A stretch of DNA of 64,000 nucleotides from a virus. Below are positions 1 through 64,000 of the stretch, piece after piece. How positions within the stretch are numbered: position 1 is the first letter of the stretch; every line of letters starts with the position of its first letter. The stretch lies in the IMG/VR virus record IMGVR_UViG_3300009194_000008, positions 1 to 64,000 of that record. The stretch is one strand, 5' to 3'. Made by a program: the position numbers and the translations under genes. The notes beneath the pieces are model-generated. The model saw only the letters and a list, made by a program, of their open reading frames with translations, was not told the origin of the DNA and ran no database searches.

Positions 1-411
1 ATCAGCAAGCGTCGCGCACCGAAGTTCGTTTCCGCTGGCAGCAAGCCCAAGGCGGAGAAGCTCTCGCTGTCCAAGGCCGACATCACCAAACTGCTGCAGC
101 TGGTGAAGGCTTACGGCGTGCTGATCAAGAAAGCCAACGAGACGATCACCACCGCCATGAAAGGGGTCAAGATCAACTCCTATAATCATGGTGCCAAGAC
201 CGTAAACCGTGGTAAGAAAGCAAGTCCGCAGGAGAAGAAGCAGCGCAACCATATGGCCAACGCTGCGTTCTTCTACGCCCACACCTTCATCCCGTTCATT
301 TCGCGTAGCTTCGGTCACGCAAGTGATTCTGGCCGTGCCCTGCTCAAGCTGGCCGAGCGTGGCATCAGCCAGATGGACGGCGGCAAGGAAGAGAAGAAAG
401 ACGACGAATAA
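1..411 (+). CDS. 3' end of a virion protein (probable internal head protein, phiKZ gp93-97 paralogue region); partial
   Basis: Frame 1 is open from base 1 to TAA at 409-411, has highly-expressed-type codon usage and is followed by a terminator hairpin. Product inferred from position upstream of gp98-101-like genes. Confidence 0.5.
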   Translation: MSKRRAPKFVSAGSKPKAEKLSLSKADITKLLQLVKAYGVLIKKANETITTAMKGVKINSYNHGAKTVNRGKKASPQEKKQRNHMANAAFFYAHTFIPFISRSFGHASDSGRALLKLAERGISQMDGGKEEKKDDE

Positions 412-413
412 GT

Positions 414-452
414 CGGCATACGTCGCCTCCCTACGGGGAGGCGATTATGTCG
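414..452. terminator. GC hairpin flanked by CGGCATA...TATGTCG (phage terminator motif)
   Basis: TCGCCTCCC-TACG-GGGAGGCGA stem with UNCG loop directly after a stop codon. Confidence 0.75.
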
Positions 453-506
453 TTACTCGGGAAGACTCGATCTTATGATTCGAATCCCATGCTCCAGGAG
501 CCCTCC

Positions 507-2363
507 ATGCCCAATGCCCTGATTCCATTACCCGACGTTTATGAGTCAGTCACTCGTCGTGTCGCGGTAGATGTCATCTCACAGTTGTCCCGTACCTTGC
601 GTCTACCGGGCAATACCGAAGTCTATTTGCCGGGCAATACCGAAAGTGTTCCCATGAACGGTGGGACCTTTGGTGAATGTTGGGACCCCGGTGTCCGTTA
701 TCCTGCCGAGGCACGCTTGATCGTGCGGTTCAACGAAGCGATTAATGAAGATAATGCCCTGACCGCTACCGTTAACAAACCCCAACAGATGCCGTTGTTC
801 TGGGATGAACATCGGGATGTGGTCATTCGTCCCGTGTACCGTTACGTGAACCTCACCGTCAGCATCGAATATATCGCCCCGAACATTACGCTGGCGCAAC
901 GTTGGTTGGATCACATGCGCTCGCAGTATTCCATGGGACGGGCCGAGCTTTACCAGGATCTGGAATACCATTACGCGATTCCCACCCCGGTATTGCATCT
1001 GTTAAAGCATATCCATGAAACCATGGAAGCGTCTCCGGTTCCCACCGGGGAGACCTTCGATGAATATTTTGAGAAGCATCGCTTTGCACCGGTTAAGACG
1101 GCAACTACTCTGTCAGGGAGTTCACCAACACGGGTTGTACCTGAGCACCAGTATGAGGTACTGGGGTGGTTTGACTTTACTGCCACACCACCGACACCGG
1201 AAAAGGATGGGAACGATACGGGGGTCTATACCACTGCATTCACCTATACCCTACACTACAATCGTCCGGTTCAGATGTATTGCAAGTACCCGATGCTGAT
1301 CCACAACAATCCAGTGGGTAAGGCATATCGGCCTCAGGAGCCCTATGAGACGTTTCGTAAATACCCCCGGAGGGTGAGTACCCGTAAGGGGAGTTTCGAC
1401 GAACAGATGGCACTGATGGAGGCTGAGGGGGTACCCTACATCCAGTACCCGGATACCGATGACTGGATTCCGGAATCTATCCCCAAAGACCGTCTGACGT
1501 TCTTTACCGGTTTGCTGGTGGTGAGTCCGAGTGATCCGCATACGCTAATGGACCTGTCCAATCTGGGGGACTTTGCTTTCTCACCCTTCTTCCTGGAATA
1601 TTTCTACACCCAAGGCGATAAGGTGTTCAGTTCCACGGGAAGCATTTTCGAGTTCCGGTTATACGAGAACAATCGACACCATACCTCAGCAACCTTCACC
1701 CTCACCGGTACCACGGTCAGTGTTAATGAAGCACTGGACCCGACTCGCTATTACCACCTCCAGATTTCCTTGCGGAGAAATTGGATGCTGGTAGATTGGG
1801 AGACCCTGGACTGTCTGCGTCGTTATCCCACAGTAGCGTATTGGGCACTTCGTGCCCTGGGGGTGGAACTCGGTGGTCGAGATAAACCCCCGACCAAGAA
1901 TCTACTTGGTGCATCACGTCCCCGTCCGACCTCGGACGACTGTCCGGGTGAAGGCAGTATCATCGGACCACCGCCTGGGCTTTTCCCCGCCCCACCGAAT
2001 TGGGGTGGGTATCCCGACGGCACGTGGCCGTGGCCGTGGTTGGGTGAGGGATGGATCGGTGTTCCTTGGCCGGGTTCGGTTCCCGATGGATGGTTAGAAA
2101 CACCCTGGCCCCAATTACAACCCAATCCCGATGGTGAGTTTACACAAGGGTATCCAGGTATCACTTATCCTGGAACCGCACCTGATGGTTGGCCGGGCAT
2201 TGGTATTTATCCTGGTGGTGTGATCCCAAACAAGGACATGGAAGACGCCCGCTGGGAAACCGATAACCGCGCCGACGACTATATTGACCGCGTGACGGTA
2301 GGACCAATGACGGTACTGTACTCACAGATTCTCACCCAAAACATGACGCCGCAGAGGAAGTGA
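507..2363 (+). CDS. virion structural protein (phiKZ gp98-like) with Pro/Gly/Trp-rich C-terminal insertion
   Basis: Long ORF; CAGGAG RBS before ATG 507 (ORF track start 447 lies inside the terminator); synteny with phiKZ-type structural block. Confidence 0.6.
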   Translation: MPNALIPLPDVYESVTRRVAVDVISQLSRTLRLPGNTEVYLPGNTESVPMNGGTFGECWDPGVRYPAEARLIVRFNEAINEDNALTATVNKPQQMPLFWDEHRDVVIRPVYRYVNLTVSIEYIAPNITLAQRWLDHMRSQYSMGRAELYQDLEYHYAIPTPVLHLLKHIHETMEASPVPTGETFDEYFEKHRFAPVKTATTLSGSSPTRVVPEHQYEVLGWFDFTATPPTPEKDGNDTGVYTTAFTYTLHYNRPVQMYCKYPMLIHNNPVGKAYRPQEPYETFRKYPRRVSTRKGSFDEQMALMEAEGVPYIQYPDTDDWIPESIPKDRLTFFTGLLVVSPSDPHTLMDLSNLGDFAFSPFFLEYFYTQGDKVFSSTGSIFEFRLYENNRHHTSATFTLTGTTVSVNEALDPTRYYHLQISLRRNWMLVDWETLDCLRRYPTVAYWALRALGVELGGRDKPPTKNLLGASRPRPTSDDCPGEGSIIGPPPGLFPAPPNWGGYPDGTWPWPWLGEGWIGVPWPGSVPDGWLETPWPQLQPNPDGEFTQGYPGITYPGTAPDGWPGIGIYPGGVIPNKDMEDARWETDNRADDYIDRVTVGPMTVLYSQILTQNMTPQRK

Positions 2364-2364
2364 T

Positions 2365-3768
2365 ATGGCACTCTTTAATGAAAACCAGGATGGGCCGAAC
2401 GAAGAACCCCAGCCAACGGTGAAGCCCAGGATCGAGCCCCAGGTCTTCGACGGCATTACGGTGGACACGGAATACAACCCATCGTCGGCACTACTCACGT
2501 GGGTCGAAGGCTCCAACTGGACAGTCGATTATTATTCTCAGGTGCTGGGTAGTGACAATGAACCCACCCCGCAGGATATGAACCGCGATCCCATCTATCA
2601 GCAGTATAAGCTGATCAAAGGGATGGACCTGAAAGTTACGGCCCCATTGACGTTTAGCCAAGATGCCCAGATGCGCATTATGGAGGTCCGTGGGTCGGGG
2701 ATTACCTACCCGTTCCTGGTACCGAACAAAGGCGATATGTTCGTAGCCGATGTCGGGGACGGTCGTGTTGGGGTGTTCACCATTACGGAGTCATTGCGCT
2801 CTACTATTCTTCGGGACAGTGTCTACACCGTTGAATACATCATGGTGGCCGAACTGGACCAGGCACGCCTCAGTGACCTGGAACGTAAAACCATCGAAAC
2901 CTTCCATTACTCACGGGATTCGTTAATCCGAGGGTGTGGTCCGTTTGTTACCGAACAAGAGAAAACGCGTGGGGAACGGTACCAGCAGTTCCGCCAAGAA
3001 CTTATCGGTCGGTATTTCACTGACTTCCTGAGTCAGGAACACAGCACCCTCCTGGTGCCGGATCAGTTACGTAAGACGTACGACCATTTTGTTACCAAGG
3101 TGGTATTGATGTTGATTGGGTCCCAGGAAGACCCACGTGTTCGCCGCGTCAAAGAAATGAACATCAGCGCTGAACCCGTCATGTCCCAACGAACCCTGTG
3201 GGATGCGATCGTTCATCTCGACTCGACCCGGATGTATGGGGCTACTCAAAAGGCCACCTGTCTTTCCACCAACTATTTCAGAGGACGCCCCACCCTGCAG
3301 GCGTTAGGGTACACCGGCATCTCCCGCGTGGTGTTTCCGGTTGAAGCATCTACTGGAGTCGATAGTCACTACGATGGTGAAGATACCGATGTTCCAGAGG
3401 GTATCCCGTTCCGGGAAGGACGTCCCCGCCGTCCTGAGGTTGGTCCGTATCGTGACCAAGAAACGCGTAACGCGATTTACTTTCAGCCGACACCCCCGGA
3501 ACTCGGCATGGAGTCGTGGAAGACACCCCCGGATATTCACCCCGTAGTCCATGATCGGTACTATGTGTTATCCGAAGCGTTTTATATGGACTATCCCGAA
3601 TCACAATCCAAGCTGGAACAACTTACCCAGCAAGCCATCCGAAAGGAAGCGTTAAACTTAGACCAGCTGGATCATGTCATCAAACGTGCGCTCGATTGGG
3701 ATAACCTTGAACGGTATTACTACTACCCGATATTGTTTGTCCTGTTGAAGCTAGGAATGCAATCATGA
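2365..3768 (+). CDS. virion structural protein (phiKZ gp99-like)
   Basis: 467-aa ORF; LLTWVEGSNWTVDYYSQVL and PNKGDMFVADVGDGR segments recalled from the phiKZ-type family; synteny. Confidence 0.65.
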   Translation: MALFNENQDGPNEEPQPTVKPRIEPQVFDGITVDTEYNPSSALLTWVEGSNWTVDYYSQVLGSDNEPTPQDMNRDPIYQQYKLIKGMDLKVTAPLTFSQDAQMRIMEVRGSGITYPFLVPNKGDMFVADVGDGRVGVFTITESLRSTILRDSVYTVEYIMVAELDQARLSDLERKTIETFHYSRDSLIRGCGPFVTEQEKTRGERYQQFRQELIGRYFTDFLSQEHSTLLVPDQLRKTYDHFVTKVVLMLIGSQEDPRVRRVKEMNISAEPVMSQRTLWDAIVHLDSTRMYGATQKATCLSTNYFRGRPTLQALGYTGISRVVFPVEASTGVDSHYDGEDTDVPEGIPFREGRPRRPEVGPYRDQETRNAIYFQPTPPELGMESWKTPPDIHPVVHDRYYVLSEAFYMDYPESQSKLEQLTQQAIRKEALNLDQLDHVIKRALDWDNLERYYYYPILFVLLKLGMQS

Positions 3769-4349
3769 CCCATGCAAAAAAGAATACCGCAGCTTGGCGT
3801 CTGTTCCACATCAAGTACCAGGTACGGGTACCGCAGTTGTTCATGTACGGTAAACCCTACCTGGAAAAACACGGCTACCACGTCAGTGGGGATCAAAGTC
3901 TCGATAATGAACGTCTCATGGAACCGACCGTTATGCGTCAGACCGTGGCGGGTCTGGCGCTGTTGCATGAAGAGGGGGCACCACTGGATATCGTTAATTG
4001 GCGCGACAGTGTGTCAATTTACGAAGATATCCAAGAGCACCTGCGGGACTGGGAAGCCCAAGCCCGTGGGGGCATGCACCCCGGCGAGATCCCCCCCATC
4101 GAAGACTTCCGAATGCTGGAAGCTATCGCCTCGGCGCTTCATCAACATGCCAAGCACTACGAACCGGATGAAGTGACTGGAGATGGCATGCGGGATCGAC
4201 TGATGGCCATGAACCGTCGTCGTAATCCGGTCAAGACCGAACGCTATCTGCGTAACAAGATCGTTAACGAGAAGGGCGAATTGAAACCCTACGTGTCTAT
4301 CGTTGATCGAATCGAACAACAGGTCTATGGGAGTCACGGATGGCAGTAG
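3765..4349 (+). CDS. conserved phiKZ-type hypothetical protein (gp100-like)
   Basis: ATGA-type overlap with neighbours; synteny. Confidence 0.55.
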   Translation: MTHAKKNTAAWRLFHIKYQVRVPQLFMYGKPYLEKHGYHVSGDQSLDNERLMEPTVMRQTVAGLALLHEEGAPLDIVNWRDSVSIYEDIQEHLRDWEAQARGGMHPGEIPPIEDFRMLEAIASALHQHAKHYEPDEVTGDGMRDRLMAMNRRRNPVKTERYLRNKIVNEKGELKPYVSIVDRIEQQVYGSHGWQ

Positions 4350-5689
4350 ATAACACGCTACTGTTGCGGGAGGTGGACGCGATCATTGCGTCAGGCCAAG
4401 GGATTAGCCACTACCGCATCGGTGCCAAGATAAAAGCTGGGGATGAGTGGATCACTCCCACTCGTCTGGACCTGTATTCGCTGGAGCGTGATTACGAAGG
4501 CGGTTATGGTGATGTGCTGGTTCTTGAACTTTTGTTGGGTTTGGGAACCTATGCATACCGCATCTTTCCTAACCGCGATAGCTTGTTTGTGGACGTTACT
4601 TCGACACCGCTGTACGAGAACACCGCGACACAACGCAGTGATATGCCGCAACGGGTAAAACGGTACCGAGCTATCCTGATGGACCAGGATAACCCTGGGT
4701 TGGTGGGACGTACTCCACAGGCGTCATCGGAACAGGACCTTAATATCTCAGGTCCCAAGAAGGTAACGCTACAATTAGTCGAAGAAGGCCTTTACCAGGC
4801 ACGGATGATTACCGTGGGTCGGCTGTACCGCAAGACCACGCCGATCAATGCCCTACGGTCGTTGTTGACCGAAACGACCAAGCTGGTGGATAACAAAAAC
4901 CAACAGCAGATTCTTGGAGTTAACACCGTCGGTGGGTATAACGAGACGGTTCGTGACCATGTGATCATTCCCCACGGTACGTCGCTGTTTAAAGTACCGG
5001 ACCTCATCCAAAACGAGGAAGGGGGACTCTATGCCACGGGGATTGGATGTTACCTACAAAACCAGTATTGGCACATCTTCCCGCCGTATAACACGGAACG
5101 CTTCGACCAAGCCCCCAAGACATTAACGATCCTCAACATACCGCCCAATCGGTACTATGGTGCTGAACGTACCTATCGACGAACGGAACGTCAGGTCATT
5201 ATTGTGACGGCAGGGGACATGGCTGCTCAGGATGAGGCACGTTACCAACAGCTCAATGAAGGTAACGCGGTCCGCTTCACGGATGCCCGTAAGCTACTGC
5301 TGTTCGGGGAAAGCCAGAATAACAAAACACAGGTCCGTCGTCAGGAGAACGTGTTTGAGTTCGAAGGACCCCAGATGGACGGTGGGTTAAGCAATGCCCG
5401 CTGGTCGGCAGAACGGGCGACGTCAAATCCCTTCCCACATTACACCCACATGGCCAAACGCAGTGGGCGGTATGTGATGGTGGAGTGGATGCATGGCGAC
5501 TCTAGCTTGCTTACCCCAGGGATGCCGGTGAAATTCATGACCGCCGCCAACGATGAACTCAAGATCATGTTTGGGACATTGTTGGGGGTCCATGAACAAC
5601 GTATCCCCAGTGAACCTGGAGTGGGGGCCAGTCAGTATCCCGCGTCACTACGACTGAAGGTCTTTCTGTCACGGGATGGCGATGTTTAA
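4340..5689 (+). CDS. virion structural/baseplate protein (phiKZ gp101-like)
   Basis: 449-aa ORF with GGLYATGIGCYLQ segment; last gene of the structural operon. Confidence 0.55.
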   Translation: MAVDNTLLLREVDAIIASGQGISHYRIGAKIKAGDEWITPTRLDLYSLERDYEGGYGDVLVLELLLGLGTYAYRIFPNRDSLFVDVTSTPLYENTATQRSDMPQRVKRYRAILMDQDNPGLVGRTPQASSEQDLNISGPKKVTLQLVEEGLYQARMITVGRLYRKTTPINALRSLLTETTKLVDNKNQQQILGVNTVGGYNETVRDHVIIPHGTSLFKVPDLIQNEEGGLYATGIGCYLQNQYWHIFPPYNTERFDQAPKTLTILNIPPNRYYGAERTYRRTERQVIIVTAGDMAAQDEARYQQLNEGNAVRFTDARKLLLFGESQNNKTQVRRQENVFEFEGPQMDGGLSNARWSAERATSNPFPHYTHMAKRSGRYVMVEWMHGDSSLLTPGMPVKFMTAANDELKIMFGTLLGVHEQRIPSEPGVGASQYPASLRLKVFLSRDGDV

Positions 5690-5706
5690 CCCATGGTTTT
5701 TCACAT

Positions 5707-5723
5707 CTACATCATCCTCTTGA
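5707..5723 (+). promoter_or_regulatory. putative early (virion RNAP) promoter C-TACATCAT-N5-TGA
   Basis: Matches a five-copy intergenic motif related to the phiKZ early consensus TATATTAC. Confidence 0.6.
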
Positions 5724-5770
5724 ACCGGACCGCCTAATCGCGGTCCCTTTTATTCACGAGGAGCAATACC

Positions 5771-6151
5771 ATGGCCATCTATGTGGCAATACGTGCGTCA
5801 TGGTCAATGACATGGTTGAGCATGATCCATAACGACGTGGACCTTACCGACCCTGAGTCGCTCGACGTGTTGTATGAGATGACGGGCGAATACCTTTGTC
5901 TGGTGCACCGCATATTGGACGACGAGAAACGACCCCTCTGTCCAGATACTCTTCCGCACCTAACCAGTGAATTATTGTACGGACGTGGTGTAGTGGATAT
6001 CCCCTATTGGAAGTTTACCAATCCGTGGTGGGAACTCTACACCGAACTGAAGTATGTTCTGAACAGGCTTCACCCGTTCTGTGGAATACCGGAAGCCGTG
6101 ATCGATTATAATGGCGCACTGGTGGGTTTCGTGTTTGATGTACCTTCTTGA
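5771..6151 (+). CDS. hypothetical protein (likely paralogue of 13510-13884)
   Basis: GAGGAG RBS; 126 aa. Confidence 0.7.
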   Translation: MAIYVAIRASWSMTWLSMIHNDVDLTDPESLDVLYEMTGEYLCLVHRILDDEKRPLCPDTLPHLTSELLYGRGVVDIPYWKFTNPWWELYTELKYVLNRLHPFCGIPEAVIDYNGALVGFVFDVPS

Positions 6152-6174
6152 TAAAAATGCGCAGGGAGCCAATA

Positions 6175-6927
6175 ATGATTCAACAGCATTACGTGTTAAA
6201 TTCGCTCACGCAATGGTGTGTGCATAAGGCCGGGTGTCAGGTGTGTTTCGATGACTGTATCCACGATCGGGAGTCCCAGCGTTTACTGCGTGGAATGCAG
6301 TTAATGTACCAGGTACTGCGCAAGACCCCCAATACCGATCACATCACCGAGAGTGGCTTTTATTACCGCCTGGCCCTCCCGCGTCTTCAATCGCTTTATC
6401 AGCGTCTCTCTACCAACGTCCTGCTCTGGGATTACCGGACGGCCAACGATTGGTTGACACTGGAAGATCGCAGCTTTCTATCATCGCCGGATTTCGTGAC
6501 CGCACAAACTCTGGTAATGGGCGGCATTCCGATCCATCAAGCACCAACGCTGGGGATCATTGAACCACATGACACCGGTCCTCGAGCACGGTTCCTGCAA
6601 TTCCTGTATGACTATTACGGGTTTACCCGTGTGTACCAGTTCTACCGCACGGGCGTGTTGCGTCCGATCATCGATACCCTGGTGCAGTTAAAAGGGTATT
6701 CATTCCCCCGGGCATTTGCCAATCCCGAGTTCCACCGCAATGTGGATATTCTGACCATTTCGCAGTGCATTGCCAAAACGGAGATTCTGTATGATGAGGA
6801 ACTTGCCATCGAGGTAGTCCTGGATACTTATTTCAGCGACGTACCGCATCTCATCCGTGATGACATGCAGACCCAAACCTGTCAGTACCTCGGCATCATC
6901 AAGACCAACGCCACCCACATCTCTTAG
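6175..6927 (+). CDS. hypothetical protein
   Basis: Long ORF; GGGAG RBS before ATG 6175 (track start 6148). Confidence 0.65.
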   Translation: MIQQHYVLNSLTQWCVHKAGCQVCFDDCIHDRESQRLLRGMQLMYQVLRKTPNTDHITESGFYYRLALPRLQSLYQRLSTNVLLWDYRTANDWLTLEDRSFLSSPDFVTAQTLVMGGIPIHQAPTLGIIEPHDTGPRARFLQFLYDYYGFTRVYQFYRTGVLRPIIDTLVQLKGYSFPRAFANPEFHRNVDILTISQCIAKTEILYDEELAIEVVLDTYFSDVPHLIRDDMQTQTCQYLGIIKTNATHIS

Positions 6928-6936
6928 GAAACGATC

Positions 6937-7800
6937 ATGACTACCATGGGGCCATTTCCCGCGACCGACCCGATCACTGTGGAACTGTCGATTTACCAAA
7001 CGGAAGACGACCCGAGTCTGGGCGTGATGTATAACCAGATCAGTCGTCGAACACTGATTCAGCAAGCCAGGAAGGCATGGGGTGAGGAAACGGCCCGTGA
7101 CATTCGCTATGTGATCGATGAGGCGTTCAAAGGGTTTTCATGGGATCGTGAGTACCCACGGGAAATCTTCTTGGATCATCAGGAAAACCAAATCTGGGCC
7201 TGTTGTTACAAACGCCCCAAACGTCAAGATCCCAATGGACAGTTCCTGGTCAAAACGATCATCCCTTTCCCGGATTTCCTATCCTTGGATGATCTCCTTC
7301 CGGAACAGTGTCCGCTGTTTAACATCGAGGAGCTGACCGAGTGGGGGAATGAACAGACGGCGTTGGTGGCCTCCCGCGTTCCGTTACTCGGCTTGCCGGG
7401 ATACCAGGAGGACTTCATCAAAGGTAAGATGGCCTCACAACAAATCATCACACTGTCGGAACAACACCACATCACCCGTACCCAGCATCTGGACATGCGG
7501 TGGTATCTGATCCCGACCGACTTCCGTCTCACCGGGGCGGAGTTAGCACGTCGCGTCACCAAGCGGGTGTTCTTCGATAACCTACGGGGTCACTACCCGG
7601 TGGCTAGGGAACATATTGACCGACTCCTGAGCTATCTGAAGCAACATCAGATCGAGCCGCATTTTCTGGTATCGACGGTGGACAAGCAACGCAACCTCTG
7701 CATTCTGTACACCATGGATGTGGAGATGTCCTCAGGGGAAATGGAAGTGGTGTCTGGGAGTCTGAACCTCGCCCAACGCCGTCGCAGTGAATTACAGTAA
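6937..7800 (+). CDS. hypothetical protein
   Basis: 287-aa ORF with AGGA RBS, followed by a terminator hairpin. Confidence 0.7.
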   Translation: MTTMGPFPATDPITVELSIYQTEDDPSLGVMYNQISRRTLIQQARKAWGEETARDIRYVIDEAFKGFSWDREYPREIFLDHQENQIWACCYKRPKRQDPNGQFLVKTIIPFPDFLSLDDLLPEQCPLFNIEELTEWGNEQTALVASRVPLLGLPGYQEDFIKGKMASQQIITLSEQHHITRTQHLDMRWYLIPTDFRLTGAELARRVTKRVFFDNLRGHYPVAREHIDRLLSYLKQHQIEPHFLVSTVDKQRNLCILYTMDVEMSSGEMEVVSGSLNLAQRRRSELQ

Positions 7801-7803
7801 CAA

Positions 7804-7840
7804 CGCATAACACAGGTCCCCGCTTGGGGACCTCATTATA
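7804..7840. terminator. GC hairpin with CATAA/TTAT flanks
   Basis: AGGTCCCC-GCTT-GGGGACCT after a stop codon. Confidence 0.65.
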
Positions 7841-7862
7841 CCGATTCCAGTACCTTAGAAAC

Positions 7863-7879
7863 CTATATTACTAAGGTGA
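7863..7879 (+). promoter_or_regulatory. putative early promoter C-TATATTAC-N5-TGA
   Basis: Exact TATATTAC (phiKZ early consensus) in intergenic DNA ahead of small genes. Confidence 0.7.
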
Positions 7880-7916
7880 AGGACAACGAGAAACCGTAAG
7901 AACTAAGGAGTGATCC

Positions 7917-8195
7917 ATGAATAAACTGACGGCTTTTAGTATTGTGTTGGGGTCCTGTGTTCGCCGCGCTTGGGTGAAACGCCCCTACCGCCGCCAGTGG
8001 TTTAGACTGTGGGCATGGAAACTGATGTGGCGTGCAGGTCCAGCACACTATCGCTGGCTGCGCGGATGGACCACAGTGACACAGGACTATGGTCCCAAAC
8101 AAAGTTGTCATCCCTCACACCGGGCGTACGTTGCCATGTGTTACCTGGAAGGAGTAAAGCCGGTAATCATGACCGTCCGAAGTGGGTATTTTTAA
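7917..8195 (+). CDS. small basic Trp/Arg-rich hypothetical protein
   Basis: TAAGGAG RBS; 92 aa. Confidence 0.6.
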   Translation: MNKLTAFSIVLGSCVRRAWVKRPYRRQWFRLWAWKLMWRAGPAHYRWLRGWTTVTQDYGPKQSCHPSHRAYVAMCYLEGVKPVIMTVRSGYF

Positions 8196-8210
8196 CTGAG
8201 GAGGTGTATC

Positions 8211-8621
8211 ATGGGCGGCATTATCTTTCTGGCCCTGTTAGCCCTACTGTTCTATGGCATCATCAGCCTCTACAGAGGCGCGTGGCGGCTGATGGTCGGT
8301 AAGGTAGACCAAGCCCCAGGGAAACGCAAAGAACGCCAGAGAGCAAGCCCTGGGCTTTCTCACATACGGGTCTTCGTCAAGGCCCTGGAAAACGACGGGT
8401 ATTTCGGCCTGGCTAAGCTCCCGGATGCGGAGCTGACTTATGTCGATGACCCGGTACTCAGCCGTATGATCGCCAAGATCGCTCACGAGGTGGAACTCGA
8501 ATGGGTGCTGCCGGAACATGGCCTGCGGTTGAAGAAAGTCCCGGAAGAAGCACCCGAAGCATTCCGGGCGAAGTACCAGTGGGTGGTCATGACTCCCACT
8601 CACGCAATCGGCTATTACTAA
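8211..8621 (+). CDS. hypothetical membrane-anchored protein
   Basis: GAGGAGG RBS; N-terminal hydrophobic helix. Confidence 0.7.
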   Translation: MGGIIFLALLALLFYGIISLYRGAWRLMVGKVDQAPGKRKERQRASPGLSHIRVFVKALENDGYFGLAKLPDAELTYVDDPVLSRMIAKIAHEVELEWVLPEHGLRLKKVPEEAPEAFRAKYQWVVMTPTHAIGYY

Positions 8622-8661
8622 TCAGCCAACTAAAAAGAAAGAATCATAAAAGGAAACTGTC

Positions 8662-9270
8662 ATGACACTCATCGTCGTAGATCAATTCCGCACCACGGCC
8701 GACTCGTACGCTGTGGAAACTACTGAATTTGGGGACACGGTCCACACGGGCTTCCCCAAGATCCTCAAGATGCCTCACCGGGTGGTCCACGGGGAAGAAC
8801 GCTCGTTTCGCACCGTCGCGTTCGCGGGCAGTGCCACTACCTTCGTTACCCTGTGGGAGATGCTCCTCGGGGTGATGTACACGAAGGGCTACCTCGACGT
8901 CGATACCCTTGACGAACACTGCAGTGGCTACCCGGGTGGATTGGTGTTGCTGATCTTCCCGTTCTCCAACGCCTGCATGACCGTACTCGCCGGGGAAAAC
9001 GCCCCGGCCGAAATCCACTGGCACGAAGGCAGTGTCCATGCCTTTGGCAGCGGTTATGTGGAACCCCATGGGGATGTCGTGGAGTACCGCAGCTGGTACT
9101 CGATCTTCTACGATGCCTGGGATGCTGGCCGTATCCATGGTGCCGACATTCACTTCCTTGCCCATGAAGGCATGAGTGAAGCGAAAGAAGATAAGCTCAA
9201 ACCCGAAACCACAGTGAAGCGCGTCCGGCGACGTCTCCCTTGGGGTAATGCCAAACGCCATCGGTCGTGA
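8662..9270 (+). CDS. Ntn-hydrolase-fold (HslV/proteasome-beta-like) protein
   Basis: M-T start followed by xxxD...ADS, then KI, AFAGSA and AFGSG motifs typical of phage Ntn-peptidase-like proteins. Confidence 0.5.
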   Translation: MTLIVVDQFRTTADSYAVETTEFGDTVHTGFPKILKMPHRVVHGEERSFRTVAFAGSATTFVTLWEMLLGVMYTKGYLDVDTLDEHCSGYPGGLVLLIFPFSNACMTVLAGENAPAEIHWHEGSVHAFGSGYVEPHGDVVEYRSWYSIFYDAWDAGRIHGADIHFLAHEGMSEAKEDKLKPETTVKRVRRRLPWGNAKRHRS

Positions 9271-9364
9271 GGAATCTCCCATGCCCACCACTCCGAAACA
9301 TGTCCTGATTGGTGTTCTCCAGAACACCTTAATTGCTCACCATCAGAAACTGAAGGAATCCACC

Positions 9365-10266
9365 ATGTCAAAGATTAACGAAAACCAGTACATCGTACCG
9401 AAAGATGAAAATTTCGATGCCTGTGTCAAAGAACTGTTTCTCTACAAAGCGAAACCGGAAGACCCCGCGGGTATCCGTCGAGTGCGTATCGGTCGGACAG
9501 CGGACAGCCCTCGCTATGTGTACTTCTGGGATGACGATAAGACACTGGACTGTGTGGGTGGCGGTAACGATGAGGTCCTGGCGACATTTCATCAGAACCC
9601 TGTCAACATCGCCATTCTTCATGAACTGCTGGGGATGGAAGTCCTGAAAGTTGGCGACGCCAGTACCACGTATCGTGGGATGGGTACGACTTCCACATCA
9701 CCGAGACATTTCCGCAGGTGGTGGGGAGTGCTGAGGTGGATGGTGGAACTACGCGACACGAGACCGGCGAGGAGTCACATCCCAACACCGCGCAGGAGGA
9801 GGCTGGTAATATCCGTCAATCCACAGACGATACGGAAGACTCCATCGAAAGCGATGTTCGGGTGCAAGAACCCGACGAGGTGGAAAAGAACGTCGAGACG
9901 CTTTACCGCGTACTGATGTGTTCTTTCGATCTGATGGAAGTCGATCCGGCCAGTGCCGCGACCATCACCGCCGGAATGAGCCAACCACGGACGTACGGAG
10001 GGGCGTTCCCGAATGGGGTGGTGAACACGCCGCCGAGCCCGTTTCCGCAGACCACCATGACACTCGTGACACCAATGATCTCTCGGATGCTCGAAGAGAT
10101 CTCCTTCCAGGAGGATTACGAGTACGCACTGTTCCGTCATGGAATGATGATCGCCCAGGACCCGGAAGGCGGTTACAGGGTCAAGCTGAAAATCCCCAAC
10201 ACGAGTGCGGTTGCCGTGGTGGAATACAACCACCGTCGAGCCACACCGCCCTTTTCCCTTCTGTAA
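9365..10266 (+). pseudogene. hypothetical gene apparently split by a frameshift near 9655-9661 (track ORFs 9248-9916 and 9718-10266)
   Basis: The first frame becomes non-protein-like after LKVGD. The second frame is open from 9625, reads QYHVSWDGYDFHIT... and has no obvious RBS. Confidence 0.5.
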
Positions 10267-10290
10267 TTGCAACTGAAAGAAAAGTCAGAT

Positions 10291-10307
10291 CTATATCACT
10301 GGGATGA
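10291..10307 (+). promoter_or_regulatory. putative early promoter C-TATATCAC-N5-TGA
   Basis: Member of the five-copy motif. Confidence 0.65.
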
Positions 10308-10360
10308 GGAAACCCACCAACGGAGTTTCCCATCCCTAAATTGAAAGAATGGAGACTATC

Positions 10361-10570
10361 ATGTCCAACGAAAACACCAACGATCAGCAGAAGTCCAACT
10401 CCACCGAGCAGACCACTGGCTTCTGGAAAAAGCACGGCAAGAAAATCACCCTCGCCGCCACCGGCGTCGGGATCGCCGCTGCCGGCATAGCAGCCGGTAT
10501 GGCACTGAAAACCGCAGTGGGACCGGTGGCTGAATTCGCTGAAGCCGCCGCCGACAGCGCTACCGAATAA
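10361..10570 (+). CDS. small membrane protein
   Basis: GGAG RBS; FWKKHGKK followed by an Ala/Gly-rich hydrophobic helix. Confidence 0.7.
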   Translation: MSNENTNDQQKSNSTEQTTGFWKKHGKKITLAATGVGIAAAGIAAGMALKTAVGPVAEFAEAAADSATE

Positions 10571-10648
10571 ACGGTCATGAAGGGACGGTCAACCACCGTC
10601 CCTTTCTTGTAGTAAAAAAAAACGAAAGAACTAATAAAGGTGAAACCC

Positions 10649-10795
10649 ATGTTCCGCAAAAAGTCCGAAAAGACCGAGAACGAAAAATCCTGGGAAGACG
10701 ACACTTGCCGCGATCTGAAAAGAATGACCGTGGCGTTGACCGTTATCGCGGTGGGTGCTTTCGCGGCCTCCTTCGTGATCTCTTCCAAGCAGTAA
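10649..10795 (+). CDS. 48-aa tail-anchored membrane protein (not in ORF track)
   Basis: AAGGTG RBS; MFRKKSEKTENEKSWEDDTCRDLKRMTVALTVIAVGAFAASFVISSKQ. Confidence 0.65.
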   Translation: MFRKKSEKTENEKSWEDDTCRDLKRMTVALTVIAVGAFAASFVISSKQ

Positions 10796-10839
10796 ACCAC
10801 ATCCATATAAACTGAAAGAATTCAAAAAGGAATATCCTC

Positions 10840-11220
10840 ATGAAAACCGTCAAACCGACCGCCAAGTACGACTTCCACAACGCCGCTGTTTCCGAACTGC
10901 TGAAGTTCCGCACCCCCGGAGAATACCGCCTGACGATCGGCGAGATCGAACATCGCTTCGTGGTGGATGAAGAAAGGCAAGTGATCATCTGCGTCGATAA
11001 CGACAAACGTCCCCACGCCGATGTGGTGATCGCCGTCCTCGAGATCTTCGGGCTGGCCGTTGTCCCGGTGAACATCAAGTCGCTGCGTACCGTCGAGTAT
11101 CGTCGCCGGAAGGACACCAGCCGCCTCACCCGGACCGTTGCAGGCGTGGCCCTGGGTGTGGGTATCATCGCTGGTGGTGTCGCCGTCGGAATGCATGTCC
11201 GCGGCACCGCGACCGAGTGA
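10840..11220 (+). CDS. hypothetical protein with C-terminal transmembrane helix
   Basis: AAGGA RBS; C-terminal VAGVALGVGIIAGGVAVG. Confidence 0.7.
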   Translation: MKTVKPTAKYDFHNAAVSELLKFRTPGEYRLTIGEIEHRFVVDEERQVIICVDNDKRPHADVVIAVLEIFGLAVVPVNIKSLRTVEYRRRKDTSRLTRTVAGVALGVGIIAGGVAVGMHVRGTATE

Positions 11221-11223
11221 GAG

Positions 11224-11250
11224 TAAGGGGCTTCGGCCCCTTATTTTTTT
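11224..11250 (+). terminator. intrinsic terminator
   Basis: TAAGGGGC-TTCG-GCCCCTTA followed by a T7 run. Confidence 0.8.
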
Positions 11251-11267
11251 GTTACAATACGCATAGC

Positions 11268-11284
11268 CTGTATTGTGTAGTTGA
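11268..11284 (+). promoter_or_regulatory. degenerate early promoter C-TGTATTGT-N5-TGA
   Basis: Same spacing as the other four copies; two mismatches to the consensus. Confidence 0.4.
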
Positions 11285-11307
11285 CCGACAAAAGAGGATG
11301 CCCCCTA

Positions 11308-11921
11308 TGTCTAATGTGGTAAACTTCGCGGAACGGAAAGCCCAGCGAGATACCCAACGCGCGATCGATGAGAATATCGAGAACGTAAAGAACGTGGTGA
11401 TTCCTGAAATCCAGGCCGCGATGGAAGAACAAACAGGGGTGGCGGAACAGACCAGTCGTTGTGCGATCGAGGTTCTCCACGGTTTCTTGAGTATCTCACC
11501 CCACATGCTTCCGCTGTTGGTCTTGGAGATCAATCACCACCTGGTCCATTTTTCAATACTTTCCAGAACGGGTGCGGTTATCGGTCAGCCGGAAGAACGT
11601 GCCTTTCTCACAGTTGCCCTGGAGGAATACGACGATACATCTCCCAAGACCTTTTCCTTGGCCCGTCCCGATGAACTCTGCAACCAGGTGCATTTCGAAC
11701 ACGGCTGGCACCTCGGTAAACCCATGATCCAACCGATCGGCTACCTGTGGAGTTTCCTGATGGTAGACAACTGGGTGTTTACGCACCATGAGGTCGATCC
11801 GGTTGCCATGGCGATCACCCAACAGTGGTGTCGTGAAGGGTATCGACTCACCACCACGATGAACCATGACCGCCTGGAGACCACAATCCGGGAATGGGAG
11901 TACCCACTCAATGATCATTGA
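11308..11921 (+). CDS. hypothetical protein
   Basis: GAGGA RBS before MSNVVNFAERK; track start 11217 overlaps the terminator. Confidence 0.65.
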
Positions 11922-12363
11922 AGAACGCACTGGGAACATCTTTACCTCAGGGTGTCAGACCATCACGGTCACCACCAACTGTGTCGGGGTCATGGGGAAA
12001 GGCATTGCCCTGGAAGCCAAGCAACGTTTCCCCGAGGTGGTTGAACCCTATCAACGGGCCTGTAAATCGGGAGACCATGCAATTGGTAAACCTGTAATGT
12101 ACCAAACGGGACATGACAACTGGCTGTTGTTGTTTCCCACCAAACAGCATTGGCGTAATGCCAGTGAACTCGGATGGATCGAGGAGGGACTGAAGGCCCT
12201 GCGCCGGGACGCCCTCCTTTACCCCTTCAACCAAATCCGTCAACTAGCAATGGCACCGTTAGGGTGTGGTAACGGTGGGCTGGATTACATCCGTGACGTC
12301 CGCCCGCTGATCTACCGCTACCTTGACCCTTGGCCGGTTGAGGTCATTTTGTACAAGTCGTAA
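11911..12363 (+). CDS. macrodomain ADP-ribose glycohydrolase, DarG/TARG1-like
   Basis: GNIF, NCVGVMGKGIA, FPTKQHWR and LGCGNGGL motifs. Confidence 0.85.
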   Translation: MIIEERTGNIFTSGCQTITVTTNCVGVMGKGIALEAKQRFPEVVEPYQRACKSGDHAIGKPVMYQTGHDNWLLLFPTKQHWRNASELGWIEEGLKALRRDALLYPFNQIRQLAMAPLGCGNGGLDYIRDVRPLIYRYLDPWPVEVILYKS

Positions 12364-12377
12364 ACAGGAGCAAGAAC

Positions 12378-12671
12378 ATGTATACCACTGTATCAGACCA
12401 AAAGCACGAGTGGAAAATCCTGGTAGGTGCAACACTGTTGATGTTGCTTCTGTGGGGACTGAGTACCATCCCGACAGTGGTTGCCCAATCACGGGTGACG
12501 CCGGACGTCGGAGACGCCATTACCGTCTTTGTTGAAACGTATGATCTCACCGATCAGGAACGCCAGGAACTCACCGACGTGGTGGCGGACTGGTTGACAC
12601 GTAACCCCTCGCTGGGTGACCAGCCGATATATGTCTACCAGCTGATGAAACAACACCAAAACGTTCAGTAA
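12378..12671 (+). CDS. hypothetical membrane/secreted protein
   Basis: CAGGAG RBS; N-terminal hydrophobic helix. Confidence 0.65.
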   Translation: MYTTVSDQKHEWKILVGATLLMLLLWGLSTIPTVVAQSRVTPDVGDAITVFVETYDLTDQERQELTDVVADWLTRNPSLGDQPIYVYQLMKQHQNVQ

Positions 12672-12733
12672 CTATATATTGTCCCTCCCGGATGGGAGGG
12701 ATCGTTTATGTCATAACCAAAGAGGAAAGAAAA

Positions 12734-13390
12734 ATGTACAGTAGTCCACTCGATCACCTTACGATTACCGATGGTAAACTCGACAATATCACTAAAGACT
12801 ACGTTGACTTTGTGTTTCGTGATGAACATTACCATAGCCTGACGGTAGACGAAGCGAAACAAGAGGAGTCGATATTTGGTGTTGACCTATCCACTGATCT
12901 CGCCGAAAAGAACCCTTGGTATTGTGTGTGTTTTACCGAGGCCCGTCACCATCCCAGCTATACGCCACGGAGGATATATTGGGTTGTGGTAACGAATGAC
13001 CAACTCATAGAAGTTCGCCACTATCCAGAGCAGACCTGCGGTGGATTAATTACTCGGTCACCTTTTGTAGAGTATTGTCGGTTCCCACTCGTGATAAATA
13101 TTGGTGAAAATATTACCTGGTTAAGCAAATGTAGCTGTGATGAGGACGGGGATGAGATTATCATTCCTGAGGAACTTCACCCATACCACTTACTCTTGAA
13201 AGATTATGTACCCGATGAAGTGGTGGCGTATTATGCCCCTAAACTATTTGAGGAGTTAGACGCTTATTTGCTTATGACATGCGAAACCCCCCGGGACGGT
13301 ACGCATTATGGTGACTTGTTTAATGTAACAATGCCGATCGTTACCGACAACCCTGATATCGCACTTAAGAAAAGCAAGCATCAAAATTAA
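12734..13390 (+). CDS. hypothetical protein (AT-richer than flanks)
   Basis: GAGGA RBS upstream of ATG 12734; track start 12692 lies in a hairpin. Confidence 0.65.
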   Translation: MYSSPLDHLTITDGKLDNITKDYVDFVFRDEHYHSLTVDEAKQEESIFGVDLSTDLAEKNPWYCVCFTEARHHPSYTPRRIYWVVVTNDQLIEVRHYPEQTCGGLITRSPFVEYCRFPLVINIGENITWLSKCSCDEDGDEIIIPEELHPYHLLLKDYVPDEVVAYYAPKLFEELDAYLLMTCETPRDGTHYGDLFNVTMPIVTDNPDIALKKSKHQN

Positions 13391-13509
13391 ACTATGCGAA
13401 ACACCTTAATACTATGTCGTGGTGCTTCAGGTTACCTGTCACGTCACCGCGCCATGACGGTCCTCCCTTCGGGGAGGACCTTTTATGCCACATACCAAAG
13501 GAACCACGG

Positions 13510-13884
13510 ATGACCAAGTTGTTCGTTCACTTAGCCAACGGTGAGGGACAACGTTATTTCGATAACATCATTGAGTATCTAAGCACGGCGTACACCGAAG
13601 AACTCAAACAGCTATATACCGCCGCTGCGGACTATGCCTATTGGCGATTAAAGCTTGAGGGAGGAGAGCGAGCCGAAGAACACCAATGGTTAGTTACTGA
13701 AATAACGTCAGAGGGTGTCCCTAATGTGCCTGAAGCCGTGTTATTCACGGAATGGGAATGCCTCTACTACGTCCTCTATCCGGTATTGATAAGCCACCCG
13801 ATGCACCTGATTGCCTGCATTAGTCCGGCTACTGATGATGATCTTAACCTAATTGGGTTTTTCATCATCTTGCATCCAAATTAA
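13510..13884 (+). CDS. hypothetical protein (likely paralogue of 5771-6151)
   Basis: AAGGA RBS before MTKLFVHL. Confidence 0.65.
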   Translation: MTKLFVHLANGEGQRYFDNIIEYLSTAYTEELKQLYTAAADYAYWRLKLEGGERAEEHQWLVTEITSEGVPNVPEAVLFTEWECLYYVLYPVLISHPMHLIACISPATDDDLNLIGFFIILHPN

Positions 13885-13896
13885 CAGGAGAACACC

Positions 13897-14457
13897 ATGA
13901 CCGTTAAAGCCGACGACATTAACATCACCCTGATCGCCGCCATGAACTACCGACGAGTACTGGGGGATGGTGAGAAACTCCTCTGGAAAAACCGTGAGGA
14001 CCTCAACCACTTCAAGGAGATGACTGAGGGCCATGTGCTGGTGATGGGGCGTCGGACCTATGACTCACTGCCCTTCGAGGGGGGTTTCCCCAACCGCTGG
14101 AATATCGTGATCAGCCGCACACCGTTGTTTGCTGACACGACAACACTGCGTAACGCCGGTGGGGTAATCAATGCACTGGCATTGGCACGTGACATGGCGG
14201 CTGATCTGTCTAACCGGTTTGACAAGACCCATAAGGTGTTCTGTGTCGGAGGTGGTGAGGTTTATCGTGCGGCACTGGAACATGCCGACCGCATCCTCTT
14301 AACTACCATCCCCAATGATCTCGAAGGGAACGTAACCTTCCCGGTGTTTGAGCAAGACTCTTCTTGGGTACTGGAAAAACAGGAGGTCGGAGATACCCGT
14401 CAAGACGGTAGTGCCAACATCTACACTGTCTGGGAGCGCAATCAAAACACCGCCTAG
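13897..14457 (+). CDS. folA: dihydrofolate reductase
   Basis: LIAAM..RVLG...LLW..REDLNHFKEMT, VMGRRTYDSLP, FPNRWNIVISR, VGGGEVY and GNVTFP motifs. Confidence 0.93.
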   Translation: MTVKADDINITLIAAMNYRRVLGDGEKLLWKNREDLNHFKEMTEGHVLVMGRRTYDSLPFEGGFPNRWNIVISRTPLFADTTTLRNAGGVINALALARDMAADLSNRFDKTHKVFCVGGGEVYRAALEHADRILLTTIPNDLEGNVTFPVFEQDSSWVLEKQEVGDTRQDGSANIYTVWERNQNTA

Positions 14458-14505
14458 GTCCTTTACGTAAGGATCTTTGCTTATACCGTCATTGGAGATA
14501 ACCCC

Positions 14506-15147
14506 ATGTTTAGCGTCTGTAATTTTAAACACCAAGAATTGCAAATCGATACCGACGGCGATACCCCCCGTATCGCCAACATGTCTGCTGCCGTAGCCCA
14601 CTCCATGCTGTCTGACAGTTTGGAAGAGGCTCCAGTAGATCATGAGATCATATGTGGAATAGCCACTCCGCATTTGGGGTCGGCACTGCTGGTTGGTGAC
14701 GATGACCCTGACTGGATCTGCATGCGGGTGAAGGAAGAGTACCGTGAGGCGAATAGCACCGAGTGGTATGTGTTCACCTCCACCCGTGTTCGCAATATTC
14801 AGTATTTCCATAGCCAGGAGTTCCCCTCCATCGGTGGACGTCAAGGGGTCATTGTGGTCCATGACTACCCGTTAGTCCTCCCAACCGCCAAATACCACGA
14901 GTGGTTGAGAAGCCTGAAACCGAATAATCCGGAACTGTCCACCAAGACAATCCCGGAAGGGGAACATGACTACCTGGTTCTCTGGACACTGGAAGACAAT
15001 TACCTGATGTACGTGTCAGAGGCTCCGCTGGAAGATAACTGGGTGGAAAGCATGGTGGTGACGTCCAAGTTGAGCGATTCCACCGAACTCAACCTACCGA
15101 TCGAGGCGTTTATCTCTATCGACGAGGACGAGGTATTCGACGACTGA
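14506..15147 (+). CDS. hypothetical protein
   Basis: GGAG RBS; 213 aa; followed by a hairpin and T run. Confidence 0.7.
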   Translation: MFSVCNFKHQELQIDTDGDTPRIANMSAAVAHSMLSDSLEEAPVDHEIICGIATPHLGSALLVGDDDPDWICMRVKEEYREANSTEWYVFTSTRVRNIQYFHSQEFPSIGGRQGVIVVHDYPLVLPTAKYHEWLRSLKPNNPELSTKTIPEGEHDYLVLWTLEDNYLMYVSEAPLEDNWVESMVVTSKLSDSTELNLPIEAFISIDEDEVFDD

Positions 15148-15156
15148 CCAACCGGT

Positions 15157-15182
15157 ACCCTCTCCTACGGGAGAGGGTTTTT
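15157..15182 (+). terminator. intrinsic terminator
   Basis: ACCCTCTCC-TACG-GGAGAGGGT followed by Ts. Confidence 0.75.
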
Positions 15183-15256
15183 CTCCGCGTCTTTTTTTTT
15201 TGATTATGGTATGGCTAGTAACCGTACTAGAAAAGGACGTATAACAGGAGAATTCC

Positions 15257-15748
15257 ATGCGGACGATGTTTCGTCGATTATTCGGTCACCCTTCGGTGGT
15301 TGATCCCCAACGTGAACAGTTTACCAAAACCTCACATGCCTTTCTTACTGACAGCGATCGTGCCGAGGGAATCAAACGCCTATCTCAGATTTACGAGCCC
15401 TTCAAGGTTATCCAACGCTTCCTGGCCTTATGTGTGGTGTTAACCTATCTCGCCGTCTGGATCATCTGCGTGGCCCTGTTCGTTTTCTACATTGGGCTGT
15501 TTATCATTGATGCCATCCGCAGTGACCTGTCTTTGATGACGCAGGTCAATGACCTGAAGAACAACATTGATGAGGTGTTCTTCTTGAACGCCATTAAAGA
15601 GCTGGCTTCACTCAATCAAGATACGTTGGGACTTCCCGCAGGTCTCGTACTGTCCCTGTATTTCGGTGGGGGCTTTGTTGAAGGGGTAATTGAACGTTTC
15701 CCTAATATGAAAGGTAGCACTAAAGGGACTCCGCCCACTCAGCCATAA
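15257..15748 (+). CDS. membrane protein, possibly holin-like
   Basis: CAGGAG RBS; YEPFKVIQRFLAL followed by TM helices and YFGGG, resembling phage TM-helix/holin-like proteins. Confidence 0.5.
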   Translation: MRTMFRRLFGHPSVVDPQREQFTKTSHAFLTDSDRAEGIKRLSQIYEPFKVIQRFLALCVVLTYLAVWIICVALFVFYIGLFIIDAIRSDLSLMTQVNDLKNNIDEVFFLNAIKELASLNQDTLGLPAGLVLSLYFGGGFVEGVIERFPNMKGSTKGTPPTQP

Positions 15749-15751
15749 CAC

Positions 15752-15790
15752 GACATAATCCCTCCCCGTGCTGGGGAGGGACGTTATGTC
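15752..15790. terminator. bidirectional terminator GACATAA-hairpin-TTATGTC
   Basis: Between convergent genes; TCCCTCCCC/GGGGAGGGA stem. Confidence 0.8.
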
Positions 15791-15887
15791 ATTTCTGTGT
15801 AGCAATCACAATCCCGGCGGCCACAACCAATCCGATCTGGACACCGACCAACAGTACCTCGAGTTGACGGAATTTAGCGATATTCAT
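15789..15887 (-). CDS. 32-aa membrane peptide (not in ORF track)
   Basis: MNIAKFRQLEVLLVGVQIGLVVAAGIVIATQK; starts immediately after the stop of 15889-16191 and ends at the terminator. Confidence 0.55.
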   Translation of the reverse strand: MNIAKFRQLEVLLVGVQIGLVVAAGIVIATQK

Positions 15888-15888
15888 A

Positions 15889-16191
15889 TCAGGCCCCTTT
15901 AGTGGTAAAGCCATAAGCATCCGAGAAAGCATCCTTGAGCCACTCGGGGATAGCGAAGCGATGACAACGAAGAAGTTCCATCAACGCATCGAAATATTCA
16001 CTCTCGGTGGTGGGAAGGGGGATCTCCAGTTTACGGAGCTCTTCAAATACCCGCTCACGAATAGCCGCGGTATCGAGTGTTTCAACGGGCACATGACGAC
16101 GCAGTAAGTAACCCACGACTGCCATTCCAATCCCGGCTCCCACTACCAGTGCCGCAGTGCCATAACGCTGTTTCTTTTGCTTGTTGTGCAT
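15889..16191 (-). CDS. hypothetical protein with N-terminal TM helix
   Basis: AGGAGG RBS; 100 aa. Confidence 0.75.
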   Translation of the reverse strand: MHNKQKKQRYGTAALVVGAGIGMAVVGYLLRRHVPVETLDTAAIRERVFEELRKLEIPLPTTESEYFDALMELLRCHRFAIPEWLKDAFSDAYGFTTKGA

Positions 16192-16308
16192 AATGCACCT
16201 CCTGGAGGTTATAGTGCTATATAGTTAACCAGCCGGGTATTTTGTAAAGTCACCAAAAAGAAACCCCAATGACATAACCCCTCCCCGGAGGGAGGGATCG
16301 TAACGATA

Positions 16309-16758
16309 CTAGATTTGAACGAGAGTTATCTTGGAGATATCGGTTCCGGGGGTAATTTTCAAGTGGTCCTTACCATCCATAGAGAAGACGAAAAGGCTCA
16401 AGGTGGGATCGTCGCTATCAGGGTCCCCAATGTTCAGTTCGGTGTCATCGCGGGTGGCTTGGGGTAACTGTGAGTGAAGGGCGTTCACCCAGACTGCGAC
16501 ACTACCCCGGATATAGACATCAACGTACAGATCATCCCGGTGGTGGGGTTTCTGCTGTAACCACTCATTAACCACCTCAACGGTTTTATTGATCAGGGGG
16601 TGTGTGGGCTCTATGCCATCCATTTCGTAAAGCTCCCAACGTTGCTCATCAAGAACCTGGGCAAACTCATCGCCCAGGGGTTCTTGGTGGGTAACTAACC
16701 GCTTACACAGCTCACCCATGGCTTCTTTTAATTTCGCATCCTCTACAGTGCCCACCAT
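16309..16758 (-). CDS. hypothetical protein
   Basis: Overlaps the helicase 3' end; followed by a hairpin at 16271-16297. Confidence 0.6.
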   Translation of the reverse strand: MVGTVEDAKLKEAMGELCKRLVTHQEPLGDEFAQVLDEQRWELYEMDGIEPTHPLINKTVEVVNEWLQQKPHHRDDLYVDVYIRGSVAVWVNALHSQLPQATRDDTELNIGDPDSDDPTLSLFVFSMDGKDHLKITPGTDISKITLVQI

Positions 16759-18281
16759 GCTTCCTCCTGATCACTACCCAGCTGACCACCACCCGGCATG
16801 GCCAATGTCATCTCTTCATCGCGATCCACATCCCACGGAATGGTACCGATCGGCTTGAACGGCAACACAAAGTATTGGTCTTTTTCCTGGGTGACCACGT
16901 TACGGTGCTTACCCCGTTGCACGGTCAGGAAGGATTCGCCATTGATCACGACCTTATGGATGAACAGTTCCAGATCAGGCTCCTGACCCAGACGCCGGCA
17001 ACCATCGTAGTAACCCTTGTTGGCCACCACCTTAACAAAGTCTTCCACGTTCTCACGAGTCAACTGCAGCGCGTCGGACGAGAGCTGGTGAGGGGTGATG
17101 CAGGTAATGCCACGCGGAGCGGTGTAGTTACGTATCTGACGGAACAGCATCCGAATATCATCGCCAGCCACCTTAGCCTCAAGACCCGCCTTAGAGGCCA
17201 TGGCCAGGTAGTCGATGAACAACGCGACAATCTCATAGCCGTCGGCATACAGACCGTCGAGTTGGGATTTGATAGAGGCACAGGTAAACTCACTGGGATC
17301 AAAGCGATCCATGCGAATTTCAAAGCCGGTTTCGCGTAACCGTTCTGAAACGTAGGCCGCTGCCTCGTTGACGTTGACTTCCGATTCAATCACCGGCTCG
17401 CCAGTGTCGTTCTCTTTGAGGTACTTATAGATCCACAACATGTTGTCAGGGATCTCGTTCTCAAAGGTAATAAAGTATAGCAGGGGTTTACGGGTCTTAT
17501 CGCGCAGGAACGGTTTGTTGAACAGCGCCGCGTGAGTGAACAGTGAGAGCATAAACCCAGATTTGAAGCTATGCTGAAGACCCCCGACCGTTACAAACTC
17601 ACCACGCTTCAGTGCACCAACCTTACCCAGTGCTCGGTTGAGGCCCTTCCACCCCATCTGTAGGGCACCTTCGGTGGACATGGTGTTCTTGACGTTGGTG
17701 AATTGTTTGGCGAGTTCTCCCGCTTCCCCAAAATCGATACTACCCATTTGTGCTGGGTGACGCTGTGTGGTACGGGCTTCCACCAGGGGCTCCAGGCGTG
17801 CCCCCATACTACTGACTTCTTCGACGATGTCATGGATCTGCCCCCGTTTGAACACCATGCGGTGATGGGTGTCCTTGAGGATGGACATGATCTTTTCGTC
17901 GGTCAGGTGTTTGGTCAGGTTATTGCGATAGGACTGAATGGTCTTGACAATGGACTTGACGTCTTCGTACTTTTCCATCAGCGCAGTCATTAACGCTTCG
18001 TACAGAAAGTTCTCTTCGCGACATGCCACTTGAATCTGTTGGAGGACTTCGGTCTCACTCGGGAAATTATCCGCCGTCCGTCCGTTCAACCAGATCACTG
18101 AACTGCGTAATTCCAGAAACGTTTGACGACTGTGATCGTGGTCGATGGTCCCCTCGGGGATCGGTAGCGAATCAATGATGTTCGCCACTAGTTCATTGGA
18201 TGGCGACGTGGCCACCCCTTCACGGTGTTCGAGGCAAAGTAACGTAGCACAGTTGATTAACAGTTGCTTGGGGGAGAACAT
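16743..18281 (-). CDS. dnaB: DnaB-like replicative helicase (phiKZ gp118-like)
   Basis: Variant Walker A GGLQHSFKSG, ITFENE, FIDYL, TPHQLS and QRGKHR motifs; divergent from the capsid operon as in phiKZ. Confidence 0.88.
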   Translation of the reverse strand: MFSPKQLLINCATLLCLEHREGVATSPSNELVANIIDSLPIPEGTIDHDHSRQTFLELRSSVIWLNGRTADNFPSETEVLQQIQVACREENFLYEALMTALMEKYEDVKSIVKTIQSYRNNLTKHLTDEKIMSILKDTHHRMVFKRGQIHDIVEEVSSMGARLEPLVEARTTQRHPAQMGSIDFGEAGELAKQFTNVKNTMSTEGALQMGWKGLNRALGKVGALKRGEFVTVGGLQHSFKSGFMLSLFTHAALFNKPFLRDKTRKPLLYFITFENEIPDNMLWIYKYLKENDTGEPVIESEVNVNEAAAYVSERLRETGFEIRMDRFDPSEFTCASIKSQLDGLYADGYEIVALFIDYLAMASKAGLEAKVAGDDIRMLFRQIRNYTAPRGITCITPHQLSSDALQLTRENVEDFVKVVANKGYYDGCRRLGQEPDLELFIHKVVINGESFLTVQRGKHRNVVTQEKDQYFVLPFKPIGTIPWDVDRDEEMTLAMPGGGQLGSDQEEAWWAL

Positions 18282-18408
18282 GAAAGCGTATCCTTACCTG
18301 GGTTGTCTCTCGTGGCGTAGGATATTTAACCTGGGTAGTTTTTCACCCTCTATGTTTATGACACACGAATAACCGCGTGATAGCCCTACCATTTTATAGG
18401 ATACCCGC

Positions 18409-18936
18409 ATGCCGAAACTGCTGGTGGTTCCCCAGGACGTCGTTCGTATGATGGACGATGAGGGGATTCCGTTGTCAACGTTGGGCGATATTGATCGTAT
18501 GAGTGACGCGTTATCCGCGCATGATATGGCAGAGATCCATTTAGCGCATAAGGCGTTCCCTTTCGAATTCGATCAATCCCTCCAGATTGAGCCGGCCCGA
18601 TCACCCCTGGTCGAACTGGCAGAAGTCAAAGCACACGAGGAATTGTACCATCGTGTGAATGAACGTATACAGACGTTAAAGCTTCAGGACGAAAGTTCTA
18701 CTGAACGCTTTACTCCTGTGTACACGCTTAATCCTGTAGACGAAACGCTCTGGGTCGTAGTGCTGCAGAGGCAGGGCTCACCGGAAGGCGATCCTTACCA
18801 AGCGTTGCTCTCAGCTAATCGGGGTTTCTTTGATTCCCTGATGGCGCAGGCTTTACACCTCCACCCGTTCGAACGAGTGTGTAGCACTAACCTCTTCACC
18901 TATTATGTAGGAGCACTGCCCGTTAAAGCGGCGTAG
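18409..18936 (+). CDS. virion protein upstream of major capsid (phiKZ gp119-like position)
   Basis: AGGA RBS; synteny. Confidence 0.55.
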   Translation: MPKLLVVPQDVVRMMDDEGIPLSTLGDIDRMSDALSAHDMAEIHLAHKAFPFEFDQSLQIEPARSPLVELAEVKAHEELYHRVNERIQTLKLQDESSTERFTPVYTLNPVDETLWVVVLQRQGSPEGDPYQALLSANRGFFDSLMAQALHLHPFERVCSTNLFTYYVGALPVKAA

Positions 18937-19005
18937 TTTGTACCTAGATAGTATGTTGAAGTGCGTTACCTTAAACCCTTCCTACGCGTAAGGAAAAAAC
19001 GACTC

Positions 19006-21270
19006 ATGAATACCAACCTGAAGAAGCTGTTTGCATCACGTCACGATGCCATGAAGAAGGACTTCGATCTGGGCGGCTTCGTCGCCTCCATGGAATCGGC
19101 CCAAGACACCGTCGGCAGTGTGCTGGCTGGTGGTAAGGAACTGGCCTCCCGTGTCTCCGTCGAATCTTTCGGCGACCTGGGCATGGAAGAAGCTCAGACC
19201 TGTCAAGAGCTCTACGCTTCCATGGAAGAAGCCCTGGAGCATGAAGGTTTCGAATCCTTCAACGCCAAGCGCGGTGATGACGCTTCCCGTATCGGTGAGA
19301 ACCAGATCATGGCAGCCACCCTGGCTTCCATCGCCGGTAACGAAGAAGTTCGCTACAAGCGCGCCATGCGCGGCATGACCACCACCCCGCAGTCCAACAA
19401 CCCGAACGTCATCTCCATCGCTCCGATGATGGATGGCCCGCACGGTCAGATGCCGGTGCTCTCCGAAGGCCAAGGCCTGGAGAACTACAACGAGAAGTCC
19501 CAGCGTGACTTCCGCGTCATCTCCGTCGCCTACAACCTGGCCGCTGCTCGTCAGGATGCCTTCGGCGAAGCCATCTACCCGACCGTCGTGGTGAACCCGA
19601 CTGAAGGTGGTGTGACCCAGAACCTGACCTACGCTGCCGTCCTCAAGGACGTCTTCCATGAAGTCACCGGCGCGCTGTTCGACACCCGTGAAGTCAACAT
19701 GGTCGAAGCCTTCCGTGACCCGTCCGTCCTGGAAGATGCCAGCACCAAGCTGGTTCCGGTCGTCGACGATGCCGACAAGAACGCTCGCGTGTTCGTGGAC
19801 CCCGCCATCATCGCTCCGGTCTCCATCGACCTCGAGAAAGGCGGTACCGTCAACACCGCTCCGCTGAAGATCGGTGAGAAGTTCGACCTGATCGGCGTGT
19901 CCAACCGTCAGCAGCTGATCGCTGGCAACATGCTGGACGTGTCCGACACCATCGACCCGGCCATGCGTCTGAAGAACCTGTACGTCCGTACCGGTGGCGC
20001 CTCCCCGAAGGTCATCAAGTTCACTGTCGAGCGCATGCCGACCGCAGTGTTCCAGCCGAGCCTGACCAACGATACCCGTCTGGCCCAGCTGAACTTCACC
20101 ACCGAAGACCTGGTGCTGTCAGCCTCTACCAAGGCCATCGACGGTTCTACCAACACCGCTATCGACGAGCTGGCCAACCGTAACTGGACCATGCGCGTCT
20201 CTGTCAGCGCTTCCGGTAACGTCTCCCTGTCCAAGGGTGATGCCTGGATCCACGCCACCCCGGTGGTGATCGAGAAGCTGCTCGACGAAGATGGTACCGC
20301 CCTGGACAAGTCCGCTGGCGATGCCGCTACCGTTGTTGACGCGTTCGGCGACATGACCGTTGTCGGTTACGACCTCGACGCCCGCTTCACCAACACCAAC
20401 CGTCGTGAGCGCGGTCAGCTGGTGCAGACCCGTACTCTGCAGTTCCGCTACCCGATCCCGATGCACAGCCCGATCACCCTGCCGATGTCCACCATGGACG
20501 AGTCTGGTCCGGGCGATGTGGTCAAGACCCTGACCGTGGCCACCAACATCCGTAACAGCAACAACGCTGTGACTCGCCTGCTGAACTACCTGGCTCAGCT
20601 GCGTGAAGTGGTGACCTCTGGTTACGACCGTCCGAAGTTCGGTGCTGTCGAAGGTGCCCTGTCCGCCATGATCCGCCCGACCTACCGGTCCGGCACCCTG
20701 GATCTGGAAGCAGCCATCGATACCGTCCGCTCCAAGGACCGTTGGGAAGACGTCTGCCAGACCATCCTCAACACCATCAAGAGCATGCTGTTCCCGGCAT
20801 ACCGCGACTCCAACATCGAGGCGGCCTTCCAGACCGTCACCGGCAACGCTGATGAGCGTCCCAAGTTCATCATCGCCACCGATAAGGAAATCGCGCATTA
20901 CCTGATGCTCAAAGGTGATGACCGGACTCTGGGTTCTTACCTGAAGTATGATATCGTCTCCACCAACAACGAGCGGTTCGATGGCAAGATCGTCATCATC
21001 CCGACTCGCGAGAACCCGGTCGAGAACGACATCCTGAACTTCGGTCAGTTCTACTACGTCCCGACCATCGTGGCCGATCTCCCGATCAGCCGCAACGGTC
21101 AGACCTCGCGTGAAATCGCTGCCGTGCCGTTCAACCTGCACGTCAACAACATCCCGTTCGCTATCGAGCTGGACGTTGTGGGTCTGGACCGCGTCATGGG
21201 TTCTTCTCAGTACAACAGCCTCCCGGGCTTCCAGACTGAGCAAGTGACCATCGAGCAGACCGCTCCCTAA
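19006..21270 (+). CDS. major capsid protein (phiKZ gp120-like)
   Basis: About 754 aa with extreme codon bias; GLENYNEK...YNLAAARQDAFGEAIYPT typical of phiKZ-type capsids; S/G-x-E prohead protease motifs (SME, SVE, GLE) in the propeptide. Confidence 0.93.
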   Translation: MNTNLKKLFASRHDAMKKDFDLGGFVASMESAQDTVGSVLAGGKELASRVSVESFGDLGMEEAQTCQELYASMEEALEHEGFESFNAKRGDDASRIGENQIMAATLASIAGNEEVRYKRAMRGMTTTPQSNNPNVISIAPMMDGPHGQMPVLSEGQGLENYNEKSQRDFRVISVAYNLAAARQDAFGEAIYPTVVVNPTEGGVTQNLTYAAVLKDVFHEVTGALFDTREVNMVEAFRDPSVLEDASTKLVPVVDDADKNARVFVDPAIIAPVSIDLEKGGTVNTAPLKIGEKFDLIGVSNRQQLIAGNMLDVSDTIDPAMRLKNLYVRTGGASPKVIKFTVERMPTAVFQPSLTNDTRLAQLNFTTEDLVLSASTKAIDGSTNTAIDELANRNWTMRVSVSASGNVSLSKGDAWIHATPVVIEKLLDEDGTALDKSAGDAATVVDAFGDMTVVGYDLDARFTNTNRRERGQLVQTRTLQFRYPIPMHSPITLPMSTMDESGPGDVVKTLTVATNIRNSNNAVTRLLNYLAQLREVVTSGYDRPKFGAVEGALSAMIRPTYRSGTLDLEAAIDTVRSKDRWEDVCQTILNTIKSMLFPAYRDSNIEAAFQTVTGNADERPKFIIATDKEIAHYLMLKGDDRTLGSYLKYDIVSTNNERFDGKIVIIPTRENPVENDILNFGQFYYVPTIVADLPISRNGQTSREIAAVPFNLHVNNIPFAIELDVVGLDRVMGSSQYNSLPGFQTEQVTIEQTAP

Positions 21271-21303
21271 CGGTTAGCCGTTAGCAGGAGTAGTTAGCTC
21301 ACG

Positions 21304-21337
21304 TAGAGCCCCGCCTCCGGGCGGGGCTCTATGCCGT
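21304..21337 (+). terminator. terminator after capsid gene
   Basis: TAGAGCCCCGCC-TCCG-GGCGGGGCTCTA then TGCCG. Confidence 0.8.
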
Positions 21338-21403
21338 CCGGAAGGAATACCCGCCAGGCTAATCATTTGCAGTATGTCTACATCCACTAACACCAAGGAC
21401 GTT

Positions 21404-22576
21404 ATGAAAGCCACAATTTCGTTAACCAGTGATCAAGGACAGACATTGGACGAGAAGACTGTTACCCTTGAAGTCCCGGCGCATGATGCGCTGGAGTATG
21501 CCGAAGTGGTACCTGAGGTGGTGAGTCGATGGAACGGTGGGGCCGTTATTGAACTGACCGTACATAACCACATGGTAACCCCCATACGTAACCCTCAAGT
21601 TAGCTTTTCCCTTAATGGGTCGCTGGCCGAGGTGTGGAACGGCAACATTGTGGTGAGTCAAGCACCCTATCATCAACTGCGGCTCGATGAAGAGATCATC
21701 GCCACCGGTGACAGTGGTCGGTGTCGAGTCAAGGTTTATTTAACCAACGATGTATTGCCGGAACAGTATCGGGTGTTGACTACCCTACCCGGTCCGAGTA
21801 CAGCGCCAGTGTCTCCTGACAACGTAGATAGTAACAACGACCTTGACGACTACCATCTTCTGACAACACTGATTCCTGACTACGATGAATTTGATCGTGT
21901 CATGGAAGTGCGGGACGTGTCGTCTGTCTGGGGTGAAGAGAACACTCACATTATCCCCGGTACGACAACACCGGATCGGGAACGTGGATTCCGGACAACG
22001 GTTAAAGAAGGCACCTCCTCCAATGGTGACAATGGTGTTGGGGGCACGGGCTTCGATTTCAATTTCCAAGGGTATACGACTGCTATCCTGGCGTACCGCA
22101 TTCGCTTTGAAGCGGGGTTTGATTTCGTTAAGGGTGGCAAGCTCCCCGGGTTAGCTGGCGGCGATACCCCCAGCGGCGGTCAATCCGCCGAGAACGGATT
22201 CTCGATGCGACTGATGTGGCGCGAAGAGGGCTACGGTGAAGTCTATCATTACGGACCGTATCGTGAGAACCACTATGGTGATAGCATCGGTCGGGGTAAC
22301 TTCCGCTTCGAAGCAGGTCGTTGGATGAACATCATGCAGCAGATCGTGCTCAACACGATCGGTCCTGACGGTACCCCCAATGCCGATGGGATACTGCGAC
22401 TGTGGGTTGACGGGAAGCTTGTGATTGAATCCACTTCCATGGTCTATCGCAACAAGCCCGAGGTATTGATCAGTGCCTTGATGTACACCATCTTCTTTGG
22501 TGGTACTGGGGAAGAGTGGCGGACACCGAGGGATCAGTACATCGATACCAGCAATTACGAGATTTACGTACTGTAA
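21404..22576 (+). CDS. polysaccharide lyase family 14 (alginate/polyuronate lyase-like) with N-terminal CBM2-like domain
   Basis: SRWNGG..IELTVHN and VWNG (CBM2 pattern); FDFVKGGKLPGL, GFSMRLMWR, SIGRGNFRF, DGILRLWVDG and FFGG (PL14 pattern); AAGGA RBS before ATG 21404 (track start 21374). Confidence 0.82.
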   Translation: MKATISLTSDQGQTLDEKTVTLEVPAHDALEYAEVVPEVVSRWNGGAVIELTVHNHMVTPIRNPQVSFSLNGSLAEVWNGNIVVSQAPYHQLRLDEEIIATGDSGRCRVKVYLTNDVLPEQYRVLTTLPGPSTAPVSPDNVDSNNDLDDYHLLTTLIPDYDEFDRVMEVRDVSSVWGEENTHIIPGTTTPDRERGFRTTVKEGTSSNGDNGVGGTGFDFNFQGYTTAILAYRIRFEAGFDFVKGGKLPGLAGGDTPSGGQSAENGFSMRLMWREEGYGEVYHYGPYRENHYGDSIGRGNFRFEAGRWMNIMQQIVLNTIGPDGTPNADGILRLWVDGKLVIESTSMVYRNKPEVLISALMYTIFFGGTGEEWRTPRDQYIDTSNYEIYVL

Positions 22577-22649
22577 GGAGTACTGTGGGATAAAGAAAAA
22601 ACCACGCGGGGGGGCTATGTAATGTAGACCCCCACCACAGGAAACGTAC

Positions 22650-23423
22650 ATGCTGACCACAGCACTTCGATGGAATGACAATGACCGACATTTCGGTCCT
22701 TTTTTATTTTCTCGCCGTCAGCCCGATGGTTTTACTGCCACTGGACTTGTACTTGAGTCCAATCCCGATTATGACAATGACGATAAAGCCCGTTGTTTCC
22801 TACGGTGTCATCTTGTTGGTCATACCGTAATCGTCTGGCTTCCCACACTCTTCAAGCCATACCGAGAAACGTTGCCAAGAGAGCACAGTGCACTAACCGA
22901 ATCCGAGCGTTATGATGAATACCCGAGGGAATTCGGGGTAACGCTAAACCGGGCGTTTCTGCAGGTATTTTACGGGCGTCAAACTGACGACAGTAGTACC
23001 ACCCGGAGCTGGTCGGCGTTCCTGCCTTGGACAGAAACCCGGTTAGTCAAACAGAACTTGATCGACACCCAGGGAAATGAAATCGCGAACGACGGCGCAC
23101 TACTGGCCGATGATCAATATATCCAAAACTTCACGTTTGAGGATACCGACGGTGCGGTCATCCATGCACGGACGTATTTACGCAGTCTCGAATACCGGCG
23201 CGGGGACGGTTGGTTCAAGTGGTTGGGTTACGTGACACCAATGCCCCCGGTTCGTCGGATACTGGACATCGAGTACAGTGTCGAAGTGGGGAGCGGAAAA
23301 AACGATTGGAAGGGAGGCGTGTTGGGGTGTAGCATCGAAGCGCACCCAAGAGAACTCCATGAGTCCGCGTTTATCCGACATTGTAAGAAACGTGGTCTGA
23401 CGTACCCAATCCCCGCAACGTAA
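22650..23423 (+). CDS. conserved phage hypothetical protein
   Basis: CAGGA RBS; 257 aa. Confidence 0.7.
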   Translation: MLTTALRWNDNDRHFGPFLFSRRQPDGFTATGLVLESNPDYDNDDKARCFLRCHLVGHTVIVWLPTLFKPYRETLPREHSALTESERYDEYPREFGVTLNRAFLQVFYGRQTDDSSTTRSWSAFLPWTETRLVKQNLIDTQGNEIANDGALLADDQYIQNFTFEDTDGAVIHARTYLRSLEYRRGDGWFKWLGYVTPMPPVRRILDIEYSVEVGSGKNDWKGGVLGCSIEAHPRELHESAFIRHCKKRGLTYPIPAT

Positions 23424-23459
23424 AGAAATACCCAACGTCCCTATGTATTGAAGGGAAAT

Positions 23460-23484
23460 GCCCCGGTGGTGGAATTGGTAGACA
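23460..23484 (+). pseudogene. 5' fragment of a tRNA-Leu-type gene (acceptor 5' strand and D-arm only)
   Basis: GCCCCGGTGGTGGAATTGGTAGACA matches bacterial type-II tRNA 5' ends, then breaks off into the HNH gene leader. Confidence 0.7.
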
Positions 23485-23502
23485 GAACGAAAGGTAACTT
23501 CC

Positions 23503-23991
23503 ATGCTGACCATGCCTGATTGGCAGAAAGTCTATGGACCATACACCCGTAAGGATGGTAGAAAGCATGTTGTTGTTGTGACTAAAGATCCTGCCACTGG
23601 TGCAACGGTTTCCAGACAGACGATCTCGTACCCGAAGTACGTGGTTGAAGGCGTGTTGCTTGAAACATTGCCCGACGACATGACGGTTGACCACATTGAC
23701 CGCAACTTTAAAAACGACTGTCTTTCAAACTACCGGGTAGTTGATAAACCAACACATTCCCGTGAAGATGCAAGACACCGTCGTAAAGATTTAGTTGCGT
23801 GCATTGAATGTGGCGTTAACTTCATTCCGTCAAGTAATCAAGTTAACAATTGGAGTCGCTCTAAGGCAGGTCCTTTCTGCAGTAGGAGTTGTACTGGTCG
23901 TTATGGCCAAAGAGTGCAAACTACAGGAAACCGAGTAAAGCGCAAGGTTGTTGACGTGGAGTATTACTATCTAGACAAACAACTTAGATGA
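23503..23991 (+). mobile_element. free-standing HNH homing endonuclease with C-terminal Zn finger
   Basis: TVDHIDRNFKNDCLSNYRVV...H motif; CIECG...FCSRSC; flanked by tRNA sequences. Confidence 0.85.
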
Positions 23992-23997
23992 AATTTA

Positions 23998-24084
23998 GGG
24001 GCGTTGGCGGAATTGTTATACGCACGTCACTTAAAATGACGCGACCGGAAGGTCATGTGGGTTAGAGTCCCACACGCCCCACCA
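23998..24084 (+). tRNA. tRNA-Leu(TAA)
   Basis: Acceptor GGGGCGT/ACGCCCC plus ACCA; anticodon arm CGTCA-CTTAAAA-TGACG; long variable arm GACC-GGAA-GGTC; T arm GTGGG-TTAGAGT-CCCAC. Confidence 0.92.
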
Positions 24085-24099
24085 TTTTAAACAACCCGG

Positions 24100-24780
24100 C
24101 AAGCTGTGGGTGGATTACCGGGATACTGCAGCCTCCTAAGATGAGCGGGTATTGTGAGTTGGGGATAAGACTTGGGCAGTGTCCCTCAGCCATGATACCG
24201 AAACCCTCATTGAGTCCCATCACTGAGATTGTCTGTCGTCTGAGTGATTACGCATAGACAGGCTAGTGGTCCATCTGCTTTGCCTAACGCGCTACGGCGC
24301 TGCAAAACACAGGACAAAGTTTACACGCCTACTGGGTGGTCCACGAAGGGGTGGAGGTTAGGCATGCTGGTCCGATACATGCTGACCTTACGAAAGCTGA
24401 GACTGGACAAGTCGTGGGGCGTTCGCCTTTAATTGGGAAATTATTGGCGAGCTACTGAGTGTTAGTAGGTTACTGCTGGGAGCTGCCCGGTGCTGATACG
24501 AAAACCTTAAAACCCACGGCGGGCCTATTACGCCCTGGATGTTACTTCGGTAACGCGGGGCATTGGTGGTACCACATCTGGTGGGCCACACTACCTGTGT
24601 TCCAGCACAGTTGAACCCACGAACATGCGACTGACTGGAGAGTCGTATACAAGGCTAGAAGTAATCCAACTGTATCGGCGTCCCTCGGGCCCTTGAACCG
24701 ATACGACAGCGATGAATTGGTGAGTTGGGAGCCTGAACCCAATGCCCCTGGGTAACCAGGGTGCGCGAGATGCACCAAGC
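24100..24780 (+). ncRNA. putative large structured non-coding RNA (about 680 nt)
   Basis: No credible ORF; long-range closing helices, UNCG/GNRA-capped hairpins and G-U pairs consistent with the + strand; lies between a tRNA and a terminator. Confidence 0.75.
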
Positions 24781-24815
24781 GACATAATACCCTCCCTTCG
24801 GGGAGGGGTTATGTT
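24781..24815. terminator. GACATAA-hairpin-TTATG terminator
   Basis: CCCTCCC-TTCG-GGGAGGG. Confidence 0.8.
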
Positions 24816-24841
24816 TACGTGGAGTCCATGAGATTTGACAT

Positions 24842-24858
24842 CTACATTATTACGGTGA
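24842..24858 (+). promoter_or_regulatory. putative early promoter C-TACATTAT-N5-TGA
   Basis: Motif copy upstream of the operon containing the non-virion RNAP subunit. Confidence 0.65.
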
Positions 24859-24887
24859 GCTTAACCCAACCGTAAGGAGTCTTACTC

Positions 24888-25595
24888 ATGGATTTTCGTC
24901 AAGAAGGCCTGTGCCTGTATTATCAGGACGCCCTCAATTCCATTCAGCATACCACCGACGACCGTACCGATCGCACGGAGAAATCCGTGACCACGTATGC
25001 CGTCACTACCTATCAGATCGAACTGAGCGACGACGATCTGATCGAGGAGATTTGTGAAGTCGCTGATGTACCCCAGTGGGTGAAAGATCAGTGGTGCGAT
25101 CAAACCGGTTCTGTGCTGGTCGCCGAAGAACTGATCACCAAGGAGGCGACTCTTCAGGAGTCGTCTTTTCGTGATAACACTCGTGACGAGGACCACCAAC
25201 CCAAAGCACCCGTCTTTGAAGTCCGTTGCAAGATGTCCGAAAAACAGCGCAGATTGCAGTACCAAACCGCACTCCTGCGCAGCCGAATCAACGATCTTGG
25301 CAGGGGAACACACCATGGGCCACCACCGCAAGGGGAGAACCCCCTACAAAAATTTACCGAGCGGACAGGCGATCACATCCGCGTCTGTCCGCTCCAAACC
25401 CCAACAGGACGATCCTTCGATGACACAGAAACACGCTGGCTCGCAGGACTCTTCCTCGACAGCCAAGCGCGAGAAAACCAAGCGCTTTCCCAACAAGACG
25501 TTCGGACGGAAATTCCGCCCCGCAAACTGACGTCTCTTAACATGTCGGTGGTGTCCGTCTGTATAGGCGGCGCCACCTTTAACATGGACGGATGA
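24888..25595 (+). CDS. hypothetical protein
   Basis: TAAGGAG RBS; 235 aa. Confidence 0.65.
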   Translation: MDFRQEGLCLYYQDALNSIQHTTDDRTDRTEKSVTTYAVTTYQIELSDDDLIEEICEVADVPQWVKDQWCDQTGSVLVAEELITKEATLQESSFRDNTRDEDHQPKAPVFEVRCKMSEKQRRLQYQTALLRSRINDLGRGTHHGPPPQGENPLQKFTERTGDHIRVCPLQTPTGRSFDDTETRWLAGLFLDSQARENQALSQQDVRTEIPPRKLTSLNMSVVSVCIGGATFNMDG

Positions 25596-25601
25596 CACAA
25601 C

Positions 25602-26801
25602 ATGGCTCGACAACTCGATCACATCTTTGCCAGCCTAGTCTCAGAGGTGTTACCGGGTCCCGTGCCACTCCCCCAAGGGCGACGCCTACGCAGCTCGTTT
25701 CATCTTGAGTTCACTAACACCATGCGGGTTCCGGTCTTCTGGCGCAATGCGCTGGGGATTGTGGTGAGTGAGCCCAGTAGTTCATCCACTTCCGGTGGGG
25801 AATACTTTTACATCAGAATTGAGTATGAGTTCGAACCCGGAGTAAAGATTGACGCACGTGAACTATTGGATGAGCTAGAGCTGCCATCGAACCACGCTGA
25901 GTTAGGCGGCATTGTTAAAGCCCTGGAGGCACTCGAGAAAGATCCTAACTGGTATCAGCAACGTAAGTTTTCGTATCAGCTGGGGATCTCTCGTGAGGAC
26001 CTGGAAAACGCTGGAGGCGTGGCATATCTCAACGATGTTGATCTAGTGGTCGGATTTGAGCAGCACCGCGATGTTGCTCTCCATCCGTTCTCACCACCCG
26101 GTCAGCGTCAACGCCTTAGCGAAGTGCTGGACCCACAACAGGGGTTTCAGCAGCGCTTTGTCTTGATTGATAATTCGGGCATCATTGGCCCACGTTGGGT
26201 CAACACGGGTTATGGTACCTACGAGATAACACCGGTCGCCGATCCCCAGTTACGGGACGGGGTTTATGTTTCCGTATGCCATCACCGCCTGTCCGAACCA
26301 AAAACCACTCATTATCCCATGGAGGAAGCTGAGAAAGCCTTGGGGCTTTACCGCAATCGGGCCGAAGCCGAAGCGTTTGGGAGCCCCGAAGAGCGTTTCA
26401 AGGCGGAACTCAAAGAAACTGAACAACAGATTGCTCGCGACAAGGTCGAGCTGGGGAGACTGAAACAAGAGGTAGACCGAGAGAAACACGAAGCAGAAAC
26501 AGAACGACGTCGTGAAGACGAGCGGCGAGCGCAGGAACAAGCTGAAGCCGATGCCCGCAACAGACGAGAAAAAGAAGCCTTGGAGCGTGAACGCGATCGA
26601 CTGACGCTCGAAAAGGAACGGATGGACTTTGAACGACAGACGTTCCAGGAGCGACAGAAGTTTGAATACGACATGCGTTCTCGTGATCGGAAAGACCAAT
26701 CCGATACCCACAAGGCCGCCTTGGATTATGCCAAGGCCATTCTCGGCATCGTCAGCATAGGGCTATCACTCTACGCAGTGATCAAGAAAAACCAAAAGTA
26801 G
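25602..26801 (+). CDS. conserved phiKZ-type protein (gp122-like) with coiled coil and C-terminal TM helix
   Basis: E/R-rich coiled coil and hydrophobic C-terminus; directly upstream of the RNAP subunit as in phiKZ. Confidence 0.65.
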   Translation: MARQLDHIFASLVSEVLPGPVPLPQGRRLRSSFHLEFTNTMRVPVFWRNALGIVVSEPSSSSTSGGEYFYIRIEYEFEPGVKIDARELLDELELPSNHAELGGIVKALEALEKDPNWYQQRKFSYQLGISREDLENAGGVAYLNDVDLVVGFEQHRDVALHPFSPPGQRQRLSEVLDPQQGFQQRFVLIDNSGIIGPRWVNTGYGTYEITPVADPQLRDGVYVSVCHHRLSEPKTTHYPMEEAEKALGLYRNRAEAEAFGSPEERFKAELKETEQQIARDKVELGRLKQEVDREKHEAETERRREDERRAQEQAEADARNRREKEALERERDRLTLEKERMDFERQTFQERQKFEYDMRSRDRKDQSDTHKAALDYAKAILGIVSIGLSLYAVIKKNQK

Positions 26802-26809
26802 GATATCTA

Positions 26810-28435
26810 ATGGATAACGCGTTGCTGGAGCGTGTCAAAGCCGTGACACCCGAGTTCAACCCGTCCATCGCCAATGGACTGGCCGTTGAGCACATGATGT
26901 CTGTGTCTCCCGAAACGGGGACCATTTCTGCCGTGGCGTACATCGACCGTCTCATCAGCATCAACCAAGAGCTCTTTCCCGAAGGACTCGTCTATGACGG
27001 GAGCCAGGTTTGTACGCCGTCCCAGCAATTTGAGGAGGTGACACGCGAGTATGATGCCAAACGCAAAGCCAATATCGCTCGTTCTGATACGTACATGGTC
27101 AAGTATCAGTTCTCTTTTAAAGGAGAAAAACTGTTTCCGCGCTATGTCCTACTCCCGTATGTGCGTGACGGGGGTATTTTAAATCTTAACGGTGCGCTCT
27201 ACAATATCTCGCCGGTATTGACTGACGTAGGCTTCTCTGTGCTGAAGGGTAGTATTTTTATCCCGTTCCGACGCACCAAGTTGACCTTTAATCGCGTGGA
27301 CCATCCCTTCTATGCGAATGGGCGACGTGAGATTGTTTACGTTATCTGGAGCATGATCCATCAGCAGATGCGTGAAGTTACAAAACGTGATCTGGACAAT
27401 CGCCGGTACATCGAGTCCTGCCTCGCCCACTACTTCTTCTGTCGCTTTGGGGTCACCGAGACCTTTAAACGCTGGGGACACGCCAACGTGATGGTGGGGT
27501 GGAACAAGGACTTCCCGGAATCGGAATACCCACGTAGTCAATACACCCGTTTCGAGTCAGTCCACCTGAAGGGGCGACACCCCAGTGGTGAGATGTGTCT
27601 AATCGTACCCAAAGAGGAAGACACGGACTTTGTACGGATGTTGGTGGGTGGTTTCTTCTACGTGGTGGATACCTTCCCCGACCACTTCCGGGAGCCGAGC
27701 TGGGTTGACGCCACTACCAATTGGCGTATCCTGCTGGGCCATCTGGTGTTTGGGGACTACCGTCATGCCGGTAAGCTACAAGAAGACATCGATACCCACC
27801 TGGCGGGGTTCGAAATCTCCCTCGATGAAATCACCCGTGATGATCTCAAGGGTCGCCACATCTATGTGGACAACATCTGGGAGTTGCTGTACACCATCAT
27901 GACCGACCTGGCATGCCATTTCTATCAGACCAGTACCGATGAAGCGTCGATGTACAACAAACGTCTCATGGTACTGCGCTACGTCATGGAGGAGTTCAAT
28001 AATCAGATTTCGAAGTTCGGCTACTTCTTCCAGGGGCGCAAGGATAAGGAGTGGACTGCCGATGACCTCAACGAAGCATTAAAGAAGCACTTCAAGCTGA
28101 GTACCTGTGTCGGACGACTGACATCGGAGCATGGGGAAATCAACACCGTCAGCTATCCCGGGGATAACAAAATCTTCCGGATCACGTCGATGTTGATCCC
28201 GCAGGATAAAGCCCGTAAGAGCCGTGGATACAGCAAAGGCTTGATCGACGATGCGTCTCGCTTGCTACATGCGAGTATTGCCGAGATCGGTCAATTCAAT
28301 AACCAACCCAAAAATAACCCGGATGGGCGTAGTCGTGCTAACCCTAACAAGCGCGTTAGTGTGGAAGGACTGGTACAACGTAACCCAGAACGGGAAGAGT
28401 TGATCGAGTCCGTTCAGAAACGACTGCATCGCTGA
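26810..28435 (+). CDS. non-virion multisubunit RNA polymerase beta-like subunit (phiKZ gp123-like)
   Basis: FNPSIANGLA, YVLLPYV..GG..LNGALYNISPVLTD, YNKRL.VLRY, YPGDNK and LHASIAEIG motifs; synteny. Confidence 0.82.
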   Translation: MDNALLERVKAVTPEFNPSIANGLAVEHMMSVSPETGTISAVAYIDRLISINQELFPEGLVYDGSQVCTPSQQFEEVTREYDAKRKANIARSDTYMVKYQFSFKGEKLFPRYVLLPYVRDGGILNLNGALYNISPVLTDVGFSVLKGSIFIPFRRTKLTFNRVDHPFYANGRREIVYVIWSMIHQQMREVTKRDLDNRRYIESCLAHYFFCRFGVTETFKRWGHANVMVGWNKDFPESEYPRSQYTRFESVHLKGRHPSGEMCLIVPKEEDTDFVRMLVGGFFYVVDTFPDHFREPSWVDATTNWRILLGHLVFGDYRHAGKLQEDIDTHLAGFEISLDEITRDDLKGRHIYVDNIWELLYTIMTDLACHFYQTSTDEASMYNKRLMVLRYVMEEFNNQISKFGYFFQGRKDKEWTADDLNEALKKHFKLSTCVGRLTSEHGEINTVSYPGDNKIFRITSMLIPQDKARKSRGYSKGLIDDASRLLHASIAEIGQFNNQPKNNPDGRSRANPNKRVSVEGLVQRNPEREELIESVQKRLHR

Positions 28436-28473
28436 TCCTACCGACCCGTAACGAGAACGAAAGGACACCTATC

Positions 28474-30627
28474 ATGAGTTACCAGGCCAACAACCAACAG
28501 CTTCCGGTCCGCTACGACCAACCGGACCAGAGGACGTTCAATCCTTCGTTGCCGCACAACAACGAAGTGACCCCGCCGGTGAATCCCCCGCCGGGGCTGG
28601 ATCCGCAGGTGATGACCCAAGTGGCAGCGATGTTCCGCACCCGGTGCCAGAACAGTTCGCAGAAGACCCCGCTTCACACGTTCACCTATAACCTGCTCAG
28701 TCACAACTTCTTCCAGAATGAGCGCTACACCCACTGGGTCCAGTACACCATGGACTTCACGGCGTTTCTCATGCAGGCCCGGGGTTACCAGCCTCAACAG
28801 GCAGTGGAGAAGGCCGTTGACCTGATCTATACCGGGATGCTGGCGATGATTGCCGCAGAGTACCCGGCGATCGTCGGTCTGATTGACCAAGGCATCCATC
28901 AAGACCTGATGGGGGCCGCCCAGGCGCTGGAGACCATCAAGAACGACCTCAATGCGTTTCACCAGCAGCGGGGTCAGGGGGGAATGCCGCCACAGCAGGG
29001 CGGTTATCAGCAAACGATGCCTGGCTATCATCAGCAGGCACCTAGCCCGACCATGTCCTACGGGCAGTCGTCGCAGCGTCAGCTCCCGCCGGTGGGTGCT
29101 GGTGGCGGCTACCCGCAACAGGGAGGTGGTATCGGGAACACGGCACCCACACCGTATCAGTTGGGAGGTTCGGCCCCGGGTGGTTATAACCCCCCGCCGC
29201 AAACCGGTGGCGTAACGGCCGGTGCACCGGCGGGTGGACGTTTTGCAGATGCACCAGCGACACCGTCACAGCCGATGCCGCAAACCCCGGCCGATAGCTG
29301 GACGGCTGGTCAACCTGTGAACCGTAGCATGGCGAACATCCAACCGCCTAACCTCGGTGGTGGCCCTCAGGTGCCGCCCCCGCAACCGGAGGCACCCTCC
29401 ATGATGTCGAATCAACCCGCACCGCATTCGGTCGATGAGATCGACCTTATCGCCCATGCCGCCGCAAATAGCTCTGAGCGGCCGTATGACGAGATTCACA
29501 TCCCAGGCGGGGTCGTGGCACGCCCAGCCCACCTTTCGGGCTGGAAACGCACTCGTAGCGACGCTAAGCCCTATGCGATCGCCTACGATCCCCAAAAGTA
29601 CATCCTCTTCCATGTGAAATGGCCCGATGGCGTGGTGGAAGAGAAACTGGTGGAGTATCAGTCAGTGAAAAACATGGATTACCTCCAGCACGAGATCAAC
29701 GCCCGTCTGCGGGGGGAGAAGATCAAGCCGGAAGGCAAGGTCATCCCCACCCACCACAAGGTGATCGATTTCGACGAACCCCTCAAGCCGGTGGAGGAAG
29801 TGAAGGAATCCCTGGACAAGGGGTTGATCGACAAGGATGCGCTGCGTCCGGTGGTCCTGGAAGGAATGTTCACGGCGTCGTCGGATCTGGAGAACGAGGA
29901 AACCGCCCTCCAGCAGGTGGCCGAGCAGTTGGGGCTGTCCAGTGAGGAACTGACCCATGTTCCGGCACACGAATACACCAGTGCCAACATGCATCCGCTG
30001 AACCTCCCCGAAGAAGGTCAGGAACGGCTGAAGATGCTGGCCACCACGGACTCGCTGGTGGGTCTGGCCACGGGCCTGGTCGAGGCAGTAAACGATGGGT
30101 TGATGTCCCAGCGTTACTTCCGGTTCTTCGATGAGCGCCTGACGCGGATGATCAACTGCGCACTGGCCGATAACATGGGCCTGGATCAACTCAAGATCGA
30201 CAGCTTCGTCGAGGACATCGAAGGATTGTTCCCGTATCTGGCCAACCACCACGGTCCGGAACTGGTGGAAGTTCTGAAGTCTCGGACCAAGGGCCTGTTG
30301 ATGCAGTGGATGTCGCTGCAGTACGAGGAAACCGAGGACGAGGGTGCAGGGGGTACGCTCTTCCTGGCGGACGAGTATGTCAACCTGCAACTGCCCTGGA
30401 CCAGTGACGAAATGGCGTCACTGAACCTGACCGACGAACCGGTGCTGCTGCAATCGTCTACCCATCCCAAGATCACTCGGGTGGTGAACGAGATGCTCAA
30501 GCGCCACGACCGTAACGGCACCCTGCTGGGACGGTTCTTCCGACTGATTACCGCTGACGGGATCTACCTCACGGTCCTGCGGGGATGGTTGGTTGAACAA
30601 TCCGTCCTGCTCAAGCGTGTCAACTAA
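28474..30627 (+). CDS. conserved phiKZ-type protein with central Q/P/G-rich low-complexity region
   Basis: 717-aa ORF; AAGGA RBS. Confidence 0.75.
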   Translation: MSYQANNQQLPVRYDQPDQRTFNPSLPHNNEVTPPVNPPPGLDPQVMTQVAAMFRTRCQNSSQKTPLHTFTYNLLSHNFFQNERYTHWVQYTMDFTAFLMQARGYQPQQAVEKAVDLIYTGMLAMIAAEYPAIVGLIDQGIHQDLMGAAQALETIKNDLNAFHQQRGQGGMPPQQGGYQQTMPGYHQQAPSPTMSYGQSSQRQLPPVGAGGGYPQQGGGIGNTAPTPYQLGGSAPGGYNPPPQTGGVTAGAPAGGRFADAPATPSQPMPQTPADSWTAGQPVNRSMANIQPPNLGGGPQVPPPQPEAPSMMSNQPAPHSVDEIDLIAHAAANSSERPYDEIHIPGGVVARPAHLSGWKRTRSDAKPYAIAYDPQKYILFHVKWPDGVVEEKLVEYQSVKNMDYLQHEINARLRGEKIKPEGKVIPTHHKVIDFDEPLKPVEEVKESLDKGLIDKDALRPVVLEGMFTASSDLENEETALQQVAEQLGLSSEELTHVPAHEYTSANMHPLNLPEEGQERLKMLATTDSLVGLATGLVEAVNDGLMSQRYFRFFDERLTRMINCALADNMGLDQLKIDSFVEDIEGLFPYLANHHGPELVEVLKSRTKGLLMQWMSLQYEETEDEGAGGTLFLADEYVNLQLPWTSDEMASLNLTDEPVLLQSSTHPKITRVVNEMLKRHDRNGTLLGRFFRLITADGIYLTVLRGWLVEQSVLLKRVN

Positions 30628-30796
30628 CGTCCTTTCGGGGATGTGACCGGCCTGGCATGTCCCCGATGTTGGCCGGGAGTCTCTGAAAGGAGCATTGCGG
30701 CACACAGCCCTCCCCGGTTGGGGAGGGCTTTTTATATCGTCTATCTTAAATTACCCATCTGTACCATTAACCCTTTTTTCAAACAGGAATCCCACC

Positions 30797-31351
30797 ATGC
30801 CCGCATCCAAGAGCACCGCCTCAGTCTATATGGCTACCCGTCCCACGATGCACACCATGACCGCTGAAGAAGCCCACCGCCTGGACCTCCACATCCATAA
30901 CGAGACAGTACAAGAGCGCAATCGGGTGGGCATCAACTACACGATCCGTGACATCCTCGAACGTCTCCCCAACTTGGAAAAAGAATACGAGCTGATCCAC
31001 TCCAAGGAGAATAAGGAGAGCGATTGTCCCGTCCTTGGGTTCGTGACGCTGGATGGACTAGTTAACCCCCAGCGCATTCCGATTAAATACCGGTTACCTC
31101 TGGGGGAAGACCTTGACCTTCAACGGACACAGTTTAAATGGCGGGAAGATGGCTCGGGGGTGTTGATCATCCACACGGGCCATAACGTGATCAAGTTGAT
31201 CGACCCGCCAGTGGATCACACGGGTTTGACGTTTGTCGACCTCAGTTTGGGTCCCTACTCACCCGATACATCAATGATGACGATCGCAACACTCGCCGTC
31301 AAGGATTCTCAGGATAACGAATACAAGATCAATATACCCAGTAGTCAGTAG
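30797..31351 (+). CDS. hypothetical protein
   Basis: CAGGA RBS before MPASK (track start 30695 spans a terminator hairpin). Confidence 0.65.
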   Translation: MPASKSTASVYMATRPTMHTMTAEEAHRLDLHIHNETVQERNRVGINYTIRDILERLPNLEKEYELIHSKENKESDCPVLGFVTLDGLVNPQRIPIKYRLPLGEDLDLQRTQFKWREDGSGVLIIHTGHNVIKLIDPPVDHTGLTFVDLSLGPYSPDTSMMTIATLAVKDSQDNEYKINIPSSQ

Positions 31352-31359
31352 GGGTGGAC

Positions 31360-31398
31360 GACATAAAGTCGGGGTCCTGTGGGGACCCCGTTTATGCC
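31360..31398. terminator. bidirectional terminator GACATAAA-hairpin-TTTATGCC
   Basis: Between convergent genes; CGGGGTCC/GGACCCCG. Confidence 0.8.
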
Positions 31399-31413
31399 CG
31401 ACCTTCTTTTTTT

Positions 31414-31887
31414 TTATTCTTGGGTGATACTCAGTTCACCCACCCAACGCAGTGAACGCGGATGGGCTTTCATGGCGTACGCTTCGCCAGGCGGAATCAT
31501 TTCATGAATCACATCGTCCTTATCAAACACCACCCCGGTCCGTTGGGTCAGGTATTTGGTTAGTTCAATGGTAGATGTCATGGCTTGTTCCGCCGGAATG
31601 ATAACGGGTCCTCCGAAGAAGCGGTTCAGATCCAACCGCCGGTAGATGACGGTCATCTGTCGGGTAGGAGGCAGTAGGTTATAGAGGATGGTGCTGGGCC
31701 TTAATGCCAGCGTGATTTCCATGCGGTCGTCGTCCATGGGGTCAAGGGCCACCAAGGACGTCATATTAGGATCGATCGTCATGTGATAGCGACGATTGAT
31801 CAGTTCAATGATGGCCTCCCACGGAGGGAGGCGCAACAAGTCACGAGTTAAACTCACGAGAGTATCCTCTAGGTAAGATCCGGCCAA
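31414..31887 (-). CDS. virion structural protein (phiKZ gp127-like; YRRLD family)
   Basis: YRRLDL and SLRWVG motifs shared with 46837-47385. Confidence 0.6.
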   Translation of the reverse strand: MAGSYLEDTLVSLTRDLLRLPPWEAIIELINRRYHMTIDPNMTSLVALDPMDDDRMEITLALRPSTILYNLLPPTRQMTVIYRRLDLNRFFGGPVIIPAEQAMTSTIELTKYLTQRTGVVFDKDDVIHEMIPPGEAYAMKAHPRSLRWVGELSITQE

Positions 31888-34040
31888 TCGCTGTCAGGGT
31901 CGGGGTATTGATAATGGCCAAGATCATTCGTGTCCGGGTCGGTATCATGGATAGTCACCGACATGCTCCGAACACCGATGTTCGCTACATTGAGTCGTGC
32001 CGTCCCCAACGTCCGGGGGCGTTGACGAATCCCCACCGTGGGGTTGTAACGAAGCCCATGATTGGCGTGCATGTCCACACTGAACGGCGGCTCTGCCAGA
32101 ACATCATGAATATCGAGTGTCTCTTCATGTTGGTTCCGTGAGGAAAGCACCGTGACATGTGGATGCGGAACCCGGAACTCAGAAGCTTCCTCATTACTGA
32201 TATCCCCTAACCGAATCGTGGGGGTACCAATATACCAGAAATCCTCTTCGTTGATGGTCCGCAGGTATTGGACACTGTACGAGCTAAGCTGGCGCATTAA
32301 CCCCAGCATCGACTTTTGTAGTTCTGACAAGGTCTTGCGATTGATCAGATCCTCACCGGTCGCGGCCTTGACGCAATCCACATATAACTGCTCCATGTCA
32401 AAGGTGGAAAGATCGGCAACCCCATACCCTTTCTCTTTGAACCATTGCTCGAACGAGATGACCTCGTCTACCAGGTTACACTTGATGTGCATGAAATGCC
32501 GACGAACTAACTGTTCGGCCATGACACGGTTCATGTAGTGTTCCTGGAACGAGTAGAGTTCCCAGAGTTTCAGGTATTCCTGGTGGAGGTTGGCACAGTC
32601 GTTATAGAACTTCTCGGTGGTGATGTAGCTGGACAGCGGGCTGATACGGTCGCGAATCGCCTCAATCAGTCCGTTGGGGACGTAACGTCGGTCGATAATC
32701 GATTCAAGCTCGTTGTGGGACGGCAGAGGGTCCCTCAGGACGTCGTAAGCGATGACCCTGGGGATGGTATCGAATTCGATGCCGCGCGCCTTGTTGAAGG
32801 CCCACAGGCCCACAATGAAGGCATCCCTTACTGTCATCGACATATACTGACCGGTACCCGGGTTAGGAACGTTGATAAAGGCGTTATAGCGGTTATGGGT
32901 GGACAGATACAACCACTCGTAGAGCAGTATGCTTCCCAAGGACCGGATAGAGGAATTACTGCGATCCACCACTTCCGATTCCAGTACCTTGGTGGGAAGA
33001 CTACTGAAGCGTTGACTTTGGGTGCGTTCGGTGATCTCCAACTCGGCACTGTTCTGTACCACCGCGTTTTCGCGTGCAACACTCCGCTCACGGTTAAGTA
33101 TCGTATGGACCGAAGCGGTATCGCGGCCACTCTGGTTATAGCCGAAATTGATGGGGTATTTCGCTAACTCCACATCCGGGTAGATGTTGTCCGGTAATGC
33201 CTCGACGTTGTGTTGCAGTTTGTACCAGGCCAGCGGTAGCCCGCGGGCGGTCATGATGTTATCGACCAGTTTGTCGAAGACTTCCTGTTTCCCCACATTG
33301 CGGTTGAGATGACGGATATTGCGGTACAGGTACAGCTGCTGGCGTTTGTTCAGATGACTCATGTACCCGTCCAGACGACCATTGGACGACAGATATTCCC
33401 GCACATGGAAACTGTGGGCGTAGGGGGTCTTGGCGTTGCGTAACCGAATCAACTGCACCACATAGGGGAGGTTAGCATACAGGATACCCAGAAACGCCGG
33501 AATGTACAGGTCGTCCGCCAAGCCATATTGCACATTGTACCAACGACTAAAATACGCATAGAGCCACTGCTGTAACCGGTTGATGACGTTGGTTTCGTTA
33601 GGCTCCAGGAACGTCGGATCGTAATACAAAAGCGTTCCATCATCTGCATCCACTGCAGTTTGTTTATCGATGGGGGACAAGATCCCGTTGATCAAAGGTA
33701 CTTGAGTCGGGTAACGGCGTGTCAGGTCGGTGTAGTAACGGGTACCGAATTGATACTCCCGATACGTAGCCCGATGTAGGCGCAGGTTCTCTTTGGTGAA
33801 CGCGATCTCTTCCAGGGTATCCATGGACCTGACGGTCATGGGTTCGTCAGTGAGATGGTATTCACCGGCCAGGTTTTTGTAGTATTTCCAGCTGTGTGGG
33901 TCGTCAGGGTTCACCGGAACCCCAACGGCTTTGAGTTCGTTATTCAGTGTCTCAGCGCTGCCCGCACACTTCACCACCAGGGTGCGCACAAAGTCTAAGA
34001 CCTCATCGCGATATAGCCGATAGTAGGTATTATTGCTCAT
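31869..34040 (-). CDS. virion structural/baseplate protein (phiKZ gp128-like)
   Basis: WKYYKNLAGEYH, AHSFHVREYL and QLSSYSVQYL segments; divergent from the portal gene. Confidence 0.7.
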   Translation of the reverse strand: MSNNTYYRLYRDEVLDFVRTLVVKCAGSAETLNNELKAVGVPVNPDDPHSWKYYKNLAGEYHLTDEPMTVRSMDTLEEIAFTKENLRLHRATYREYQFGTRYYTDLTRRYPTQVPLINGILSPIDKQTAVDADDGTLLYYDPTFLEPNETNVINRLQQWLYAYFSRWYNVQYGLADDLYIPAFLGILYANLPYVVQLIRLRNAKTPYAHSFHVREYLSSNGRLDGYMSHLNKRQQLYLYRNIRHLNRNVGKQEVFDKLVDNIMTARGLPLAWYKLQHNVEALPDNIYPDVELAKYPINFGYNQSGRDTASVHTILNRERSVARENAVVQNSAELEITERTQSQRFSSLPTKVLESEVVDRSNSSIRSLGSILLYEWLYLSTHNRYNAFINVPNPGTGQYMSMTVRDAFIVGLWAFNKARGIEFDTIPRVIAYDVLRDPLPSHNELESIIDRRYVPNGLIEAIRDRISPLSSYITTEKFYNDCANLHQEYLKLWELYSFQEHYMNRVMAEQLVRRHFMHIKCNLVDEVISFEQWFKEKGYGVADLSTFDMEQLYVDCVKAATGEDLINRKTLSELQKSMLGLMRQLSSYSVQYLRTINEEDFWYIGTPTIRLGDISNEEASEFRVPHPHVTVLSSRNQHEETLDIHDVLAEPPFSVDMHANHGLRYNPTVGIRQRPRTLGTARLNVANIGVRSMSVTIHDTDPDTNDLGHYQYPDPDSDWPDLT

Positions 34041-34091
34041 GGGGTCCCTATTGATTGAATCAAAATGTCATGTGAAAAGGAGTGACCGAGT

Positions 34092-36764
34092 ATGGCATCC
34101 CGTAGTCAACCCCGTTTTCCGAAGTTGGCGTACAGCCGTAATGCTTCGGACGACGTCAAGTCCGTAATGAGTAAGTTGGTTCGGGATCCCGAACAACCGA
34201 AACAGTCCGCTAAGGGGTCGCATCAAGACATAGCGGTATCGCGTGATATGTTCGAGAAGCTCTCGAAGGCGACCGCGCAAGATGCTATCGATGCCGATTC
34301 GGTTTTCCAGTTACTTCCCGATGTGGAACTGGCCGAACAGATCCTGGTGGGGAGTATCCTGTCACCCAAGGACATGACCAACGTCGAGTTGGGCATTACA
34401 GTGGCAGAGGGCTTATTCGACAGTGAAGTCGCCCGCCCGCTGCTGACGATATTGGAGGAGTACTTTAAGCACGACTATAAGATTGACGACCGGCTGGACG
34501 GGATGCTGGAGGAGATCCTGTTCAAGAAGGGGGCCCATATCCTGGCCGTGCTCCCCGAGAACAACCTGGACCAAATCATCAATGGTCGGGAGCGTCTCTC
34601 CACGGAACGGTATCATCAAGCCGTGAGTCGGATTCAGCAGTCCTTACCGTTGGGGTTTCTGGGTCATCCCCGAGAGGAACGGGTGGCCATGGAGTCCTTC
34701 CGGCGTCGGGAATCAGCACAGGGCATCCAAGGGTATGTCACGGGACGTCGTAACAAACAGTACGAAATCAAGATCCCCCATGTGGCTGTCACGGATAACT
34801 TCGATCTGTTAAAGACCCCGGAGATCCACAAGCGGGGACGTCAGTCTGCCCTGGGGAGTCTGTTAGGGCGTCACAACGTGTCAATGGAAGCCGCAGCCAA
34901 GGGCATGACCCCCGAGCAGATCGATGCGTTGTATGATCGTCCTAAACAGCAGGCGCAAACCACCCACACGGTGATCCCTCAGGGATACATGGATCGTCCC
35001 TCCGTCGGCCATCCGATGGTCATGAAACTGCCCATCGAGTCAGTGATTCCGGTCCACGTACCGGGACAGCCAGAAGAACACATTGGCTACTTCGTGATGA
35101 TCGACCAGAACGGTCGTCCGGTGGTGCGTGATGAGAACCGGGATTACTACGGAGAACTGCGGACCAGCTTTAGCTCCAATACCCAGGACAACACCTCGGA
35201 ACTGGTGCGTCAGACCAAGGAAGCCATGGGCGGTGTCCAACCTGATAACAGCCAGGATATCGACCAGATCCATCAGGCGTATGCGGCGATCATCGAGAAC
35301 GATCTGATCAACCGACTACGTAACGGTATCTACCAGGAAGAGTTTGAGGTAGGCACCAGCGATGAGATCTATCGGATCATGCTGCATCGCTCCCTCAAGG
35401 CCCAACAGACGCAACTGTTGTATATCCCGGCCGAGTTGATGACCTACATCGCCTTCGACTATAACGACCGGGGGATTGGTCAGACGTTGTTGACCCAGTC
35501 CAAGATCCTGTCGTCGATGCGCAGTGTGTTGTTGTTTGCTGAGACCATGTCTGGGGTGCGTAATGCCGTGGGACGTAAGCGGGCCAATATCAACGTCGAT
35601 CCGGATGACCCTGATCCGCAGAAGACCATCAGTGATATCCAGGCGGCTGTTCTGGAATCTGCTCACCGCGGGTTCCCGTTGGGGTCTCCTGACCCGGGTC
35701 AGACCCTGGACTACCTGAACCGGGCCGGGTTTGATTTCTCGATCAACGTGGAGTCGGATAACTACCCCACCACCAAGGTGGAGTTTGACGATTACAACAC
35801 CCAGCAGCAGGCGGGTAACCCGGAACTGCAAGACCGGCTACGTCGCATGCATATCTCAGGGATGGGGATTAACCCGGAGTTGGTTGACCCGAGCCAGTCC
35901 CCGGAGTTTGCCACCAGTGTGGTCAACAACAACTTGATCATGACCCGTCGTGTGATGCGTTATCAGAAACGCTTTACCCGTCAACTGACCAAGTTCATTC
36001 AGACGTTCACGACCCACTCGTCCACACTGAAGGCAAAACTGCTGGAGGAGGTCAAAAGCAACCACAGGAAGCTGAACAAGGAGCATAAGAAACTCTCGCA
36101 TGAAGAAGTGGTTGACGAGTTTATTGCCTCCCTGTCGGCCTCTCTCCCGGCACCAGACACCACCCGCATCGATCAGCAGCTCCAGGCGTTTGAGCAATAC
36201 ACCAACCTACTGGATCGGTCGCTGGAATCCTACATCACCGCTGATCTGTTCCCGTCGGAGATGCTCCAGCGCGAACCTGATGTGGTAAACCACGTCATTT
36301 CGGTGGTGCGGGCGTACTACCAGCGGTTGTGGCTGGAACGCAACAATGTCCTGCCGGAACTGGACCAACTGACCCAGATGGATGGTAAGAAGTCCGGCTT
36401 TAACCTGCTGGATATTCAGGAGGGTCAGTTCAATAGTCTGGGTGAGGCCATCCAGTCCTATCTGGAGGGTATCAACAAGACCAAGGAGAAGTGGTCCGAG
36501 AAGTATCAGGAACAGATGGACGAAGAAGACGGGGCTGGTGGGTTTGGTGATACCACCGAAACCGACGATTTTGGTGGGTCCACGGATGACTTCTCAACAG
36601 ACGACACCGGTGGTGATCTGAACGAGGAAGAAGACTTCGGAGAAGAGGAAACGGAGGAGGAGGTGGAAGAAGAAACCCCCGAATCCGAAGAAGAAACGGA
36701 AGAGGAGGAATCCGAAGAGGAAGAAGGCGAAGGTGAAAAGGACGACGCGTCCAAAAAGAAATAA
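34092..36764 (+). CDS. portal protein (phiKZ gp129-like) with acidic C-terminal tail
   Basis: LLPDVELAEQILVGSILSPKDM, ESVIPVHVPG..HIGYFV and LYIPAELMTY segments; synteny. Confidence 0.75.
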   Translation: MASRSQPRFPKLAYSRNASDDVKSVMSKLVRDPEQPKQSAKGSHQDIAVSRDMFEKLSKATAQDAIDADSVFQLLPDVELAEQILVGSILSPKDMTNVELGITVAEGLFDSEVARPLLTILEEYFKHDYKIDDRLDGMLEEILFKKGAHILAVLPENNLDQIINGRERLSTERYHQAVSRIQQSLPLGFLGHPREERVAMESFRRRESAQGIQGYVTGRRNKQYEIKIPHVAVTDNFDLLKTPEIHKRGRQSALGSLLGRHNVSMEAAAKGMTPEQIDALYDRPKQQAQTTHTVIPQGYMDRPSVGHPMVMKLPIESVIPVHVPGQPEEHIGYFVMIDQNGRPVVRDENRDYYGELRTSFSSNTQDNTSELVRQTKEAMGGVQPDNSQDIDQIHQAYAAIIENDLINRLRNGIYQEEFEVGTSDEIYRIMLHRSLKAQQTQLLYIPAELMTYIAFDYNDRGIGQTLLTQSKILSSMRSVLLFAETMSGVRNAVGRKRANINVDPDDPDPQKTISDIQAAVLESAHRGFPLGSPDPGQTLDYLNRAGFDFSINVESDNYPTTKVEFDDYNTQQQAGNPELQDRLRRMHISGMGINPELVDPSQSPEFATSVVNNNLIMTRRVMRYQKRFTRQLTKFIQTFTTHSSTLKAKLLEEVKSNHRKLNKEHKKLSHEEVVDEFIASLSASLPAPDTTRIDQQLQAFEQYTNLLDRSLESYITADLFPSEMLQREPDVVNHVISVVRAYYQRLWLERNNVLPELDQLTQMDGKKSGFNLLDIQEGQFNSLGEAIQSYLEGINKTKEKWSEKYQEQMDEEDGAGGFGDTTETDDFGGSTDDFSTDDTGGDLNEEEDFGEEETEEEVEEETPESEEETEEEESEEEEGEGEKDDASKKK

Positions 36765-36769
36765 GCGAT

Positions 36770-36810
36770 GACATACACCACCGGACTTGAGGGTCCGGTG
36801 GTGTTATGCC
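36770..36810. terminator. bidirectional terminator GACATA-hairpin-TTATGCC
   Basis: ACACCACCGGAC-TTGAGG-GTCCGGTGGTGT between convergent genes. Confidence 0.82.
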
Positions 36811-36811
36811 G

Positions 36812-38080
36812 TTAACTGCTGGGTGTCAGACCGGGGATCTCTTCAAAGGCGATCGTGGGATCCAGATAAAGAATATGATCGGCCATGCGGTGGATCTCGT
36901 TATCAGGATCACTGGGATCGGGAACCACCGACCCTGGGGCGTAACCGCGTTGTAACTCACCGCGGGTGGCATTGGCTTTTAGCTTGTCCTTCAATGCTCG
37001 AACTTCAGCCCGGGTCGACAGTCGGTCATAGCCTTCCAACATACACGCCAACACGCCGACCACATATGGCGTCGAGTAGCTGGTCCCGCTACCAATGGAT
37101 GCATAGTAACCGCCATCCTCGGGACGCATCGCCACCACGACATCCTGTCCAGGGGAGACCACGTCAATGGGTGACCCAAAGCTAGTGCCCCAACCATCAA
37201 AGGTGTAATAGGGTCGGTCACGAACATTAAGACCACCACAGATAATCGCATCGGGATCGCCCTCGGCTGGAAACATCTGCACCTGATCCAGATCGAGGAT
37301 ACTGTTACCCGCAGGGAAACAACACGGCAAGCCGACATCAATGCAATCCGTGATCGCGGCATTGATAGTGCTGCCAAACCCACCCCAGGAACAGAACAAC
37401 ACACCGGGTCGATTACTGGCAGCGTTTTGTTCGTAGTCGTCCTTGATGGCCCCCATGGCGGTAATAAAGGCGACCGAACTTACCCCCTCACCCGAGCCAT
37501 GGAATTTGTAGGAGTACATCTGGACTTCGCGGGCAACCCCGAAGGTTCGACCCCCGACTGCCGAGAGACATGCTGTGCCATGACCCGTCCCATCCAGCGG
37601 TGTGTCGAGTACCCCGTCATACATCCAGGGTTGTTGAGCCCGACCCTCAAACTGATCATGGCTCACATAGCACCCAGAATCGATCATGAAGACGTCGACG
37701 CCAACCCCGGTACGTAGGCAGGGGAACGTCGCTTCGGCCGCTGTGGTGTGGTTAGGGGCCCGCCACGGCGACTTACGACGGATAATACGAGCAGGTGCCC
37801 AGCCCCCGTGTTCGATGGTGTTGTAACCCCCCGCCATTTGTTCGGTCATCGGGGTGGCTTGCGGTTGATTGGCTTCGGGATGCAGGGGCGTATCTCCCGA
37901 CTCAATGGTTTCGATCCCCACATAGTCCCGCAATGGAAAAGCGTCAGGGGTCATATCTGCGAACACAAAGAACCGGGGGAGTCCTTTGATTCGAGATGCC
38001 ACCAAACCCTGCTCGTCCAGTAGCGTTTCAAATTCAGTAACCAGGTCACGTGATTTCAGCACTACAATGGTTTCACTCAT
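36812..38080 (-). CDS. subtilisin-family (S8, proteinase K-like) serine protease
   Basis: Catalytic motifs IDSG (Asp), GHGT (His), PAGN (oxyanion Asn) and SGTSYSTPYV (Ser). Confidence 0.9.
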   Translation of the reverse strand: MSETIVVLKSRDLVTEFETLLDEQGLVASRIKGLPRFFVFADMTPDAFPLRDYVGIETIESGDTPLHPEANQPQATPMTEQMAGGYNTIEHGGWAPARIIRRKSPWRAPNHTTAAEATFPCLRTGVGVDVFMIDSGCYVSHDQFEGRAQQPWMYDGVLDTPLDGTGHGTACLSAVGGRTFGVAREVQMYSYKFHGSGEGVSSVAFITAMGAIKDDYEQNAASNRPGVLFCSWGGFGSTINAAITDCIDVGLPCCFPAGNSILDLDQVQMFPAEGDPDAIICGGLNVRDRPYYTFDGWGTSFGSPIDVVSPGQDVVVAMRPEDGGYYASIGSGTSYSTPYVVGVLACMLEGYDRLSTRAEVRALKDKLKANATRGELQRGYAPGSVVPDPSDPDNEIHRMADHILYLDPTIAFEEIPGLTPSS

Positions 38081-38679
38081 ACGGCGACATACTCCACCAC
38101 TTCAATGGCCATATAGCTGTACGGGGAGGCAAGAATATCGTTCACTACGGTACTACCGCTGACATTGACACGCAGTTCGATCACATCCCCATATTCAACG
38201 GCGATTGGAGGACCCGCCAAGGAGTGTAGGTTACTGGACCAACCATCAGTGCTCTGACGAACGTTACTGACCGGACAACCATGAAACTCGGCATTATTCT
38301 TACGGAAACTGATATGGGCACTATGCGTATCCGTACTCGCAGTCAAACTCAGGCCAGCATACAGACGCACCTTAGTAACCCCTTGGGGAATGACCAGTTG
38401 GGTCGGTAAGCTTAAGGTAAAAAAGCCATCGGTGTCATACTCGGCAGCGTCCCACTCCACTACGTAGGGGAAGTCCACGTTTGACTTGATAGCATTTAGT
38501 CGTAGCATTGCCCCACGGAACGGCGTCTCGATGGTTTCGGCATTGACCAGTCCCGCCAAGGCGGTGGCGATTTTCCCAATCGTGGTTCGACGACTGTTGC
38601 CGTTTTTGACGAGGTAGATTTCTTCAGCGCCGGTAATAGGACCGACGAGATCTAAGCCATCCAAAGATGAATCGGGCAT
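38077..38679 (-). CDS. fibre/adhesin protein with C1q/BclA-like beta-sandwich
   Basis: FRGAMLR...EWDAAEYDTDGFF...LVIPQG pattern; located in the fibre cluster. Confidence 0.55.
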   Translation of the reverse strand: MPDSSLDGLDLVGPITGAEEIYLVKNGNSRRTTIGKIATALAGLVNAETIETPFRGAMLRLNAIKSNVDFPYVVEWDAAEYDTDGFFTLSLPTQLVIPQGVTKVRLYAGLSLTASTDTHSAHISFRKNNAEFHGCPVSNVRQSTDGWSSNLHSLAGPPIAVEYGDVIELRVNVSGSTVVNDILASPYSYMAIEVVEYVAV

Positions 38680-38690
38680 AATTACGTTCC

Positions 38691-38909
38691 TTAAATCAGC
38701 AGTGCGTCGTTACCGGTCTGCTGGGCATCGCCCGAGAGCAGTAGACGACTTTGGTTGTCAGGGTGGAGTTCATCGAAGTTGGATAACAACATGGCACCCT
38801 GAGGTGTCAGGTTATAGGTAGGTGCTTCCCAAACCACATTACCGTTCAGGGTCATCCGGACGGCAGTTTTGCCGTTTAAGGTAACACGTTCAATATCGTT
38901 TAGGTTCAT
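38691..38909 (-). CDS. small tail-fibre-associated protein
   Basis: LNG..LNG..VW motif; ATGA-coupled to the upstream gene. Confidence 0.55.
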   Translation of the reverse strand: MNLNDIERVTLNGKTAVRMTLNGNVVWEAPTYNLTPQGAMLLSNFDELHPDNQSRLLLSGDAQQTGNDALLI

Positions 38910-39189
38910 TGATTCACCTCGATATATAACGTATCGGGATCAGCCGGTACGGGTATGCCACCGACTGGAACCACCGCAATATGTTTAAACCCACTGGCTT
39001 GGGCATACTGGGGGTGGGGATCACTCTCACCAACGTGACGGTTGACAGATTTCATCGTGTGTCCGCCCGGTGTTGCGCCGTCATGAACACGTAGTTCACG
39101 AGCTTCATGGTCGATAGTGATTTCACCACCTTCACCAGTATAAGCGTCGTTGGCTTGGGTATCCCCTCGCGAGTGTAAAAACTTTTTCA
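38906..39189 (-). CDS. small protein with Mtd-N-like module
   Basis: RGDTQANDAYTGEGGEITIDHEARELRVHDGATPGG; start approximate (track start 39202). Confidence 0.65.
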
Positions 39190-39286
39190 TAGGGTATCTC
39201 ATTTAACGAAGTGAATGCCATATGATCCATCCGCAACCCCATGGAAAGACGACATAAACGCCGAGCCTCAGCCCGGCGTCATTTGG

Positions 39287-39679
39287 TTAGCCGATACTAC
39301 CCTGATCCAGCGTCCAACTACCGCTGGCATCACTGAAACCCATGGCTTCGAGCGTCTCGCGAACCGCAGTCTGTGCTCGGGTGTCGGTGAAGTAGAGGTT
39401 GGTGGCGCCTTCCGCCAATTCATCGGTCGTTTCAGGACCACTGCCGCTACCACCAGCCCCAGACAGGTTGATGTACGTGCTGCCTGACCAGCGGTAGAGC
39501 TGGTTGGTATCCAGAGCGACATAGATGATACCGGCATCCCCTTCAGCGGGGAAGGACGCTTGGTCCGCGAACTCCCGTACGTCATCCACATATGCCGGTA
39601 GCTGGGTATTGGGAACTTGCCCAGTGTCATCCAGTTGAGACAGGGTATAAACCTTATCCCGAATATGAAGCTTTAACAT
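39287..39679 (-). CDS. short fibre protein, internally deleted paralogue of 48974-49792
   Basis: Shares QLPAYVDDV, YRWSGS.YIN, LAEG.TNLYFTDTRA and MGFSDA.G.W.LDQGSI. Confidence 0.75.
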   Translation of the reverse strand: MLKLHIRDKVYTLSQLDDTGQVPNTQLPAYVDDVREFADQASFPAEGDAGIIYVALDTNQLYRWSGSTYINLSGAGGSGSGPETTDELAEGATNLYFTDTRAQTAVRETLEAMGFSDASGSWTLDQGSIG

Positions 39680-39737
39680 GAAACTCTCCTAAAAAAGGGT
39701 CCCCGAAGGGACCCTAGCTTTATTGCTTAACTGCCTA

Positions 39738-40746
39738 TTAGTCAATCAATTCCAACACAGGTCGCCACGCAGATTCTGAATTACCTGCGGTATTCTCAGT
39801 TTCGTTGTTAGAATACCCGACACGACGACCAATACGGTAATCAAGGCCATTTTCTGTACGGCCTGCTTTTTCCTGCACCCACGCCTCGCCCGATCCAATG
39901 TCACCGCTTTCCAGTGACGCCCACTTGGGTTCGGTTTCATTGGGGTTCGGTCTTGCATCGACCTTGATCATCAGACGGTCCCATTCCGAACCGACCTGAC
40001 TTGCGTGGTCTTCCAGACCACGCCATGAGTCGGCATCCACGACCGGATCCTCGGTAGAACCACTCATCAGACGTACCCGATAGTTGTGACCCCAGAGGTG
40101 GACCACACGGTTTTGGTTAACCGGATCACCATACGGGTGGGTACCGGGCCCATCGACACCATAGACCAGGCCTTTCTGGTACAGTTCCTTATAGGTAACA
40201 TCCTGAAGGACGGGTTTCATGGACATGAACAATGTCTTGCCATCCAATGAAAACTTCAACCAACCACCATCCGGACTCGGGTTCCTCCCCTTAACACCTA
40301 ACATATCGGTTAAGAGTCGATAGTCAATCAGTTGTGATTGTTCCACCTGCCCATAGTAACCTGCTGTGGTGTCGCCTGCTACGACGGCTGAAGCTCCCGG
40401 TATGAAAACATGTTCCGGGATATCCAGAGCGACCCATCGTCCGTTCTTACGACCAAGTACCATGTCGTTGTGTGGGTCCCGTAAGTAAGAATCATGACGC
40501 ATGTATTCTTCGGGAAGGATACCATTGTCGTTGAGACCGGGTACTACCGAACCAACATCGGCCTTATCGAACTTATAGGTCAGTTTTTGGTTGATTAATC
40601 CCGTGGTAGGTGCCTCATTGGGGAGCACCACACCACCAGGGGTCTGACCATTGTGGACACGCACCGTTTGGAATGTGGTGTCAAATACCATCTCTCCGGG
40701 TTCGCCCACATACGCGCCACTCTCGGGGTATGCCATGTGAGGCATG
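39738..40746 (-). CDS. virion protein: Mtd-N-like module plus WRPVLEL-type C-terminal domain
   Basis: GEMVFDT...VRVHNGQTPGG; WLKF, GSEWDRLM and WRPVLEL; start approximate (track start 40760). Confidence 0.65.
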
Positions 40747-40770
40747 ATCAACTTATTCATTGATTACTCC

Positions 40771-43020
40771 TTATGCGTAAACATGGATGCTCGGCATGCG
40801 TTCTGCTTCGGGGAGATCAACCAGTTCAAGTACTGGCCGATAACCGATATCTCCGGCGATGGTATCAACCGAAATGGTTTCAATGGCAAGCGGATCCCCT
40901 GTGTTACCACGCAGAACGGCTTCTCCAGCGGTAGAACCTAATTCCTGAACCCACTGGCGGCGCCCATCAACGCTAGTATCGAACCCGAGTTCCTCAGCCG
41001 TAAATGACCCCCAACGATCTGCTTCAGGTACATCACTACCTGACCATAAGTGACGCATGACCATGTCCCATTCTGACCCTGCAGTTGACGCCCCATCGGT
41101 ATAGGGGTCTTCATTAGTCCCAGATAAAAGACGGAACTGATATTGGTAGATCGCATCACTCTGGTAATGAACTGCCGGATCTGTGACAACAATCTCCTTT
41201 GCCAGGATTTCATTATAGGTCACGTTTCGAGTGACTTGTCGAAGTGGCATGTAGCAAATCTTACCTTGATAAGAATACTTTACCCACGCTACCTCTCGGG
41301 GTGGTTGATCAACACGGTCACTGTAGGACTTACGGAGATCGTAAATATCACCTAATGAAAAAAGACTAATGACCGCCTGTGTATCCAAGAAACCGTAGAA
41401 CCCAAACTCCGCGTCGCCTTTCTGTAACACTGCAGGACCAACACCTGTTGCCGGTACCGGGAAATACGAGTGAGGATCAAAGGGTCGAGAAACCGGCGCG
41501 GCATTAAATGTCTGTTCAGGAACCCCGATACAACCTGACCAATTTTTCCCCCACGTCCGTATTTCGCCGTTCATTAGCATGGCGATGGTACTATAGTGGT
41601 CATTACGCACCCAACGTACTCCCGACATAATAAACGTCGGTGAACCTGTACCACTAATGTTATCATCTTCGGTGTAGGTGTCCGTGGTCGGGTCATACCC
41701 CCAAGAACCATCACCAACTTCAGCCCAGTAGTTGTGTCCCCAGCCATAGAGGTCGCCGTTCTTGGTGATGGCGAAGTACGCGCCCTCAAAACCCGTTACA
41801 ACATCAACGACGTTCTTACCCATGAGGAAAGGGGTGGGGTTGTGGAAATACTGTGCCCTGTCCCATCCATCAGTATCGGCCGTCTCATCGCCTGGGATGG
41901 TCCCAAAAATATAGGCGTCACCGTTGGTTTTTACGGCAACAAATCCGGTCCAATCACCTATACCGGACAAGAAGTCCCAGTCATTGTCATTTCCCAGGCG
42001 CTCCCAAGTCATACTGAGGCGGAATTCCGTGACCGTGTCCTGCTCCCAACCGGTATCTGTCTCACCGGCATAATACAGATAGCCTTGCTCGTCAATCAGT
42101 AGACCGACGTAACTACCGAAAGCCATGCGGCGTTTAGGAGTTGCTTTTGGAGCACTACTCACCAGAACCGGGGTGTAGGCATCTTCTTCGTGTCCTTCGC
42201 CGGTGGCAGACCCATAGTAGTTATACCCCCAACTATAAATGTTACCCGTGTTGGATACAGCATACCCACGCCAATAGAGGCTATCCACATAAACGACGGG
42301 TTCGGGAATGGGTAGGAGGGTAGGAATTGGATCGTTCCCGGTTTCTGTTTCACGCCCAATTGCACCCATCGAATCATCACCCCACGACCATAAAGTGCCG
42401 TCAGCTTTGATACCGAAGGATGCGCCATATTCTCCAGCATGGACGAAGGTCCAGTCATCGCCAGGGATTACCGTTTCAGGCGGCCAGATAATTTCTCCCG
42501 CACGGTCGCTAGGGATGCCGTACTCGCCTTCGTATTCTTCTTCACCTGCAGTCCAGATATGTCCTTCCGTATCGAGCGCCATCAGTCCAGATGACCATGG
42601 GTCTGAGGTCACCATTTTGAACCGCTTTTCGGGCATGATTTCGACATACCCGTTAAACGCTACGTCCCAGAACGAACCGGTAACGAAGAGGCGACCGTCA
42701 TCGTCAATATAAGCGCTGTGGTATTCAGCTACTGCTGCTTGATGATGGTGGAGGTGGTAGGAAGGCTGTGAAAGTGATACGGGGGTAACGGCTTCACCAC
42801 CTTCTACTTGAACCCACTCCCCGTCTTTACGTACATAGGCCACCCCATCCTTGGGTGCTTCACTGGGGATGGACGTTCCACCGGGCGTATTACCGTCATG
42901 AAGACGGAGCTCACCCACGTCGGTGTCAATACTCAATGTCCCGTCTTCCCCCGTGTAGAACTGGTGTTCAATACCAGTACCACGAGGGAACTTGGGTGTG
43001 TTGGGTTTATCGTTTGCCAT
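40771..43020 (-). CDS. virion adhesin: Mtd-N-like module, RCC1-repeat propeller and YRPVLEL-type domain
   Basis: LRLHDGNTPGG; repeated G.LW/Y.WG.N..G units; GSEWD and GYRPVLEL. Confidence 0.75.
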   Translation of the reverse strand: MANDKPNTPKFPRGTGIEHQFYTGEDGTLSIDTDVGELRLHDGNTPGGTSIPSEAPKDGVAYVRKDGEWVQVEGGEAVTPVSLSQPSYHLHHHQAAVAEYHSAYIDDDGRLFVTGSFWDVAFNGYVEIMPEKRFKMVTSDPWSSGLMALDTEGHIWTAGEEEYEGEYGIPSDRAGEIIWPPETVIPGDDWTFVHAGEYGASFGIKADGTLWSWGDDSMGAIGRETETGNDPIPTLLPIPEPVVYVDSLYWRGYAVSNTGNIYSWGYNYYGSATGEGHEEDAYTPVLVSSAPKATPKRRMAFGSYVGLLIDEQGYLYYAGETDTGWEQDTVTEFRLSMTWERLGNDNDWDFLSGIGDWTGFVAVKTNGDAYIFGTIPGDETADTDGWDRAQYFHNPTPFLMGKNVVDVVTGFEGAYFAITKNGDLYGWGHNYWAEVGDGSWGYDPTTDTYTEDDNISGTGSPTFIMSGVRWVRNDHYSTIAMLMNGEIRTWGKNWSGCIGVPEQTFNAAPVSRPFDPHSYFPVPATGVGPAVLQKGDAEFGFYGFLDTQAVISLFSLGDIYDLRKSYSDRVDQPPREVAWVKYSYQGKICYMPLRQVTRNVTYNEILAKEIVVTDPAVHYQSDAIYQYQFRLLSGTNEDPYTDGASTAGSEWDMVMRHLWSGSDVPEADRWGSFTAEELGFDTSVDGRRQWVQELGSTAGEAVLRGNTGDPLAIETISVDTIAGDIGYRPVLELVDLPEAERMPSIHVYA

Positions 43021-43068
43021 CTCTGTTCTCCTAAAGAAGAGCGCCCCTAAAGGCGCTCTTTATTGACA

Positions 43069-45078
43069 TCAAGCTTGTGTAACAAAACCATGAAGAACAA
43101 CACGGACCTTATGGTCAGTACCAGTACTTGCGGCTGCAACAGATACTTCAAGTGAGGTGGTTCCGTCGAGGAGCAATGGTTCATGTGTTTCGCGACCACC
43201 CGCCACCGTGCTAGTGACGAGTGTATTTCCCAGGTAATTACCCGGAGTGGTGTTGTCAGCACCAATCTGGATCGCAGGATCACCAGCCACATCACTGGCG
43301 GATACTACTACAACATCAAAACGGTCCACATACAGCGTTTTCCCATCACTTACCGGGAATGTCGCTACCGCCGCGGAATCCGCTAAGTCAACGACATCAC
43401 TCAACATTACCACCGGTTCAACAGCAGGCTCGGGCTCTGCAGGCGGAACCGGGTGCTTGAGGACACCCACTTGTTGTTGCGGAACCGACAACTTCTGCTT
43501 TCTCGGGTCGTAGGGTAACTGCTGAATACCATCCCCAACGCTACCGTAGTAAGACTGGTCCTTGTGGGAGAAGACACCAAATTTCCACGGGGAAAGACCG
43601 TTGATATCAGAAACTTTTGTGTTGCTCAAGAGGGTTCGGGAGTCGAGGTCGTAGGTTAGGACATGAGAATTTGTAAAGAAAGTAACTGTCCCATTGTCTT
43701 CGTCAATTGCAGCGGTGTCCTTGACTTTACCCAGATCCATCTCCTGAGTACCGTCTGCTGGGTACCAAACAGTTTCCTCAACCAGATCAATGATCCGGAA
43801 CAAGTGGACACCAGTACCACAGTCGGCAATAGTGACTACCCACGCATACCGGTCATCCCGAACAAATACCGCACCACTTTGTACATCGCCAGTGGAGTTG
43901 TCAAGGTCCTCCTGAGCTGAATCGATGTTTTTATTAAGGGTGTATGTTCCGGTTAGGGTATCGTAGTCAAATACCAGTGCGGGGTTAACAATACCCGACC
44001 AAATGTGAGTGGCCACCAACTTATTCAGCGACGGCACAACCGCAAGGTTACGCGTCACTATGGTTTCCCCAGTTGCGGCGTAATGTTCAGCCGTGTAAGG
44101 TATTTCTGGAAGACTGATGGACCAATCCGACGTGTCCAACACAGTGAAACCGTGAACGTGTTCACGTCCGTCGTTAGTTTCATTCCATGCGTTGTTTTCT
44201 GACGTGATTACGATTTTCGTGGTACCGTCAATAAAGGCGAGGTCACGAGGGCCCCAGCAGTACATTAAGTCGAGGAACTGTTGTTCATCGGCGCGGACCT
44301 CTCGCTCCAGCGTCCAATCCGCGGTGCTGTAACACCGAATTACCCCGGAACCTTCCCATTTATCGTCGGGATTAACATTAGTTGAATAGTACCCTAAGAC
44401 GATAAACAACCGACTGCCGTCCGGGGAAAACACAGCGGAGTACGGATCTACACTAGTATCAGCTGGAACACCGGGGAGTTCAGCAGTGAGTGAATTGGTG
44501 TCCGTGTCATAGACCCGAGCGGTCGGTTTCGTGTTGTCGTCGTACGTCGAGTCCAGGACAACCAAGTATTTTTCGTCGGGGGAAAGTGTCACCCGTCGGG
44601 AAGTGGACCCAATAGCGGTTGCCCATTCGAGAGTTTCAGCGCTACCCATCACGGGTAGTTTCTTGAATCCGTCATCTAGGGCGATACTCGTTGCCGTGCC
44701 ATCACCGTGGACTTCCACCAGACCTGAGTCGTCAAATGCCGACCAAGTCCCCGCCCCGGTGGCGAGCAGTTCCGCGGTGAAGCGCAGTTCGACCTTGGTG
44801 CCAACCTCCCAGCCTTCGGCCGGACGGGTGGTACCTTCCAGCCCACCCACAATCGTCAGGGTATTACCACTAACACCAGTGACGTCGATGACCTCACGGG
44901 CGGTTTCAACGTATTGGGAATCGATCACTTCGGTCTTGAACAGAGTCAGACGATACCGGTAATCTTCACTTGCCCCCACCAGACGATCACCACCATCGGC
45001 GAGTTCCAGTGTAGTGGCATCTACGGCCAGCGGCTGTGCGAGTGCCGCCTTAAAAGCATTTAAAAATCCATAACGCAT
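43069..45078 (-). CDS. tail fibre/spike protein with YncE/YVTN-like beta-propeller
   Basis: LSPDEKYLVV and FSPDGSRLFI blades; N-terminal virion-attachment-type segment. Confidence 0.6.
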   Translation of the reverse strand: MRYGFLNAFKAALAQPLAVDATTLELADGGDRLVGASEDYRYRLTLFKTEVIDSQYVETAREVIDVTGVSGNTLTIVGGLEGTTRPAEGWEVGTKVELRFTAELLATGAGTWSAFDDSGLVEVHGDGTATSIALDDGFKKLPVMGSAETLEWATAIGSTSRRVTLSPDEKYLVVLDSTYDDNTKPTARVYDTDTNSLTAELPGVPADTSVDPYSAVFSPDGSRLFIVLGYYSTNVNPDDKWEGSGVIRCYSTADWTLEREVRADEQQFLDLMYCWGPRDLAFIDGTTKIVITSENNAWNETNDGREHVHGFTVLDTSDWSISLPEIPYTAEHYAATGETIVTRNLAVVPSLNKLVATHIWSGIVNPALVFDYDTLTGTYTLNKNIDSAQEDLDNSTGDVQSGAVFVRDDRYAWVVTIADCGTGVHLFRIIDLVEETVWYPADGTQEMDLGKVKDTAAIDEDNGTVTFFTNSHVLTYDLDSRTLLSNTKVSDINGLSPWKFGVFSHKDQSYYGSVGDGIQQLPYDPRKQKLSVPQQQVGVLKHPVPPAEPEPAVEPVVMLSDVVDLADSAAVATFPVSDGKTLYVDRFDVVVVSASDVAGDPAIQIGADNTTPGNYLGNTLVTSTVAGGRETHEPLLLDGTTSLEVSVAAASTGTDHKVRVVLHGFVTQA

Positions 45079-45101
45079 GTCGTGTTACTCCTAAATCGAT
45101 T

Positions 45102-45356
45102 TTACCCGAGCGTGGTGGTGCCTAACGCGTAACCACCCACTGTTTTAGACTGCCCCATCATTGGGATGTCCACATAATCTGCCAAGAAACCCCCATCCAT
45201 TGATCCCGAACTGGAAACCAATGAACCACCGGGGGTGATACCGTCATGGATGCGCAGTTCCCCACGCTCACTATCGATAGTAATTTCGCCGTCACCACCC
45301 ACGTACAGGTCGTTCTTTTGCGTAGTACCCCGACGGTGTAAGTACTGCTTCGTCAT
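45102..45356 (-). CDS. small protein consisting mostly of the Mtd-N-like module
   Basis: HRRGTTQKNDLYVGGDGEITIDSERGELRIHDGITPGG. Confidence 0.7.
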   Translation of the reverse strand: MTKQYLHRRGTTQKNDLYVGGDGEITIDSERGELRIHDGITPGGSLVSSSGSMDGGFLADYVDIPMMGQSKTVGGYALGTTTLG

Positions 45357-45439
45357 TGTATCTTACCCCTTTTCAATATAATGCCACCCTCACTCTACAC
45401 ATTTAATTGGAGTGAGGGTGGGATCATATCCTTTATTTG

Positions 45440-45901
45440 TTAGGCCAGTTCACCGGCATCCACGGTGTTCTGCCAAACACTGTCGGGCAGATCCGTTTCA
45501 GCGTTCTGTACGGTGTAGATGGAGGCGATACGAGCAACGGAAGCCGCTACCATACTGGAGTCCCAGTACGCTGCCAGCATGCCATTACGCGGAGTGGCAA
45601 TACCACCACGCGTCACCAGACCAAACCCAGGAGTGTCGGCATCGGTAGTCGGACGGTCGTTGAGGGCGATGGAGAGACTGAACTCACCGCTGCCTTCATC
45701 GGACACCGCCAGGACGTTCCATACCGCACCACCTGGCTCGATCATGACGTCGCCCACGGTGATGGGGTTATCGACAGGGTTCTGGCCCTGCGGATAGTTG
45801 ACCCGAACCCCAATGTTGTCCCACTGACCATTGACATCGTCAAAGGACTGCAGGCCATTGAAGCCCAGGATTTCGATACCTGCTAAAATCATAGTGGTCA
45901 C
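45440..45901 (-). CDS. probable virion protein
   Basis: Directly after the collagen-like gene; similar codon bias. Confidence 0.6.
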   Translation of the reverse strand: MTTMILAGIEILGFNGLQSFDDVNGQWDNIGVRVNYPQGQNPVDNPITVGDVMIEPGGAVWNVLAVSDEGSGEFSLSIALNDRPTTDADTPGFGLVTRGGIATPRNGMLAAYWDSSMVAASVARIASIYTVQNAETDLPDSVWQNTVDAGELA

Positions 45902-45904
45902 CGT

Positions 45905-46756
45905 TTAGAAGTGGATGATAAGGTTCAGCGCATCGTTGCTGGACAGCTGGGTGATGATCACGGTGTTCTCATCCAAAATCTGCATGTTGCGCACACCGGT
46001 GGGGTACAGGGCGGTGATCGGAGACACTTCGGTCACATAGCCGAACCAGTTAACCGGATACTTGCCCTGGTTGTGGGTGATCTTCAGGGAGGTACCATCG
46101 TACTCCTTGGCCACAGTCACGCCATCGGGAACCACGAAGTCATCAGCCGCCCAGCTGATAACGTCGATACGGATCGGCACGGTGCCAGCAGGACCCTGCG
46201 GGCCTTGAGCACCCTGATCGCCTTTATCACCCTTGAGGGAGGCCAGCCAGTCGGTAACACTACCGGTATAGCCTTCGTTGACCGCGACTTCATAGGCCGA
46301 CATGCCATCGGGACCGACCGGGCCCTGGGGACCTTCTTCGCCTTGAATCCCCTGGATGCCTTGTTCACCCTGGACACCCTGCTCACCTTGGTCGCCTTTT
46401 TCGCCTTGGACACCCTGCTCACCCTGCTCGCCCTTCAGGGAATCCAGCCATTCTTGCAGAGTACCGGTAAAGCCTTCACCGACAGCGGCCACATAAGCGG
46501 ACTCACCGGCCGGACCTTCCGGACCCACGAGGGAATCCAGCCATTCCTGGCGGGTACCATTGAAGCCTTCGATTTGGGCCAGCTCGTAGGCGGACTTACC
46601 TTCAGCGCCTTGCTGACCGATCAGCAGGTCGGTACTGATACGACCATTGATGAACGGGCCAGAGTCGCCATCACGGTGGATAACTTCGACGAACTTCTGA
46701 CCGGACAGATCAGGAAGTACCGTCAGTTCCGAGAGCTTTAAACCATTTGCATTCAT
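45905..46756 (-). CDS. collagen-like fibre protein
   Basis: Long Gly-X-Y run (GEQGEQGVQGEKGDQ...) and three SAY..A...GF/Y.G...WL.SL.G repeats; GAGGA RBS before MNANG. Confidence 0.85.
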   Translation of the reverse strand: MNANGLKLSELTVLPDLSGQKFVEVIHRDGDSGPFINGRISTDLLIGQQGAEGKSAYELAQIEGFNGTRQEWLDSLVGPEGPAGESAYVAAVGEGFTGTLQEWLDSLKGEQGEQGVQGEKGDQGEQGVQGEQGIQGIQGEEGPQGPVGPDGMSAYEVAVNEGYTGSVTDWLASLKGDKGDQGAQGPQGPAGTVPIRIDVISWAADDFVVPDGVTVAKEYDGTSLKITHNQGKYPVNWFGYVTEVSPITALYPTGVRNMQILDENTVIITQLSSNDALNLIIHF

Positions 46757-46836
46757 CGTTACTTTCCTCTTTCTAAAAGACAATTGGCATTGTTGCCAGT
46801 CCTACACACCTTAAAAGACCCTAGCCTTTTAAACGA

Positions 46837-47385
46837 TTAGGCGGATTCCAGCATACGGAAATGACCATCTTCCATAAGGCGGCCAATACCGGTACCATCT
46901 TCCATCAGACGCACATCATCAACCGAATCCAGCGACACCAGGCTGACTTCCACCGTGACTTCACCGTACCAGACATAGGACGTCGGCTTGGCCTTCAGGG
47001 TAAACTGGAACGGGTTTTGGCGGGAATGGACCTTGATGCGGTCGAAATCCACGTCACGGGAATTGAGGTTGAACCCCAGCTGACGGTTGATCTCTTCCGC
47101 GATCGAACGATGCGTGGGAGTCCGATCGTCGCGATGGGTAATACTCACCACCGGACCCATGGCAACTGCCATGTCCAGACGCCGATAATACAGAGACTCT
47201 TTACGGCCTCGATCCTGGAGGTACATTTCGATGTAGGTACGACCCGGATCGGTATCGGTAGGAACCGGGATGGGGTCTTCGAAGGACACATTGTAGTCCA
47301 TCACCCCCAACCGCGGATGGGTCTCTTGGATGAGATCTACGAGCGCATCCCGACCCCGCTTTGTGTAACTGTAAATCACTGACAT
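46837..47385 (-). CDS. virion structural protein (YRRLD family, paralogue of 31414-31887)
   Basis: YYRRLDM and SYVWYG; GGAG RBS. Confidence 0.6.
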   Translation of the reverse strand: MSVIYSYTKRGRDALVDLIQETHPRLGVMDYNVSFEDPIPVPTDTDPGRTYIEMYLQDRGRKESLYYRRLDMAVAMGPVVSITHRDDRTPTHRSIAEEINRQLGFNLNSRDVDFDRIKVHSRQNPFQFTLKAKPTSYVWYGEVTVEVSLVSLDSVDDVRLMEDGTGIGRLMEDGHFRMLESA

Positions 47386-47480
47386 ACGTGTGACTCCATG
47401 AACATTTCTCGGTGTTGGCGGACATCTGACTTAGATAAACGTTCGCTGCCATACCATTGTCAATCCCGCCGCGTGTCGCC

Positions 47481-47918
47481 TCAGTAGTTCTCTCGTTTGA
47501 TAAATCCCTGTTCGATCATGATGATTGCATAGTTGCGCCCATCCGGCAGAATGATGTCGGCTTCAACGCGGTTGTAAACTGCCCAGCCATATGAACGTAC
47601 GATAAAACGCTCAGGCAACAGGTCCTGAGCATAGACCGTGGCTTCCTCACCATGGAGCTTTTCTTCCTCGGTCCCTGGACGCCAGGTTTCCGGTGCGTCG
47701 TAGTCACGGATGCGAACCCGGACATCCATCAATACCCCCAACCCCATGCTCAGTCGAACATCGAAGGTGTCGGCATCCACGACATTTATCAACTCACCGA
47801 TGTAATACTGCGTTTCCTCCACATGGTTAAACAGGGGGGTTTCGTCAACATAGGCCTGCGCGGCGAACGACATCACCCAGCACAGTAGCCCGAGAATAAA
47901 ACAACGTAACGTTTTCAT
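47481..47918 (-). CDS. staphylococcal-nuclease (thermonuclease)-like protein with signal peptide
   Basis: VVDADTF, VRIRDYDAPE and YNRVEADI; N-terminal signal ending AQA. Confidence 0.8.
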   Translation of the reverse strand: MKTLRCFILGLLCWVMSFAAQAYVDETPLFNHVEETQYYIGELINVVDADTFDVRLSMGLGVLMDVRVRIRDYDAPETWRPGTEEEKLHGEEATVYAQDLLPERFIVRSYGWAVYNRVEADIILPDGRNYAIIMIEQGFIKRENY

Positions 47919-48011
47919 TTTACCTACCACCTTCAGTTCGTAAACCCTATAACATATCATTCCACGGATTGACGGCATAAAGCGGGTGGGGACAACCCCA
48001 CCCTAGCTTAC

Positions 48012-48869
48012 TTATGTCACACAGGGCCGACTGAAAGCAGCGAAGTGTGCCAAGAGTTTTTCACTCACCGCATGCTTGTGGCCGGCGGGCCCGTTGTAGC
48101 GTCGACTAAAGGCGGTCCACTCGCGGTTTCGTAACGCCTCGTGGAGTACCGGGTCAGCTTTTATAAAACGACTAATGGTCAGTAATTGATGACGTTCACC
48201 TCGCTTCATTTCCGTTACCAGGTCATGAACCGATGCAAACCCGAGGCGTTGCCAATGATACCCCATCAATTGAAACAACCCCCAACCGGTTGATTCCAGA
48301 GCTGCTTCTTCATTGATCGCTGCGGCACGTACCAAGTGGTCGTAGCCTGCCTGGTCCACATGACCGCCGTCGGGATGGCGACCGATGAGGTCAGGGTACT
48401 TACTCAGGTAGTGGGTGGGATCAATCCCTTTGTCTGCCAGCCGCTGGCGCATGATGTGGCGTTCATAGACCACCGTTGGTCGTTCACTGTCAAGAAACCC
48501 AAGTCCTCGCGATTCCACCGCATTGAAAGTCATGACTGTAGCGACGGAAACACCAAGAATTACAGCAGCGTTTTCAACATCCGTTTGCGACAACCAGTGT
48601 GGATCACGTGGATGGCCAGTTAAACACGCCTGCGTCTTAGGGCCCACACGTCCATCTTCTACAAGTTGGTGTTTACGTTGAAACGCTTTTACCGTACGCA
48701 ATAAGGCGTCGTCGAAATGTTCAGTTACGGCAATGGAATGGCCCTGTTCCTGTAGTTGACGTTGTATCCGTGTCACGTTATCGCCGCTATCACCGAAAAC
48801 CGTATGGGGTACCACACAAGGAATAAAGTTGACACTGTTCCACCAGTCAATATCTTGGTAGCTCGACAT
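48012..48869 (-). CDS. endolysin: peptidoglycan-binding domain plus N-acetylmuramidase (DUF3380-type)
   Basis: VKAFQ..HQLVEDGRVGPKT; AVESRG.GF, YERH, WGLFQLMGYHW and YNGP. Confidence 0.88.
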   Translation of the reverse strand: MSSYQDIDWWNSVNFIPCVVPHTVFGDSGDNVTRIQRQLQEQGHSIAVTEHFDDALLRTVKAFQRKHQLVEDGRVGPKTQACLTGHPRDPHWLSQTDVENAAVILGVSVATVMTFNAVESRGLGFLDSERPTVVYERHIMRQRLADKGIDPTHYLSKYPDLIGRHPDGGHVDQAGYDHLVRAAAINEEAALESTGWGLFQLMGYHWQRLGFASVHDLVTEMKRGERHQLLTISRFIKADPVLHEALRNREWTAFSRRYNGPAGHKHAVSEKLLAHFAAFSRPCVT

Positions 48870-48973
48870 CTGACCACCTCATCGTGCGCATTATCGCTGT
48901 TGTTGGCAGGTTGACCATATGATAGTTTTGTTACGGCATAAAACCCCTTCCCTTTGGTGGGAAGGGGTGTCTA

Positions 48974-49792
48974 TTACGCGATGCTACCTTGGTCCAGCAC
49001 CCAGTCGCCACCGGCATCGCTAAAGCCCATGGACTCGAGCAACCAACGAGTGGCTTGCGGGGTCATGTTGGCGGTCTCCACCGCCGCGGCTTCGGCTTCG
49101 GCTTGGGTAGCGTTGCCTTGGTTCTCCACGCTATCCAGACCCACGTCGGCTTTCACCAGGGTCACTGCACCGGATTTACCCGCAACGGTGGTGACAGACT
49201 CGGAGAAGCTGATCACACCGGTGCCACCGTCGTAGGACAGATCACCGCTGACACTGATGGCGTTACGAGCACGGGTATCAGTGAAGTAGAGGTTGGTAGA
49301 GCCTTCGGCCAGCCCATCGGTGGTGGCCGGACCTGCGTTGGCCTCGGTCATGTTGATGTAGGCACTGCCGGACCAACGGTAGATGTCGTTGGTGTCCAGG
49401 GCGATGTAGATGACGCTGGTCTCACCAGTGGCGGGGAAGGACGCCTCATCGGCAAACTCCAGCACATCATCCACGTAGGCGGGCAGCTGGGAAGACGGGA
49501 TCTTGCCGGAGCTGTTCAGGGTGGCGATACCATCGGCCACACCCACCTGGTCCACGGCAACCTTGGCTGCCAGGGCGGTTTCCAGACCACTTACTCCGGA
49601 GATACCCAGTTCGTCCAGCTGTTGCTGAATGGCCTGGATGTCACCCGGGACCGGCACCAGGAAGCCACCTTGAGTTGCCCCGTCATGAATGCGAAGCTGG
49701 TTGAGTTCGGTATCCAGGGAGAGGGAACCCGCTGCCCCGGTGAAACCATCATTCTGAACCGTTGTGCCGCGCCGAAACTGAATCTTTAACAT
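48974..49792 (-). CDS. fibre protein with Mtd-N-like module
   Basis: IQFRRGTT..NDGFTGAAGSLSLDTE...LRIHDGATQGG; VAGKSGAVTLVKADVGLDSVEN fibre repeat. Confidence 0.75.
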   Translation of the reverse strand: MLKIQFRRGTTVQNDGFTGAAGSLSLDTELNQLRIHDGATQGGFLVPVPGDIQAIQQQLDELGISGVSGLETALAAKVAVDQVGVADGIATLNSSGKIPSSQLPAYVDDVLEFADEASFPATGETSVIYIALDTNDIYRWSGSAYINMTEANAGPATTDGLAEGSTNLYFTDTRARNAISVSGDLSYDGGTGVISFSESVTTVAGKSGAVTLVKADVGLDSVENQGNATQAEAEAAAVETANMTPQATRWLLESMGFSDAGGDWVLDQGSIA

Positions 49793-49836
49793 GTTAGTTC
49801 TCCTAACGTATTGGTTGGTACTTCGTAAACATTGCC

Positions 49837-50406
49837 TTAATTAGGCAAGGACCCCTGGTCATGTACCCAGGTATCGTCGTCGGGATCGTGAACAATCCCT
49901 ACTTCACCCATTTTACCGGTGAAATATTGACCGAACTCCTCGGTATTAAGCTTAGCATCCAGTGCTTGCTGTGTGGCGGTGGAAACCGGTTTGTCCATGT
50001 CCGATGTGTTGTCGACTTGGTCCAGTCCCAGGTGGGCTGGGGTCAAGACCATCCACCCTAGGTTTTGACCGTCATTGGTCATCACCTTGCCTGCATCCTG
50101 CGGTTCCAATTGGTAGAGGGCTTCCATGGTCCGAATCCAATCGTCTCGGGTGCCCTGGAATCCATTCTCCACTGCCGCATCAAAGGCGGATTTGCCTTTT
50201 AGTGAACTTAGCCACTGGATTTCCGTTCCAGGAAATCCATACTCGACCGCGATCTCATAAGCGGACTTGCCTTTAAGACCCGTGCGGAGTGTCTCGACAC
50301 TGATTCGGCGGTTCACCCATTTCAATCCCGAGCGGGAGATGATTTCTAGCCAACCTTCCGTCGGGATCTGCGTAAGTGGATCGAAATCCGAAATACGATA
50401 TCCCAT
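49837..50406 (-). CDS. short fibre protein related to the collagen-like protein
   Basis: GKSAYEIA...GF.GT...WL.SLKG repeats; GLDQVDNTSDMDKPVSTATQ repeat. Confidence 0.7.
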   Translation of the reverse strand: MGYRISDFDPLTQIPTEGWLEIISRSGLKWVNRRISVETLRTGLKGKSAYEIAVEYGFPGTEIQWLSSLKGKSAFDAAVENGFQGTRDDWIRTMEALYQLEPQDAGKVMTNDGQNLGWMVLTPAHLGLDQVDNTSDMDKPVSTATQQALDAKLNTEEFGQYFTGKMGEVGIVHDPDDDTWVHDQGSLPN

Positions 50407-50417
50407 TTGTAACCCCT

Positions 50418-51284
50418 TTAAGTCGGTCGCGTCTCACTGTACCGGGTGAATGCCGCGGCGAGCTTTTCATCGTAGCGGTTTTTCTCGTACGCAGGACCGT
50501 TATATCGACGGGCATAACGCGCCCAATGTTGCGTCCTCAGTGCATCAAGCAAAACCGGATCACGTTGGTTGAATTTAACAAACGCCATCAGATGATCACG
50601 TTCGCTACGTTTCATCGCACTCACGTAGGTTTGAGCTGAAGTGTACCCCAGGTGTTCCCAGTGGTACCCCATGATCTGGAAAAGTCCCCAGGAAGCAGAC
50701 TCCAGTGCCGATACCTCGTGCAGTTGCTGTGCTGCATTCAGACGCTGGTGTTCGTCAAGACCGCCCTTATAGCCACCCGGGCTTGAATTAACCAGATGCG
50801 GATACTGATCCACATAGTCGTCAACCGCAATACCGTGGTGCTTCATACGACGGCGCATGATGTGACGCTCGAACAGGATCGCTGGGGTATCAGGAGCGAA
50901 GAAACCGCTACCGCGTGACTCAACGGCGTTCACGGCCATGATCGCTGCCACGGGAACATCCAGCATCCTCGCCGCGTCTTCCAGGTCTTCCTGAGAGAGA
51001 ACCGTGGGGTCCTTGGGGTGTTTCTCCAGACAGGCGAACGTCTTGGGACCGACTCGACCATCCTGTACCAGCCCGACGTCTTTCTGGAAACGACGAACCA
51101 CACGTTCGGTGCCAGGACCAAAGTCCCCGTCCACCGAGATGGCGTAACCCGCTTCCTTCAATAGCCGTTGGATGCTCTGAACCTCGGGGCCGTTATCCCC
51201 CAGATCGATCATGACAACTTGCTGTGGGACCACATCGACCTGCTCCCACCAATGGGGGGCACTGTCATCGAAAGTGTTTGACAT
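50418..51284 (-). CDS. endolysin paralogue 2: peptidoglycan-binding domain plus N-acetylmuramidase
   Basis: VDGDFGPGTE..VRRFQ; AVESRGSGF, ILFERH, SASWGLFQIMG and YNGPAY. Confidence 0.92.
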   Translation of the reverse strand: MSNTFDDSAPHWWEQVDVVPQQVVMIDLGDNGPEVQSIQRLLKEAGYAISVDGDFGPGTERVVRRFQKDVGLVQDGRVGPKTFACLEKHPKDPTVLSQEDLEDAARMLDVPVAAIMAVNAVESRGSGFFAPDTPAILFERHIMRRRMKHHGIAVDDYVDQYPHLVNSSPGGYKGGLDEHQRLNAAQQLHEVSALESASWGLFQIMGYHWEHLGYTSAQTYVSAMKRSERDHLMAFVKFNQRDPVLLDALRTQHWARYARRYNGPAYEKNRYDEKLAAAFTRYSETRPT

Positions 51285-51285
51285 A

Positions 51286-51600
51286 TTACATTACCTCGGG
51301 TCGCTGATTCTGCGCACACCGTTCGAGCTTGTCCAGTGTTGCGTCATCACAGGCGCCAGTGGGGGATAGCTGAAGGTCGCGTTGAAAAGCCTTCAGTGAC
51401 CGGAAGGTCTGGGCATCGACTTCCCCATGAATCGGGGACGAGTACCCAACACGCCGGAGGAGGGACTGTACATAACGACAATCGCTATCTAGATGATCAA
51501 TCGCCACGAAAGGTCTCCCGATAAAAACCGTAAACCCCCACGGCTGCCGACATCGTTTTACGCCGCCATTTCGATACCCCGGACGACAATAACGCTTCAC
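51286..51600 (-). CDS. stand-alone peptidoglycan-binding domain protein
   Basis: VQSLLRRVGY...LKAFQRDLQLSPTGACDDATL. Confidence 0.6.
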   Translation of the reverse strand: MKRYCRPGYRNGGVKRCRQPWGFTVFIGRPFVAIDHLDSDCRYVQSLLRRVGYSSPIHGEVDAQTFRSLKAFQRDLQLSPTGACDDATLDKLERCAQNQRPEVM

Positions 51601-51856
51601 GAAACTTTCGATTGGCTACCCGCCAACCCACACCTGATTTCAACAGGTAATCGTGTACCACAGCCGCTGGGAAATACCGACACACCGGGGGGAAGAACAA
51701 CCAGAAAATACGCGGAATGGTTGCGCCATCGGTAATGAAAAGCCGGGGTACTTCTTCACCAACCACCCGCATGACTTCGTGCAGACGATATCGAACCGGT
51801 TTCCACCACCGATCTGGTAATAAGATGTCTACCGGAAAACACGTTTTTTGGGTCAT
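51497..51856 (-). CDS. DUF1353-like protein
   Basis: FITDGATIPR..W and AAVVHDYL motifs. Confidence 0.75.
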   Translation of the reverse strand: MTQKTCFPVDILLPDRWWKPVRYRLHEVMRVVGEEVPRLFITDGATIPRIFWLFFPPVCRYFPAAVVHDYLLKSGVGWRVANRKFREALLSSGVSKWRRKTMSAAVGVYGFYRETFRGD

Positions 51857-51874
51857 GTCACATCCCCGCTATAA

Positions 51875-52627
51875 TTACACCAACCGCAGGCACGGACGCC
51901 ACCCATAGGCAAGGTCGGTTGCCGATGAGACATCAGCGTTGAAGTCAGTCACATCCGTCGTCCCACCACGCAGAATCCGCTGGCCGGCATCCAGGTCAGA
52001 GACTTCTTGGGTCCAGGACGCACTACCGTCACCTGATCCGACAATCAAATCGGCGTTGGTATAACCAACACCCCAACCCAGGCCGGTGGGATCATCCACG
52101 TGCACCGGGTACATCAGTCGGTTCCACTCACCACCTGAGGCGGCTGCAGGATCACCATCACCACCCGTCAACAGGGTGACTCGGAATTGATAACCGTCAA
52201 TAGTGATGATCGGTGCGCCACCATCATTGAGTACGACGCCTGCAGCGCTGAGGGCATCCCAGGACACACTGTTGTGAATCGGCTTCTTAGCGACAAAGAG
52301 GATCTCACCATCTTTGACAAACTTCAGCCAGGCGGATTCTGCATCGTGCCGCAGAGTCCCTTCGGTAACACCCACCTCGGTGGCCAAAGCACCATAAGTG
52401 ATCATATCGGCTCCGGCGACCTCGCCGAAGAATCCGGTAGTGCCGTCACCGTTAGCCAATGCTGCCGGACCAGGCGCCAGCGACCGGGTGCTCACCTCAA
52501 CACCCCCTAAGGTAACACCGTCATGGAGACGCAGGGTGTTGCGCTCCGTATCCACTGACAACTCACCTGGACTTAATACCAGTTGGTTGTTCTTGGCGGT
52601 GTTACCGCGCAATAACTGTATCCTCAT
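51875..52627 (-). CDS. virion protein: Mtd-N-like module plus WRPxL-type C-terminal domain
   Basis: IQLLRGNT...GELSVDTE..TLRLHDG.TLGG; GFFGEV, WLKF, GEWNRLM and GWRPCL. Confidence 0.75.
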   Translation of the reverse strand: MRIQLLRGNTAKNNQLVLSPGELSVDTERNTLRLHDGVTLGGVEVSTRSLAPGPAALANGDGTTGFFGEVAGADMITYGALATEVGVTEGTLRHDAESAWLKFVKDGEILFVAKKPIHNSVSWDALSAAGVVLNDGGAPIITIDGYQFRVTLLTGGDGDPAAASGGEWNRLMYPVHVDDPTGLGWGVGYTNADLIVGSGDGSASWTQEVSDLDAGQRILRGGTTDVTDFNADVSSATDLAYGWRPCLRLV

Positions 52628-52778
52628 GGATCACTCCTTATGCACCCATTTCATTGGAAACGGAAGAAGCTCCCGTTATCCGTCGGTTGACTGTTGACCA
52701 AAATCACATCTCTGTCATACCATCGGTGTTTTTCGGCATAAACAGGACCCCACTTAAGGGGTCCGGTGTTATGTTACT

Positions 52779-53162
52779 TCACAGAAAAAACTTGAAAACG
52801 GCAAGAGTATTTCCGATTATGCCATTAATCAGTTCACTCACTCCAGTACTTTTCGGTGTAACGATTTCGGCCACCGCCAACGCAACCCCGAAAATACCCA
52901 TCAGCCCCGAGACCGCTAGTAACACGGTTCGGTAGCTGTCCCGACCTCGCACCTGTCCAACTTCGCGTTCCAGTAGTCGTTCCTGTAACGATGTGTCCGG
53001 TAGCTGATAGACCAATGATAAGACTTCTTGACCAGTCGTTTCCCGAGACACGCTATTATTGCCAGGGAGGTAGGCATTGAGAACCAGTAACAAGGTACTG
53101 GAGTAAGGACTACGTCGCAGGGGTTTATCACCCAATTCGATTAGGGCGGCTTCGACATTCAT
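52779..53162 (-). CDS. membrane protein next to spanins (possible holin)
   Basis: C-terminal hydrophobic helices; ATGA-coupled to the o-spanin gene. Confidence 0.45.
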   Translation of the reverse strand: MNVEAALIELGDKPLRRSPYSSTLLLVLNAYLPGNNSVSRETTGQEVLSLVYQLPDTSLQERLLEREVGQVRGRDSYRTVLLAVSGLMGIFGVALAVAEIVTPKSTGVSELINGIIGNTLAVFKFFL

Positions 53163-53530
53163 TCGCTCGCCTCCATGTCCTGTTGTAAATCATACCACCC
53201 CCGAAGACCTTCCAGTTGATTATTGCAATTACCCAATTCCTGGGTTTGTTCATTCCAGTGGTCTGTCATTAACAGGAAACGGGCTTCCCACACATTTTCG
53301 GCTTGTGGGTAATAGCTGTCCGCGGTTACTAACATCTCACGGCTTGGAGGTGACGCTACATAACATGGCTTAGTCAGACTGATTGGCGGTACAATCAGCT
53401 GAGGTTCCTCCGGCACGGCAGTATGTGTCGCGCATCCCGCGAGCCAAACGGTCAAAGTGGTCAGTAGTAACAGCCCGATCAGGTTCGGGGGTGGGACTCT
53501 GGGCTTCAGGCACTCGGGGAGGCGTCTCAT
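53159..53530 (-). CDS. o-spanin (Rz1-like lipoprotein)
   Basis: Lipobox LAGC, Pro-rich segment, C...CN..L; overlaps the i-spanin 3' end; start approximate. Confidence 0.75.
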   Translation of the reverse strand: MRRLPECLKPRVPPPNLIGLLLLTTLTVWLAGCATHTAVPEEPQLIVPPISLTKPCYVASPPSREMLVTADSYYPQAENVWEARFLLMTDHWNEQTQELGNCNNQLEGLRGWYDLQQDMEASE

Positions 53531-53915
53531 TAACTGCTGGAGCCGCTTCAGCCACTTCGGTAGGGGTAGGGTCTGGGGTCGGAGTGACAGGCACTGAGGT
53601 GTCTTCTGCTGCGTTTTTAAAGATAAGGTAGTCACGAATCAGTTCCTCGCGATCCAGGCGTTGTTGATGGCGGTTTTCTACCAAGTCTTGAGTGACTGTG
53701 GCGACCACGGTCTGATCTATTTTTTGGCGTTCTTGGGCGTTAGCATGAAGTGCCACCGCCTGTTGGACGGCTTCTTCACTGACATGCAGGTCCCCTGCCA
53801 GTGACTCGACCCGTTGGGTTTGAAGGTACAGCGCCAGCCCAAGTAACAGGAGAGCCCCTAGGAAAACACCTTCGTACCACTTTGGACGTATCTTGGTCAA
53901 TAACCCGCGTAGCAT
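53370..53915 (-). CDS. i-spanin (Rz-like)
   Basis: N-terminal TM, coiled coil, C-terminal YC...C; AAGGA RBS. Confidence 0.72.
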   Translation of the reverse strand: MLRGLLTKIRPKWYEGVFLGALLLLGLALYLQTQRVESLAGDLHVSEEAVQQAVALHANAQERQKIDQTVVATVTQDLVENRHQQRLDREELIRDYLIFKNAAEDTSVPVTPTPDPTPTEVAEAAPAVNETPPRVPEAQSPTPEPDRAVTTDHFDRLARGMRDTYCRAGGTSADCTANQSD

Positions 53916-53938
53916 AGTTGGTTCCTTGAGCAGCACAC

Positions 53939-54514
53939 TCAAATCATGAAACGTAAGTAGTGTAGCCCGACGGCTGTTGCATCAACAGCATGTTCGTCCA
54001 GTGTGTCAAGGCCCACTCCCCACTCTAGATCACGTCGCAACGCCAGAGCGTCACGTACGATGCTTTTCTTATCTTTCATTTTGCGCATTGCTGACAGATC
54101 CACCCCTGCTGCCATCTTGGCCACATTGGGTTCTACCTGATACAGCGGTAGATACGCATCATACGCCATAAGCGCTTGACGAACAACCGCCAAGCATTCA
54201 GTTAGGGCCGCAAAAGTTTGCACAAAGCGACCCTGATAAGGCGATTCGGCAATCACCGCTTGTGGTCGGATGCAATGAAGTAAGTAGAGCAGCTCGTCAT
54301 GGTGTTGTTGCAGTCGTGCTGTTCGTCCACCATGGAGTTCTTCAATTGCACCGTACCCATTGGTGTTGTTGGTCGCCTTTAACGTAAAACCGTCTTCCAC
54401 TCGATACTTCGGTGACTCAAGGTCCCAGCTAAGAATGGACACCCCCAAGGTGGAGGTGCCCGGATCTATGCCCATGACCGTGAAGGGTCGAGTGGAGGTG
54501 GGCATTACCAGCAC
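53939..54514 (-). CDS. ruvC: RuvC-like Holliday junction resolvase
   Basis: MGIDPGT, IAESPY, EP..AK and EHAVDATAVG motifs. Confidence 0.85.
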   Translation of the reverse strand: MLVMPTSTRPFTVMGIDPGTSTLGVSILSWDLESPKYRVEDGFTLKATNNTNGYGAIEELHGGRTARLQQHHDELLYLLHCIRPQAVIAESPYQGRFVQTFAALTECLAVVRQALMAYDAYLPLYQVEPNVAKMAAGVDLSAMRKMKDKKSIVRDALALRRDLEWGVGLDTLDEHAVDATAVGLHYLRFMI

Positions 54515-54516
54515 GG

Positions 54517-55404
54517 TTACAGGAAGGTCGCGTTGTTGACGTCCTGCTCACCCAGCATCGGTTCAACCCCACCCACGTCCAGCGTGAAGGTTGCCCCGTT
54601 GGTGGCGTACCCGATCGCATGATAGGTCGCGACATGCACATTCACCTGACAGGCAATGCACTCTTGGTAGGTGAACGTCCCGGCACCACCCGAACTGCCC
54701 TGGACTTCCTTGTCGACACCGGAACACAGGGCGATCTCGGAGATCACTGGTGAGCGAACGGACCCTGTACGGATTTTGTGGGCATTGAGGATTTCGGCGA
54801 TATCATCCGGACCCAACTCAACGGTCATCACCGCTGAAGCGGACTCAGAACTACTGGAACCGAGGACGATACCAGTGTTTGAGATAGCGGGGCGTTCCGG
54901 GTTGAGGTTATCGGTAGTCGGGGTAAAAGGCGTGGTGGTTGCCACCCCATCAGTCACCTCTACACGCTGTAGCTGCGCTACCACATCGTCCATGGTAATA
55001 CGACGCAGATAGTAGGCCACATAGTTCACCCCATCGTGGGTTTCCAGCACCCGTAAGGCGTAACGGTCACGAACATGCGCCGGGAGATCATTGGTGACTT
55101 CACGTAACACAAAGGGGATCTGTCCATAGAGACCCGCATCAGTAGCGCGATGCGGGACCGGTACGGTTTCATCACTACCATCGTCAGCCTTGACGGTAGC
55201 GTGGCCCAGGTTACCGATCGCGAAGTAGCGCATGGCTGGGGTCTGTGTCGCAGGCGGAGTAACACCGGCCTGAACATCGAAACGTTCATTGAGAGTGGTG
55301 TTCTCAATCAATTCAAACGGGATGCCCAGGTTTTTGATCGTTTGCAAATACGTCCCGTAAACAGTCCGCGTGACGCCAATGATTTCTTGGTCCATAGAGG
55401 CCAT
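54517..55404 (-). CDS. virion structural protein (phiKZ gp139-like)
   Basis: NTTLNERF, YFAIGNLGH, IPFVLRE and ISEIALCSGVD segments of a conserved phiKZ-type family. Confidence 0.7.
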   Translation of the reverse strand: MASMDQEIIGVTRTVYGTYLQTIKNLGIPFELIENTTLNERFDVQAGVTPPATQTPAMRYFAIGNLGHATVKADDGSDETVPVPHRATDAGLYGQIPFVLREVTNDLPAHVRDRYALRVLETHDGVNYVAYYLRRITMDDVVAQLQRVEVTDGVATTTPFTPTTDNLNPERPAISNTGIVLGSSSSESASAVMTVELGPDDIAEILNAHKIRTGSVRSPVISEIALCSGVDKEVQGSSGGAGTFTYQECIACQVNVHVATYHAIGYATNGATFTLDVGGVEPMLGEQDVNNATFL

Positions 55405-55474
55405 GATGTATTCCTTTCCTTAATTCGTGTGGGACTAATATCGTCAAAGGATTAGTGGTGTTTTGTTAAAGTAA

Positions 55475-55960
55475 TCAACGTAACCTAAGGTTGATCCCAT
55501 CAAAATGGAAGCGGTCTTCTACTGTTTCGTTCCACAACAACTCCACAGGATGACTGTACGAGTCTTCGATTGACCGTAGTTCACGAATCAACACCCCCCA
55601 CTGTTTTTGAAAATATCGAACGGAGGAGAACGAATCTCCACGGTCGATGTAGCGAATAAGATAATCATCCAGTAGGGATGGGTGTGGATACACTCGGTAA
55701 TGAAAAATTTCCTGATTGATGAGTTGTTGAATGATGGGCATCTCAGTCGCAGCGAAGATAATCCTTGCGGTTGATAGATGACACTTTAACATTCTAATGT
55801 AGTTTACCGGAAAAGTCGGATCACCGCGGTATCCATTTGTATCGAGGTCTATCACCGTATCATCCGGTATGGATTTCGTGTGATATAGTTGGTTTTGTAT
55901 TGACCGGAACATCCGGGACTTTCCCACGCCCGGAAAACCACAGACGACATGTGGTTGCAT
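55475..55960 (-). CDS. P-loop (nucleotide kinase-like) protein
   Basis: Walker A VVCGFPGVGKS. Confidence 0.75.
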   Translation of the reverse strand: MQPHVVCGFPGVGKSRMFRSIQNQLYHTKSIPDDTVIDLDTNGYRGDPTFPVNYIRMLKCHLSTARIIFAATEMPIIQQLINQEIFHYRVYPHPSLLDDYLIRYIDRGDSFSSVRYFQKQWGVLIRELRSIEDSYSHPVELLWNETVEDRFHFDGINLRLR

Positions 55961-55965
55961 GAGGG

Positions 55966-56517
55966 TTACCCGAATGTGAAGTCAGTGGTTAATGCTACCC
56001 GAAACTCCCCTGGGTGGGGGAGTACATAGTGAGGGATGTAACACGGAAAGATCACCATCATACCCGTTGTCGGGGAAATGTGGTGATTCGCGAAATATCC
56101 ACGTCGAACCGGTGTGGGGTATGATCGACATGCCGCACCACGGGGATCCATCAGGGTGAGGTCCCCTGGCGCCGCCGCAAGATACAACACCGTGGTCAAC
56201 AGTGAATGACCGTGGATATGGGGTTCAATCCCGGCGTTGTTATGTCCATGAACCGCCCAACTGTGATAGGACATTGTTGATTCGTCAATTGGGTAATCCC
56301 AGCAGTCTTTTGTGTACTGTAAGACGGCTGGTACGATTACCTCGCGCCGCAAGCGCCACAAGTAGGGCGTGTGTTCCTCACTAATGATCTCTTGCTCGTC
56401 CGCACCCCACTGGGCCATTTGCGGACTACTAAAGATTTCAGTAATGGCGCGTTCTTCGTCGATGTCCTTTATAACCTGTTGTCCAATCTGTGTGCGCCAC
56501 GGTTCATGGTATTCCAT
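55966..56517 (-). CDS. 2OG-Fe(II) oxygenase (HxH type)
   Basis: SWA, PHIH, VLYL, DPRG, IFPCYIPHYV and RVAL motifs. Confidence 0.82.
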   Translation of the reverse strand: MEYHEPWRTQIGQQVIKDIDEERAITEIFSSPQMAQWGADEQEIISEEHTPYLWRLRREVIVPAVLQYTKDCWDYPIDESTMSYHSWAVHGHNNAGIEPHIHGHSLLTTVLYLAAAPGDLTLMDPRGAACRSYPTPVRRGYFANHHISPTTGMMVIFPCYIPHYVLPHPGEFRVALTTDFTFG

Positions 56518-57617
56518 TACGCCTCCCGGCTAGTGGCAATTAAACCACTCTCATTAACGTAGGGGGTAGGTTCCAGCTGACCTGTCATCCCATTAGCTTC
56601 GATAATGTCTGGTGCTAGACGTTTCATTTTCTGACAATGGTGTTCGACCAGACCCAAGGCCTTATGGTCGTGGGTTGTCTTTTTGCAGGAATTACAAATC
56701 GAAAACATGGGACACCCATAACAGCTATACTTCATCACGCTGATTTCGGGGTCGTTCTGTAGTGGTGTGGTCAACTCTCCGGTCATTTCACTATTAAAGT
56801 CAATCGCGTATTTTTTATCGTCAGCAAATGCTGGACAGCTATAGTAGTCGCCGGATGGTTGTAGCGTACGTATCCCTGCATCACACTGTCGCGACAATGG
56901 GCAAGTAGTGAGTTCCCCTCTCAACTTACGTACCATCTGCTTTGTATTATATTCCCACTCCGTGAGGCCGGCTTTCCATATATCAACGTAGTGTCCATAC
57001 ATGTCAGCAAGTAGGTAAAGGGATCCCTCATTGCCCATTTGTCGGCCTTTGATCTCTACCGATGGCCCCGATGACATTGCGTAGTTGGCTTTACATTCAA
57101 CTTCCATCTCACGGGCCAGACGGACGTGATCCAAAACCCGGTCGGCATTGTCTTCATCGATAACCGAAATGAAGTCTGGCCGGTAACCACAGATATCCAA
57201 CATGCAATCGGAGACTTTCCAGAACTCTTCTTCGGTAAAGGGGGTAAAATCCCCCTTCAGTCGCTTATCGCCGTACTGGAAACTGGTAATTACCGAGAAC
57301 TTTGGGTGTTGAAAAACCGCCCGCCAACGCTCGGGTTTCTTGTAGAACGGCCACAGGTTACTGGTGATACTTACAATAACATCAAGGTTCTCATCATCGA
57401 GGTAGTCCAGCAGTTCTTGGTAATAGTCAGGGGTCATCATCAGCGGATCGCCACCGTTGACAATAATTGTCTCTGTCTCCGGGAACCTAACCAGGAAGGC
57501 TTTGATTTGATCCAATGACAACTCATCCCCTGCATCATCGGCAATCGACGTACTGGAACAGAAGGTGCATTTGAAATTACACCGTTCTGTTGGTTTAATT
57601 ACGAGATCCACACCCAC
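56517..57617 (-). CDS. radical SAM/SPASM-domain maturase 2
   Basis: CNFKCTFC; GGDPL; Cys-rich C-terminus (CP..C, YSCP, CYGC...CNSC...C). Confidence 0.92.
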   Translation of the reverse strand: MGVDLVIKPTERCNFKCTFCSSTSIADDAGDELSLDQIKAFLVRFPETETIIVNGGDPLMMTPDYYQELLDYLDDENLDVIVSITSNLWPFYKKPERWRAVFQHPKFSVITSFQYGDKRLKGDFTPFTEEEFWKVSDCMLDICGYRPDFISVIDEDNADRVLDHVRLAREMEVECKANYAMSSGPSVEIKGRQMGNEGSLYLLADMYGHYVDIWKAGLTEWEYNTKQMVRKLRGELTTCPLSRQCDAGIRTLQPSGDYYSCPAFADDKKYAIDFNSEMTGELTTPLQNDPEISVMKYSCYGCPMFSICNSCKKTTHDHKALGLVEHHCQKMKRLAPDIIEANGMTGQLEPTPYVNESGLIATSREA

Positions 57618-57620
57618 TCC

Positions 57621-58688
57621 TTAGTCGGCCCACCCGACTTTAACTGGATTGCCTGACGCACGGTTGGCCAGTGCCCAGAAAACCAGATTCGTGGTAAACA
57701 TGCGCGATTCCATGGGAGGAACAATGAGCGTCAACCGATCCAACTGCGTATAAGCGTCAATATACCCGTCCACTATTTCGTCGTCGGGGAGTTCGAGAAG
57801 TTCAATCGGCACAGTCATTTCACGCACATTTGTCTCGAGGTACGTGTTGGTGTTGATGGTGTTAAGGAGTTTGCGGAGATCGTGTTGATATCCTTCCTTA
57901 AACGCCACGATTTTCTCAGAAGATGAAAATACATCTTCAAGGTCAACCTCACGCGACACTACCTTGAGTCCTTCGATATCACGCAGTGGGGAATTCATAG
58001 TCAGTGTAGCGGTGGGGAGCTCCCCTAGCATCTTTTTAATATGTGGCGAGAAATACAGATACCCCAACTTACTCCGTTGTGTTTCTATTTGATCATTAAT
58101 TGCCCGATAAAGGCGATGACGTAGTCGTGTGGGTAAGGTAGTATCCTCTTCACCTGCCATATGGCCGAGCAGGCGGTATTCCACCGGGAGGTGTTCGTGG
58201 TGGTTGTTCAAAAACTCAAATACTACATCGGAGCGCGACATTTCTGTCATGCACCGTTTGATAAAGTTAGGTGTTGTCGTTTCACTACCCCAAATGAACG
58301 TTGATTCAGAGCGTTCACGGTTAAGGAACAGTAAGAACGCAAGTTCACACAGCGCGCTATGGGAAAGCTTTGGGAACAGGTGACGAACCCAGAAACAGAA
58401 AAGCTTGACATAGGCCTCGTCGTCACAGAAGATAACCACGGGCCTGTCGCGGTCACATAACAGTTCTAACTCATCAGGAAAAACACTCGTAATAAAGTCA
58501 TCGACGTCCTTGGTATAATAACAGGTCTGTGCGAGTTCTGGAATACCTAACGACTTCGACAGTCGATCATCTTCGGATTCTAGAAAATGATCCTCAATAC
58601 CACTACCAATGATGTATCGTTGGGTGTTACTGTTGAGGTGGTCAATATGGTCAACATAAACGTCGTCAAATAACAGGTACATTCTCAA
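57621..58688 (-). CDS. hypothetical protein of the radical SAM cluster
   Basis: 355-aa ORF coupled to its neighbours. Confidence 0.7.
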   Translation of the reverse strand: MRMYLLFDDVYVDHIDHLNSNTQRYIIGSGIEDHFLESEDDRLSKSLGIPELAQTCYYTKDVDDFITSVFPDELELLCDRDRPVVIFCDDEAYVKLFCFWVRHLFPKLSHSALCELAFLLFLNRERSESTFIWGSETTTPNFIKRCMTEMSRSDVVFEFLNNHHEHLPVEYRLLGHMAGEEDTTLPTRLRHRLYRAINDQIETQRSKLGYLYFSPHIKKMLGELPTATLTMNSPLRDIEGLKVVSREVDLEDVFSSSEKIVAFKEGYQHDLRKLLNTINTNTYLETNVREMTVPIELLELPDDEIVDGYIDAYTQLDRLTLIVPPMESRMFTTNLVFWALANRASGNPVKVGWAD

Positions 58689-59397
58689 CTCCTAATTCAC
58701 TAACCGCTTTATTGAACCGAGCGATAAACTCTTTCTCATCAAACTCGCCCTGCTGTATCCCGATGCCGATCAGGAATACCGGATTTTCAGCATTACACCA
58801 AAAAAGTTCCAGTGTACTTCCCCGGTAAAGGGGTTTATCGTAAAGATCCTGATAGTAACACAACGGAATAATGGGGGTGCCATCCAGGAGTAATGGGAAC
58901 AGATCGTGGCCGATTAGTTTAATATAGTTAATTCCCGTTAGATCCCGATCGGTTACTACCTCGTGTTGTTTGAAAATATAGTCCTCATTGACCCCGGTCC
59001 ATTTCATGTTGTAGAGACTGAGTGACTCGATAATACTCAGCCAACGGTAAATAATGTCACGGTTTTGAGGGTCGATGATAAGATCGTGGTAGTCGATCCC
59101 CGACTCACTGGCAAACCCTTTAATTTGTAGTAATACTTCTAGGACGCCACGTTCCAGCTGAGGTAGGTCATGCACCATAGGAGAGCGCATATACGCCAGC
59201 AACAGAGAAAAATAATCATCGGTTGATGTAAAATCTAACGTTACTTCCATTCCGAGGTTGGTCAAATACGTCAAAAATACTTGCCCTTCAAGTTTCGACT
59301 CCGCTACGTCGATAACCACCTCAGGCGTGGGCTTCTCAGCCACCAGTCTTTTGATAACATCGGTGGGGACTGGAACTACCGTATTAATTGCTTGCAT
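58666..59397 (-). CDS. hypothetical protein of the radical SAM cluster
   Basis: GAGGA RBS; 243 aa. Confidence 0.72.
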   Translation of the reverse strand: MQAINTVVPVPTDVIKRLVAEKPTPEVVIDVAESKLEGQVFLTYLTNLGMEVTLDFTSTDDYFSLLLAYMRSPMVHDLPQLERGVLEVLLQIKGFASESGIDYHDLIIDPQNRDIIYRWLSIIESLSLYNMKWTGVNEDYIFKQHEVVTDRDLTGINYIKLIGHDLFPLLLDGTPIIPLCYYQDLYDKPLYRGSTLELFWCNAENPVFLIGIGIQQGEFDEKEFIARFNKAVSELGVENVPVI

Positions 59398-59422
59398 CTA
59401 GGTTGTCCTCTATACTTAGTTT

Positions 59423-59995
59423 TTACACACCACCACCGTTACCTGGACCGTCGCCATGACAGCTAGAGTGGCAACTATAATGGCAGCTAGAATGACAGAA
59501 TGTTTCGCTGATGGATACCGTTGAATTCCGTACATTGACCACCTTATTCTTTACCGCCGTCATGTACGATCTCAGATCGCCATAATCGACCGGATTTCCA
59601 GCGGCCGTGCCACTGCCTCCAGGATCACTAATACCTGTCCTATAACCACTATGTAGATGACCAATGCGGGTCTCATTAGCAAATACATAATACCTGGAGT
59701 TATTGTTGTACCGCATATACACTGAAACACGGCGGATTGCTGTGTACAGCGCGGCATGTGCGACAATACGACTGCGCATGGTAGACGAGTCAATATTACC
59801 GGAGAAGTCACTGGTACTTGGACTATTGTAAAGTCCATTTTTCGACCCAGTGAAGTACGACTCGTATGTACTCCGGGCATAGCCGTTGTAATCAGGTGGG
59901 TAATTGCCACTTCCCCAACTAATTCCCGAATTCAGAGGATTTCGAATGTAGGCGTTAAACAGGTTAACGACGTGCTGTGATGTAACATCGGTCAT
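59423..59995 (-). CDS. Ser/Tyr/Asn-rich protein with C-terminal CHSS-CHYS-CHSS-CH repeat (putative modification substrate)
   Basis: C-terminus FCHSSCHYSCHSSCHGDGPGNGGGV; located between two radical SAM genes. Confidence 0.75.
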   Translation of the reverse strand: MTDVTSQHVVNLFNAYIRNPLNSGISWGSGNYPPDYNGYARSTYESYFTGSKNGLYNSPSTSDFSGNIDSSTMRSRIVAHAALYTAIRRVSVYMRYNNNSRYYVFANETRIGHLHSGYRTGISDPGGSGTAAGNPVDYGDLRSYMTAVKNKVVNVRNSTVSISETFCHSSCHYSCHSSCHGDGPGNGGGV

Positions 59996-60001
59996 GTTTC
60001 A

Positions 60002-61042
60002 TTATCCTTCAATCATCGTAAGTGGGATGAGGTTGTCGCCGCCTCTCTGGATGTAACGCAAAAGATTTTTCAAACCACCGCACCGGTCACCCTGCCAGGG
60101 AAGTTGATGACAATCACCGCCACATAGATGAAACACATCACACTGTAAACAGTTGGGGTGAAAATTCAACTCGTGGGTGATTTCAGCAAGTCGCCCATCG
60201 CTGGTAAGAAAGGTTTCAACACTGTCGTCAATCGTGGCATGTTTATTACTTGCTGCGGTGTTGGGACATCCAGCGAGTGACCCATCGGCGTTCATTGTTA
60301 CTAGATTCTGTTCGCAGTTACGGCAGTTGGTGTCTGTCTTAACCACCTGTGTATCAAGCTTCTCCTCAATTATATCTAAGGTGCCGATTGAGAAATTCCA
60401 ATGGTACTGTGGATCCTTGTATAATTTATAGACCTCGACAAACCAATTATCTTGAGCTTCGTTATCCGGAAAGATCGCCGGGTTGCGCACGGCGTTACCA
60501 TCCAGCGTCAGGCGTTCCAGTTTGATGTTCTCCGGCGCTACCTGTTGCATCTCATTAAGGAACTCCATTATCTCCATATTCACCAGTTCGGTGTTGACCG
60601 AAACAAAAACACACCGTGGAATCCCTTCGTTCTTCAAGATGGCAACATTCTTTTCCCATAGCGCCTTTTGGTTATGGGTTTCAAAACGAATCCCTACATC
60701 CCAGCTGGTACCGACAAACCCAATGCGGCGTAAGAGCGCCAGTTTCCGATCATCCAACTTCAACACGAGGTTCGTCGTAATTGTAATTGCAACATTTGGT
60801 TGTTTTTCATAATAGGCAACGAATCGTTCCAAATCCTCTATGGGGGCAAGAAGTGGCTCACCTCCATGTAGGATCAGCATCACCTGTTCCCCTTCTGGGT
60901 AGTGGGCGATAAATTGATCAATCCAGGCAATGGTGGCGTCTGCATCCCACTTGACTTTACTCCCGTTGCGTCCGTTAGTAAAGCAGTGGTCACAATGCAG
61001 GTTACAAGTATCGGACGTCTTAACATAAATTGCCTTACTCAT
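60002..61042 (-). CDS. radical SAM/SPASM-domain maturase 1
   Basis: CNLHCDHC; HGGEPL; CRNC, GCP and CLQC...CGGDC...C. Confidence 0.92.
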   Translation of the reverse strand: MSKAIYVKTSDTCNLHCDHCFTNGRNGSKVKWDADATIAWIDQFIAHYPEGEQVMLILHGGEPLLAPIEDLERFVAYYEKQPNVAITITTNLVLKLDDRKLALLRRIGFVGTSWDVGIRFETHNQKALWEKNVAILKNEGIPRCVFVSVNTELVNMEIMEFLNEMQQVAPENIKLERLTLDGNAVRNPAIFPDNEAQDNWFVEVYKLYKDPQYHWNFSIGTLDIIEEKLDTQVVKTDTNCRNCEQNLVTMNADGSLAGCPNTAASNKHATIDDSVETFLTSDGRLAEITHELNFHPNCLQCDVFHLCGGDCHQLPWQGDRCGGLKNLLRYIQRGGDNLIPLTMIEG

Positions 61043-61048
61043 ACATCC

Positions 61049-61750
61049 TCACGTCAGCGGAGGGAGTTTAGTGTCGTCGATCAGATGTTCTCTGAACCAC
61101 TTGATCACTACGTACTTGGTGTGGGTGACTACAGGTGTAGACAGGTGGTGGGCCTTATTGTCGGCTGTCGCAAGGGGGTAGTTAAAAAACAACAACGACC
61201 CTTTTTTTGGGTAAACGCAAATACCCAAGTGATCAAAGCAGGTACCGCCATCACCATGTGTGTCATTTAAATACATGACCATGGTACCGACCCGTTGTCC
61301 TCCATTATCAAGTGCCCGAGAACGGTTTTTTCCTTCGCCAAAGAAATCATGGTGTCCACGGATACCTTCGTCGTAGTCGTACCGAACAAAACTACTACGT
61401 TCCGTTTTAAACCGTGGCCATAATGTAATCGCCTCAAGGCGTTCTTCAAACCTCTTCATAATCGGACATGAACTACGTTTTAGAGCTTTCCCATATGCAG
61501 TGCGACGCTCGTCAATAACCTCATTACCTTCATGGTCTAAAAGAAAACCCATGCGTTTGAGACCGGTGTTGTATTTTTCGATGAGGGTATCGCATTCAAC
61601 ATCGGTTAGAAAATGATCGATAACTCTAACATGCGGGTCATCAATGGAGAGACGTACACAACAGTCATCTGGAAGTAGGTGACGTGCACTGTTTAGGGAG
61701 TGCTCACTGATGGTTGGTGCCACACGGTACGGGGGTATCGGGTATGACAT
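61049..61750 (-). CDS. prolyl-4-hydroxylase-like 2OG-Fe(II) dioxygenase
   Basis: FLTDVECD, HHDFF (HxD), GGQRVGTMVMYLN, GGTCF, H...V...KYV..KW; start approximate (track start 61834). Confidence 0.85.
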   Translation of the reverse strand: MSYPIPPYRVAPTISEHSLNSARHLLPDDCCVRLSIDDPHVRVIDHFLTDVECDTLIEKYNTGLKRMGFLLDHEGNEVIDERRTAYGKALKRSSCPIMKRFEERLEAITLWPRFKTERSSFVRYDYDEGIRGHHDFFGEGKNRSRALDNGGQRVGTMVMYLNDTHGDGGTCFDHLGICVYPKKGSLLFFNYPLATADNKAHHLSTPVVTHTKYVVIKWFREHLIDDTKLPPLT

Positions 61751-61870
61751 TAATAGGTACTCTGGGTGGAGTGATGGTATTTCTATAATATTCCCTAACG
61801 GGGTATTCCTCCACCAACCCGGATAGACCCACATAGTGGGCGGTCCTTAGACCGCCCACCTTGTGGTGCC

Positions 61871-63157
61871 TTATTGCCACTGTGGCGGCCACACGGTTCG
61901 CCATGAACCACTAACCCGTGCCTGGAGCTGTCCATTGTAAACTCTCAGGCTGGTTTCGTCGCTGGAGTTTTTGATCACGTAACGACTATCGTGTTCATTA
62001 CCCGCAATGTGGTCATTCAGTGCCTGACGAACACGCTGCGGTGTCATGAAACGGTTGCCGGCGGTACCATTCACAGCATCACTGTAAGAGGCAGTCGGGT
62101 AGTTGTCTACATTACCTAACCCCACCTGAGCTTTCGTAACGTTGTGTGGGTTGTTGGTGTTAGTGGTATGTTGCTCCAACTGCCGTCCCGCTTGGAAATC
62201 AATGGCTTGCGCGGTGCGCAGTGGGGTCATATACCGATCGTTACGATCCCCAACTTCAGCCTCGCCCTGGGATGAAAGAGTAAAATCCTCCACCCGACCA
62301 AGACCCACTTGAGTTTTCGTGACGTTATGGGGGTTGTTATAATCATCACGGTGACTACGAAAGTCCCGACCTAGATGAAAATCAACCCCGTGGACCAAAC
62401 CCTCTACGGTTATAAAGCGGTTATTCGCGGTTCCTGTTTCAACTTCCAGTAACGTTGCGGTAGGGTAGTTATTCACTGAACCCAAACCCACCTGGGCTTT
62501 CGTGACGTTATGGGGGTTCGTTGAGTTGGCTTTGTGGTCCTGGAACCGACCATCGAGAGCATCGGTATAGTCCTTCCCAACGTCGAGCAGTTCCCGGGCG
62601 TACGCCCGTACTTCGTCATGAATTGACTGATCACCCACCACAATCGCTTGGACAACGCGTTCTAACTGGATGACCAGATACTCAAATCCATACAACTCCC
62701 ATAGCGCATGTAGATGCCCTCCTGGGGGGTATTCCGATGGCTTACCAATGATCTCGGCCCATTCAACTGGTCGATCATCATCTTTCAGGGTTTGAAGTAC
62801 CTGCTCCAGCGCGGCTGTTGAAATTGCAAAGTCACCACCCACCGCCTGGTAGTCGACGGTGACTTCTGAGGTAACATTGGGGTCAATAACAACCAATGTA
62901 CCACAAACTTCCAGACCGCTGCGGGTAGTAGCATCCTCGTATAGGTAGGTGGCAATGTAATGGACATCGGGTTTTAACCGAAGGCCCGAAGAATCCCTAA
63001 GGACCAAGGACTCGGTATAAAACGCGCCATTGTTAGGAACAAATACACGCATGCCATCACGTGAGTTTTCCACCAGGGTATGGCGTTCCCCAATGACCAG
63101 ATTGTCTGGATTTCGTCCAGTCAGGTCCAACGGATACTTACGAATTAACGGGGTCAT
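61871..63157 (-). CDS. tail fibre protein (phiKZ gp145-like)
   Basis: YPLDLTG..PDNLVIGE N-terminus; three NPHNVTKxQVGLG.V repeats with MTP repeats. Confidence 0.78.
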   Translation of the reverse strand: MTPLIRKYPLDLTGRNPDNLVIGERHTLVENSRDGMRVFVPNNGAFYTESLVLRDSSGLRLKPDVHYIATYLYEDATTRSGLEVCGTLVVIDPNVTSEVTVDYQAVGGDFAISTAALEQVLQTLKDDDRPVEWAEIIGKPSEYPPGGHLHALWELYGFEYLVIQLERVVQAIVVGDQSIHDEVRAYARELLDVGKDYTDALDGRFQDHKANSTNPHNVTKAQVGLGSVNNYPTATLLEVETGTANNRFITVEGLVHGVDFHLGRDFRSHRDDYNNPHNVTKTQVGLGRVEDFTLSSQGEAEVGDRNDRYMTPLRTAQAIDFQAGRQLEQHTTNTNNPHNVTKAQVGLGNVDNYPTASYSDAVNGTAGNRFMTPQRVRQALNDHIAGNEHDSRYVIKNSSDETSLRVYNGQLQARVSGSWRTVWPPQWQ

Positions 63158-63175
63158 CGATTACTCCACTTATCA

Positions 63176-64000
63176 TTAGGCCAGTAGTGCTGTTGTTGCA
63201 TCACCAAATACGGTATCCAGTTCCGATACGACATCGGTCATTTGTTGGTCAATATCGGAAAACTCGGCATCATACAGTCCAGTCACCGTAACCATAGTTG
63301 GTGAGTCCAATGTGTCGGCGGAGACAATCGCTGTAGGGTCTTCGAGCTCAGTATTGTACAACTCGGCGATCGGAATGAGGTTAATGTTCTCAATCACACC
63401 TGCGGGTTGTATCCAAAGTTCCTGGCCGTTTTCCACATTCATGGTGGTGGCAATATTCAAATCAAACTCACCGCCATTTAGAATCGTGGCACTTGCAGGA
63501 GTTCCTGGCTCACCCATATGGATTTGAAGAATAGCATCTCGACCATTAACGTGTCGACCGGTTAACAAGAACGACGCATTACCGGATTCGATTACCGAGT
63601 TGTCGTCTGCAAGTTGTTGCGGGCGAGTCAGTAGACGGATATACTGCGTCCCAGTTGCGTTATTGACATCAAATGAGAGGAAACGGACGAAATTGTCAGT
63701 CAATGGTCCGACAATAAGGTCAGGTACTGTTAAGCCACCCACCCTATCACTGTCAAACGCAGTTCCAGTAAGGATGTCGGCCGCTAAATCGGGTTTAAGC
63801 AAACCAAACACACGACTTGCGTCATAAGCGACACCGTCTGTGGGCAGAAGTCCAGTGGTTATGGAGTCGATCTCCGCAATGGTGTATGCCCCTACCTGTT
63901 CCGCCGATACCTGGTGTGGGTTTTCAAAATCGTTAACATGACTTTCCAGAACCGTCCCAGTTACCGCTGCGATGGCCTCTTTTGTTGTCATCGGGGTCAT
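63176..64000 (-). CDS. tail fibre protein C-terminal part (phiKZ gp146-like); partial
   Basis: Open to the window edge; MTP and NPHQVSAEQVG repeats. Confidence 0.65.
   Translation of the reverse strand: MTPMTTKEAIAAVTGTVLESHVNDFENPHQVSAEQVGAYTIAEIDSITTGLLPTDGVAYDASRVFGLLKPDLAADILTGTAFDSDRVGGLTVPDLIVGPLTDNFVRFLSFDVNNATGTQYIRLLTRPQQLADDNSVIESGNASFLLTGRHVNGRDAILQIHMGEPGTPASATILNGGEFDLNIATTMNVENGQELWIQPAGVIENINLIPIAELYNTELEDPTAIVSADTLDSPTMVTVTGLYDAEFSDIDQQMTDVVSELDTVFGDATTALLA

Follow-up and report, generated by a model that had tools for sequence, protein, structure and literature searches.

A predicted large, modular structured RNA carried as optional cargo by phiKZ-like jumbo phages

Positions 24085–24812 (+ strand) of a 64,000-nucleotide stretch of viral DNA (referred to below as the window) probably form the gene for a large, modular and highly structured non-coding RNA, which is carried as optional cargo by phiKZ-like phages and may act in trans as a folded particle. 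The presence of a genuine structured RNA gene is assigned with high confidence, and linkage of its transcript to a tRNA is considered probable. A function as a trans-acting accessory or counter-defence particle is put forward tentatively.

Locus and gene content

The window corresponds to nucleotides 1 to 64,000 of an IMG/VR virus record that is 98.9 kb long, with a completeness estimate of about one third. The genes for a phiKZ-type major capsid protein (18961–21270; PF25620, 730 bits) and for a phage RNA polymerase subunit (26810–28435; phrog_2943) identify it as a fragment of an uncultured phiKZ-like jumbo phage. Ten loci (L004–L013) were collected via the RNA polymerase subunit, and the same gene order was found in all of them: capsid gene, variable slot, gene of approximately 235 aa, gene of approximately 400 aa, and polymerase subunit. 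The slot in the window (21374–23423, behind the capsid gene) is occupied by genes for a CBM2-PL14 polysaccharide lyase and for an Acb3 homologue, the latter being the final protein-coding gene of the cargo ahead of the old tRNA–RNA unit. The following elements were located between this gene and the next credible gene after the complete tRNA-Leu, which begins at 24888:

22650–23423, + strand: Acb3-family (CBASS inhibitor) gene, full length (PF25187, E 7e-50)
23442–23458, + strand: conserved motif TATGTATTGAAGGGAAA, present once in the window and aligning with L004 upstream of tRNA-Leu
23461–23485, + strand: 5′ fragment of an L004-type tRNA-Leu (acceptor strand, D arm), near-identical to the L004 5′ exon
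23503–23991, + strand: HNH endonuclease gene inside the old tRNA gene (phrog_14913, E 8.7e-18)
23998–24084, + strand: complete tRNA-Leu(UAA) with encoded CCA, abutting the RNA (ARAGORN; Rfam tRNA model, 55.2 bits)
24085–24812, + strand: predicted structured non-coding RNA, long form, from the 3′ end of tRNA-Leu to the terminator; without ORF, with a homologue in L004/L009 and covariation
24785–24815, + strand: intrinsic terminator (stem 24790–96/24801–07, GTTATGTT tail)

Of the old tRNA-Leu gene only the first 25 nt remain; the rest has given way to the HNH gene and a tRNA-Leu(UAA) that is complete and of a different sequence. The pair resembles a free-standing homing endonuclease travelling with a substitute copy of its own target. 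The TATGTATTGAAGGGAAA motif may serve as start signal of the tRNA–RNA unit. At the other end, where a terminator had been noted in the initial annotation, the RNA locus is indeed closed by a G+C-rich hairpin (24790–24807) with a GTTATGTTT tail, which resembles the terminators of phiKZ, PhiPA3 and 201phi2-1 (BLAST against GenBank phages); all forms of the RNA end in a terminator. The hairpin CCCTCCC..GGGAGGG followed by GTTATG occurs twice in the record, at 24785–24815 and at 16272–16296 (− strand). At 24835–24850, just upstream of the conserved 235-aa gene, lies the motif (A/C)CATCTA(C/T)AT(T/C)A, which is also found 5′ of the homologues of this gene in L004, L006, L007, L011, and L012 and is likely to be a phage promoter element. 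An exact copy of the motif is present at position 5704 of the window.

Distribution

The slot of L004 and L009 contains an ORF-free stretch that aligns with the whole core of the window RNA (nhmmer E ~1e-68; blastn 75% over 323 nt). This syntenic homologue is 68–75% identical to the window RNA, and its two copies differ from each other by one base in the RNA region. Short forms of 0.3 kb, which match the 3′ part only, were found in L006 and in L007/L008. The slot is without insert in L005, L010, and L013 and is occupied by other cargo in L011 and L012; the junction motif described below is absent from the whole records of L005 and L010–L013, and the covariance model of the junction (R1) gave no signal in their loci. 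Four distinct phage lineages thus carry the RNA (the window, L004/L009, L006, and L007/L008), and its combination of H1/H2 kissing hairpins, four-way junction and terminator, situated between the phiKZ-type capsid gene and the 235-aa gene, defines the family to which the window RNA belongs (family A).

Copies that are 86–97% identical, as calculated from the differences per aligned piece, were present in four further public DNA runs, the sources being one run labelled with a single organism as well as lake water, soil, and microbialite. The single-organism run (X2/X3) contains a 24.7-kb contig with tRNA and RNA that are approximately 90% identical; this run could stem from a host or culture with a related phage. 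Exact-motif scans of IMG/VR, JGI metagenomes, and GTDB genomes gave no further member of the family. Two 19-mer matches in IMG/VR, inside AT-rich coding sequence, and matches in GTDB, within an ankyrin-like repeat gene of an Opitutales MAG, were dismissed as chance. A search for loci via the neighbouring 235-aa protein returned no locus, and the search via Acb3 returned one distant locus that is without the RNA; one 92% relative of the 235-aa protein was found on a Logan contig. Overall, the RNA is an optional cargo of a small clade of phiKZ-like jumbo phages.

The element directly upstream of the RNA differs among its carriers. In L004 and L009 this is a tRNA-Leu(UAA) (L004:3882–4189, the same in L009) with a group I intron in its anticodon loop; the intron (RF00028, 51 bits) measures about 230 nt, carries no ORF and lies in what we take to be the position of the classic cyanobacterial/plastid tRNA-Leu intron. 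This split tRNA is missed by ARAGORN, and a spurious 112-aa ORF on the minus strand covers the gene. At the contig ends of X4 and X5, T-arm/acceptor sequences of other tRNAs abut the RNA at 24078–24081. The start of the long-form RNA thus coincides with the end of a tRNA, irrespective of which tRNA it is. In the short forms the RNA follows immediately on the stop codon of a homologue of Tad3 (PF25185, E ~1e-30; L006:3923–4570 and L007:3510–4160, also in L008), an inhibitor of the Thoeris sensor ThsB (PMC13728456). The link to a tRNA that had been claimed for the RNA is accordingly conserved in the long forms but does not extend to the short forms in L006 and L007/L008, which follow a protein gene and are without tRNA. 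With Acb3, Tad3, and phage tRNAs among its contents, the slot is regarded as an accessory site for largely anti-defence cargo.

Coding potential

The description of the region as devoid of a credible ORF was borne out. The longest ORF within 24085–24887 comprises 78 aa and lies on the minus strand. Substitutions between the window and L004 are distributed over the positions modulo 3 of the RNA as 53/63/62, without codon periodicity, as against 99/72/236 over the codon positions of the adjoining 399-aa gene. Indels measure 1, 2 or 13 nt in the RNA (mostly 1–2 nt) and 3 nt in the 399-aa gene. No conserved ORF was found among the RNA homologues when peptides of at least 20 aa were compared; fragments common to these peptides span only 9–26 residues and occur in various frames and on both strands. 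Between the window and L004, the RNA core is 68% identical, the 399-aa gene 66%, and the 235-aa gene 49%, so the RNA is conserved at least as well as the neighbouring protein genes.

Fold statistics and covariation

Comparison with shuffled controls, a check envisaged in the initial annotation, gave a modest result for the single sequence: the + strand folds at −275.8 kcal/mol (z −2.9 versus shuffles), with z −2.7 for the − strand. Single-sequence folding by itself therefore gives weak support for a structured RNA. For the window/L004 pair, RNAalifold returned −348.6 against a mean of −250.4 (sd 8.6, 60 column shuffles), that is, approximately 11 sd below the shuffles. The reverse complement of the same pair gave −276.9; the lower consensus energy of the + strand indicates that the RNA is read on that strand.

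The structure scored for covariation was the window/L004 consensus fold, to which two crossing helices were added. It contains 168 consensus pairs, 99.8% of which are paired in the two sequences, although these figures are flattered by the derivation of the structure from the same pair. Covariation among homologues, which had been named as a means of checking the RNA, was found: 30 of the 168 pairs are changed on both sides, compared with 0–3 after the 3′ partners were slid by 1–3 columns (approximately 40% paired). This margin is large despite the origin of the structure in the same two sequences. A large, ornate RNA on the + strand, as originally proposed, is thus upheld by covariation, by the RNAalifold energies, and by the advantage of the + over the − strand.

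Four distinct sequence types could be aligned, two of them over the long 5′ domain, where covariation accordingly comes from two full-length long forms. The consensus fold of the two short forms is approximately 5 sd better than shuffles, with neither strand favoured because the 5′ hairpin is misaligned. When a fold predicted from the window alone was tested in L004, 15 of 25 double changes were kept, compared with about 6 of 16 by chance; this is a weak test, because at a length of 570 nt a minimum-energy fold is for the most part incorrect. A gap in H2 is wrongly placed when long and short forms are aligned with MAFFT, so H2 and the loop–loop pairing were compared by eye.

Predicted architecture

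The following elements were assigned within the RNA:

24219–24263, + strand: H-type pseudoknot (helix 24219–28/24239–48 crossed by 24231–37/24257–63)
24266–24344, + strand: helix 24266–76/24335–44 around variable region 24277–24334, covarying with L004
24356–24387, + strand: hairpin 24356–66/24378–87 with invariant loop CUGGUCCGAUA; three versions of the stem pair
24393–24410, + strand: invariant stretch GAAAGCUGAGACUGGACAAG, identical in the window and L004
24411–24520, + strand: helix 24411–18/24513–20 enclosing a swappable domain (24421–24510), one compensatory pair versus L004
24523–24655, + strand: conserved 3′ core with closing helix 24523–26/24652–55 and hairpins 24532–61, 24566–89, H1, and H2
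24595–24648, + strand: hairpins H1 (24595–99/24606–10) and H2 (24625–32/24641–48), present in all four lineages
24656–24714, + strand: lineage-specific insert with hairpin 24672–78/24698–704, absent from L004/L009
24717–24778, + strand: four-way-junction module, closing stem 24717–22/24773–78, covariation in four lineages

As predicted from these elements, the RNA comprises many helices, at least one pseudoknot, a loop–loop pairing, a conserved 3′ part and a swappable 5′ part. Compared with the short forms, the long forms have an additional 5′ domain of about 360 nt. Sequence changes in the contigs from the public runs (X2/X4 variants) are given below as found among the 40 of approximately 110 differences listed.

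Within the 5′ domain, the pseudoknot shows three compensatory pairs versus L004 in 24219–28/24239–48 and two in 24231–37/24257–63; among the differences listed for X2/X4, G24225>T turns a G-G mismatch into U-G, and T24232>C turns U-G into C-G. Helix 24266–76/24335–44 has nine pairs, six of which are changed on both sides versus L004, and the variable region that it surrounds (24277–24334) holds many X2/X4 substitutions and deletions among those listed. The most telling helix is 24356–66/24378–87, with evidence from three lineages: its stem reads GGUU-A-GGCAUG/CAUGCU-GACC in the window, GGUC-A-GGUAUG/CAUACC-GACC in L004 and, among the differences listed, GGUG-A-GAUGUG/CGCAUC-CACC in X2/X4, all three pairing in one register around the unchanged 11-nt loop CUGGUCCGAUA. 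Parts of GAAAGCUGAGACUGGACAAG are paired with the 5′ leader in the consensus fold (24096–99/24403–06 and 24102–04/24396–98). The swappable domain owes its name to X2 and X4, in which 24423/32–24509/17 is replaced by 77–98 unrelated letters; helix 24470–79/24487–96 inside it has three compensatory pairs versus L004.

The sequence, its coordinates and all of the helices listed in the initial annotation were found in the window as described; their fate in the homologue was mixed. Helices 24411–18/24513–20 and 24541–45/24550–54 hold in L004, as do 24148–56/24191–99 and 24423–27/24446–50 with some mismatches. The hairpin at 24289–300 exists in the window but falls into the variable region, at which place L004 has a different hairpin (GGTGC/GCACC). 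Helix 24281–88/24357–64 had to be given up: it breaks in L004 (five of eight pairs) and competes with the three-lineage helix 24356–66/24378–87. The long-range helices proposed to close the region (24103–07/24706–10 and 24111–18/24661–68) can form in the window, but their 3′ strands lie in the insert 24656–24714, which L004 lacks, and they are therefore not a feature of the family. Helix 24105–11/24203–09, with one compensatory pair, offers a conserved alternative for the closing 5′ strand. Candidates for a closing helix that joins the RNA ends have different partners in the window and in L004, and none was established.

The 3′ part is the more conserved: in X2 it is approximately 97% identical, compared with 86–90% for the 5′ part (among the differences listed). 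Helix 24532–37/24556–61 carries two compensatory pairs versus L004. H1 is formed by CUGUG-loop-CACAG, and H2 has two compensatory pairs. The loops of H1 and H2 are complementary in the window and L004 (UUCCAG 24600–05 with CUGGAG 24635–40) and in L007 (UCCAG/CUGGA), and UUCCAAC/GUUGGAG in L006 constitutes a compensatory change. The insert before the junction measures 59 nt; L006 and L007 carry other sequences there, and L004 has approximately 120 extra nt 3′ of the junction instead. The junction itself is composed of the closing stem, an invariant arm (24725–29/24738–42), a GNRA-capped arm (24746–51/24756–61) and a short third arm. Its 17 pairs are 100% paired in four lineages, with ten changed on both sides; the closing stem and the GNRA-capped arm covary freely, and the arm UUGGG-AGCCUGA-CCCAA is invariant. 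Model R1 scores 76–87 bits in five family members. The short forms consist of this 3′ part only, that is, of H1/H2 with the covarying loop–loop pairing and the four-way junction.

Comparison with known RNA families

The region was scanned with all Rfam 15 models under lax filters, and apart from tRNA no match was obtained at E <= 10. This holds for the models of GOLLD (RF02032; gathering score 150 bits) and ROOL (RF03087; 99.1 bits) in the region and in the whole 98.9-kb record, the whole-record search for ROOL being run without a positive control. Models of group II introns, RNase P, and tmRNA were likewise silent at E <= 10, and no tmRNA was found by ARAGORN; the only tRNA-type match (ARAGORN, Rfam) was tRNA-Leu 23998–24084. 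The group I intron model RF00028 had no match in 23300–24950 of the window, and the same model finds the intron in the L004 tRNA with 51 bits. Neither the whole RNA nor the junction module had a BLAST match among GenBank phages; the terminator alone matches phiKZ-type phages. Full-text literature searches on large structured RNAs of jumbo phages returned nothing on this RNA. The four-way junction was also considered as a tRNA mimic and rejected: it has cloverleaf topology but is without T-loop, conserved CCA or tRNA-model score.

To our knowledge, very few large (>300 nt) structured RNAs without an assigned function have been described from bacteria or phages, and those examined so far that we know of (GOLLD, ROOL, and OLE) have each revealed an unprecedented RNA architecture.

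GOLLD occurs in phages and prophages, often just 3′ of a tRNA; its 3′ part is conserved, its 5′ part varies, and it contains several pseudoknots (PMC12286853). The match is one of context only, namely the tRNA directly 5′ and a 3′ part common to all forms; in contrast to GOLLD, the RNA is not recognised by the model, belongs to phiKZ-like phages, measures 0.3–0.8 kb and has other motifs. ROOL is phage-borne, is found near tRNA islands, is approximately 0.6 kb long, and combines several pseudoknots with kissing loops and an internal linker of poor conservation (PMC12286853), but its model is silent here, and the helices and conserved loops differ. Of the two options first offered, membership of a class such as GOLLD or ROOL and a new class, the former was dropped and the latter kept: the large RNA is a new, uncatalogued family of an established type, the large ornate phage RNAs.

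Related RNA in Ralstonia phages

The IMG/VR scan also matched the junction motif in two complete 280-kb records of phiKZ-like phages. The matches belong to an ORF-free, terminator-ended region of 735 nt (family B) that is 72% identical between the two records and has a consensus fold of −410.8, against −343.9 (sd 8.2) for shuffles. The region (L028:1450–2210, − strand; L029, − strand; GenBank AP017924 129676–130445) lacks annotation; its carriers are the Ralstonia phages RP12, RP31, FLC1-1B, and FLC4-3B together with one uncultured relative. Like the window RNA, it is a structured RNA of phiKZ-like phages with a terminator behind it, and the two have in common the closing stem, GAG, the arm UUGGG-AGC(C)UGA-CCCAA, and UGC; the junction motif shared by the two reads GAGUUGGGAGC(C)UGACCCAAUG. 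They differ in that BLAST and nhmmer detect no similarity outside the 25-nt motif, model R1 scores 21–27 bits, and family B occupies another genomic place, with its own upstream region, approximately 1 kb from tRNA-Asp and tRNA-Asn. It also has a covarying loop pairing of its own (CUUGG/CCAAG versus CUCGG/CCGAG). We read family B as a separate family that shares a building block with the window RNA.

Proposed function and alternatives

Under the preferred reading, the RNA would be co-transcribed with the element just 5′ of it, which is a phage tRNA in the long forms and an anti-defence gene in the short forms. The 5′ end of the long form would be released by the enzymes that trim tRNA 3′ ends, and the resulting stable folded particle, alone or with protein, would act in trans to aid infection. 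Its most plausible role would be directed against host defence or in host takeover, similar to the role suspected for GOLLD and ROOL. Counter-defence is favoured because Acb3, Tad3, and phage tRNAs accompany the RNA, and it is the gene neighbourhood that suggests it. Phage tRNAs are known to counter tRNA-cutting defences (PARIS, Septu/Retron-Eco7) and are sometimes moved or amplified by homing endonucleases (PMC13728456). These tRNAs too are RNA cargo, and in the present case tRNA-Leu, an HNH gene, and anti-defence genes share one slot; they are, however, ordinary decoding tRNAs, whereas the large RNA is not a tRNA. The narrower proposal that the RNA is itself a weapon against a host immune system, which it would neutralise as a sponge for a nucleotide signal or as a decoy for an RNA- or tRNA-targeting effector, and that jumbo phages exchange it among themselves in modular form within the Acb3/Tad3 slot, is rather unlikely.

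Self-assembly into an RNA-only particle, as a multimer or cage held together by loop–loop and A-minor contacts with UUCCAG×CUGGAG as an intermolecular pairing, is an equally doubtful proposition. GOLLD, the function of which is unknown, assembles into a 14-mer nanocage, and an inter-chain contact in ROOL had earlier been read from covariation as a tertiary contact (PMC12286853); the RNA fills the same niche, being phage-encoded, situated beside tRNAs, 0.3–0.8 kb long and rich in pseudoknots, and it shares with GOLLD the conserved 3′ and variable 5′ parts (PMC12286853). Against this stand the lack of sequence or model similarity to either family and the covariation of UUCCAG×CUGGAG, which fits pairing within a molecule as well as between molecules; moreover, no conserved self-complementary loop was seen on reading the loop sequences. 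Three further explanations are less likely than a trans-acting particle. The RNA always lies directly behind a gene on the same strand and ahead of a terminator, and the short forms showed no promoter of their own, as would suit a cis-acting 3′ tail that stabilises the upstream tRNA or anti-defence mRNA, or times its processing, and has no function in trans. Such a tail is nevertheless quite improbable: a length of 300–800 nt, invariant loops, pseudoknots, and domain swapping go far beyond the needs of a stabiliser, the same RNA stands behind unrelated elements (tRNA-Leu, other tRNAs, Tad3), and relatives with the same flanking core genes lack it.

The true group I intron in the L004 tRNA 90 nt upstream and the HNH gene that invaded the tRNA in the window would agree with a ribozyme, or with what is left of a mobile RNA element (a degenerate group I/II intron or similar) in this hotspot. 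This origin is very unlikely, however, since none of the intron and ribozyme models hits the RNA at E <= 10 whereas the L004 intron is readily detected, the RNA is without flanking exons, its structure is under purifying selection, and it predates the HNH insertion. The most improbable explanation by far is a decayed protein gene or plain spacer that is structured by chance. The modest single-sequence z values, similar on both strands, would agree with it, but compensatory change is strong, there is no codon signal, and conservation is at least that of the neighbouring genes; the covariation counts come close to refuting it.

Significance

The trans-acting particle that we tentatively favour aside, the present analysis adds a family of large RNAs with clear covariation, short and long forms, and swappable domains. 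The address of the RNA is telling, the accessory slot being occupied elsewhere by anti-CBASS and anti-Thoeris genes and by phage tRNAs. Because the junction motif also occurs in the RNA of culturable Ralstonia phages, experiments are possible. Should either anti-immunity or self-assembly prove true, a new chapter would be opened for nucleus-forming jumbo phages; if the role is counter-defence, this RNA and that of the Ralstonia phages would together amount to a repertoire of large functional RNAs maintained by phiKZ-like phages.

Follow-up and report, generated by a model that had tools for sequence, protein, structure and literature searches.

Maturation of proteins by radical SAM (rSAM) enzymes is known from several systems. 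Cyclophanes joining C2 of His to a C-beta have been established on HAA, HNR and HTK motifs (PMC11499958). In the HXS antiphage system, the protein HxsA is matured by the rSAMs HxsB and HxsC together with HxsD, and the modification maps to an S-H-R-S-S unit (PMC13128918). In thioether maturation (PapB/freyrasin, CX3D; QhpD/QhpC; a methanogen enzyme, PMC13692751), a SPASM enzyme joins a Cys to a residue three to four positions away, and the QhpC and archaeal substrates are proteins, not peptides. Here we describe a phage-encoded gene cassette that can be compared with all of these systems.

The window, i.e., the whole analyzed stretch of 64,000 nt (positions 1 to 64,000 of IMG/VR record IMGVR_UViG_3300009194_000008), comes from the contig of an uncultured phiKZ-like jumbo phage. 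An eight-gene cassette lies on its minus strand immediately 3' of the tail-fibre genes, with gaps or overlaps of at most about 25 nt between the ORFs (Table 1). The initial annotation had described eight co-oriented, tightly packed genes, and all eight ORFs were found where it placed them, on the minus strand. Its list of contents (two rSAM/SPASM enzymes, two Fe/2OG oxygenases, a repeat protein, two unknowns and a P-loop protein) was borne out, with Pfam and NCBIfam matches for the enzymes and the P-loop gene product showing a Walker-A motif only (GFPGVGKS); a Walker-A gene is present 3' of rSAM2 in locus L080 as well. The claimed position behind tail-fibre genes also holds, since the upstream neighbour is a fibre/virion protein, whose orthologues precede the cassette in DT01, RSL2, L032, L069 and L080. 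Only 6 nt separate the end of the rSAM1 gene from the start of the gene for the Cys-His-tailed protein. As for the two unknowns, unk355 had no Pfam, PDB or rSAM-profile match, and unk243 (AF2 model with a pLDDT of 90.8) gave no match in the PDB fold search.

Table 1. Features of the cassette and of its immediate surroundings in the window.
Feature	Coordinates	Strand	Evidence
P4H-like 2OG-Fe(II) oxygenase, 261 aa	61049..61834	-	PF13640 (2OG-FeII_Oxy_3) 39.6 bits, cut-off 27
Radical SAM/SPASM enzyme 1 (rSAM1), 346 aa	60002..61042	-	Radical_SAM 36.4 bits; TIGR04085 29.0; phrog_1802 181 bits
Cys-His-tailed protein, 190 aa, candidate substrate	59423..59995	-	AF2 model, family of 603 clusters, virion homologue gp170, S74 relatives
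C-terminal tail of the 190-aa protein, residues 167-190	59426..59497	-	(C-H-x-S)3-C-H at 59456-59497, then GDGPGNGGGV
unk243, conserved partner	58666..59397	-	phrog_20767 112.8 bits; in 59 loci
unk355, conserved, fast-diverging	57621..58688	-	Cluster in 42 loci, same position
Radical SAM/SPASM enzyme 2 (rSAM2), 366 aa	56517..57617	-	Radical_SAM 40.3 bits; most conserved gene of the cassette
2OG-FeII_Oxy_5 oxygenase, 183 aa	55966..56517	-	PF13759 42.9 bits; phrog_81 70 bits
Walker-A protein, 161 aa, cassette membership uncertain	55475..55960	-	phrog_4182 93 bits; Pfam sub-threshold only
Tail-fibre/virion structural protein, context, directly upstream	61871..63157	-	phrog_2163 425 bits and many tail-fibre PHROGs
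DUF7208 protein, downstream context	54517-55404		59% identity to PhiPA3 gp158 virion protein

Both rSAMs pass the Pfam Radical_SAM cut-off of 29.5 and contain CX3CX2C at residues 13-20 (C13/C17/C20) and a GGEP or GGDP motif. Against the SPASM model TIGR04085 (cut-off 27), enzyme 1 scores above the cut-off and enzyme 2 just under it (23.4). Eight C-terminal Cys are invariant in the family alignments of each enzyme, together with Cys 13, 17 and 20 in that of rSAM1 (25 orthologues) and with CX3CX2C and GGDP in that of rSAM2. The identity of rSAM2 is 51-71% across phiKZ-like, Atu_ph07-like, T4-like and Bdellovibrionota-MAG loci. Judging from these sequence features, both enzymes belong to the radical SAM/SPASM subfamily.

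The comparison with SPASM maturase models, suggested earlier as a check, did not place either enzyme in a curated family. Among the best 25 of 66 NCBIfam rows for enzyme 1 and the best 25 of 51 for enzyme 2, every such family scored far under its cut-off, and a CXXX-repeat maturase model of the TIGR04115 type was absent. The best rows of rSAM1 included the cyclophane (triceptide) synthases YhhB (NF041707; 59.5 versus 445) and FxsB (TIGR04269; 54.6 versus 370); rSAM2 reached 23.9 against XyeB (TIGR04496, cut-off 450). The PapB model gave 52.5 (cut-off 340). The tailed protein and unk243 had no NCBIfam matches. Because both enzymes score so far under the curated cut-offs, their chemistry cannot be read from homology. 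Membership was rejected in HXS (models HxsB/HxsC TIGR03977 and HxsA TIGR03979), as HxsC matched residues 10-87 of rSAM2 only (29.3 versus 267.9 bits), and in the anaerobic sulfatase maturases (anSME), as TIGR03942 gave 59.5 and 30.9 versus 349.45 and the candidate substrate does not contain the C/S-x-P/A-x-R motif.

Related clusters had been predicted in other jumbo phages, and a neighbourhood survey revealed them. Of 66 viral loci fetched independently, 62 have the order oxygenase, rSAM1, Cys-His-tailed protein, unk243 ... rSAM2, a recurrence far beyond chance, and so do some 12 jumbo phages in culture; the synteny is kept in DT01, RSL2 and Atu_ph07. In the same number of viral loci (62/66) rSAM1 is directly upstream of the tailed protein, the two genes often overlapping. 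Directly downstream is unk243 (59 loci), with rSAM2 and the 2OG oxygenase further along; a 2OG-FeII_Oxy_5-type homologue lies 3' of rSAM2 in 39 loci. Fibre genes surround the cassette, including those of a giant DUF4815 protein and of fibre-like proteins. These comparisons support the view that the window carries a compact version of a widespread enzyme kit, which appears to be both conserved and dedicated. It should be mentioned that the kit was also found on contigs binned to Bdellovibrionota MAGs, with FabH-like and acyl-CoA-ligase-like genes at its flanks and not phage genes; these copies argue against the explanation preferred below, the maturation of a virion protein.

At its C-terminus, the 190-aa protein reads ...FCHSSCHYSCHSSCHGDGPGNGGGV, and the four Cys of this tail are its only Cys; family-wide, too, the tail usually holds the sole Cys of the protein. 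Its AF2 monomer model (pLDDT 89.5) consists of an alpha/beta body (residues 1-167) and a flexible tail (pLDDT 44-53), as would be expected for a substrate accessible to enzymes. Comparison of the body fold with the PDB gave no match, and the family (603 clusters at 50% identity) corresponds to no Pfam family. In 83 aligned members the C, H, C, H, C, H of the tail are invariant, while the bodies are only 20-30% identical. The tail carries three or four H-x-S/N/A units. Of 207 distinct sequences, 181 have an R-x-R-R end and 162 match the canonical form exactly; the last unit of RxRR tails is C-H-[GSN]-[SNA]-R, and the tail in the window is without Arg. The 12-bp DNA repeat under the tail is matched at only 74%, with varied synonymous codons, which points to selection at the protein level and not to recent slippage. 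Some members (L032, P0128) have multiplied cores, comparable to multi-core precursors. Variants (P0108, P0156, P0111 and others) that have lost the Cys or, rarely, replaced His by Tyr keep an aromatic-x-small unit, which fits the aromatic-X-X logic of triceptides. By association with the enzymes, the tailed protein appears to be much the strongest candidate for their substrate.

The end of the tail covaries with the first oxygenase. In most relatives the slot of this oxygenase is held by a JmjC-like cupin (matching Cupin_2 and JmjC_2), which is adjacent in 47 of 53 loci with RxRR tails and present in none of 11 with GS[IL] tails, while GDGPG tails (the window and L080) have orthologous P4H-like enzymes in its place; this pattern reflects two or three clades rather than independent events.

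Metal is chelated in T4 gp37, by HxH motifs, and in the iron-loaded spike tips of P2 gpV. The Cys/His ladder might likewise be a native metal site and not a substrate, with the Cys-His pairs of a trimer chelating Fe, Zn or Cu along the axis and the rSAMs and oxygenases modifying other neighbours, e.g., the large fibre proteins. This would suit a tail that forms the C-terminus of a fibre-type protein, has Cys and His recurring at i, i+4 and i+8, and is always encoded amid fibre genes, including that of the giant DUF4815 protein. We nevertheless consider a purely metal-binding role unlikely, since it leaves unexplained the adjacency of rSAM1 and the tailed protein, the covariation of the tail end with the first oxygenase and the replacement of His by Tyr; moreover, no other protein in the 98.9-kb contig has a comparable conserved motif. 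The two readings are not exclusive, and a crosslinked tail could still bind metal.

The Peptidase_S74 intramolecular chaperone (PF13884), a C-terminal domain with the autocleavage Ser at its start, is a hallmark of trimeric tail fibres. We found it in two relatives, P0011 and P0038 (44.8 and 39.0 bits, cut-off 22), directly behind ...CHGD(S/G)PG...; P0011 shares 51% identity with the window protein and belongs to L080, where the gene order is as in the window. The Pfam search revealed no S74 domain in the window protein, whose fibre nature is deduced by homology to these relatives. The window protein is without the RxRR end too, and both absences count against the reading preferred below. The Atu_ph07 homologue gp170, identified by its exact mass (31.89 kDa), is present in purified virions (8 peptides, 35% coverage; PMC6102473 Table S5), in which none of the cassette enzymes was detected (PMC6102473). 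It peaks in gel slice 1 (top), whereas most other Atu_ph07 proteins of 28-35 kDa peak in slices 7-8 and a few lower (PMC6102473); this high position could reflect a non-covalent SDS-stable trimer, and the annotated tail fibres of Atu_ph07 also run high. Many proteins smear in these gel-slice data. Taken together, the 190-aa protein is probably a small, trimeric, fibre-type protein of the particle.

The high apparent mass of gp170 would also agree with an anSME-like oxidation, in which the Cys or Ser of the last unit (C-H-x-S-R, like the sulfatase C/S-x-P/A-x-R) is converted to formylglycine and the aldehyde serves, e.g., to link the protein covalently to another one of the virion. Among the NCBIfam rows of rSAM1, the anaerobic sulfatase maturase shares first place; it is also the sole PDB sequence match of rSAM2, ranks second in the PDB with the rSAM1 profile, and acts on whole proteins. 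Such oxidation is still improbable in our opinion: the Pro/Ala of the sulfatase motif at +2 is missing, GS[IL] tails and tails of the window type are without Arg, the score is far under the cut-off of 349, and three repeat units with at least two conserved rSAMs speak for multiple sites.

Cofactor precursors such as PqqA and MftA typically combine an invariant core with variable remaining sequence. The tailed protein has this structure, and SPASM enzymes and oxygenases are known in such pathways. Its tail might be sacrificed as the precursor of a small molecule or cofactor (compare PQQ and mycofactocin), with the body as scaffold and unk243 or unk355 excising the product. We give this very little credence, given that the homologue is a virion protein detected at the coverage stated above, that relatives are fused to a fibre chaperone domain, and that profile and neighbourhood searches show no recognisable protease, transporter or redox partner.

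Three outcomes of the modification had been proposed: a modified virion tip, a metal-binding element and an anti-defence effector. The virion homologue in Atu_ph07, the S74-fused relatives and the constant fibre-gene setting favour the first, and nothing supports the last. An infection-stage effector of this kind would be a cationic, modified protein with HxS repeats that acts against bacterial HXS defence or imitates it, or else keeps out superinfecting phages. Bacterial HXS does use two rSAMs to mature an HxS-repeat effector blocking phage DNA entry (PMC13128918), and most tails end in basic R-G-R-R. However, homology to HXS is limited to the HxsC-like rSAM core, PADLOC found no defence family beyond weak generic domains (viperin-type rSAM, 2OG, PtuA AAA), and the tailed protein has neither a signal peptide nor a peptidoglycan-binding domain. 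A structural role is indicated by the late position in the fibre region, by the presence in virions and by the S74 fusions, and an effector role is most improbable.

We thus return to virion maturation and consider it, on balance, somewhat probable that the enzymes act on the tail of a fibre-type virion protein by crosslinking or hydroxylating it. The cassette would then be a maturation kit dedicated to a single virion protein. Through H abstraction from the tail, its two SPASM rSAMs would introduce covalent crosslinks, either prior to assembly or while it proceeds; the likeliest are three-residue cyclophanes between His and a C-beta in the H-x-S/N/A units, and/or thioethers of Cys. The Fe/2OG oxygenases would hydroxylate the end of the tail, at Pro of G-P-G in the window variant and at Arg or His in the common RxRR variant, and unk243 and unk355 may be dedicated helpers. 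The product would be a stapled Cys/His tip on a host-contact fibre, possibly metal-binding. More tentatively, and with slightly less than even confidence, it can be hypothesized that phages, and possibly predatory bacteria, apply RiPP-type radical-SAM chemistry to a structural protein, giving a fibre tip stapled by cyclophanes and/or thioethers and hydroxylated, which is rigid, perhaps metal-loaded, and needed for adsorption or envelope penetration. Our literature search found no functional study of the cassette and no paper describing such virion maturation; if true, a tail-fibre tip crosslinked by enzymes and a virion protein matured by radical-SAM chemistry would each be a first.

Comparison with the known systems revealed that: (i) like the triceptide synthases (YhhB, HaaB, HtkB, and FxsB with FxSxx-COOH precursors), the cassette has an rSAM/SPASM enzyme beside a substrate candidate that repeats aromatic-X-X units at its C-terminus or close to it, but this candidate is a folded, probable virion protein of 190 aa and not a short leader-core peptide, an invariant Cys precedes every tail unit, an RRE domain was not seen, and the kit is phage-encoded, with oxygenases and a second, more conserved rSAM; (ii) as in HXS, two rSAMs and a small helper would mature a whole protein with His-x-Ser repeats rich in basic residues, whereas HxsA is an exported, Cys-free protein that binds peptidoglycan and serves host defence, in contrast to a late, fibre-region phage cassette with a homologue of its product in particles; (iii) anSME (TIGR03942, PDB 4K36-4K39) is likewise a minimal rSAM/SPASM enzyme of ~370 aa without RRE that acts on Cys/Ser of a full-length protein, and it is among the highest-ranking HMM and PDB relatives of both enzymes, but the cassette contains no sulfatase motif or domain and scores about 6-fold under the cut-off; (iv) fixed-spacing Cys are shared with the substrates of thioether SPASM maturases, while the acceptor in the cassette would be Ser or His and not Asp/Glu. 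Among structural proteins, the metal-loaded tips (T4 gp37 HxH-Fe; the iron-loaded apex of P2 gpV and phi92 gp138) are likewise C-terminal ends of trimeric host-contact proteins with a His-containing repeat, and S74-chaperoned fibres (endosialidase, T5 pb1) are resembled by the relatives in which the chaperone directly follows the repeat. Metal-loaded tips, however, need no dedicated radical enzymes, whereas the cassette pairs its Cys-His motif with a conserved enzyme kit and a body without a PDB fold match. Radical-SAM protein maturation itself is known, and the cassette represents a variant, without an earlier description in the literature that we found, whose most likely target is the Cys-His tail of a small particle protein of the fibre type.

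The contig to which the window belongs is 98,858 bp long, is a single piece and comes from a phiKZ-like jumbo phage; the window covers its first 64 kb. Eight minus-strand ORFs, separated by gaps or overlaps of no more than about 25 nt, form a compact cassette (see the table), and no promoter or terminator signals above background were found inside this block. The initial annotation had described these eight genes correctly in every item, with one qualification: its naming of the last product as a P-loop protein is based only on the Walker-A motif and on phrog_4182, a family of unknown function. The immediate upstream neighbour of the cassette encodes a fibre or virion protein (phrog_2163), and the gene directly downstream encodes a DUF7208 protein with 59% identity to the PhiPA3 virion structural protein gp158. 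Further on lies an ORF starting ...VMGIDPGTSTLG..., which by eye looks like a RuvC-type resolvase. Both radical SAM enzymes, rSAM1 and rSAM2, contain CX3CX2C at residues 13-20, a GGE/GGD motif and eight C-terminal cysteines that are invariant among orthologues, and are therefore full SPASM enzymes.

Positions of the cassette genes and of other features mentioned in the text (L-numbers are fetched phage, viral or MAG loci)
Source	Feature	Position	Strand	Length (aa)
Window	Whole cassette	55475-61834	-	
Window	ORF 1, 2OG-FeII_Oxy_3, prolyl-hydroxylase-like oxygenase		-	261
Window	ORF 2, rSAM1, radical SAM enzyme	60002-61042	-	346
Window	ORF 3, tailed protein, C-terminal end FCHSSCHYSCHSSCHGDGPGNGGGV	59423-59995	-	190
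Window	ORF 4, unk243	58666-59397	-	243
Window	ORF 5, unk355	57621-58688	-	355
Window	ORF 6, rSAM2, radical SAM enzyme	56517-57617	-	366
Window	ORF 7, 2OG-FeII_Oxy_5 oxygenase		-	183
Window	ORF 8, Walker-A protein		-	161
Window	DUF7208 protein	54517-55404		
Window	ORF with RuvC-type resolvase look	53939-54514	-	191
Window	Protein with collagen-like runs	45905-46783	-	292
L056	B12-binding radical SAM gene	12329-14032		
L077	B12-binding radical SAM gene	18881-20536		
L070	B12-binding radical SAM gene	18015-19973		
L002 (RSL2)	Two dihydrofolate-reductase-like genes	14042-15191		
L096 (RSF1)	Two dihydrofolate-reductase-like genes	10503-11619		
L032	Tailed protein with multiplied CHxS cores	10001-10684		

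Related clusters had been suggested as a possibility in other jumbo phages, and a neighbourhood survey revealed them both in cultured phages and in IMG/VR. Using tblastn, we found that rSAM1 and rSAM2 co-occur in the same 15 records, representing about 12 distinct cultured phages: Pseudomonas phage pPa_SNUABM_DT01 (DT01), Agrobacterium phage Atu_ph07, Sinorhizobium phage Phosso and the Ralstonia/Burkholderia Chiangmaivirus phages RSL2, RSF1, FLC6, FLC8, S13, RsoM3USA and others. The gene order in DT01, RSL2 and Atu_ph07 is cupin, rSAM1, small protein, unk243 homologue, further genes, rSAM2 and 2OG oxygenase, with the small proteins ending in ICHTSCHTSCHSARGRR, VCHSSCHTSCHGSRGRR and FCHSSCHASCHNSRSRR, respectively. 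A pattern scan of IMG/VR gave 66 loci. In 62 of them rSAM1 is located on the same strand directly upstream of the tailed protein and in 59 unk243 follows downstream, with rSAM2 and the 2OG oxygenase a few kb beyond. The best conserved cassette gene is rSAM2 (51-71% identity over very different phages). The environmental loci are bordered upstream by genes for a giant DUF4815 protein, fibre-like proteins and a phrog_473 virion protein, and downstream by one for an LtfC-like fibre-assembly protein; in 26 of them the cassette includes a B12-binding-domain radical SAM enzyme (about 550-650 aa), which the window lacks. It should be mentioned that Chiangmaivirus cassettes contain two dihydrofolate-reductase-like genes amid the radical SAM genes. 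A search of the phage collection with the whole cassette and the tailed protein (DNA, tblastn) returned no match, the enzymes alone being found. Two metagenome scans were likewise negative, as was a scan of viral sequences for the P4H-like protein.

In the species-genome scan, the cassette was found solely on MAG contigs. Those from Bdellovibrionota-MAG bins (L070, L071, L077) carry rSAM1, the tailed protein, unk243 and rSAM2, with similar B12-binding radical SAM genes beside them, and are flanked by genes for a FabH-like ketosynthase, an AMP-binding (acyl-CoA-ligase-like) protein and DUF4097; no recognisable phage genes were revealed in the 20 kb fetched around these copies. Since the flanks are FabH-like and acyl-CoA-ligase-like and not of phage type, the cassette may also be present in predatory bacteria, and a phage-only reading of the family was dropped. 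Actinobacterial matches (L074, L076 and L079, from Cellulomonas, Streptomyces and Nocardioides) proved to be out-of-frame artefacts of high-GC tandem repeats; the spurious SCHTSCHTSCH strings that such misframed DNA produces are a trap for motif scans.

When 1.84 billion representatives were searched with a profile, the tailed-protein family came to 603 clusters, 301 of them at E <= 1e-10; neither Pfam nor NCBIfam has a model for it. The bodies of its members share only 20-30% identity. In an 83-sequence alignment the six Cys/His residues of the tail, C-H-x-S-C-H-x-S-C-H, are invariant, and its first Ser is almost invariant; the tail cysteines are usually the only ones in the protein. Among 207 distinct sequences, the x positions are occupied by small residues and the fourth position of each unit by Ser or Asn; R-x-R-R ends the tail in 181, and 162 have exactly.CH..CH..CH..R.RR. 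Minority ends are GS[IL] and the window type, ...SCHGDGPGxGGG(V/R). The repeat DNA of the window is only 74% periodic and uses differing synonymous codons. Judging from these comparisons, the tail is the constrained element of the protein. Its variants include loss of the third Cys with H-S-S kept, Tyr in place of His (…SCYASRSRR) and Y in place of 'CH' (…CHGSYSARGRR); in L032 and in the family member P0128, which has 14 tail cysteines, the CHxS cores are duplicated or multiplied before the final RGRR.

AlphaFold2, run with the 83-sequence alignment, predicts an alpha/beta body (pLDDT 89.5, pTM 0.83) and a disordered tail (block pLDDT 53 and 44). No solved fold matched the body in a fold search (best VIA Z 3.5), and a BFVD search with the model brought up, apart from family members, just three Myoviridae proteins, which are larger and uncharacterised. 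As these three proteins of 504-660 aa (A0A8S5USJ7, A0A8S5USJ8 and A0A8S5USV2 of Myoviridae sp. ctijX18) resemble the body in predicted fold (TM 0.49-0.56 by query), it may occur as a module of larger proteins too. For unk243 (model pLDDT 90.8), the fold search likewise gave no solved-fold match (best Z 4.3, over 54 residues only). An ESM Atlas search with unk243 and unk355 found nothing, and a PDB sequence search with profiles of these two and of the tailed protein found nothing meaningful. The possibility that unk355 is a degenerate radical-SAM protein was ruled out (hhalign probability 0.6%).

Three independent lines, namely gene position, Atu_ph07 proteomics and S74 relatives, point to the tailed protein being a fibre-type virion protein. 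First, the cassette always adjoins fibre or baseplate genes in phiKZ-like, Atu_ph07-like and T4-like genomes. Second, gp170 of Atu_ph07 is identified as the tailed-protein homologue because its computed mass, 31.89 kDa, equals the tabulated one (the masses of gp176 and gp177 agree too); in purified virions, 8 unique peptides covered 35% of it (PMC6102473 Table S5). It occurred in gel slices 1-9 with a maximum in slice 1, as against a maximum in slices 7-8 for most other 28-35 kDa proteins (a few lower); the annotated Atu_ph07 tail fibres likewise run high in the gel, and the rSAMs, the cupin and the unk243 homologue are not among the proteins listed there (PMC6102473 Table S5). Third, the family members P0011 and P0038 contain a Peptidase_S74 'chaperone of endosialidase' domain (44.8 and 39.0 bits vs cut-off 22), which begins directly behind ...SCHGDSPGTGDGTD-S-DERLK. 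S74 is an intramolecular chaperone of tail fibres and tailspikes: it makes the segment before it trimerise, after which it self-cleaves at a conserved Ser. P0011 aligns with the window protein over the full length (51% identity), including the GD-PG stretch that S74 follows, and its locus (L080) is a viral contig with the gene order of the window: fibre, fibre, P4H-like, rSAM1, tailed protein plus S74, unk243, unk355, rSAM2, Walker-A protein, DUF7208. The GDGPGNGGGV end of the window protein is thus the counterpart of the linker that leads up to the site of chaperone cleavage, and the protein itself would be a trimeric fibre-type protein minus its chaperone. P0069 (453 aa) shows that family members can be fused in another way as well, its body being joined to an N-terminal Gly_rich_2 domain (PF21722, 43 bits).

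The end of the tail and the first gene of the cassette appear to co-vary. A Cupin_2/JmjC_2-like protein adjoins rSAM1 in 47 of the 53 loci with R-x-R-R tails and in none of the 11 with GS[IL] tails, while in both loci with G-P-G tails (the window and L080) a prolyl-hydroxylase-like enzyme replaces the cupin. Members of the JmjC_2 family include ribosomal Arg and His hydroxylases, and X-Pro-Gly, the classical prolyl-hydroxylase context, is offered by the G-P-G tail. As the clades are few, this covariation is a suggestive pattern rather than a statistical one. Another protein of the window is an alternative candidate substrate of the P4H-like oxygenase; it has two collagen-like G-X-Y runs (GEQGEQGVQGEKGDQG..., GPQGPVGPDG) interspersed with repeated SAYE...GFTGT...WL units; however, the Pro residues of these runs occupy the X and not the Y position.

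The chemistry of rSAM1 and rSAM2 is not fixed by homology alone. Their comparison with SPASM maturase families, suggested in the initial annotation, did not lead to an assignment, since all the best NCBIfam matches were far below cut-offs: YhhB (cyclophane) and anSME (59.5 bits each), FxsB (cyclophane on FxSxx-COOH; 54.6), PapB (thioether; 52.5) and DynA for rSAM1, and DynA (42) and anSME (30.9) for rSAM2. Among the best NCBIfam matches listed for the two enzymes there was no CXXX-repeat maturase model. Their PDB relatives are 8VPO, anSME, CteB and the triceptide synthase ChlB. Tolerated tail variants keep aromatic-x-S/N/A, with Cys dispensable in one unit and His replaceable by Tyr, which fits the aromatic-X-X logic of triceptides. 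In the latter, His-C2-to-C-beta bonds are established at HAA, HNR and HTK motifs (PMC11499958). A second reaction, e.g., thioether formation, would also be compatible with the invariance of Cys and the conservation of at least two SPASM enzymes.

On balance, we lean slightly towards the model in which the enzymes mature a fibre tip; both the role of the tail as their substrate and all of the chemistry are what we infer. A tail serving purely as a metal site, without maturation, seems improbable to us, and the remaining probability is shared by alternative chemistries and roles. Should the proposed tail modification be correct, jumbo phages spend two to nine iron-sulfur enzymes on one small fibre-type protein, which would mean that the structure facing the host is important and unusual in its chemistry; the Cys-His-x-Ser motif would also be a site of new enzyme chemistry. 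This question is directly testable in the cultured phages pPa_SNUABM_DT01, RSL2/RSF1/FLC6 and Atu_ph07. The window is useful here as the minimal two-rSAM version of the cassette, with GDGPG for RGRR at the tail end matched by a P4H-like enzyme for the JmjC-like cupin, and with a close relative that retains the fibre chaperone domain. Besides this minimal form and the GDGPG/P4H variant, it contributes the tail-oxygenase covariation, the variant analysis and the S74-fused relatives, which are new here, one of them being in a phage syntenic with the window.

Apart from peptide natural products, radical-SAM/SPASM maturation is known for a small number of enzymes and a single defence effector of bacteria; to our knowledge, no case in virus particles has been described. 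No functional study of these phage genes was found in the literature, where genome papers give annotation lists only, and radical SAM is absent from a broad jumbo-phage survey. PADLOC detected no defence family in the cassette beyond weak generic-domain matches. By curated thresholds, the cassette enzymes fall outside the triceptide, anSME and PapB families. Among published systems, the bacterial HXS defence is the nearest in function: there an HxS-repeat protein, matured by a pair of rSAMs with a helper (+8 Da on SHRSS), blocks phage DNA entry (PMC13128918). Homology between the two systems is confined to the radical-SAM core, and in the window the biology is reversed.
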